Source: Mycobacterium malmoense
GTDB lineage: Bacteria > Actinomycetota > Actinomycetes > Mycobacteriales > Mycobacteriaceae
Direction: 5' to 3'
NCBI RefSeq assembly: GCF_019645855.1
Contig: NZ_CP080999.1
Location: 3,989,270 to 4,021,269 of the forward strand
Length of the DNA stretch: 32,000 nt
This document shows positions 1 through 32,000 of this stretch, one piece after another. How positions within the stretch are numbered: position 1 is the first letter of the stretch; each line of letters starts with the position of its first letter. The notes under the pieces are model-generated. The model worked only from the letters and a program-made list of their open reading frames with translations. It was not told where the DNA came from and did not search any database. The translations under genes and the position numbers were made by a program.

Positions 1-1320
1 GCGGCGGGCCACACCGACGGCCCGGTCCACGTCGCCACCCCACACCGCGCCGGAGAGCCCATAGCAAGAGTTGTTCGCGATCGCCACCGCGTCGTCGTCG
101 TCACGGTAGCGCAGCACCGTCAGCACCGGCCCGAACACTTCCTCCTGCGCGATAGCCGAATCCGGTTGCACCCCAGTGAGAATCGTCGGTTCGAAGTAGA
201 AGCCGACATCCAGGCCGGCCGGGCGACCGCCGCCGGTCGCCAGCTTCGCGCCGTCACTAACGGCACGAGAGACGTGGCCCTCTACACGCTCTCGTTGGTC
301 CGAACTGATCAGCGGCCCCATCTGCACGTCCGGATCGATGGGGTCGCCGACCTTCACGTCACGGGCCAGCGCGACGAGCCGGTCGACGACGTCGTCGTGC
401 AACGAATCGGGCAGCAGCAGCCGGCTGTGCAGGATGCAGGCCTGACCGGCGTGCAGCGAACAGCAATCGAACAGCATCTGCCGCAGCATCTCGTCGGTCA
501 CCTGCGCGTCGTCGAGGACGATGCTTGCCGACTTCCCGCCGCACTCCAACAGGATTCGCTTCATGGTGGCGCCCGCGGCGGACATGACCTGGCAGCCGAC
601 GGCCGAGCTGCCGGTGAAGCTGACCATGTCGATGCGCGGATCGGTGGTAAGCAGCTTGGCGCCCTCGACACCCGACGGCGTGACGACGTTGACCACGCCG
701 GGCGGAATGTCGGTGTACTCGTCGATCATCCGCGCGAGCGCAAGGCCGGCGAGCGGCGTCAGCGGCGAGGGCTTGAGCACGACGGTATTGCCCGCGGCCA
801 GAGCGTTGTTCACCTTCATGACGTTGAGGCAGTGCGGGAAGTTCCACGGCGTCAGGATCGACACGACGCCGAGGGGCTCGCGACGCAGCAGCGTCGTTCC
901 GGCGCCGGTGCCGGTGACCGGCTCGTCGACCAACTGCGCGGCGAGCTGGGCCGCGCGCATGGACATGAAAGCGGCGCCGTCGATTTGCATCACGCGCTCG
1001 TTGGCGATGCAGCCCCACTCCGCCTGCGACAGCGCGAAGAACTCGTCCGCGTGCTTGCCCAGCGCGTCGCCCAGCTGATTGAGGCAGCCCGCCCGGTCCT
1101 CGAGGCTCAACGAAGTCCACGGCCCGTCGTCGAAAGCCCTACGCGCGGCCGCGATCGCCTCGCCGACCTGCGCGACGCTCGCGTCGGGCGCGGTGGCGAT
1201 GGTCTGCTCGGTGGCCGGTGAGACGTCGTCGTAGCGGCCGTCCTCCGGTTCGACCCATCTGCCGTCGATGTAGAGCCGATAGGTGTCGACAAGAGGTCCC
1301 GGAGGTGGTAGCTCGGCCAT
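1..1320 (-). CDS. Aldehyde dehydrogenase (NAD(P)+), first 440 codons; the C-terminus lies beyond the left edge of the window
   Basis: Absent from the supplied ORF track because no stop falls inside the window. The reverse-strand frame starts at ATG 1320-1318 (MAELPPPGPLVDTYRLYIDG...) with GAGGAA 5 nt upstream and stays open to nt 1. Hand translation shows ALDH hallmarks: WNFPHCLNVMKVNNALAAGNTVVLKPSPLTP, Glu box LLECGGKSA, Cys box HAGQACILHSRLL, and EEVFGPVL. Confidence 0.9.
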   Translation of the reverse strand, partial: MAELPPPGPLVDTYRLYIDGRWVEPEDGRYDDVSPATEQTIATAPDASVAQVGEAIAAARRAFDDGPWTSLSLEDRAGCLNQLGDALGKHADEFFALSQAEWGCIANERVMQIDGAAFMSMRAAQLAAQLVDEPVTGTGAGTTLLRREPLGVVSILTPWNFPHCLNVMKVNNALAAGNTVVLKPSPLTPLAGLALARMIDEYTDIPPGVVNVVTPSGVEGAKLLTTDPRIDMVSFTGSSAVGCQVMSAAGATMKRILLECGGKSASIVLDDAQVTDEMLRQMLFDCCSLHAGQACILHSRLLLPDSLHDDVVDRLVALARDVKVGDPIDPDVQMGPLISSDQRERVEGHVSRAVSDGAKLATGGGRPAGLDVGFYFEPTILTGVQPDSAIAQEEVFGPVLTVLRYRDDDDAVAIANNSCYGLSGAVWGGDVDRAVGVARR

Positions 1321-1473
1321 CTGATTCCTCACCGAAGGTCGGTCATCTAGGGACTCAGTGTTCACCCATGGACCCGCCCCGTCAATCACTAATGACGCGA
1401 AATCCAGCCCAATTCAACGTGCTGACGCCGTATTGACAGCAATAGCCGCGGCGGAGTAGACACATTCTCGCTA

Positions 1474-1494
1474 GACAGATTGGGCCGATCTGTC
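1474..1494. promoter_or_regulatory. Candidate operator: perfect inverted repeat GACAGAT-N7-ATCTGTC in the ALDH/P450 divergent intergenic region
   Basis: Read directly: arms at 1474-1480 and 1488-1494, 22 nt upstream of the P450 GTG. A TTGACA (1433-1438) and a TAGACA (1457-1462) lie 18 nt apart just upstream. No experimental support. Confidence 0.3.
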
Positions 1495-1515
1495 GGATCT
1501 CCCGGGAGGCTTACC

Positions 1516-2700
1516 GTGCAGACCACTTTTCCACTGCACTCCCCCGACTTCTACGCGGGCGATCCCTACCCCGCGTACCGGGAGCTGCGCGCCAGCTCGC
1601 CGGTGTGTTGGAACGACGTCACCAACTTCTGGGCGCTGCTGAAGTACGAGGACATTCGCTTCGTGTCGAGCAACCCAGCGATGTTCTCCTCGACCAAGGG
1701 CGTCACCATTCCGGACCCGGCGATGGACAACCCGGTTGTCGAGAACAGCCTCATCTTCACCGACCCGCCGCGGCACCGGCAGCTGCGCAGGCTGATCAAC
1801 GCGGGCTTCACCCGGCGGCGCGTGGCCGTGCTCGAACCGAAAATCCGCGAAATCGTGCGGGGAATCCTCGACGGCCTGGAGCCCGATTCCGTTCACGAGT
1901 TCGCCGAAGAGATCGCCGCTCCACTGCCCACCCGGATGATCGCCGAGCTGATCGGTGCCCCGCCCGACGACTGGGAGCAGTTCCGGGCGTGGTCGGACGC
2001 GGCCACCGGAATCGCCGACCCGGAAATCGAACTCGACCCGCTGGTGGCCATGGGGCAGCTTTTCGAGTACTTCCAAAAGCTGATCGCGGCCAGGCGCGTC
2101 GAAGCGCGCGACGACTTGTTGTCGGTTCTAGCCGGCGCCGAGATCGACGGCCACCGGCTCACCGACGAAGACCTGCTCAACTTCGCGTTCCTGCTGTTGG
2201 TCGCCGGCAACGAAACCACCCGTAATCTGATCGCGCTGGGCACGCTGGCGCTGATCGCGCATCCCGACCAATGCCGGCTGCTGGTCGAGGATCGGTCGCT
2301 GATCCCGGGCGCCGTCGAGGAGATGTTGCGCTGGAACAGCCCGGTGGTCCACATGGCGCGCACCGCGACGGCCGACGTCGAAATCCGCGGGCAGCGCATC
2401 GCGGAGGGCGACACGGTGGTGATGCTCTACGGCTCGGCCAACCGGGACGAGGACATCTTCGGTTGTGACGCAGAAGAATTCAGGGTGACCCGCCACCCCA
2501 ACCCGCACATCGCGTTCGGGTGCGGGGAACATTCCTGCGTGGGTGCGCAATTGGCGCGCCTGGAAGCCTGCGTTATGTTCGACGAGCTGCTGCGCCGCTT
2601 CCCCAGCCTGAAACTGGCCGGCGAGGTGGACCGGATGCGGGCCACCATGGTGCCCGGGGTGAAGCGGATGCCGGTACGGCTCGGCACCGCGGCCGGATAG
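1516..2700 (+). CDS. Cytochrome P450 monooxygenase
   Basis: ORF 1480..2700. The preferred start is GTG 1516, with GGGAGG at 1504-1509. I-helix motif LLLVAGNETT, ExxR motif EEMLRW, and heme-thiolate loop FGCGEHSCVGAQLA. Confidence 0.95.
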   Translation: MQTTFPLHSPDFYAGDPYPAYRELRASSPVCWNDVTNFWALLKYEDIRFVSSNPAMFSSTKGVTIPDPAMDNPVVENSLIFTDPPRHRQLRRLINAGFTRRRVAVLEPKIREIVRGILDGLEPDSVHEFAEEIAAPLPTRMIAELIGAPPDDWEQFRAWSDAATGIADPEIELDPLVAMGQLFEYFQKLIAARRVEARDDLLSVLAGAEIDGHRLTDEDLLNFAFLLLVAGNETTRNLIALGTLALIAHPDQCRLLVEDRSLIPGAVEEMLRWNSPVVHMARTATADVEIRGQRIAEGDTVVMLYGSANRDEDIFGCDAEEFRVTRHPNPHIAFGCGEHSCVGAQLARLEACVMFDELLRRFPSLKLAGEVDRMRATMVPGVKRMPVRLGTAAG

Positions 2701-2716
2701 AAGGAGGACCAAGTTA

Positions 2717-3265
2717 GTGACCGACCAAAAGGCCGCGTTCCAAGCTAAGCTGCAGGCGCTCGTCGGCCAGCCGACCGGTGGTACCGGAAAGCCTTCGGTG
2801 GCACCGGATCCGGTCAATCAGCCGATGATCCGGCACTGGGCGCATGCGCTCGACGACATGAACCCGGTCTACCTCGATCCGGAGTTTGCGTCGTCGTCCC
2901 GGTTCGGTGGCATCGTGTCGCCTCCCGTCATGCTGCAAACCTGGACGATGCCGGCGCCGAAACTGGAAGGGATCGGGGACCGTGGTGGCGTTCCCGTCGA
3001 GATCACCAGCAGCCCAACGGCATTTCTCGATGAGGCCGGTTTCACCAGCACGGTGGCGGTCAACTCGGAGTTCGAGATCGACCGCTATCCCCGGCTGGGT
3101 GACGTCATCAGCGCAACGTCGATCTTCGAGGAGGTCTCCGACGAAAAGAAGACGGCGCTGGGCACCGGCTACTTCCTGACCTGGGTGATCACCTACACCG
3201 ACCAGAACGGTGAGGTGCTGGGCCGCCAGCGATTCCGGGTGCTGCGCTTCAGGCCGAAACGCTGA
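2717..3265 (+). CDS. Hot-dog fold protein of MaoC-dehydratase N-terminal type; resembles the non-catalytic ChsH1/HadA-like subunit
   Basis: 182 aa. Strong SD GAAGGAGG ends 8 nt before GTG 2717. Coding-like composition and no D-x4-H hydratase motif. The stop overlaps the next start (TGATG, 3263-3267). Confidence 0.75.
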   Translation: MTDQKAAFQAKLQALVGQPTGGTGKPSVAPDPVNQPMIRHWAHALDDMNPVYLDPEFASSSRFGGIVSPPVMLQTWTMPAPKLEGIGDRGGVPVEITSSPTAFLDEAGFTSTVAVNSEFEIDRYPRLGDVISATSIFEEVSDEKKTALGTGYFLTWVITYTDQNGEVLGRQRFRVLRFRPKR

Positions 3266-3672
3266 TGGCGTCCCGACTGCCACCGGCGATCAGCCCGGAC
3301 ACCGAGTTCTTCTGGAACGGGCTGCGCGAGCGCAAGCTGCTGATCCAGCGCTGTGGCGGCTGCAAAGCGCTGCGTCACCCGCCGCGCCCCATGTGCCCCA
3401 AATGCCGCTCCCTGGACTGGGATCCGATCGAGTCGTCGGGCCGGGGCACCGTCTACAGCTACGTGATGCCGCACCAACCCCGATTCCCGTTCTTCGACTA
3501 TCCGTACATCGTCGTGTTGGTGGAGCTCGACGAAGGGGTGCGGCTGGTTTCGAACCTGTCCGACATCGATCCGGCCGACGTCACGGTCGGGATGCCGGTC
3601 GAGGTCTACTACCAGACCTTTGATGACGACCTTGTGCTGCACCAGTTCCGGCCGACAGAAGGAAACCGATGA
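3265..3672 (+). CDS. DUF35-type protein (zinc ribbon plus OB fold)
   Basis: 135 aa. Rubredoxin-like CGGCKALRHPPRPMCPKCRS motif followed by an OB-like GTVYSYV...VVLVELDEGVRLVSNL segment. ATGA overlap with the next gene at 3669-3672. Confidence 0.85.
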   Translation: MASRLPPAISPDTEFFWNGLRERKLLIQRCGGCKALRHPPRPMCPKCRSLDWDPIESSGRGTVYSYVMPHQPRFPFFDYPYIVVLVELDEGVRLVSNLSDIDPADVTVGMPVEVYYQTFDDDLVLHQFRPTEGNR

Positions 3673-4148
3673 CGACCGCCAAGAGCCGCACCGCGACGCT
3701 GCAGTGGGCCGACATCGAAGTCGGCGACGAGGTTACCCCGCTCGAAATCCCGATCACCACAACAATGATCGTCGCCGGCGCGATCGCCTCGCGTGACTTC
3801 ATGCCGGTGCACCACGACCGCGACTACGCCAACAAGCAGGGCTCGCCCAACCTGTTCATGAACATCCTGACCACCAACGGCTACTGCGTGCGTTTCCTCA
3901 CCGACTGGGCCGGACCCGAGGCGATGGTCAAGAACCTGTCGATTCGCCTTGGTGTGCCATGCTTTCCCGACGATCCGCTGCGCTTCACCGGCAGCGTGAC
4001 GGGCAAAACTAGGGGTTCAGGGGGCGAGAACTTCGTCGAAGTCACCTTCAAGGGCGCCAACAGCCTCGGCGATCATGTCTCCGGCACCGCGGTGCTGAGC
4101 CTGCTCGACGGGGCCGCCGAAAGCGACCTCCAAAGAGTCCAAGCATGA
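3669..4148 (+). CDS. MaoC-like (R)-specific enoyl-CoA hydratase; resembles the catalytic ChsH2/HadB-like subunit
   Basis: 159 aa. Hydratase-2-like Asp/His motif in SRDFMPVHHDRDYA. ATGA overlap with the ltp-like gene at 4145-4148. Confidence 0.8.
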   Translation: MTTAKSRTATLQWADIEVGDEVTPLEIPITTTMIVAGAIASRDFMPVHHDRDYANKQGSPNLFMNILTTNGYCVRFLTDWAGPEAMVKNLSIRLGVPCFPDDPLRFTGSVTGKTRGSGGENFVEVTFKGANSLGDHVSGTAVLSLLDGAAESDLQRVQA

Positions 4149-5314
4149 GAAGCTCGCTGCCCGGCAGCTGCGCCATTGTCGGCATCGGCCAGACCGAGTT
4201 CTCCAAGGAGTCGGGGCGCAGCGAGCTGCAATTGGCCTGTGAGGCAGTCAGTTCCGCGCTCGACGACGCCGGCCTGGCACCTGGCGACGTCGACGGCATG
4301 GTCACCTTCACCATGGACTCCAGCGACGAGATCGACGTGGCGCGCAGCGTGGGCATCGGCGACCTGAGCTTCTTTTCCCGCGTGCCGCACGGCGGCGGGG
4401 CGGCGGCCGGCACCGTCGTGCACGCGGCGATGGCCGTCGCGACCGGCGTCGCCGACGTGGTGGTGTGCTGGCGCGCGTTCAACGAGCGGTCCGGCTTCCG
4501 GTTCGGCGGCAGCGGACGCACCAGCGCCGAGACCCCGCTGTTCATGGCGCACTACGCGCCCTTCGGATTGCTCACTCCCGCGGCGTGGGTCGCGCTGCAC
4601 GCCCAGCGCTACATGTCGACGTACGGGGTGACCAACGAGGACTTCGGTCGCATCGCCGTGGTCGATCGCGCGCACGCCGCCAGCAATCCCGACGCCTGGT
4701 TCTACCAGCGCCCGATCACACTGGAGGACCACCAGAATTCCCGCTGGATCGTCGAACCCGTGCTGCGGCTACTGGATTGCTGCCAGGAAAGCGACGGCGG
4801 GGTGGCGCTGGTGGTGACCAGCGCCGAACGCGCCCGCGACCTGCGCCAGCCGCCGGCGGTGATCACCGCGGCCGCCCAGGGCGCGGCCTACGAGGGCGAG
4901 ATGATGACCAGTTACTACCGCGAGGACATCACCGGCCTGCCCGAGATGGGAGTGGTCGCCGACCGGCTGTGGCGCGACTCGGGCCTCAAGCCGCAAGACA
5001 TCCAAACCGCCTTCATCTACGACCATTTCACGCCGTTCGTCTTCACGCAGCTCGAGGAGCTCGGCTTCTGCGGGCGCGGCGAAGCCAAGGACTTCGCCAC
5101 CATCGAACGGCTGTCGCTCGGTGGCGAGCTGCCGATCAACACCAACGGCGGGCTGCTCGGCGAGGCCTACATCCACGGCATGAACGGCATCACCGAGGGC
5201 GTGCGCCAGGTGCGCGGCACCTCCTACAACCAAGTCGACAACGTCGAGCACGTGCTGGTCACCTCGGGGACCGGCGTGCCCACCAGCGGGCTGATTCTCG
5301 CGCCGGCCGACTGA
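4145..5314 (+). CDS. Thiolase-fold lipid-transfer protein (Ltp/SCP-x-like), probably of the Ltp2 aldolase type
   Basis: 389 aa. N-terminus CAIVGIGQTEFSK and C-terminal NTNGGLLGEAYIHGMNG box are typical of SCP-x/Ltp thiolase-fold proteins. The position expected for the nucleophilic Cys reads HGGGAAAG. Confidence 0.85.
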   Translation: MRSSLPGSCAIVGIGQTEFSKESGRSELQLACEAVSSALDDAGLAPGDVDGMVTFTMDSSDEIDVARSVGIGDLSFFSRVPHGGGAAAGTVVHAAMAVATGVADVVVCWRAFNERSGFRFGGSGRTSAETPLFMAHYAPFGLLTPAAWVALHAQRYMSTYGVTNEDFGRIAVVDRAHAASNPDAWFYQRPITLEDHQNSRWIVEPVLRLLDCCQESDGGVALVVTSAERARDLRQPPAVITAAAQGAAYEGEMMTSYYREDITGLPEMGVVADRLWRDSGLKPQDIQTAFIYDHFTPFVFTQLEELGFCGRGEAKDFATIERLSLGGELPINTNGGLLGEAYIHGMNGITEGVRQVRGTSYNQVDNVEHVLVTSGTGVPTSGLILAPAD

Positions 5315-5323
5315 GGGAGCGGA

Positions 5324-5938
5324 ATGACCCAGGCTTCCGCGTTGACCCAGGCAACGGATACCCGCGAGCTCATCGTCGAGTCCGCGTACGCGTGTTTCCG
5401 CAGGCAAGGGCTGCAGAAGACGACGATCGTCGATATCGCGAGAACGGCCAACGTATCCCGGAGCACCGTTTACGAGTACTTCAGCGACAAGGGCGCCATT
5501 CTCGAAGCCTGCGCCGAGCACGCGTCCGAGCAGTTCTACCGCGAGATGTCCCAAGCGATGAACCGGGGCGTCTCACTGGAGGAAAAGCTAAGCCACGCCG
5601 CGGTATTCGTGACCCAGGCGCGAAAGGCCATCGCTTCCGGGAAGTACTTCGACGAAGACGCGATCAGCCTGCTGCTGACCAAGGACGCCGCCGTCCTGCT
5701 GCGCGAATGCGTCGAATTCTTCGCACCGTATCTGTCCGCCGCCAAGCTCACCGGTGAGGTCCGCAAGGACCTCGACGTGGAGGCCGCCGGCGAATGGTTC
5801 GCGCGCATACTGTTTTCGCTCTTCAGCACGCCGTCATCGACTTTGGACATGGACGACCCCGATGCCGTCGCCGAGTTCGTGCGCGCGCACGTGGTGCGTG
5901 GCTTCGCCGGCGATCGCCCGCGGCCGAGGCGGGCATAA
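5324..5938 (+). CDS. TetR family transcriptional regulator
   Basis: 204 aa. N-terminal HTH TRELIVESAYACFRRQGLQKTTIVDIARTANVSRSTVYEYFSDK. Starts 9 nt after the ltp stop on the same strand. Confidence 0.9.
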   Translation: MTQASALTQATDTRELIVESAYACFRRQGLQKTTIVDIARTANVSRSTVYEYFSDKGAILEACAEHASEQFYREMSQAMNRGVSLEEKLSHAAVFVTQARKAIASGKYFDEDAISLLLTKDAAVLLRECVEFFAPYLSAAKLTGEVRKDLDVEAAGEWFARILFSLFSTPSSTLDMDDPDAVAEFVRAHVVRGFAGDRPRPRRA

Positions 5939-5953
5939 AGCCGGTTGAGACCG

Positions 5954-7237
5954 TCAGGCCGTGGATGTCAACCATAGGGCACTCACCGGTACGGCGAGCA
6001 TCTTTGGCCCAAAGGACAGGGTTTGCGGCCCGGTATGCATGACGATGCCGGCGCGGAAATCGTCGCCGATCCGCTGGGCGAGGTGCCGCAGTCCGCGGAA
6101 GTCGTTGGGCCCGACGGTAGATGCTGCTTTGACCTCGATGCCCACGACGTCACCCCGCCGATTTTCGAGTACGGCATCGACCTCAACTTGATCCCTGGTT
6201 CGGTAGTGGAAGAGCGCAACTTCTTCCTCGCACCAGGTCAGCTGGCGTGCCAGTTCCATCAGAACGAATCCCTCGAGGAGCGGCCCGAACTGACCAGTAG
6301 GCCGCAAGATGCTGCGAGTATCCGCACCGATCTGGTGTGCCGCGATGCCGGAGTCGACGAACGCGAGCTTGGGGGTTGTGGTTGCTCGGCTGCTGATGTT
6401 TCGGGACCACGCCGGTATCCGCTTGACGAGAAAGACCTCTTCGAGCAGTGCGACATACTTCTTCACCGTCGTGGCGCCGAGTCCGAGTTCGTTGCTCAAT
6501 GTGGCGATGGACAGCAGCTGCCCCGATCGAGCGGCCAGCATCTGGACAAGCGCGCGCATCTCGGTTGTTCGCTCAATCTCCGACAATTGCTGCACGTCGC
6601 GCGCGATGAGGTCGCCGACGTAGGAATTGAAAAAGTTGCGGCGTCGGCGCTCGTCGGTTCGCGCAACTGCCTCAGGAAAGCCTCCACGAACAAGTCGGTC
6701 GGCGTACTCCGCACGTGAAACCGTGGAGCCGTGGCGCAGTCCCCCGTAAGCGGAGGGTGCCTCCAGGTCGCCCTGGGTGAACACGGCGTCGACGAATCCG
6801 TCAGGGGCGCTGTCGATCTCGCCCTGAGAGAAGGGCCAGAGCTCAATAGTCTCCATTCGGCCCACGAGAGTGTCGGGCAGGGATCGCAAGCCGAGCACGC
6901 GCGCCGATCCCGTCAGCAGGAAGCGCCCGGGCGTGGGGTCTGCATCCACTTGCGCCTTGATCGACAGCAGCAGATCGGGTGCTCGTTGGACCTCGTCGAT
7001 GACCATCGGGCCGGGCTGGTCGACGAAGCCGTCCGGATCCTCAAGCGCAGCCTGGCGGGTCAAGGCGGTATCGAGATCACGCCATTCGGCGTCGCGGCCC
7101 TTTGCGACGAGGCGAACCAGAGTGCTCTTGCCGCTTTGCCGGGCACCGTTGACGAGCACCACCCGGGTGTCCTCCAGCGCCGCGTTCACAGCGGCCTCGG
7201 CGTGTCTAGGCAAGGCCGGGCCAAGTATGGTTCGCAT
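5954..7237 (-). CDS. AAA+ ATPase with wHTH and C-terminal PD-(D/E)xK-like domain (AAA_14 + DUF4143 / COG1373 type)
   Basis: 427 aa. Walker A NGARQSGKST and Walker B MVIDEVQ. HTH-like LSIATLSNELGLGATTVKKYVALLEE. C-terminal nuclease-like signature VEVDAV...VVGIEVKA (nt 6128-6181). Confidence 0.85.
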   Translation of the reverse strand: MRTILGPALPRHAEAAVNAALEDTRVVLVNGARQSGKSTLVRLVAKGRDAEWRDLDTALTRQAALEDPDGFVDQPGPMVIDEVQRAPDLLLSIKAQVDADPTPGRFLLTGSARVLGLRSLPDTLVGRMETIELWPFSQGEIDSAPDGFVDAVFTQGDLEAPSAYGGLRHGSTVSRAEYADRLVRGGFPEAVARTDERRRRNFFNSYVGDLIARDVQQLSEIERTTEMRALVQMLAARSGQLLSIATLSNELGLGATTVKKYVALLEEVFLVKRIPAWSRNISSRATTTPKLAFVDSGIAAHQIGADTRSILRPTGQFGPLLEGFVLMELARQLTWCEEEVALFHYRTRDQVEVDAVLENRRGDVVGIEVKAASTVGPNDFRGLRHLAQRIGDDFRAGIVMHTGPQTLSFGPKMLAVPVSALWLTSTA

Positions 7238-7360
7238 CCACGCTCCCGCCGTCTAGTCCACCGTCGCATGTGGATCTGCCACCATCTTACGCGTGGATCT
7301 GCCGCAAGGTAGCGCGTGGATCTGCCGCAAAGACTCGCTGCCAATTGGCACGTGGATAAC
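7231..7360. repeat. Array of GTGGAT(CTGCC) repeats upstream of, and overlapping, the ATPase start codon
   Basis: Core GTGGATCTGCC occurs at 7270, 7293 and 7316 (23-bp phase). Two copies extend to a perfect 17-mer, GCGTGGATCTGCCGCAA (7291-7307 and 7314-7330). A degenerate GTGGATAAC lies at 7352. Inverted copies ATCCACGC (7237-7244, overlapping the ATG) and TCCAC (7257-7261) are also present; the latter forms TCCAC-N8-GTGGA with the first direct copy. Confidence 0.8.
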
Positions 7361-7501
7361 CGGAGGGATCGCTCACGCGGCCGCGCCGAGCATGTTCCTA
7401 TGTAGACCTCCTAGACAAACAGCCAGTGAGCTGGTAATACCTCACCGACGCCCCTGTACCTGGGGAATTAGATGACGGGCGAGACGACCGCGGAGGCTGG
7501 C

Positions 7502-8947
7502 GTGCCACTTCTAGTTGCAGCCCCTGAGCTGTTGGCTTCGGCGGCAACGAATTTGGAAAGCATAGGTTCGGCACTGGATGCGGCCCACGCGGCGGTTGCC
7601 GTTCCGACCACCGAGCTTGTGGCCGCCGGCGCCGATGAGGTCTCGACGGCCGTGGCTGCGCTATTCGCCGGGTACGGGCAGCAGTATCAGGCGCTTGCCG
7701 GGCAGGTCGCGGCCTTTCATGGTTGGTTCACGGGCACCCTGGCCACGAACGCGAATTCGTATGCGTCCACCGAGGCCGCCAACATCGGTCAGCTGCTGTC
7801 GGGCGTGGTCAGTGGGCCCGTCCGGGAACTGACCGGGCGCCCGCTGATCGGCAACGGCGCCAACGGATACACCAATTCTCAAGGTGTAGGGACGCCCGGC
7901 GGTGCCGGCGGATGGTTGTACGGCAACGGTGGTAACGGTGGCAATAGCACCTATGGTGGAGCGGCCGGGGGCGCTGGCGGCGCCGGCGGGTGGCTGTTGG
8001 GCAACGGCGGCACGGGCGGGGCCAGCGGGCCCGGCGGTGTCGGCGGCGCGGGAGGAGCCGCCGGCTTGCTGTCGGGCGTAGCCGGGGCAACCGGCGTGAG
8101 CACACCTTTGGCAGCCAACGAAACCGTCATCTCTGTAGATCAATACGGCAACGCGATAGTAAACATCTCCGTCGGCGGCGGACCGAGCGTGGGCGCGATA
8201 GTTGACACCGGGTCCACCGGTCTTCTGCTCCCGCGCCAAGACGTCAACATAGCCAGCCTCGGCACGCCCACCGGGTCGGGCACCGTTATTTACGGCAACA
8301 GCACCAACTATGAAACCGTCCACTACGAGACGTACCAAACAACGGTAAATCTTGGGAATGGCATCGTCACGACGTCGACCGGCGTCGACGTCGCCACCTC
8401 CGCGACCGAGACGATCAATGGTGTGACAAATCCTGTTCAGCTCTCCTCGATACCCGCCATTCTGGGTATCGGGCCCAACGACGGGTACCCGCTCTCTACC
8501 CCGGTGACCTCGGCGTTGCCGGGCACCCTCGACGAGGGTGTGCTCATCAACGAACCCCAAGGTCTGCTGGAGTTCGGCTCCAACCCGCTGACCCCCCTTG
8601 CCTCGCTTACCGGATCGCCGATGACCAACCTGGAAATACAGATCAATGGCGGTTCTCTGCAAAGCGCTACCGGCGCGTTCATCGATTCCGGCGGCTTGAC
8701 CGGAGCCATCCCGTCAAACCTGATTTCGGGTGTTTCGGCCGGCAATACGGTGCCGACCGGAACGACGCTTACGGTCTATACCAGCGGCGGTCAGGAGCTG
8801 TACTCGGAAATGGTCACCAGTGCCGACGCGCCCTATGTCGTGTCATCAAGCGACCCGTTCAATACCGGGAATTACCTCTTCTCGCTGGACCCGATCTACA
8901 TTTCGAACAGCCCCAGCGGTGTGGGAATGACCGTCATCGACGCATGA
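7502..8947 (+). CDS. PE-PGRS family protein with C-terminal pepsin-like aspartic protease domain (PecA/PE_PGRS35-like)
   Basis: ORF 7472..8947. The preferred start is GTG 7502, with GGAGG at 7492-7496, giving the N-terminus PLLVAAPELLASAATNLESIGS and the second PE helix ADEVSTAVAALFAGYGQQYQALAGQVAAFH. A short Gly-rich PGRS linker spans ~7898-8075. Two catalytic triads are present: VDTGSTGLLLP (DTG at 8204-8212) and FIDSGGLTG (DSG at 8684-8692). Confidence 0.85.
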   Translation: MPLLVAAPELLASAATNLESIGSALDAAHAAVAVPTTELVAAGADEVSTAVAALFAGYGQQYQALAGQVAAFHGWFTGTLATNANSYASTEAANIGQLLSGVVSGPVRELTGRPLIGNGANGYTNSQGVGTPGGAGGWLYGNGGNGGNSTYGGAAGGAGGAGGWLLGNGGTGGASGPGGVGGAGGAAGLLSGVAGATGVSTPLAANETVISVDQYGNAIVNISVGGGPSVGAIVDTGSTGLLLPRQDVNIASLGTPTGSGTVIYGNSTNYETVHYETYQTTVNLGNGIVTTSTGVDVATSATETINGVTNPVQLSSIPAILGIGPNDGYPLSTPVTSALPGTLDEGVLINEPQGLLEFGSNPLTPLASLTGSPMTNLEIQINGGSLQSATGAFIDSGGLTGAIPSNLISGVSAGNTVPTGTTLTVYTSGGQELYSEMVTSADAPYVVSSSDPFNTGNYLFSLDPIYISNSPSGVGMTVIDA

Positions 8948-8951
8948 CGCT

Positions 8952-9054
8952 TAGCGCCCCGTGCGTTCGCATAGCGCCCCGTGCGTTGAGTGTGAAGCGT
9001 GGGCTTTCAGTGTGACGCTAGGGCGTCGATCCGGGCCTCGAAGCGTCCCTGGGC
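8952..9054. repeat. Short degenerate tandem direct repeats (~20-bp period) in the convergent intergenic region
   Basis: TAGCGCCCCGTGCGTT occurs twice (8952-8967 and 8972-8987). It is followed by TGTGAAGCGTGGGC (8991-9004), TGTGACGCTAGGGC (9011-9024) and GAAGCGTCCCTGGGC (~9040-9054). Confidence 0.6.
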
Positions 9055-9101
9055 TCACGCGCGAATCCCTGAGCGCACACTCGACGGGTCGACCAGTCGG
9101 C

Positions 9102-10061
9102 CTACCGCCGCCGCGCCAGTGCCCGCAGGAAGAACGTCAGGTTGGCCGGCCGCTCGGCGAGCCGCCGCATGAAGTATCCATACCACTGGGTCCCGAACGG
9201 CACATACACCCGGACCTGGTTGCCGGAGCCCGCCAGCCGCCGCTGTTCGCCGTCGCGGATGCCGTACAGCATCTGGTATTCGAAATCCGCAACGCCGCGG
9301 CCCGATTCGCGAGCCATGCCGGGAACCGCAGCGATGATCGCCGGGTCATGGGAGGCCACCATCGGATAGCCCGACCCGGCCATCAGCACCCGAAGGCAGG
9401 CCAGATAGGACTCGGTGGCCTCGGCGCGGTCTCGGTAGGCCACCGACGCCGGCTCGTCGTAGGCGCCCTTGCAGAGCCGGATCCGAGCCCCGGACACGGC
9501 AAATTCCTGGCAGTCGTCGAGGGTACGCCGCAGATAGGCCTGCAAAACCGTGCCCAGCCAAGGGAAATCGGTCCGCAGGTCGCGGACGATGGACAGCGTC
9601 GACTCGGTCGTGGTGTGGTCCTCGGCATCCACCGTCACCCACAGGCCGGCACGCTGCGCCGCCTCACAGATCGACCAGGCGTTCTCCCGGGCGATCTTCT
9701 CTCCGTCGCGCTGGAGCGACTGCCCCAGCGCCGACAACTTGACCGAGACCTCCAGCGGTCGGACGCCCGCGAAATCGCCAGGGCGGCCCAGTTTTTCGAT
9801 GAGATCCAGGTAAACCCGCACGGCCGCGTCGGCGTCGTCGACGTCGGAGACGCCCTCGCCCAGATAGTCGATGCTGACGTAGCGGCCCGACTCACGCAGG
9901 GCGGCAACGACATCCATCGCGGACTCGATCGTCTCCCCCGGCACGAACCGGTGCACGACCTTGCGGGCGACCGGCAGCCGTTCGGCGGTCCGGCGCAATC
10001 CCTCCCTTCGGCCGGCGGCCATGATCGCCGGCCGAAGGGTGTTGGCGAACACCCCGGCCAT
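9102..10061 (-). CDS. pruB: Proline dehydrogenase
   Basis: Only the last 319 codons of track ORF 9102..11342 are real. The start ATG at 10061-10059 overlaps the pruA stop by 1 nt (TGATG). The sequence MAGVFANTLRPAIMAAG...VSVKLSALG...LWVTVDAEDH...IRLCKGAY...FEYQMLYG is typical ProDH. Confidence 0.9.
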   Translation of the reverse strand: MAGVFANTLRPAIMAAGRREGLRRTAERLPVARKVVHRFVPGETIESAMDVVAALRESGRYVSIDYLGEGVSDVDDADAAVRVYLDLIEKLGRPGDFAGVRPLEVSVKLSALGQSLQRDGEKIARENAWSICEAAQRAGLWVTVDAEDHTTTESTLSIVRDLRTDFPWLGTVLQAYLRRTLDDCQEFAVSGARIRLCKGAYDEPASVAYRDRAEATESYLACLRVLMAGSGYPMVASHDPAIIAAVPGMARESGRGVADFEYQMLYGIRDGEQRRLAGSGNQVRVYVPFGTQWYGYFMRRLAERPANLTFFLRALARRR

Positions 10062-11692
10062 CACTCGGCCGCCATGTGCGGGTACGCGTGGTCGGTGGCC
10101 GGGACGAACGTCTCCTTGATGGTGCGGGCCGACGTCCAGCGCAACAGGTTCAGCACCGATCCGGCCTTGTCGTTGGTGCCCGAGCCGCGCGAACCGCCGA
10201 ACGGTTGGCGCCCGACCACCGCGCCGGTCGGTTTGTCGTTGACGTAGAAATTTCCGGCCGCGAACCGCAGCCGGTCCTGCGCGGTCAGCACGGCCCGGCG
10301 GTCGTCGGCGATCACCGCGCCGGTCAGCGCGTAACGGGATCCGGTGTCGATGACGTCGAGGATTCGTTCGTACTGGTCGTCGGGGTAGACGTGCACCGAC
10401 AGCAACGGACCGAAGTACTCGGTCGCGAACGATTCGTCGGTCGGGTCGTCGGACAGCAACACGGTCGGACACACGAAATAGCCGACGCTGTCGTCGTATT
10501 CGCCTCCCACCGCGATGGTGACGCCGGGTGCGCCCTTCGCCCGCTCGATGGCGTTGACGTTCTTGGCGAAGGCGCGCCGGTCGATCAGCGCGCCGCCGTA
10601 GTTGGTCAGGTCGGTGATGTCGCCGTAGCGCAGGGCGGCGGTCGCGCCCAGGAAGTCGTCGCCCATGCGTCGCCACAGCGAGCGCGGGATAAACGCCCGC
10701 GACGCCGCCGAGCATTTCTGGCCCTGGTAGTCGAACGCGCCGCGAATCAGCGCCGTGCGCAGCACATCCGGCCGCGCCGAGGCGTGCGCGACGACGAAGT
10801 CCTTGCCTCCGGTCTCGCCGACCAGCCGCGGATAGCTGTGGTAGCGGCCGATATTGGCGCCCACCCGCTGCCAGAGCTGCTGGAAGGTGGCCGTCGACCC
10901 GGTGAAGTGAATGCCGGCCAGCCGCGGATCGGCCAGTGCCACATCGGAAACCGCGAAGCCGTCGCCGGTGACCAGGTTGATGACGCCGGGCGGCAACCCC
11001 GCGGCCTCCAGCAATTGCATGGTCAGATACGCCGACGGGGTTTGGGCGATCGACGGCTTCCACACCACGGTGTTGCCCATCAGCGCCGGCGCGGTCGGCA
11101 GGTTGCCGGCGATCGAGGTGAAGTTGAACGGCGTGATCGCGTAGACGAAGCCGTCCAGCGGGCGGTAGTCGCTGCGGTTCCACTCGCCGGGTCCGCTGAT
11201 CGGCTGCTGCGCCAGGATCTGGCGGGCGAACGCGACGTTGAACCGCCAGAAGTCGATGAGCTCGCACGGCGCGTCGATCTCGGCCTGGTAGGCGGACTTG
11301 GATTGGCCGAGCATCGTGGCGGCGGCGATCCTCTCTCGCCACGGCCCGGCCAGCAGGTCGGCGGCGCGCAGGAACACCGCGGCACGTTCGTCAAAAGGCA
11401 TTGCTGCCCAAGCATTCTTGGCGGCCGCCGCGGCCTCGACGGCCGCCGTCGCGTCGTCGTGCACGGCGTTGGTCAGCGTGCCCAGCCTCGCGGCGTGCCG
11501 GTGCGGCTGGACGACATCGATCCGCTCGCCGTCGCCCATGCGGTGCTTGCCGCCGACGACATGCGGGAGGTCGATCGGGTGGTCGGCCTGCGCGGCGAGT
11601 TCGTTGAGCAGCCGGGCGCGCTCCGGGGAGCGCGGCGCATAGTCGTGGACCGGCTCGTTGGCCGGCATCGGCACCTGGGTGATCGCGTCCAT
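10061..11692 (-). CDS. pruA: Delta-1-pyrroline-5-carboxylate dehydrogenase
   Basis: ORF 10061..11722. The preferred start is ATG 11692 (MDAITQVPMPANEPVHDYAP...). ALDH-superfamily motifs: VVWKPS, FTGSTATF, ETGGKDF, YQGQKCSAASR, EYFGP. It is coupled to the proline dehydrogenase gene downstream. Confidence 0.95.
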   Translation of the reverse strand: MDAITQVPMPANEPVHDYAPRSPERARLLNELAAQADHPIDLPHVVGGKHRMGDGERIDVVQPHRHAARLGTLTNAVHDDATAAVEAAAAAKNAWAAMPFDERAAVFLRAADLLAGPWRERIAAATMLGQSKSAYQAEIDAPCELIDFWRFNVAFARQILAQQPISGPGEWNRSDYRPLDGFVYAITPFNFTSIAGNLPTAPALMGNTVVWKPSIAQTPSAYLTMQLLEAAGLPPGVINLVTGDGFAVSDVALADPRLAGIHFTGSTATFQQLWQRVGANIGRYHSYPRLVGETGGKDFVVAHASARPDVLRTALIRGAFDYQGQKCSAASRAFIPRSLWRRMGDDFLGATAALRYGDITDLTNYGGALIDRRAFAKNVNAIERAKGAPGVTIAVGGEYDDSVGYFVCPTVLLSDDPTDESFATEYFGPLLSVHVYPDDQYERILDVIDTGSRYALTGAVIADDRRAVLTAQDRLRFAAGNFYVNDKPTGAVVGRQPFGGSRGSGTNDKAGSVLNLLRWTSARTIKETFVPATDHAYPHMAAE

Positions 11693-11748
11693 GCTGCCAG
11701 GATCCCCGGCACAGCACCCCATCCTGTTAGCCGATCGGACAAGATTTA

Positions 11749-13368
11749 GTGGGCGAAGTAGTACGATCAGACAATATGGGAGTGGCTGGCGTCGGGTTGG
11801 GTCAACTGGTGCTGGCGCTGGACGCGACGCTGGTCAGCCTGGTGGACGCGCCCCGCGGCCTGGACCTGCCGGTGGGCTCGGCGGCGTTGATCGATTCCGA
11901 CGACGTGCGGCTCGGCCTGGCGGCGGCAGCGGGCTCGGCCGACGTGTTCTTCCTGCTGGGCGTCGCCGACGACGAGGCGCTGCAGTGGATGGACAGGCAG
12001 GCGAGCGAGCGCGCGCCGGTGGCGATCTTCGCCAAGGAGCCGTCGGACGCGCTGGTGGCCAGGGCGGTCGCGGCCGGGTCGGCGGTGGTAGCCGTCGACC
12101 CACGGGCCCGGTGGGAGCGCCTCTACCAGTTGGTCAACCACGTCCTGGAGCACCACAGGGACCGCGCCGACCCGACGGACGACTCGGGCACCGACCTATT
12201 CGGTTTGGCGCAGTCGCTGGCCGACCGCATCCACGGCATGGTGAGCATCGAAAACGCCCAGTCGCAGGTGCTTGCCTATTCGGCCTCCAACGACGAGGCC
12301 GACGAGCTGCGGCGCCTTTCCATCCTGGGCCGCGCCGGTCCGCCCGAGCATCTGAAGTGGATCGGCCAATGGGGCATCTTCGACGCGCTGCGATCCGGCG
12401 ACCAGGTGGTGCGCGTCGCCGAGCGCCCGGAGTTGGGTCTGCGCCCGCGGCTCGCGATCGGGATCCATCAGCCGCCGGCCGGTGGCCACCGACCACCGGT
12501 GTTCGCCGGCGCTATCTGGGTTCAGCAGGGCTCGCAACCGCTGGCCGACGACGCCGAGGAGATGCTGCGGGGCGCGGCGGTGCTGGCCGCCCGGATCATG
12601 TCACGGCTGGCGGCCCGGCCGTCCACGCACGCGCGGCGGGTGCAACAACTTCTGAGCCTGACGGACGGCGAGCCCGCCGACGTGGCCGCCATCGCCCGCG
12701 AACTTGGCCTCGCCGCCGACGGCACGGCCGCGCTGATCGGCTGGGACTCCGCCGACACCGGGGCCCGCCCTGCGCGGCTGGCCGACGTTTTGGCGTTGAG
12801 CGCCAGCGCTTTTCGCCGCGATGCTCAGGTCGCGTCGCGGGGGTCGCGAATCTATGTGCTGCTGCCGCAGACTCGCACCCGGCCGGTCACCTCGTGGGTC
12901 CGCGGCACGATCGACGCGCTGCGCACCGAACTTGGCGTCGAGCTGCGGGCCGCCATCGCCGCGCCGGTCGCCGGCCTGGCGGGGGTCGCGGATGCGCGTA
13001 CCGAGGTGGATCGTGTGCTGGATAGTGCTGAGCGGCACCCGGTTTTAGGGCAGGTGACATCGCTGGCCGAGGCGCGCACCACCGTCCTGCTCGATGAGAT
13101 CGTCACCCTGGTCGGCGCCGACGAGCGGCTGGTCGATCCGCGGATCCGCGAGCTGCGCGCGCGGGACCCGGTGCTGGCCGAGACGCTGCGGGCCTACCTG
13201 GACAGTTTCGGTGACGTTGGCGCCGCCGCGCGGTCGCTGCAAGTGCATCCCAACACCGTCCGCTACCGGGTGCGACGGATCGAGAAGCTGTTGTCGACCT
13301 CGCTGTCCGACCCCGAAGTGCGCCTGCTGTTTTCGCTGGGATTGCGGGTGACCGAGCGCTCGGCCTAG
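11749..13368 (+). CDS. pruC: PucR-family transcriptional regulator, divergent from pruA
   Basis: 539 aa (alternative start ATG 11776, MGVAGVGLGQL...). C-terminal PucR-type HTH LRAYLDSFGDVGAAARSLQVHPNTVRYRVRRIEKLL. Position and orientation match the mycobacterial pruC-pruA-pruB arrangement. Confidence 0.85.
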   Translation: MGEVVRSDNMGVAGVGLGQLVLALDATLVSLVDAPRGLDLPVGSAALIDSDDVRLGLAAAAGSADVFFLLGVADDEALQWMDRQASERAPVAIFAKEPSDALVARAVAAGSAVVAVDPRARWERLYQLVNHVLEHHRDRADPTDDSGTDLFGLAQSLADRIHGMVSIENAQSQVLAYSASNDEADELRRLSILGRAGPPEHLKWIGQWGIFDALRSGDQVVRVAERPELGLRPRLAIGIHQPPAGGHRPPVFAGAIWVQQGSQPLADDAEEMLRGAAVLAARIMSRLAARPSTHARRVQQLLSLTDGEPADVAAIARELGLAADGTAALIGWDSADTGARPARLADVLALSASAFRRDAQVASRGSRIYVLLPQTRTRPVTSWVRGTIDALRTELGVELRAAIAAPVAGLAGVADARTEVDRVLDSAERHPVLGQVTSLAEARTTVLLDEIVTLVGADERLVDPRIRELRARDPVLAETLRAYLDSFGDVGAAARSLQVHPNTVRYRVRRIEKLLSTSLSDPEVRLLFSLGLRVTERSA

Positions 13369-14032
13369 CGGCGGAGCGGACATGAACACCTGGCCGGGTC
13401 GGGCACGCCGTGGTGGTCACATGTGTCACGTGCGTCTCGGCGTGGCAGGCACATACTTCGCTGCCCGCCTCACAGCGACACGCGTGGTCAGCTGTCGCTG
13501 CGAGGCGGGCACATCGCCTATGCCGCCCAGCGAGTTACCGATGTGACAACGGGTCGGCAAGCAGCCCGTCCCACCCGGGGCGCTGCTTGTCGTTGGGGTC
13601 GCTAGGCACTGGCGAGCACGCGATTCCTTGCAACCCAGTCGTCGATGTGGCGCATGGTCACGGGTAGCGCCTCCCCAAAAAGGCGAGGTGGTCGGAGCGG
13701 GGAATCTCCACATAGGCCGGGGATCATCGACAGTGTTGCGACTGCGGTCCGCACGGGGCCTGCGCGACCGACCGCTGCCCGACGGCGCCATCATCTGGAC
13801 CTCACCCCGCGGCCCGCCCCGCATCTGCATACCGACGAAATACCATCTGCCCCAAGAGAATATCGACCACCACCCGATGACCGCGACATCATGATGCCCG
13901 GATGATGCCGAACGCAACCACCCGCCGCCCTATGAGCGGGCCGTAAACCTTCGCGCCCCACGGAATAGTTATGCTCAGCGTGAGGCTAAATCAAAGTGTT
14001 GCAGCGGATTTGCGTCCGGTTAGGCTTCCCTG

Positions 14033-14836
14033 GTGACAGAAAGCCCGTCGTCGTATTTGGTGCTGGCTTCCCAGCGCAGCGGCAGCACGCTGCTGGTGGA
14101 ATCGCTGCGGGCGACCGGGGTGGCCGGGGAGCCCCAGGAATTCTTCCAGTATCTGCCGAGCACGAGCCAGGCCCCGCAGCCGCGGGAGTGGTTCGACGGC
14201 GTTGAAGACGAGTCGATCCTAAGCCTGCTCGACCCGCTGGACGAAGGCACGCCGGACCTCGCGCCGGCCGAAATCTGGCGCGACTACATCCGCACCGTCG
14301 GAAGAACACCGAACGGCGTGTGGGGCGGCAAGCTGATGTGGAACCAGACACCGCTGCTGTTGAACCGCGCGAAGGACCTGCCGCATCGATCCGGCGACGG
14401 TTTGCGGGCCGCGATCCGCGATGTCGTCGGCGAGGAACCGCTCCTGCTTTACGTGTACCGGCCCGATGTGGTGTCGCAGGCGGTGTCGTTCTGGCGTGCG
14501 GTGCAGACCCGGGTGTGGCGGGGCAGACCGGATCCGACCCGCGACGCGCGCGCCACCTACCACGCCGGGGCGATCGCCCACGTCGTCACCATGCTGCGCG
14601 CCCAGGAGCGCGGCTGGCGAAACTGGTTCGCCGAAGAAGACATCAAACCCATGGAGATTTCCTATCCGGTGCTGTGGCGCAACCTGACTCAGGTGGTGGG
14701 CACCATCCTCGACGAGTTGGGGCTCGACCCGCGGCTGGCGCCCCACCCGGTGCTGGAACGCCAGGCCGACCAGCGTTCCGACGAGTGGGTGGACCGCTAT
14801 CGTGCGGACGCCGAGAAAGAGGGACTACCGACGTGA
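14033..14836 (+). CDS. stf0: Stf0-type sulfotransferase (trehalose 2-sulfotransferase family)
   Basis: 267 aa with GTG start. [33 protein letters not shown] (PAPS-binding P-loop-like QRSGST) and the remainder match my recollection of M. tuberculosis Stf0 (Rv0295c) along the whole length. The stop overlaps the cysD start (GTGA, 14833-14836). Confidence 0.85.
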
Positions 14837-15756
14837 CCGCAACCGCACCGACAGAAACGCGACGAGTCGACGAGTTGCGGCTGCTGGAAGCCGAAGCCGT
14901 GCACATCATTCGCGAGGTCGTGGCCGAGCTGGAGCGGCCGGTGCTGCTGTTTTCGGCGGGCAAGGACTCGATCGTGCTGCTTCGCTTGGCGGAGAAGGCG
15001 TTTCGGCCGCTGCCGTTGCCGTTTCCGGTGCTGCACGTCGACACGGGCCACAACTTTCCCGAGGTGATCGAGTTTCGCGATCGCAGGGTCACCGGGCACG
15101 GGCACAGGCTGATCGTCGCCTCGGTGCAGGAATCCATCGACACCGGCCGCGTGCCCGACCCCGGTCCCGGAGCTTCGCGCAACCGGGCCCAGACGCGCAC
15201 GCTGCTCGACGCGCTGGAGGCCGGCGGCTTCGATGCGGCGTTCGGCGGCGCCCGCCGGGACGAGGAGCGCGCCCGCGCCAAGGAACGCATCCTGAGCTTC
15301 CGCGACGAGTTCGGCCAGTGGGATCCCCGCGCGCAGCGCCCGGAGCCCTGGTCGCTCTACAACGGCCGCATCAAGAAGGGCGAGCAGGTGCGGGTGTTCC
15401 CGCTGAGCAACTGGACCGAGCTCGACGTGTGGCGCTACATCGAGCTGGAAGACCTTGAAATACCGTCCATTTACTACGCCCACGAACGCGAGGTGTTCGA
15501 GCGCGACGGCATCCTGCTGGCGGTCTCGGAGTACGCCGGGCCGCGGACCGGCGAGACCGCCGCCGTGGAGTGGGTGCGCTACCGCACCGTCGGCGACCTG
15601 ACCATCACCGGGGCGGTGCGTTCCAGGGCCACCGAGATCACCGGTGTCATCGCCGAGATCTCCGCGGCCACGGTCTCCGAGCGCGGCGAGACCCGTGCCG
15701 ACGATCGCACCTCGGCCGCGGCGATGGAGGACCGCAAGCGAGAGGGTTATTTCTGA
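14833..15756 (+). CDS. cysD: Sulfate adenylyltransferase subunit 2
   Basis: The true start is GTG 14833, inside track ORF 14320..15756; the upstream part of that ORF is Arg/Pro-rich shadow. PAPS-reductase-fold motif [15 protein letters not shown], then [10 protein letters not shown] and [10 protein letters not shown]. Confidence 0.95.
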
Positions 15757-17639
15757 TGACCGCGACCGTCACCCGTCAGCTGCTGCGCATCGCCACCGCG
15801 GGTTCGGTGGACGACGGCAAGAGCACCCTGATCGGGCGGCTGCTGCACGACACCGACAGCCTACCGCTGGACCACCTGGAAGCCGTCACCGACGAAGACG
15901 GCGTCGCCGACCTGGCGGCGCTGTCCGACGGTCTGCGGGCCGAACGCGAACAGGGCATCACGATCGACGTCGCCTACCGCTTCTTTTCCACCGACGCCCG
16001 CGGCTACATCCTGGCCGACACTCCGGGCCACGAGCGCTACACCCGCAACATGTTCACCGGCGCCTCCAACGCGCATGTGGCCATCCTGCTGGTCGACGCG
16101 CGCGCCGGGGTGCTGCGACAGACCCGCAGACACGCGCGCATCGCAAAGCTGTTGGGCATCAAGCACTTTGTCGCAACGGTGAACAAGATCGACCTCATCG
16201 ACTTCGACCGGGCCAAGTTCGCCGACGTGGAAGACCAGCTGCGCCGGTTGGCGGCGCGCCTCGGCGACGTGGACATCACGGTGATCCCCATCGCGGCCAA
16301 GCACGGGGACAACGTCGTGCACCGCTCCGACCGCACGCCGTGGTACGGCGGGCCCACGCTGCTGGAGTACCTGGAAAGTGTCGAACTGGCCGCGCCGCAG
16401 GCCGAGGCGTCGCGGCTGCGGTTGCCGGTGCAGTGGGTGTCGCGGCCGACCGCCAACGTGCGTCGCCGCTACACGGGGCGGCTCGCGGCGGGAACGCTGC
16501 GCGTCGGCGATCCGGTGGTTTCGCTGCCCGCCGGCACCCGCTCGACGGTGACCGCGCTGGACACCCTCGACGACGAGCGCGCGACGGCCGTTGCGCCCCT
16601 GTCCGTTTCGATCGAGCTGGCCGACGACATCGACGTGGGCCGCGGCGACGTGCTGGTCAACGGTGCCGACGACGCGACCTGGCCGGTGCAGGCCCGAGAG
16701 CTCGACGCGACCGTGTGCTGGTTCGTCGACTCGCCGCTGCGCGCCGGCGACCGGCTGGCGCTCAAACAAACCACCAAGACGGTCCGGGCAACCGTGCAGG
16801 AGCTACACACGCGGCTGGATCCGGAAACGCTCGACGAGCTCGACAGTCCAGTCGAGTTGGCGCTCAACGACATCGGCACCGTGACCCTGCGAACCAGCTC
16901 CGTCGTCATCGCCGACACTTACGCCGACAACCGCGACAGCGGCGCGTTCATCCTGATCAACGAAACCACCAACGACACCGTCGGCGCCGGCACCATCATT
17001 GAGGCGCGGGAGGTCAAGCCGGGCACGCACCCACGCACCGACATCCGCTGGCATCCCTCGGCGCTGGACCGTGGCCACCGGTGGCGGGCCATCGGACAGG
17101 CGGGCGCGACGATCTGGTTCACCGGCCTGCCCGCGTCCGGCAAGTCGACGATCGCGGTGGCCGTGGAGCGCGCGCTCGTCGAGTCGGGGCGGGTGGCCTA
17201 CCTGCTCGACGGCGACAACCTGCGCCACGGCCTGTCCGACGACCTGGGCTTTTCCCCCGGCGACCGCACCGAAAACATCAGGCGGGTAGGCCATTTGACC
17301 CGACTGCTGGCCGACGCGGGCGTGGTCGCGCTGGCGTCGCTGGTGTCGCCGCTCAAGTCCGACCGCGAGACCGCCCGCGCCCTCAACGACGCCGCCAGGC
17401 TGCCCTTCATCGAGGTGCACGTCGCCACGTCGCTGGCCGAATGCGAAAAGCGGGACCCCAAGGGCCTCTACGCGCGCGCCCGCAGCGGCGAACTCAAAGG
17501 GCTGACCGGTGTCGACGCGCCCTATGAGCCACCCGACAATCCGGACCTCGTGCTCGACACCACCGGCGCCGACATCGACGGTCTCGCCGCGCAAGTCATC
17601 GCCCTGCTCAACGAACGCAGTCCCCGCCGACAGAGCTAG
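15756..17639 (+). CDS. cysNC: Bifunctional sulfate adenylyltransferase subunit 1 / adenylylsulfate (APS) kinase
   Basis: The true start is ATG 15756 (TGATG overlap with the cysD stop), inside track ORF 15570..17639. GTPase motifs AGSVDDGKSTLIGRLL, DTPGHERY and NKIDL. C-terminal APS kinase P-loop WFTGLPASGKSTIA and DGDNLRHGL. Confidence 0.95.
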   Translation: MTATVTRQLLRIATAGSVDDGKSTLIGRLLHDTDSLPLDHLEAVTDEDGVADLAALSDGLRAEREQGITIDVAYRFFSTDARGYILADTPGHERYTRNMFTGASNAHVAILLVDARAGVLRQTRRHARIAKLLGIKHFVATVNKIDLIDFDRAKFADVEDQLRRLAARLGDVDITVIPIAAKHGDNVVHRSDRTPWYGGPTLLEYLESVELAAPQAEASRLRLPVQWVSRPTANVRRRYTGRLAAGTLRVGDPVVSLPAGTRSTVTALDTLDDERATAVAPLSVSIELADDIDVGRGDVLVNGADDATWPVQARELDATVCWFVDSPLRAGDRLALKQTTKTVRATVQELHTRLDPETLDELDSPVELALNDIGTVTLRTSSVVIADTYADNRDSGAFILINETTNDTVGAGTIIEAREVKPGTHPRTDIRWHPSALDRGHRWRAIGQAGATIWFTGLPASGKSTIAVAVERALVESGRVAYLLDGDNLRHGLSDDLGFSPGDRTENIRRVGHLTRLLADAGVVALASLVSPLKSDRETARALNDAARLPFIEVHVATSLAECEKRDPKGLYARARSGELKGLTGVDAPYEPPDNPDLVLDTTGADIDGLAAQVIALLNERSPRRQS

Positions 17640-17752
17640 GTCGACGGTCGCGACCCGCTGCGCCCGGCGACGCCACGCTTGCGATCGCTCCTAAATTCAG
17701 CGCGAGCAAATCACTTGGTCGCCGGGAGCGGCCACGCAACCATTGCGTCGTG

Positions 17753-17881
17753 ATTGATACGGGCACACCGCAGTGGCGGGGTTGGCTTGAACGGGTCGGT
17801 GACGACTGGTTGGCGACGCTGCTGGCCGGTGTGATCGTCGCATTGGCGGTCGCCAATGCGCTCCCCAAGATCCCGTGGTGA
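17753..17881 (+). CDS. Candidate small membrane protein (42 aa, single TM helix)
   Basis: Below the track length cut-off. TTG start; product (M/L)[41 protein letters not shown]. 34 of 42 codons end in G or C (hand count), which is coding-like. The stop lies 4 nt before the in-frame GTG 17886 of the next gene. It could instead be a frameshifted N-terminal extension of that gene. Confidence 0.3.
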
Positions 17882-19004
17882 TGGCGTGAGCACCGCCAGC
17901 GTCGAACCCGACGAAAAGTCCGCTGAAGCGGCCTTCACCAGCAGCCGCGCACTCGACTACGCGCCGGGCATTCTGCTGCTGATCGCGGTGGGCGTGCTGG
18001 GCAAGTACGCCCAGATCTGGTGGAACACCCTGGCCAAACACCACCACTGGACCGTTCCCGACATCGAATATGTCTTGTGGGCCATCGTGATTGGGCTGCT
18101 CATCACCAACACCGTCGGCCTGCATCCGATATTCCGGGCGGGCGTGCTGACCTACCAATTTTGGCTCAAGGTCGGAATCGTGGCGCTGGGTTCGCGATTC
18201 GTGCTCGGCGACATAGCTAAACTCGGCGGCGTCAGCCTGGTCCAGATTCTGGTGGACATGGCGGTCGCGGGCACCATCATCCTGGTCGTCGCACGGGTAT
18301 TCGGGCTATCGGGCAAGCTGGGCTCGCTGCTGGCGATAGGGACCTCGGTCTGCGGGGTGTCCGCCATCGTGGCCGCCAAGGGTGCGATCCGGGCCCGCAA
18401 CGCCGACGTCAGCTACGCGATCGCGGCGATCCTGGCCTTGGGCGCGGTGGGGCTGTTCGTGTTGCCGCCGTTGGGGCATGCCATCGGCCTCACCGACTAC
18501 GAATTCGGCCTGTGGGCCGGCCTGTCGGTGGACAACACGGCGGAAACCACCGCCACCGGCTACCTGTTTTCCGACCCCGCCGGCAAGATCGCCGTGCTGG
18601 TCAAGTCGACCCGCAACGCGCTCATCGGGTTCGTCGTCCTGGGTTTCGCGCTGTTTTGGGCGGCGCGCGGGCAAGCCGACGAGATCGCGCCCGGCGCAAC
18701 GGCCAAGGCCGCCTTCATCTGGGAGAAATTCCCGAAATTCGTGCTCGGCTTCCTGGCGGTGTCGGCGATCGCGACCGCCGGCTGGCTGAGCAAGGGACAA
18801 ACCGCCAACCTGGCCAACGTGTCGAAGTGGGCGTTCCTGTTGACCTTCGCCGGCGTCGGGCTCACCACCGACATCCGCCAAATCGCGCGCACCGGGTGGC
18901 GCCCGCTCGTCGTCGCGATCATCGGGCTCACCGTCGTCGCATCGGTCTCCCTGGGTCTCGTCCTGCTCACCTCGCGCGTGTTCCATTGGGGCCTAAGCAC
19001 CTAA
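17856..19004 (+). CDS. YeiH/UPF0324 family membrane protein (annotated in databases as a putative sulfate exporter family transporter)
   Basis: 382 aa from ATG 17856 (alternative start GTG 17886). Polytopic. [15 protein letters not shown] and [18 protein letters not shown] correspond to E. coli YeiH LIGAGSSICGAAAVLA and GIYIGSTVHEVAQVVAAG. Confidence 0.8.
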
Positions 19005-19058
19005 CGGCACCGCCAAGGCCGTCCTGCGGACCAACGCCAAGGCGGTAACCTGGCGCCC

Positions 19059-19184
19059 ATGCAAAACTCGTCCATCGTCTCCCTGCTGCGCGAACGCGCC
19101 GGCCTGCCGCCCGACGATTTAGCGTTCGGCGACACCGATCACGGGCGGGGCTGGCGGCGGGGATTCGCCCCGCTGGACGCCTGA
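19059..19184 (+). pseudogene. Relic of the N-terminus of a fatty acyl-AMP ligase (FAAL, FadD-like), 41 codons then a stop
   Basis: Below the track cut-off. MQNSSIVSLLRERAGLPPDDLAFGDTDHGRGW... resembles mycobacterial FAAL N-termini (pattern S-hydrophobic-x-x-hydrophobic-LRERA-x-x-x-P-x-D-x-A-F/L-x-F-x-D-Y-x-x-x-W, for example FadD23/25/28). The frame then ends at TGA 19182-19184, about 530 codons short of a full enzyme. Confidence 0.45.
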
Positions 19185-19216
19185 GCGGGCCGGCGCGCCC
19201 GCACCCCACGTTTGCC

Positions 19217-19867
19217 ATGTTGATCACCATCCTGGTGATGGCCGTCGCCGTGAGCCTCGAACCGTTCCGGATCGGCATGACGGTGCTGATGCTGAACAGG
19301 CCCAGGCCCATGCTGCAACTGCTCGCGTTCCTGTGCGGCGGTTTCGCGATGGGAACGACCGTCGGCCTGGTCGTCCTGTTCGTCCTGCGACGCCGACTGC
19401 TGGGGTCGACGTACTTCACGTTGCCCAGGGTCCAAATCTTCATCGGCGTGCTGGCGCTGTTGGTCGCGGCCGTGCTCGTCGTGAAACCCGCCGCCCCCCG
19501 CGGTGGCGGGCCGGGGAAGCTCACGACGTGGACCCGACGGCTGCTGAACGGGCATTCGTTGTGGGTCGCGGGAGTGGCCGGGCTGGGAATCGCGCTGCCG
19601 TCGGTGGATTATCTGGCCGCGCTGGCCGTCATTCTGGCGTCCGGCGCCGCGGCCATGACACAGGTCGGCGCGCTACTGGTGTTCAACGTCGTGGCCTTCG
19701 CGCTGGTGGAGATCCCGCTCCTTGCCTACCTGCTGGCGCCCCGGACGACGCGCACGTGGATGACGGCCGTGCACGACTGGATCCGGTCGCGTCGCCGCAT
19801 CGAGGTGGCCGCCCTGCTGGCCGGGGTCGGCTGCGTCCTGCTCACGGTGGGCTCGGCCGCTCTGTGA
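19217..19867 (+). CDS. GAP family integral membrane protein (DUF2910 / SfLAP family, Sap-like)
   Basis: 216 aa with about 6 TM segments. N-terminus MLITILVMAVAVSLEPFRIGMTVLMLNRPRPMLQLLAFLCGGFAMG and C-terminal WIRSRRRIEVAALLAGVGCVLL fit my recollection of the GAP/SfLAP family pattern. The family call is from memory. Confidence 0.6.
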   Translation: MLITILVMAVAVSLEPFRIGMTVLMLNRPRPMLQLLAFLCGGFAMGTTVGLVVLFVLRRRLLGSTYFTLPRVQIFIGVLALLVAAVLVVKPAAPRGGGPGKLTTWTRRLLNGHSLWVAGVAGLGIALPSVDYLAALAVILASGAAAMTQVGALLVFNVVAFALVEIPLLAYLLAPRTTRTWMTAVHDWIRSRRRIEVAALLAGVGCVLLTVGSAAL

Positions 19868-19879
19868 CGATTCGCGCGA

Positions 19880-21190
19880 TCATCCCGTCCCCCGGCTGAC
19901 GGCGCGGTCGCCGTTGTCGCGCGGCACGCGCGCGGCGTCCTGCGGCGCGTCGGATCTCAACAGCGGCCAGCCTTTACGCAGCACGTAGTCGAGCCAGGCG
20001 CCGGCGAACTGCGAGGTGAGCACGGCCGCGACCACCAGCGTGGTGTAGAACTTCGAGCTGATGATGCCGGCGTCGAACGCGACGCTGGCCAGCACGATGC
20101 CCGGGCCGCCGCGGGCGTTGGTGGTGATCCCGAGGTTGATCAGATCGAGGCCCCGGAAACCGGCGAGCCGCCCGGCGAGCGCGACCGACAACATTTTGAC
20201 CACGCAGGTGCCGACGATGAAGATGGCCATCATCGGCAACGACACGCCCCGGATGAGGTCCAGCTTCAGACCGACGATCGCGAAGTAGACCGGAATGAAG
20301 AAGGCGAAGGACACCTTGCTGATCGCCCCGATGGAGTCCTCGAAGAGTCCGCGTTCGTTGTCGACGAGGGCAAAGCCGGCGAGGAACGCGGCGAACACCA
20401 GGTTGACGTCGAGCGCTCCGGCGACCGCGCAGTAGGCGAGCAACACCGCGATCGCGTAGCCGGTGGGCGAATGCCGCGCCAAAGCGTTCCAGCGAGCCTT
20501 GTTGATGCGCTTGACGGCGCGGGGGACAAGCGTAAGTCCGAGAACGAAATAAGCCACCGTCACCAGCAGGTGCAACGACATCAGCCACGGATTCAGATGC
20601 GACTTCGCCGCGATGGAGGTCGCGATCGCCAGCGCGAGCCACAGCACGATGTCCTCAAGCACGGCGACGCCGAGGATGAGGCGCGCGAAGCGCGTGTCCA
20701 GGATCTTCAGGTCGGCAAAGATTTTCGACACCACCGGCACCGAAGTGACGGCGACGCCCACCGCCAGAATGATGATCAGCGACACGCGGTTACCGTGCGG
20801 TCCGGCCAGGCTGGGACGAATGAGATGGGGCCCGAAGGTCAGCCCGAGCAAGAACGGTATGCCGGTCCCGACGACGACGAGCCAACTCACGGTCCGGCGC
20901 TCCCCCCGGCCGAACAGCTGCTGCACCTCGGCGCCGGAAACGAACATCAGCAGCAGGAGCCCGAGCCAGTAGACGAAACTGAGGATCTGGCTGTTGTGTC
21001 TGGCGGTGCCCATGAGGTGCTCGACGAACGGCAGCCGGCCCAGCAGCGCCGGGCCGAGCGCGATGCCGGCCAGGATCTCCCCCACGACCTTCGGCTGACC
21101 GAGCTTCACGAATAGATATCCCAGCAATTGGGCCAGGCCGACCAGCACAAAAAGCACGAATATGACCGCAGTCAATTGAGCGTTCGACAC
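19880..21190 (-). CDS. Cation:proton antiporter (CPA2 / Na+/H+ exchanger family)
   Basis: 436 aa with GTG start at 21190-21188. N-terminus LGYLFVKLGQPKVVGEILAGIALGPALLG is the classical Na_H_exchanger opening motif. Polytopic throughout. Confidence 0.85.
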   Translation of the reverse strand: MSNAQLTAVIFVLFVLVGLAQLLGYLFVKLGQPKVVGEILAGIALGPALLGRLPFVEHLMGTARHNSQILSFVYWLGLLLLMFVSGAEVQQLFGRGERRTVSWLVVVGTGIPFLLGLTFGPHLIRPSLAGPHGNRVSLIIILAVGVAVTSVPVVSKIFADLKILDTRFARLILGVAVLEDIVLWLALAIATSIAAKSHLNPWLMSLHLLVTVAYFVLGLTLVPRAVKRINKARWNALARHSPTGYAIAVLLAYCAVAGALDVNLVFAAFLAGFALVDNERGLFEDSIGAISKVSFAFFIPVYFAIVGLKLDLIRGVSLPMMAIFIVGTCVVKMLSVALAGRLAGFRGLDLINLGITTNARGGPGIVLASVAFDAGIISSKFYTTLVVAAVLTSQFAGAWLDYVLRKGWPLLRSDAPQDAARVPRDNGDRAVSRGTG

Positions 21191-22197
21191 TAGACACTCC
21201 TCAATTTATTGGGGACGTTCCGGCCGGCGCCGCCATGGCCGAGGACCCATCGTTGGTACAGCTGGTAGGCGAGCGTCAGCGCTCCTGCCCCGATGGCGAC
21301 GGAGAGGGGGTATTGGATGCTGGGCAAACCGATGACAAGCGGAAGCAGCCCGATCGCCAATGCGGGCGGCAGGTGAAGTTTCAGGAGGCGCAGCACGACG
21401 ATGCCGGCGACCATTGCACAGGCGGCCGCGGTACCGCCGCTTCCGAAGAGGCTCACGGCGACCCATCCCGCGACCGACGTCAGAAAACACGCGGCGGGCA
21501 GGGCCAACGGCTTCCCCGCCCAGGGACATGTCGTGGGGTGGGCGAACATCTCGTAGGCGATGACGATCAGCGGCGGGAACAGGACCAATCGCAGTCCGGA
21601 CGCCGTGGCGCCGAACGCCATCGCCGTCAAAAACGCGAAATACGGCAGGACCCATAAGTTCCCGGTCGGGAGCGTCTCGAGAATGTCGTCGATGTTCGCG
21701 GCCAAAGCCACTCCGGTCGCCGCGTACTTTCGCCGGCAATGCCGTTGCCAGGGCACGAGGATCAGCACCAACACCGCCAGGCTCAGCGCTATGGAAGCGG
21801 GGTAGAGCCAGCTTTTGATGCCCAGGAAGAGCGGCAGCGCGCCGGCCGCGATCGCCGGGGCGATATTCGACTTGAGCAGGGCCAATAGCAGCACGCATAC
21901 GCAGACCACGACCAGAATGGCCGGCACCCCGAAGCGAAGCTCCCGGGTGATCGACGTGCCGACGACCGCCGCGAGGGCCGGCGTCACGATAAGCCGCCCC
22001 GGCTGACTCGCCCACTTTCCCCACGGTCGGGTCAACACGTCGTGCGAAAGCGCCGCGAGCCCGGGGAAGAACAGGTAGTCCCAGCCGTGACACTGCGCTG
22101 CCACCACGACATAAAGCACGGCTACGGCCTCCATGAGGAGGCGCTCGCGGAGTGCCAGACTTCGCTCAGCCATAGACCCTGGCGTCCTTAGCGTCAT
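21190..22197 (-). CDS. Polytopic membrane protein with internal duplication, possibly a tandem HPP-like domain
   Basis: 335 aa (alternative starts at 22173 and 22134). Its stop TAG (21192-21190) overlaps the GTG of the antiporter by 1 nt. The two halves align by eye: ...LLALLKSNIAPAIAAGALPLFLGIKSWLYPASIA... versus ...VLRLLKLHLPPALAIGLLPLVIGLPSIQYPLSVA.... The family assignment is weak. Confidence 0.6.
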   Translation of the reverse strand: MTLRTPGSMAERSLALRERLLMEAVAVLYVVVAAQCHGWDYLFFPGLAALSHDVLTRPWGKWASQPGRLIVTPALAAVVGTSITRELRFGVPAILVVVCVCVLLLALLKSNIAPAIAAGALPLFLGIKSWLYPASIALSLAVLVLILVPWQRHCRRKYAATGVALAANIDDILETLPTGNLWVLPYFAFLTAMAFGATASGLRLVLFPPLIVIAYEMFAHPTTCPWAGKPLALPAACFLTSVAGWVAVSLFGSGGTAAACAMVAGIVVLRLLKLHLPPALAIGLLPLVIGLPSIQYPLSVAIGAGALTLAYQLYQRWVLGHGGAGRNVPNKLRSV

Positions 22198-22315
22198 GCC
22201 GCGGGCCTTCGCTCTGGCACCGAGGCTGCGGTCGCGGTGTCGAGTCTGCGTTCACGGCTGGCTTTTTCGCCCGTCGTCGCCGTCACTACAGGCTCGGCAG
22301 CCTCGGCGCCTCAGT

Positions 22316-23227
22316 TCAGAGGCTTTCGCCTGTTTCGAGCCAGTGGGCGCAGTCGTTGCCGAGTTGGTCCAGGGCGGTGGTGTCGAAGCGGTGGACTTGT
22401 TGGGGGGTCAGTTCGTTGCGGTGGTCGCGTTTGAGTCCTTTGTGAAAAAACGCTTTGGCACTCGACATGTGCGCCCCGCCAAAGGGCGCCATCTTTTCCG
22501 CCCGCGCGCTCATGTACTCAAACGAGCAATGCTCGGCGATGACATCCATGCGCAGCGACGCCGCGTCGATGGAGAAAAACTCCGCCAACCGTACGATCTG
22601 AGCCCGCAGATCGTTTTTGAGCTGCTGATAATGCAACAACAACACGTTAGGCTCCTCACGCAGCGCCCACCACGACGCCATGATGTCGAGCAGATCACAA
22701 CACCCATACCCGTGGGTATCGAGCCAACGATCAAAAAACTCCTGCATATCCTCCGGAATCACCAACGGGGTCGGGTCCCCCGACCACTGGGCATGAATCC
22801 GATTAATCTGCTCCATCGTCTCCGGAGAGAAGTTGTACAGATAGTTGTGCAAACTGATGCCCAGGTCCTTGCCGTTGCGCCCGACAAACACATACCGGGC
22901 CTGCGGAGCGATCGGCAGCGCATCAGCGGGCAGATGCGACTTAATCACCCGACGCACCCCCGCCACACGCTGCTGCTCGAGCACCGCCAGCATCGAGGCA
23001 TGATCACCCCAACTGGAATCCAACCACGGCGAGGTATCCGATAAACCCCCCTCACTTTCCTGCCCATTATGCAAAATCTGCTGAACGATCCGCTGCGTCC
23101 ACGTCGTCCCCGCCTTAAACGGATCCGCAACAACAATATCCCCCTCAACAAAACCACCCGACGCCAAAAACCCCTCCCACACCAAAGAATCAGAAAGATA
23201 ATCCCTGAGTACCCTGGTGGGAGCCAT
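22316..23227 (-). CDS. PAPS-dependent sulfotransferase (Sulfotransfer_1 / cytosolic-type, mycobacterial Stf-like)
   Basis: Track ORF 22316..23341. The preferred start is ATG 23227 (MAPTRVLRDY...). 5'-PSB motif DPFKAGTTWTQRIVQQIL, catalytic His in VIKSHLP, and a 3'-PB-like FFHKGLKRDHRNELTPQQ. G+C is visibly lower than in the flanks. Confidence 0.85.
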   Translation of the reverse strand: MAPTRVLRDYLSDSLVWEGFLASGGFVEGDIVVADPFKAGTTWTQRIVQQILHNGQESEGGLSDTSPWLDSSWGDHASMLAVLEQQRVAGVRRVIKSHLPADALPIAPQARYVFVGRNGKDLGISLHNYLYNFSPETMEQINRIHAQWSGDPTPLVIPEDMQEFFDRWLDTHGYGCCDLLDIMASWWALREEPNVLLLHYQQLKNDLRAQIVRLAEFFSIDAASLRMDVIAEHCSFEYMSARAEKMAPFGGAHMSSAKAFFHKGLKRDHRNELTPQQVHRFDTTALDQLGNDCAHWLETGESL

Positions 23228-23922
23228 TAATTGCTTATTCACAGTAAACTGCCTTTCTCTAAATGTCGCGCGTCCGAATACCCATTCGATGAACGAAAGT
23301 GCGTGCAAAGAAACCCAAAGAGAATTGCGGGACCCGGCCACGAATGACGCCCGGGGGCGTGATCCTTATCCGTGACGTCCGCGAGCCGGTTGTCCCCGCC
23401 GGAGAAGCCGATCGCGCTTGCTCGGTCCACGGGATCGACAGCGCCACCGTGGATTGCACGGCACCGAGTTGACGCTGTTGCCATACATATGCTAATTCCG
23501 GCCCGCGGACGTCATAAACGGCTATGAGCTGCGGTTTCTTGGTCAATGTCGATCCGTGTACCATCGCGCGCCGTCCTTGCGATGTCACCGATCGCCTCTC
23601 CACCTTTGTTTTACTCACCATGATTCTTAATGGCGATGATGGTGGACCAAGCTGACGACAGGCTGTGTGCTGCTTGAGTGTTTCCTGTTCCCCGCACCCG
23701 CTTCAGCGCCCCAACCGGCCCGGGCGCCCCGGCGTTATGGTTATGGCCGGGCTTCGGGCCTCCCGGCGCAACCCGCGTCGAGGACGGCTACCAGTAATGC
23801 CCGACGTGGCCCGGGATCCGGGCATCGATGCGGGCACCCTGGGTCAACTGGGTCACCAAGGCACCGAACATCAAGGGAAGCAAGGTCTTTCGACGGATGA
23901 CGGGTTGGTTGAACGTGATGCG

Positions 23923-32000: not shown

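What the first reader, a model, noticed from the sequence alone, without database searches (positions are those of the whole stretch)
1516..5314. igr-like operon: P450 + split ChsH1 (hot-dog and DUF35 as separate ORFs) + ChsH2-like hydratase + Ltp2-like protein, without fadE genes
Five same-strand genes are tightly coupled. A strong SD (GAAGGAGG) precedes 2717, and there are stop/start overlaps TGATG at 3263-3267 and ATGA at 3669-3672 and 4145-4148. The domain order is P450, non-catalytic hot-dog, DUF35 zinc ribbon/OB fold, catalytic hot-dog (DFMPVHHD), then thiolase-fold Ltp. The M. tuberculosis igr cholesterol side-chain operon is cyp125-fadE28-fadE29-chsH1-chsH2-ltp2. There, ChsH1 carries the hot-dog and DUF35 domains in one ~311-aa chain and uses DUF35 to dock the Ltp2 retro-aldolase. 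Here the same two domains are separate ORFs (182 + 135 aa) overlapping by one nucleotide, and the acyl-CoA dehydrogenase pair is absent. This looks like a paralogous hydratase/retro-aldolase module for C-C cleavage of a P450-oxidised branched or steroid-like side chain of unknown identity. An aldehyde dehydrogenase is encoded divergently, which fits an aldehyde-releasing retro-aldol step.
Basis: partly seen in the sequence, partly recalled or inferred. Interest (0 to 1): 0.6.

Follow-up and report, generated by a model that had tools for sequence, protein, structure and literature searches.

The report
Trimmed third steroid side-chain cleavage operon
This Mycobacterium carries a cut-down copy of an unstudied third set of steroid-type side-chain cleavage genes (a P450, a two-part hydratase, a zinc-ribbon helper and an aldolase); most relatives still have two dehydrogenase genes and a CoA-transferase gene that this genome deleted.

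Summary
P450, non-catalytic hot-dog, free DUF35, catalytic hot-dog, Ltp2-type aldolase and TetR are intact and translationally coupled at the stated coordinates.

- The module is a real paralogue. The canonical igr operon, with a fused ChsH2, lies elsewhere in the same genome.
- The missing fadE genes are a derived loss. In 60 of 75 orthologous loci across the genus the layout is CoA-transferase<ALDH<|>P450>ACADα>hot-dog>DUF35>ACADβ>hot-dog>Ltp>(ADH)>TetR. The core order matches Rhodococcus casLMNOP, not igr.
- Remnants of both ACAD 3' ends remain in the window at 2701-2716 and 3658-3672.
- ACADs and CoA-transferase were lost together at least six times, with different breakpoints. The retained genes stay under purifying selection afterwards (dN/dS about 0.08).
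- The hot-dog|DUF35 split is present in 73 of 73 loci, so it is ancient and not a frameshift.
- Ltp has the Ltp2 catalytic tyrosines, which predict a ketone product. ALDH is coupled to the CoA-transferase. ALDH therefore more likely serves alcohol-to-acid oxidation than a retro-aldol aldehyde.

The substrate is unknown. The operon forms a third clade beside igr and cas, and I found no paper on it. Earlier notes of this scan record free-DUF35 aldolase modules on other DNA, but not this operon.

The parts
1..1389 (-). Aldehyde dehydrogenase, divergent from the operon. Its 3' end runs about 150 nt past the window start (512-aa ORF in L014).
   Evidence: Pfam Aldedh 5e-148. Orthologues are 65-86% identical and always divergent from the operon. 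In full loci it is followed by a CoA-transferase gene, which is missing here.
1474..1494 (.). Palindrome GACAGAT-N7-ATCTGTC in the ALDH|P450 intergenic region; candidate operator of the operon's TetR.
   Evidence: Sequence. A GACAnnnT...AnnnTGTC palindrome occurs in 49 of 68 orthologous intergenic regions. TetR binding is inferred.
1516..2700 (+). Cytochrome P450 of the CYP125/124/142 group (394 aa).
   Evidence: Pfam p450. Best solved match is CYP125MRCA at 2e-98, about 47% identity counted from the printed alignment. 35% identity to the genome's own Cyp125. FGCGEHSCVG heme loop and AGNET I-helix motif. Orthologues align from residue 1 of this start.
2701..2716 (+). Remnant of the 3' end of the deleted ACADα gene; carries the Shine-Dalgarno sequence of the next gene.
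   Evidence: AAGGAGGACCAAGTTA corresponds to the last codons of ACADα in full loci (for example L045 ...AAAGGAGGATCGAGCTAA GTG).
2717..3265 (+). Non-catalytic hot-dog subunit (182 aa), equivalent to the MaoC-like N-terminal domain of ChsH2/CasM.
   Evidence: Pfam FAS1_DH_region. PDB 4WNB_A ChsH2 5e-27 over residues 16-180. 36% identity to own ChsH2 N-domain, 49% to the cas-type fused protein. No D-x4-H pair.
3265..3672 (+). Free DUF35 protein (135 aa: zinc ribbon plus OB fold), the expected docking partner of Ltp. Its last 4 codons plus stop (3658-3672) come from the 3' end of the deleted ACADβ gene.
   Evidence: Pfam zf-ChsH2 and OB_ChsH2_C. PDB 6OK1_B ChsH2(DUF35) 3e-41. Cys30/33/44/47. The tail GAAGGAAACCGATGA is identical to the ACADβ end in L057.
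3669..4148 (+). Catalytic hot-dog hydratase subunit (159 aa), ChsH1/CasO-like.
   Evidence: Pfam MaoC_dehydratas. PDB 4WNB_B ChsH1 1e-30, against HadB at 2e-5. D43-x4-H48 conserved in 15 of 15 orthologues.
4145..5314 (+). Ltp2-type thiolase-fold retro-aldolase (389 aa).
   Evidence: NCBIfam NF005892 at 675 bits, above its cut-off of 469. PDB 6OK1_A TcLtp2 2e-173. YDHF at 292-295 and AYIHG (Tyr342) correspond to TcLtp2 Tyr294/His296/Tyr344. No Cys between residues 33 and 107. 66% identity to own Ltp2.
5324..5938 (+). TetR-family regulator; last gene of the cluster in the 70 of 75 loci whose fetched stretch reaches the end of the cluster.
   Evidence: Pfam TetR_N 1e-12. Present after Ltp, or after the ADH, in orthologous loci.

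Best explanation
The window holds a reduced but working copy of a third ChsE/ChsH/Ltp2-type operon. This operon is Mycobacterium-wide and is distinct from both igr (cholesterol) and cas (cholate).

In its full form the cluster most likely works as follows:
- The CYP125-like P450, helped by a Zn-ADH and the divergent ALDH, oxidises a terminal methyl group of a branched side chain to a carboxylate.
- The family III CoA-transferase makes the CoA thioester.
- The α/β acyl-CoA dehydrogenase pair desaturates it.
- The heteromeric hot-dog hydratase (a non-catalytic subunit plus a catalytic D-x4-H subunit) adds water to give a tertiary β-hydroxyacyl-CoA.
- The Ltp2-type aldolase, held by the free DUF35 protein, cleaves this into a ketone and propionyl-CoA.
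- A TetR repressor controls the divergent promoters through a conserved palindrome.

In this genome three precise deletions removed the CoA-transferase and both dehydrogenase genes. They kept the ribosome-binding sites of the downstream genes. The remaining P450, ALDH, hydratase, DUF35-aldolase and TetR must therefore receive their enoyl-CoA either from enzymes encoded elsewhere (for example the igr or neighbouring ACAD pairs and a FadD ligase) or from a substrate that is already unsaturated.

Shown: gene content, homology, catalytic motifs, direction and recurrence of the deletions, and purifying selection. Inferred: each reaction, complex formation, supply in trans, and the substrate (a steroid or steroid-like terpenoid, unknown).
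For: Homology and motifs:
- Homology.
- Catalytic signatures: YDHF and Tyr342 in Ltp, D43/H48 in the second hot-dog only, a Cys4 ribbon in DUF35, and the heme loop in the P450.
- A canonical igr operon with fused ChsH2 exists elsewhere in the genome.

Ancestral layout:
- 60 of 75 loci have the full layout with ACADα and ACADβ.
- A CoA-transferase lies next to ALDH in about 55 loci, with a 4-nt stop/start overlap in L054. A Zn-ADH is present in 21 loci.
- Gene order and closer identities match the cas-type cluster: ACADβ 45% against 31% for igr, hot-dog N 49% against 36% (locus tags in PMC8399759).
- Trees resolve igr and cas as supported groups apart from the P450-operon rows, which form their own supported clade only in the catalytic hot-dog tree.

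Deletion direction and recurrence:
- ACAD remnants lie at both junctions; EGNR* is 15/15 nt identical to the ACADβ end of L057.
- The root state is 'ACAD present', with 8 parsimony losses.
- Breakpoints differ between lineages, and some keep the ACADβ start and end.

Function after the loss:
- Pairs that share one deletion by descent show pooled dN/dS of 0.08-0.09 at dS 0.37-0.55. Full operons show 0.06-0.12.
- The conserved palindrome is in 49 of 68 intergenic regions.
Against:
- The substrate is unknown.
- The operon has no ferredoxin and, in this genome, no CoA-activating enzyme of its own.
- Further decay in some relatives (L049 keeps only the two hot-dogs; L051 lost Ltp and most of DUF35) shows the reduced form is not stable everywhere.
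- For the window itself, post-deletion selection is inferred from other lineages, because its nearest neighbours in the tree are full-layout loci.
- Ltp is slightly closer to igr Ltp2 (66%) than to the cas-type aldolase (62%). ACADα is equidistant from both. The kinship to cas therefore rests on gene order and three of six proteins.
Confidence: 0.72

Rival explanations
1. Back-up copy for cholesterol. The reduced operon has no substrate of its own. It acts on the same intermediate as igr (3-oxo-4,17-pregnadiene-20-carboxyl-CoA made by ChsE1-ChsE2), as a second ChsH1-ChsH2-Ltp2 under different regulation.
For: Ltp is 66% identical to own Ltp2 and keeps identical catalytic motifs. Loss of the dedicated CoA-transferase and ACADs means the enoyl-CoA must come from another pathway. 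The genome has igr and a second ACAD pair 35 kb from it.
Against: The hot-dog subunits, which shape the substrate pocket, are only 36-43% identical to ChsH2/ChsH1. The P450 and ALDH are retained under purifying selection in seven ACAD-less loci, which a pure back-up hydratase-aldolase would not need. The regulator is its own TetR, and from memory the palindrome does not resemble the KstR box.
Confidence: 0.2
2. Decaying remnant. After the dehydrogenase genes were lost the rest is non-functional and only looks intact because too little time has passed.
For: Relatives show further losses: P450 in six loci, DUF35 and Ltp in L049 and L051, and broken ALDH and TetR in the M. genavense locus.
Against: dN/dS is 0.03-0.15 in lineage pairs that inherited the same deletion and have since diverged to dS 0.37-0.55, the same as in full operons. 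All deletions preserve the downstream ribosome-binding sites and start codons. All five ORFs are intact with their catalytic motifs.
Confidence: 0.07
3. First reader's version. A Sal-like module releases an aldehyde by retro-aldol cleavage of a secondary β-hydroxyacyl-CoA, and the divergent ALDH then oxidises that aldehyde.
For: This logic exists in Proteobacteria (Shy-Sal-Sad) and in the Mycolicibacterium HBC operon, where a free DUF35 protein, a Sal-like aldolase and an ALDH are neighbours (PMC11333196 and PMC10398937).
Against: Ltp has YDHF plus the second tyrosine, like TcLtp2, not the YDCY of Sal. It scores 580 bits against TcLtp2 and 143 bits against CtSal 9MYR_A. ALDH is translationally coupled to a CoA-transferase in the ancestral layout, which fits acid formation before CoA activation.
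Confidence: 0.1
4. FAS-II type (HadAB-like) dehydratase for mycolic acid synthesis.
For: Weak NCBIfam hits of the catalytic hot-dog to HadB models (4e-7, 30 bits against cut-offs of 203-350).
Against: ChsH1/ChsH2 match at 1e-27 to 1e-30, against HadB at 1e-5. The genome's own Had-like pair is a separate long branch in the trees. The context is DUF35 plus Ltp2.
Confidence: 0.01

Closest known systems
igr operon of M. tuberculosis (cyp125-fadE28-fadE29-chsH2-chsH1-ltp2; ChsE1-ChsE2, ChsH1-ChsH2, Ltp2)
   Same: Same set of protein families, headed by a CYP125-like P450. Heteromeric hot-dog hydratase with one catalytic subunit. DUF35-dependent Ltp2-type aldolase with identical catalytic motifs. 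Ltp is 66% identical to the genome's own Ltp2.
   Different: Separate clade. Different gene order: ACADs interleaved in the ancestral layout and absent here. ChsH2 is split into two genes. It has its own TetR, a divergent ALDH and, ancestrally, a CoA-transferase. Hot-dogs are only 36-43% and the P450 only 35% identical to the igr proteins. The true igr operon is elsewhere in the genome.
casLMNOP of the Rhodococcus jostii RHA1 cholate cluster (C3 side-chain removal from bile acids)
   Same: The ancestral gene order ACAD-hydratase α-ACAD-hydratase β-aldolase is identical. ACADβ, both hot-dogs and DUF35 are closer to the cas-type proteins (45-50%) than to the igr proteins (31-43%).
   Different: In the cas-type locus the hydratase α subunit is fused to DUF35. 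No P450, ALDH, CoA-transferase or TetR lies in the core. The mycobacterial operon is not nested in the cas clade. Identifying L119 as RHA1 rests on contig length and gene order.
TcLtp2-ChsH2(DUF35) of Thermomonospora curvata (PDB 6OK1)
   Same: Best solved relatives of both Ltp (2e-173) and the free DUF35 protein (3e-41). Tyr294/His296/Tyr344 equivalents are conserved.
   Different: In T. curvata DUF35 is the C-terminal domain of ChsH2; it was expressed separately only for crystallography.
Mycolicibacterium HBC operon (atf1/msSal aldolase, chsH4/msShy free DUF35, chsE6 ACAD, kstR3 TetR, msRed ALDH)
   Same: Precedent in mycobacteria for a stand-alone DUF35 protein serving a thiolase-fold aldolase, with a TetR and an ALDH next door (PMC10398937, PMC11333196).
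   Different: That aldolase is Sal-like, cleaves a C5 side chain and releases an aldehyde. There is no hot-dog pair and no P450. A different paralogue in this genome (about 35% identity, C1:770,953) is the likelier counterpart.
Comamonas testosteroni TA441 ORF40-44 (ChsE1E2, ChsH1H2, Ltp2)
   Same: Experiment showed that ChsH2 MaoC and ChsH2 DUF35 expressed as separate proteins still give hydratase and aldolase activity (PMC12502768). A natural split is therefore functionally plausible.
   Different: There the natural gene is fused, and it is a proteobacterial system for cholic acid.

Membership tests
Ltp2-type steroid side-chain retro-aldolase (thiolase fold) | Thiolase fold without the nucleophilic cysteine | tested here: met
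   Pfam Thiolase_C_1/Thiolase_N. No Cys between residues 33 and 107; the loop reads PHGGGAAAG. Aligned to TcLtp2 over 384 residues.
Ltp2-type steroid side-chain retro-aldolase (thiolase fold) | YDHF motif (catalytic base Tyr294, oxyanion His296) and a second catalytic Tyr344 (TcLtp2 numbering) | tested here: met
   Y292-D-H294-F and GEAY342IHG align to these positions. Residue roles come from PMC12329534. Conserved in 13 of 13 orthologues.
Ltp2-type steroid side-chain retro-aldolase (thiolase fold) | Partner DUF35 domain (zinc ribbon plus OB fold) encoded alongside | tested here: met
   A free 135-aa DUF35 protein lies two genes upstream, with a Cys4 ribbon and a 3e-41 match to 6OK1_B.
Ltp2-type steroid side-chain retro-aldolase (thiolase fold) | [quoted passage not shown] | not testable with these tools
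   Needs co-expression, pull-down and an enzyme assay.
ChsH1-ChsH2 / CasO-CasM heteromeric MaoC hydratase | Two hot-dog subunits, only one with the catalytic Asp/His pair | tested here: met
   D43-x4-H48 occurs only in the 159-aa protein and not in the 182-aa protein. Matches to 4WNB chains A and B.
ChsH1-ChsH2 / CasO-CasM heteromeric MaoC hydratase | Non-catalytic subunit carries DUF35 as a C-terminal domain of the same chain | tested here: not met
   The stop codon of the hot-dog gene precedes or overlaps the DUF35 start in 73 of 73 orthologous loci. The cut falls in the interdomain linker: the hot-dog aligns to ChsH2 residues 6-167 and DUF35 to residues 186-297.
ChsH1-ChsH2 / CasO-CasM heteromeric MaoC hydratase | Groups with ChsH/Cas rather than HadA/HadB | tested here: met
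   E-values of 1e-27 to 1e-30 against 1e-5. In the trees the Had and module-3 rows are separate long branches.
igr operon (orthologue of Rv3545c-Rv3540c) | Gene order cyp125-fadE28-fadE29-chsH2-chsH1-ltp2 and orthology to the Mtb genes | tested here: not met
   The canonical igr is at G000:C1:4.873-4.879 Mb. The window's proteins fall outside the igr clade, which has 100/100 support. The ancestral order is cas-like.
cas (cholate) C3 side-chain module casLMNOP | Order ACAD-hydratase-ACAD-hydratase-aldolase and membership of the cas clade | tested here: inconclusive
   The order is met in 60 of 75 orthologous loci but not in the window. Identities are closer to cas for four of six proteins. The trees place the operon as its own group, not inside cas.
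CYP125 family (P450 nomenclature: more than 40% identity to a member) | At least 40% identity to a named CYP125 | tested here: inconclusive
   35% to the genome's own igr Cyp125. About 47% to the reconstructed CYP125MRCA 8VXI, counted by hand. Extant CYP125, CYP124 and CYP142 structures all score lower. No formal CYP name could be assigned.

The most novel reading that the evidence does not exclude
Slow-growing mycobacteria have repeatedly (at least six times) and in an all-or-none way discarded the 'activation half' of this operon (CoA-transferase, ACADα, ACADβ, and often the Zn-ADH). They kept the hydratase and DUF35-aldolase, and often the P450 and ALDH, under strong selection. This could mark a convergent re-wiring. 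In one version the module is plugged into another pathway's enoyl-CoA pool. In another it now handles a substrate whose side chain is already unsaturated, such as an isopropylidene or Δ17(20)/Δ24-type group, so that P450 plus ALDH directly give an α,β-unsaturated acid and no dehydrogenase is needed.
Probability: 0.3. Interest if true: 0.65.

Novelty: new variant of a known kind. Interest (0 to 1): 0.5.

Why it matters
Steroid side-chain removal by ChsE/ChsH/Ltp2 is a drug target in M. tuberculosis and a tool in industrial steroid production.

This work defines a third, uncharacterised operon family of that kind. It is present in roughly half of the slow-growing Mycobacterium species sampled, including members of the M. 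avium and M. kansasii complexes and many soil MAGs. It has its own P450, CoA-transferase, ALDH and TetR.

- It offers a natural experiment showing that the ChsH2 hot-dog and DUF35 domains work as separate proteins.
- Many independent lineages have deleted the dehydrogenase and CoA-transferase genes but keep the rest under selection. This makes the modularity of these pathways directly testable.

For the window itself the practical message is more modest. The 'missing fadE' feature is a deletion scar, not a new pathway design.

Tried and rejected
- HadAB reading: rejected on E-values and trees.
- Sequencing frameshift at 3263-3267: rejected, because the split is present in 73 of 73 loci, including the 63-70% clade and a copy in another genus.
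- 'ACAD-less is ancestral and the ACADs were inserted': rejected by the ACAD 3' remnants at both junctions, the ACADβ start-plus-end remnants in L048, L090 and L088, and the full layout in the outgroup clade.
- A single shared deletion spread by descent: rejected for most lineages by the different breakpoints and the scattered tree positions. It cannot be excluded for the window together with L056, L061 and L064, whose grouping has 0.99 support.
- Remnant of the CoA-transferase next to ALDH in this genome: none found.
- Biopython's dN/dS routine timed out, so I wrote my own Nei-Gojobori count.
- Literature searches for a description of this operon found none in the held library.
- I did not run structure prediction, because sequence matches to solved ChsH1/ChsH2/Ltp2/DUF35 structures were already decisive.
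- The organism name (M. malmoense, from an earlier agent's note) was not verified.
- That M. tuberculosis lacks this operon is only my recollection, not tested.

Full report
**1. Observation**

- P450: 1516-2700. It starts at a GTG six nucleotides after GGGAGG, and orthologues align from residue 1 of this start.
- First hot-dog: 2717-3265.
- DUF35: 3265-3672.
- Second hot-dog: 3669-4148.
- Ltp: 4145-5314.

GAAGGAGG sits at 2700-2707. The TGATG and ATGA overlaps are real.

Pfam gives p450; FAS1_DH_region; zf-ChsH2 plus OB_ChsH2_C; MaoC_dehydratas; and Thiolase_C_1/Thiolase_N. It also finds a divergent aldehyde dehydrogenase and a downstream TetR.

Matches to solved structures:
- First hot-dog to ChsH2 (4WNB_A): 5e-27.
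- Second hot-dog to ChsH1 (4WNB_B): 1e-30, against 2e-5 for HadB.
- DUF35 to T. curvata ChsH2(DUF35), 6OK1_B: 3e-41.
- Ltp to TcLtp2, 6OK1_A: 2e-173.
- Ltp also passes NCBIfam NF005892 at 675 bits, above its cut-off of 469.

Catalytic signatures are in place.
- D43-x4-H48 occurs only in the second hot-dog.
- DUF35 has four zinc-ribbon cysteines.
- Ltp has YDHF (Y292/H294) and Tyr342, the equivalents of TcLtp2 Tyr294/His296/Tyr344.
- Ltp has no cysteine where a thiolase nucleophile would sit.

The PDB chain labels of 4W78 are the reverse of those of 4WNB, which may be the source of the swap.

**2. A paralogue, not igr**

The genome is a single contig of 5.32 Mb. An earlier agent's note names it M. 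malmoense; I did not verify this. It has a canonical igr operon 0.88 Mb away: cyp125-fadE28-fadE29, a fused 315-aa chsH2, chsH1 and ltp2.

Identities of the window's proteins to the igr proteins:

| Protein | Identity to igr counterpart |
|---|---|
| P450 | 35% |
| Hot-dog N | 36% |
| DUF35 | 42% |
| Catalytic hot-dog | 43% |
| Ltp | 66% |

The flanks (dapD/dapE, MFS transporter, fadD, α/β-hydrolase) resemble, from memory, the Rv1188-Rv1202 region of M. tuberculosis. I recall no such operon there; this was not tested.

**3. The decisive finding: the missing fadE genes are a deletion**

The first hot-dog has orthologues at 63-88% identity in about 70 of 150 sampled genomes of the genus. I fetched 74 of those loci and classified them together with the window, 75 loci in all.

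- 56 loci, plus 4 cut by contig ends, have the layout P450>ACADα>hot-dog N>DUF35>ACADβ>hot-dog C>Ltp>TetR, with ALDH divergent. ACADα is 48% identical to FadE29 and ACADβ 31% to FadE28.
- In about 55 of these a double-domain family III CoA-transferase follows ALDH, with a 4-nt overlap in L054.
- In 21 of them a Zn-alcohol dehydrogenase lies between Ltp and TetR.
- Seven loci, the window included, lack both ACADs and the CoA-transferase.
- Six more lack the P450 as well.
- Two are further decayed.
- No locus has lost only one ACAD.

The scars are visible in the window.
- The 16 nt between the P450 stop and the hot-dog start (2701-2716) are the last codons of ACADα. They carry the hot-dog's Shine-Dalgarno sequence.
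- The DUF35 ORF ends in GAA GGA AAC CGA TGA (3658-3672). This is identical in 15 of 15 nt to the end of ACADβ in the nearest full locus, L057 (YPEGNR*).

**4. Recurrent loss, continued selection**

On a tree of the four shared genes, rooted on the 63-70% clade, the ACAD-less state needs eight changes from an ACAD-bearing root.

Breakpoints differ between lineages. L048/L090 and L088 still hold the start and the end of ACADβ, with different internal deletions. The window may share its event with L056, L061 and L064, whose group has 0.99 support. A conservative count is therefore at least six independent events.

Every deletion keeps the downstream ribosome-binding site.

Pairs that inherited the same deletion and then diverged (L056/L064, L048/L090, L050/L093; dS 0.37-0.55) show dN/dS of 0.03-0.15 for the retained genes, pooled 0.08-0.09. 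Full operons give 0.06-0.12. The reduced operon is therefore maintained by selection and is not merely young debris. Some lineages did go on to lose more.

**5. The split**

In 73 of 73 loci the hot-dog stop precedes or overlaps the DUF35 start, and in 61 of them by the same 1-nt overlap. This includes the second clade and a copy in another genus (L122).

The cut falls in the ChsH2 interdomain linker, and both halves are complete domains. The split is old and is not a sequencing artefact.

Free DUF35 partners are known:
- ChsH4/msShy with a Sal-like aldolase in Mycolicibacterium (PMC10398937, PMC11333196).
- ChsH2 split artificially in C. testosteroni stays active (PMC12502768).
- Earlier notes of this scan list free-DUF35 aldolase modules in other phyla.

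None of these is this operon.

**6. Relation to cas**

Outside the genus the best hits to the first hot-dog are 44-51% identical.

One lies in L119, on a 7,804,765-bp contig of a four-contig 9.7-Mb genome. By size this matches Rhodococcus jostii RHA1 (my inference). The position is about where the cas cluster should be. The order there is ACAD, fused hydratase, ACAD, hydratase, aldolase. That matches casL-M-N-O-P, whose locus tags RS28440-RS28460 are consecutive (PMC8399759).

The mycobacterial operon shares this order. It is closer to the cas-type proteins for four of six proteins:

| Protein | Identity to cas-type | Identity to igr |
|---|---|---|
| ACADβ | 45% | 31% |
| Hot-dog N | 49% | 36% |
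| Catalytic hot-dog | 50% | 43% |
| DUF35 | 48% | 42% |
| ACADα | 48% | 48% |
| Ltp | 62% | 66% |

ML trees of hot-dog N, the catalytic hot-dog and ACADβ give three groups: igr (100/100), cas, and the P450-linked operon, with none nested in another. Deep branching is unresolved. I therefore treat it as a third family.

**7. The P450 and the ALDH**

The P450's best solved match is the reconstructed CYP125 ancestor at 2e-98, about 47% identity counted by hand. Extant CYP125, CYP124 and CYP142 score 1e-67 to 1e-77. It is a CYP125-group enzyme, but no formal CYP name could be assigned.

Three things point to ALDH acting in the upper route (methyl to alcohol to aldehyde to acid to CoA ester) rather than on a cleavage product:
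- ALDH is coupled to a CoA-transferase in the ancestral layout.
- A Zn-ADH is often present.
- Ltp has the Ltp2 signature, not the Sal signature (YDHF against YDCY; PMC12329534).

A GACAnnnT...AnnnTGTC palindrome (window 1474-1494) recurs in 49 of 68 ALDH|P450 spacers. It is the likely TetR operator.

**8. Limits**

- The substrate is unknown.
- In-trans suppliers of ACAD activity are inferred. Candidates are igr, or a pair at C1:4,837,964-4,840,270 that is 52% and 41% identical to the lost ACADs.
- I found no paper describing this operon in the held library.
- Named species carrying it include M. bohemicum, M. paraense, M. szulgai, M. gastri, M. persicum, M. asiaticum, M. genavense, M. colombiense, M. 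arosiense and M. nebraskense, plus many soil MAGs.

**Verdict**

This is a new variant of a known kind: an unstudied third ChsE/ChsH/Ltp2-type operon. The window holds a selected, trimmed derivative of it. Interest is moderate.

Noticed in passing
G000:C1:2,562,807-2,567,690 (outside the window): A further paralogous module: ACADα-like (41%), two hot-dog genes (24-25%), a thiolase-like gene (33%) and a free DUF35 (30%), in the order hot-dog, hot-dog, thiolase, DUF35.
   Followed up: no
G000:C1:770,953-772,584 (outside the window): An Ltp-like gene (35%) lies directly next to a DUF35 gene (35%). It may be the counterpart of the Mycolicibacterium HBC (Sal-like aldolase plus free DUF35) pair.
   Followed up: no
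G000:C1:4,837,964-4,840,270 (outside the window): The closest in-genome homologues of the deleted ACADα/ACADβ (52% and 41%) lie 35 kb from igr. They are closer than FadE29/FadE28 and are candidates to supply the activity in trans.
   Followed up: partly
window 1474-1494: The palindrome GACAGAT-N7-ATCTGTC between ALDH and P450 is conserved in 49 of 68 orthologous spacers. It is the likely operator of the operon's TetR.
   Followed up: partly
L054:1548-5633 and 14774-18243 (second-clade locus): Second-clade copies of the operon are surrounded by two CoA-transferase genes, a MaoC hydratase, an Amidohydro_2 gene, a SnoaL_4 gene and a second P450. This is a larger catabolic island.
   Followed up: no
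L047 (contig length 920,843 = M. genavense ATCC 51234 scaffold): In this ACAD-less locus ALDH and TetR are in pieces, and a 66%-identical P450 pseudogene copy lies beside ALDH. This fits ongoing decay in a reduced genome.
   Followed up: no
L014:11284-12519 (about 1.6 kb beyond the window start): A HipA-like toxin kinase gene (HipA_C 1e-48) lies between the α/β-hydrolase and fadD genes.
   Followed up: no
L180 (MAG labelled Kribbellaceae) and L122 (genus g20): Near-identical operon pieces occur outside the genus. The Kribbellaceae contig (83% identity) is probably mis-binned. The g20 copy (64-81%) is a full operon in a sister genus.
   Followed up: no
PDB 4W78 and 4WNB: The chain names are inverted between the two entries: the 178-aa chain is called ChsH1 in 4W78 and ChsH2 in 4WNB. 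This is a labelling inconsistency that can mislead annotation.
   Followed up: no
window 5954-7237 (-) and 7472-8947 (+): A DUF4143/AAA_14 ATPase gene and a PE-PGRS protein with a C-terminal aspartyl-protease domain follow the TetR gene. Neither is part of the operon in relatives.
   Followed up: no

Follow-up and report, generated by a model that had tools for sequence, protein, structure and literature searches.

The occurrence of sulfate-activation and sulfotransferase genes beside a GAP/SfLAP-family membrane gene and the remnant of a FAAL gene raises the question of what kind of locus Mycobacterium malmoense keeps here. The window is the whole 32-kb stretch of chromosome that was analysed. 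The sequence-only reading saw in it scattered sulfolipid-1 (SL-1)-type parts, forming either a degenerating ancestral sulfoglycolipid cluster or a minimal pathway. All the genes listed by that reading (stf0, cysD, cysNC, a putative sulfate exporter, the FAAL stub, gap, and a second sulfotransferase) are found, with coordinates exact or a few bases off. Two membrane genes absent from it, of the CPA2 and HPP-like types, sit between gap and the second sulfotransferase (Table 1). Scanning the window for Rfam families and tRNAs gave no matches, and a sigma-70 promoter and terminator scan did no better than on shuffles. The comparison set contains 82 related loci (numbered with the prefix L): 47 belong to the class of the window's gap gene, and 28 are TPP-type gap loci.

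Table 1. Features of the M. malmoense locus (positions within the window).
Feature	Position	Strand	Basis
Left flank: proline dehydrogenase (-), PruA aldehyde dehydrogenase (-, 10061-11692), PucR-type regulator (+, 11776-13368)	9129-13368		Pfam Pro_dh, HTH_30
stf0, predicted trehalose 2-sulfotransferase, first gene of operon	14033-14836	+	NF047724 equivalog (456 bits, cutoff 400; 261/261 profile positions); PF09037 (358.8 bits)
cysD, ATP sulfurylase small subunit	14833-15756	+	NF009214 (419 bits, cutoff 413)
cysNC, GTPase subunit fused to APS kinase, makes PAPS	15756-17639	+	NF004035 (778 bits, cutoff 715); GTP_EFTU and APS_kinase domains
yeiH, predicted YeiH/PF03601-family membrane transporter, annotated "putative sulfate exporter"	17856-19004	+	PF03601 (299 bits)
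fadD21 leader motif CGGTAACCTGGCGCCC, directly before stub ATG	19043-19058	+	Motif conserved across loci
fadD21 in-frame relic, 41 codons	19059-19184	+	Match to full-length FAALs at the same site in relatives
gap, intact GAP/SfLAP-family membrane protein, 216 aa, orthologue of M. leprae ML1233	19217-19867	+	PF11139 (217.5 bits, gathering 35, E = 1.8e-64; 211/213 profile positions)
CPA2-type cation:proton antiporter, last gene of convergent operon	19880-21190	-	PF00999 (145 bits)
Divergent HPP-like membrane protein, 327 aa	21190-22173	-	L009 orthologue and UniRef name
Cytosolic-type sulfotransferase, 308 aa	22316-23242	-	PF00685 (124.8 bits)
NarK-family MFS transporter	27892-29307	+	71% identity to an MFS that relatives have in their APS-kinase/CysQ/Sat module

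The position of the island on the chromosome gives the first answer. The ProDH, PruA, and PucR genes of the window are orthologues of those flanking fadD21 in M. tuberculosis, with 82% (PucR) and 88% (PruA) identity to the M. tuberculosis-complex locus L090. The order in L090 is aminotransferase, helicase, PKS (2101 aa), PapA3, MmpL10, Chp2(-), FadD21(-), PucR(-), PruA, and ProDH. In M. malmoense, the island is bounded by PucR/PruA/ProDH on one side and by PE/PPE genes on the other; the far side of the slot in relatives consists of esterase and amino-acid-permease genes. Judged from this synteny, the island occupies the slot in which M. tuberculosis and M. leprae carry their DAT/PAT locus. The DAT/PAT genes of M. 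tuberculosis are pks3/4 (Rv1180-81), papA3 (Rv1182), mmpL10 (Rv1183), chp2 (Rv1184c), and fadD21 (Rv1185c). Of these, the window retains just the fadD21 stub, and the other four are gone: tblastn with PKS, PapA, MmpL, and Chp queries (E <= 1e-3) gave zero matches in the 32 kb. This includes pks2, papA1, papA2, mmpL8, and chp1 of the SL-1 locus, in agreement with the earlier statement that pks2, papA, and mmpL8 are missing from the window.

In relatives, fadD21-gap-chp2-mmpL10-papA3-pks3/4 is kept in full at the same site (intact lipid clusters in L078, L045, L010, L043, L056, L060, and L027). All five DAT/PAT functions are present there in the same order and orientation, and the proteins share 64-77% identity with M. 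tuberculosis FadD21, Chp2, MmpL10, PapA3, and Pks3/4, and 42-66% with the TPP-type cluster. The non-tuberculous version differs from the M. tuberculosis locus in two respects. It has gap between fadD21 and chp2, and it often contains stf0-cysDNC-yeiH or Sat-APSK modules, all of which are absent from the M. tuberculosis locus. No relic of gap is seen in the 153-bp spacer between chp2 and fadD21 in M. tuberculosis. The comparison marks the ML1233-type gap gene as an ancestral member of the DAT/PAT-type cluster that has been lost in M. tuberculosis.

The stub consists of the N-terminal 32 residues of the FAAL fused to its last ~9 residues (...RRGFAPLDA*), and both the native start and the native stop are kept, the latter 32 nt before gap. 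About 1.6 kb of fadD21 is missing. Residues 1-32 correspond to the start of the full-length FAALs at this site in relatives, and match M. tuberculosis FadD21 at 59%. A Pfam search of the stub finds no AMP-binding domain. A phmmer search against PDB returned only chance sialidase matches for the stub; its identity came from the full-length FAALs of related loci. The full-length counterpart in L078 passes the FadD21 model NF038337 with 1150.5 bits (cutoff 1100). It also matches the M. tuberculosis FadD23 structure 8HD4 at 760 bits by phmmer, on a scale different from that of the FadD21 model score. In M. leprae, the counterpart is annotated as fadD21 (ML1234), next to the GAP gene ML1233. Based on these comparisons, the stub derives from fadD21, not fadD23. 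The FAAL relic proposed earlier is therefore a real in-frame remnant, but its affiliation to fadD23 and SL-1 is not supported.

The motif CGGTAACCTGGCGCCC also precedes the ATG of intact fadD21 in L027, L078, L075, and L043. In ten other loci (L011, L013, L015, L017, L022, L023, L026, L033, L041, and L054), it is found directly before the gap ATG. Crumbs of the 5' and 3' parts of fadD21 with differing end points define ~13 deletion architectures across loci, and every deletion leaves gap behind either a translated ORF or the fadD21 leader. The deletion junctions are in frame in ~6 of 9 scorable cases (p ~0.04 against the one-in-three expectation), a count based on manual classification and on the assumption that the events are independent. 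A hairpin after the fadD21 stop looked conserved and showed compensatory changes; it is not claimed here because its folding energies were no better than those of dinucleotide shuffles in 12 of 14 cases.

The membership of the gap product in the GAP/SfLAP family, proposed earlier, is borne out by PF11139 (Table 1). Its orthologues are 65-91% identical in many Mycobacterium species. In the phylogenetic tree, the window GAP groups with fadD21-adjacent GAPs, outside the TPP clade. In the window, gap is not beside an MmpL gene in a glycolipid cluster, whereas its orthologues in L078, L010, L056, and others are. The dN/dS values of gap are 0.07-0.36, and gap is under purifying selection after the loss of all lipid genes, which points to a function independent of the neighboring pathway. 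Conservation of the gap orthologue is just as strong in loci lacking any sulfation gene within 10 kb (L008, L020, L024, and L074). A role of Gap in trehalose-2-sulfate export is therefore weakly supported.

Upstream of the stub, the stf0 stop overlaps the cysD start (GTGA), and cysD and cysNC are adjacent with a 1-nt overlap (TGATG). The arrangement suggests that stf0-cysD-cysNC is one translationally coupled operon, probably with yeiH included. CysD is 93-96% identical across loci, and dN/dS values are 0.05-0.07 for cysD and 0.09-0.17 for stf0. The YeiH protein passes PF03601, and its score against TIGR00698 (114 bits) is under the cutoff of 232.6. Corynebacterium glutamicum CysZ was considered as a YeiH relative, which would suggest sulfate import, and was dropped since the CysZ paper states no family. 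In Rhodococcus qingshengii IGTS8, stf0 is reported beside a cysD/cysNC set, there a second and dedicated one (stf0-cysD2-cysN2C) (PMC8557817). Its gene order is different from that of M. malmoense, a sulfatase gene is its neighbor, and neither YeiH nor GAP is reported there.

The association of these genes with the lipid cluster is not limited to M. malmoense. In Mycobacterium sp. 050134 (L078), stf0-cysD-cysNC-yeiH-fadD21-gap-chp-mmpL-papA-pks is contiguous with all ten genes intact, seven of them co-directional with short gaps. Partial versions of this supercluster are seen in L045, L012, and L069. Among the 42 loci with enough upstream sequence, stf0, cysDNC, and yeiH are directly upstream of the gap orthologue in 14, and partial versions are present in 15 more. 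This recurrence indicates that the genes have not come together by chance. L031 and L035 have cysDNC-yeiH but no stf0, and ten loci have stf0-yeiH but no cysDNC. Sat-APSK, a non-homologous PAPS module, is found within or next to the lipid genes of L027, L050, L069, and L075; in L027, it lies in the lipid cluster itself, between chp and mmpL. Of the 12 loci with retained lipid genes, 7 have sulfation genes within 10 kb; of the 35 from which the lipid genes are lost, 30 do. The sequence preceding fadD21 in M. leprae, M. lepromatosis, L010, and L043 holds no relics of stf0, cysDNC, yeiH, or PucR. We found no literature tying fadD21, ML1233, or gap-like genes to stf0 or cysDNC.

To the right of gap, CPA2 overlaps its upstream gene by 1 nt. 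The dN/dS values of this operon are 0.04-0.38 (0.10-0.25 for CPA2). The HPP-like protein gives no significant Pfam match (10.1 bits against PF04982, TM_HPP); its L009 orthologue, at 65% identity, reaches 31.9 bits (cutoff 27.2). In UniRef, the HPP-like protein is named "HPP family protein". The sulfotransferase was correctly recognized earlier as cytosolic-type, while its end had been placed at 23227, which is an internal ATG. Its motifs KAGTTW, KSHLP, and GRNGKD, which cover PAPS binding and the catalytic His, align with those of solved sulfotransferases, mammalian SULT structures. Its GC3 is atypical (70% versus 83-90% in neighboring genes), and M. malmoense has near-identical paralogues of it. 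In relatives, the module is longer and also includes a second sulfotransferase, APS kinase, CysQ, NarK-type MFS, Sat, and DUF6955. The sulfotransferase/HPP-like/CPA2 genes form a conserved, uncharacterized module, which in relatives comes with dedicated PAPS genes. In the window, PPE/PE genes stand between the sulfotransferase and the NarK-family MFS, and this MFS is, by its sequence similarity, probably a stranded part of the APS-kinase/CysQ/Sat portion. Three sulfation modules (stf0-cysDNC-yeiH, Sat-APSK-CysQ-MFS, and Sulfotransfer_1-HPP-CPA2) are observed at one locus, with Sat-APSK inside the L027 lipid cluster. This is easier to understand if the sulfation and lipid pathways are or were functionally linked, and it counts against independent modules as in the mosaic explanation given below.

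Comparison with the other known glycolipid loci helps to distinguish the origin of these parts. The SL-1 locus contains papA2, sap, chp1, mmpL8, papA1, pks2, and fadD23, and the system also includes stf0. Its order sap-chp1-mmpL8-papA1-pks2 is matched by gap-chp-mmpL-papA-pks of the intact relatives, including the orientation: gap(+) chp(+) mmpL(-) papA(-) pks(-). The window shares with it Stf0 and a membrane protein of the Sap family (PMC3318749). However, the chromosomal position is different, and the FAAL here is of FadD21-type. The intact relatives encode a single PapA, 75-77% identical to PapA3; PapA3 is 53-55% identical to PapA1 and PapA2 (PMC2676004). The TPP locus of M. smegmatis (MSMEG_0408-0413) has paralogous PKS, PapA, MmpL, PE acyltransferase, and FAAL genes, directly followed by a GAP gene, and the gap-like gene there is on record (PMC5996870). 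The TPP-type GAPs, found in 28 loci, are 65-77% identical to the window GAP, and the PE protein of one such locus, L034, passes NF041570. These loci are unlike the window in their flanks and in their FAAL (61-66% identity), and none of the 28 has sulfation genes within 10 kb. The FadD21 model, the M. leprae names, the shared PucR/PruA/ProDH flanks, and the 64-77% identities in relatives together indicate that the window holds DAT/PAT-type remains, not SL-1 parts. The idea of a degenerating glycolipid cluster survives, with intact relatives at the same site, but its SL-1 type does not.

Three other explanations for the island can be weighed. In a strong form of the first option of the sequence-only reading, it can be speculated that the ten-gene arrangement of L078 and its partial versions was one sulfated acyl-trehalose pathway, of which M. 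malmoense keeps the sulfation half and gap. The second PAPS module in or beside the lipid genes, the absence of sulfation genes from all TPP-type gap loci, and the SL-1-like order and orientation are consistent with it. The PKS of the relatives also passes the NCBIfam Pks2 model (3487 bits versus a cutoff of 2400), yet the M. leprae fadD21-locus PKS scores about equally per residue, so that this model cannot separate Pks2 from Pks3/4 and the match was rejected as a sign of an SL-1-type PKS. On the other hand, PAT synthesis is independent of stf0, and PapA3 of M. tuberculosis showed no activity on trehalose 2-sulfate (PMC2676004); the L078 enzyme shares 75% identity with it. Loci with persisting lipid genes show no enrichment of sulfation genes, intact lipid clusters stand with no sulfation gene nearby in L010, L043, M. 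leprae, and M. lepromatosis, and the association mostly reflects a single inherited synteny, not repeated independent events. We know of no sulfated lipid from species with fadD21-gap-type loci. Such a pathway is possible but doubtful. The wider proposal is rather unlikely: that the ancestral DAT/PAT-type locus of slow growers was a sulfoglycolipid supercluster making sulfated acyl-trehalose, which is intact near M. saskatchewanense (Mycobacterium sp. 050134), with M. malmoense carrying a relic and M. tuberculosis a derivative minus gap and the sulfation genes. If it were true, SL-type lipids would not be restricted to the M. tuberculosis complex.

It is improbable that the sulfur genes landed independently in a recombination or insertion hotspot and are functionally unrelated to one another or to gap. 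From PucR to the right flank, gene content differs strongly from one species to another, the slot contains PE/PPE genes and REP13E12-like/HNH ORFs, and the composition of the sulfotransferase gene would fit such an origin. The translational coupling of stf0-cysD-cysNC and the adjacency of the same genes in Rhodococcus indicate, however, that at least these three are a functional unit. In relatives, the Sulfotransfer_1 module is accompanied by an APS kinase, CysQ, and Sat of its own, and three PAPS-related modules at one locus would be unexpected without a selective reason. Still less probable is a minimal export pathway in which stf0-cysDNC-yeiH-gap is a functional unit and Gap exports trehalose-2-sulfate or another small sulfated product. 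Gap lies directly downstream of yeiH on the same strand in 27 of the 47 loci of its class, its selection outlasts the lipid genes, the fadD21 deletions never separate it from a translated ORF or the leader, and the LysE superfamily, which comprises exporters of small solutes, includes both Sap and Gap (PMC3318749). Against this, gap is equally intact in loci with no stf0, cysDNC, or yeiH within 10 kb (L009 and L019, in addition to the four above) and inside the purely lipid clusters of M. leprae and the TPP loci. Characterized GAP-family members act on lipids (GPL and SL-1), and YeiH is already a candidate transporter in the operon. The minimal pathway of the sequence-only reading is reasonable for stf0-cysD-cysNC alone.

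In the best explanation, which from the gene comparisons seems fairly likely, three separable units make up the island as a mosaic in a decayed DAT/PAT slot. According to the family assignments, CysD/CysN of the left unit would adenylylate sulfate, the CysC domain would phosphorylate APS to PAPS, and Stf0 would move sulfate onto trehalose, yielding trehalose-2-sulfate. The putative YeiH-family protein may move sulfate or a sulfo-compound either into or out of the cell. In the middle unit, gap and the stub are the sole survivors of the ancestral fadD21-gap-chp2-mmpL10-papA3-pks3/4 cluster. As suggested by the conservation of its boundaries, the stub with its leader, start, and native stop might keep gap transcribed and translated. 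Gap still has a function under selection, most likely in support of a lipid-exporting transporter whose gene lies elsewhere. The right-hand unit converges on gap from the opposite strand, and it would have to draw PAPS from CysDNC because the window copy of the module has no PAPS genes of its own. Since the lipid genes are gone, this locus does not allow M. malmoense to produce a polyketide-acylated (sulfo)trehalose lipid. The products to be expected are trehalose-2-sulfate and one further sulfated compound.

A locus annotated piecemeal as Stf0, CysD, CysNC, "putative sulfate exporter", "GAP family protein", and "sulfotransferase" corresponds in position to the DAT/PAT virulence-lipid locus of M. 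tuberculosis, here in late decay. Species with the intact stf0-to-pks supercluster can now be named, and the presence of sulfated acyl-trehaloses outside the M. tuberculosis complex is directly testable there.

Judged from its flank, the island occupies the slot of the DAT/PAT locus, the acyl-trehalose locus of Mycobacterium tuberculosis (pks3/4, papA3, mmpL10, chp2, and fadD21). The left flank of the window is ProDH (-), PruA (-), and PucR (+), followed by the island. The M. tuberculosis-complex locus (L090; L numbers designate the related loci compared) was found via PapA3. Its order is aminotransferase, helicase, PKS (2101 aa), PapA3, MmpL10, Chp2 (-), FadD21 (-), PucR regulator (-), PruA, and ProDH. 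The window flank mirrors this arrangement, and its PucR and PruA are 82% and 88% identical, respectively. In relatives, the slot contains FadD21 (+), GAP (+), Chp (+), MmpL (-), PapA (-), and PKS (-), and the proteins are 64–77% identical to M. tuberculosis FadD21, Chp2, MmpL10, PapA3, and Pks3/4. The DAT/PAT locus of M. tuberculosis contains no GAP gene or relic of one, and its chp2-fadD21 spacer is only 153 bp (L090:15589-15742), whereas M. leprae (ML1233) retains gap at this position, as do many other species. The sequence-only reading had taken the island for scattered parts of a sulfolipid-1 (SL-1) system; with fadD21 and an ML1233-type gap, the locus is instead of the DAT/PAT type.

The 664 bp between the PucR regulator and stf0 (window 13369-14032) contain no recognisable gene. 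Among relatives, L008 carries a mycobacterial pilin gene in this interval, L078 encodes a small exported protein there (L078:2685-3101), and some species have REP13E12/HNH-like ORFs (L013:1192-2154 and L015:4838-6427) and a methyltransferase gene (L013:6790-7818). The latter two are consistent with an insertion hotspot. PE-PGRS, PPE, and PE genes lie around the island (window 7472-8947, 23923-26473, and 29335-31803), and PPE pairs interrupt the sulfation modules of four relatives (L019, L048, L050, and L085).

Genes of the island, in window positions
Feature	Position	Strand	Profile match or note
stf0	14033-14836	+	NCBIfam equivalog "trehalose 2-sulfotransferase", 456 bits (cutoff 400)
cysD	14833-15756	+	
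cysNC	15756-17639	+	
PF03601/YeiH-family transporter	17856-19004	+	
FAAL stub	19059-19184	+	41-codon ORF
gap (GAP/SfLAP protein)	19217-19867	+	PF11139, 217.5 bits
CPA2 antiporter	19880-21190	-	
HPP-like membrane protein	21190-22173	-	327 aa
Sulfotransferase	22316-23242	-	PF00685

Every gene that had been named from the sequence alone is present, and the GAP/SfLAP assignment was borne out by PF11139. The GAP, Stf0, sulfotransferase, and HPP-like proteins match M. malmoense records exactly, with the GAP gene on CP060015.1. The CPA2 and HPP-like genes were absent from that list of named genes; an orthologue of the HPP-like protein from a different species matches the HPP Pfam model above its cutoff. 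The stf0/cysD overlap is GTGA, the cysD/cysNC overlap is TGATG, and the HPP-like gene and CPA2 likewise overlap. These overlaps on both strands indicate two operons converging on the 3' end of gap. Rfam and tRNA scans of the window gave no matches.

One genome per species was scanned with an alignment of GAP orthologues. Of the relatives detected, which came from 356 species, the best 80 loci were retained. In many of these 80, a full-length FAAL (fatty acyl-AMP ligase) of ~580 aa, which starts MQNSSVVSLLRERAGLQPDD.AFRYTDYEQDWAGV, lies 33–37 nt upstream of the GAP gene. The window stub, MQNSSIVSLLRERAGLPPDDLAFGDTDHGRGW-RRGFAPLDA*, corresponds to the first 32 and last ~9 residues of this protein (native end ...QFxRLDA*), which indicates an in-frame internal deletion of ~1.6 kb with the native start and stop kept. 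The intact counterpart passes the NCBIfam FadD21 model (1150.5 bits; cutoff 1100), and the M. leprae copy is annotated as fadD21 (ML1234), followed by the GAP gene ML1233 and the PE-PPE protein gene ML1232. M. tuberculosis FadD21 shares 59% identity with the stub over its first 32 residues. By this evidence, the stub is a genuine remnant of fadD21. A short GC-rich hairpin directly follows the fadD21 stop (window 19185-19216), with the same spacer in ~40 loci and apparent compensatory changes (GCGGGC/GCCCGC versus GCGGAC/GTCCGC). Its folding energy is no better than that of shuffled controls, so that it may have arisen by chance in GC-rich DNA.

A second class of 28 loci contains a paralogous cluster, whose proteins share only 42–66% identity with the DAT/PAT set. 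The PE acyltransferase encoded there passes the trehalose polyphleate (TPP) equivalog "acyltransferase PE", by which this class is the TPP locus. The gap-like gene of that locus has been recorded (PMC5996870). In a neighbour-joining tree, the window GAP clusters with the fadD21-adjacent GAPs.

Whether the sulfation genes belong to the lipid pathway, making the locus one of sulfolipid type, can be weighed by their distribution. In Mycobacterium sp. 050134 (L078:922-20588, NZ_JAZGLV010000003.1), PucR, with PruA next to it, stf0, cysD, cysNC, yeiH, fadD21, gap, chp, mmpL, papA, and pks are contiguous with uninterrupted reading frames. Of 47 non-redundant fadD21-class loci, this one has the whole stf0-to-pks set. 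The L078 PapA shares 95% identity with that of M. saskatchewanense and 75% with the protein cluster "acyltransferase PapA3 [M. tuberculosis]". Outside the M. tuberculosis complex, this gene set is a candidate cluster for a sulfated acyl-trehalose. A link is also favored by stf0 immediately upstream of fadD21 in L069, and by another PAPS module (DUF6955-Sat-APS kinase), which lies with an MFS gene and sometimes CysQ between chp and mmpL in L027 and adjoins gap in L050, L069, and L075. None of the 28 TPP-type loci has a sulfation gene within 10 kb. However, M. tuberculosis PapA3 is inactive on trehalose 2-sulfate, and PAT production is normal without stf0 (PMC2676004). Sulfation genes are present at 7 of 12 loci with lipid genes versus 30 of 35 without, and intact lipid clusters in L010, L043, M. 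leprae, and M. lepromatosis show neither sulfation genes nor relics of them. The cassette is modular: stf0+cysDNC+yeiH is seen at 14 loci, stf0+yeiH at 10, cysDNC+yeiH at 2, and none of them at 13. In Rhodococcus, too, stf0 adjoins a cysD/cysNC pair (PMC8557817). Because of these points, stf0-cysD-cysNC(-yeiH) is treated here as a putative self-sufficient unit for PAPS and trehalose-2-sulfate, and a sulfolipid-type locus is kept as a live minority hypothesis.

It could likewise be speculated that GAP exports trehalose-2-sulfate, as gap is directly downstream of the sulfation cassette on the same strand. Equally conserved orthologues are, however, found at loci without sulfation genes (L008, L020, L024, and L074) and within lipid-only clusters, and the characterised relatives Gap and Sap function in glycolipid export (PMC3318749). 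Such a role is improbable.

The sulfotransferase of the converging operon carries the motifs for PAPS binding and catalysis that are typical of cytosolic sulfotransferases, and it is under purifying selection (dN/dS 0.04–0.11). The sulfotransferase/HPP-like/CPA2 triad adjoins gap in seven further loci, where it usually extends into a second sulfotransferase, APS kinase, CysQ-like phosphatase, NarK-type MFS, Sat, and DUF6955. Only the MFS gene of this extension is left in the window, 4.6 kb away beyond PPE/PE genes. A second sulfation module thus composed, with one or two Sulfotransfer_1 genes, APS kinase, CysQ-like phosphatase, NarK-family MFS, Sat-type ATP sulfurylase, and DUF6955, is recurrent (L009:12986-20648, L013:12927-19000, and L027:11902-15752), and the small DUF6955 gene always adjoins Sat. 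The GC3 of the window sulfotransferase gene is 70%, versus 83–90% in its neighbours, and paralogues >90% identical are present at other M. malmoense sites (QZA16607 and QZA20205). The low GC3 and near-identical paralogues suggest recent duplication or acquisition.

PKS, PapA, MmpL, and Chp are not detectable anywhere in the 32-kb window. Among the 47 loci, full fadD21 is kept in 10, chp+mmpL+papA in 8, and PKS in 9. The proposal of a degenerating ancestral cluster is partly right: sulfation genes adjoin a decaying glycolipid cluster, though one of DAT/PAT type, not SL-1. Species without fadD21 keep 5' and 3' crumbs of it, whose differing end points indicate repeated deletions. Most crumbs are mini-ORFs running from the fadD21 ATG to a stop 1–32 nt before gap. 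About 6 of 9 scorable deletion junctions are in frame (p ~0.04), which is only suggestive because the classification is our own. A conserved leader, CGGTAACCTGGC, precedes the fadD21 ATG; in the window it lies at 19043-19058, before the stub ATG. In 10 loci (L011, L013, L015, L017, L022, L023, L026, L033, L041, and L054), the fadD21 ORF is exactly excised and the leader stands directly before the gap ATG, 16–18 nt away. The leader may be a ribosome-binding region or a regulator site. All loci have an intact GAP, and its dN/dS is 0.07–0.36 between species without adjacent lipid genes. We infer that deletions silencing gap have been selected against.
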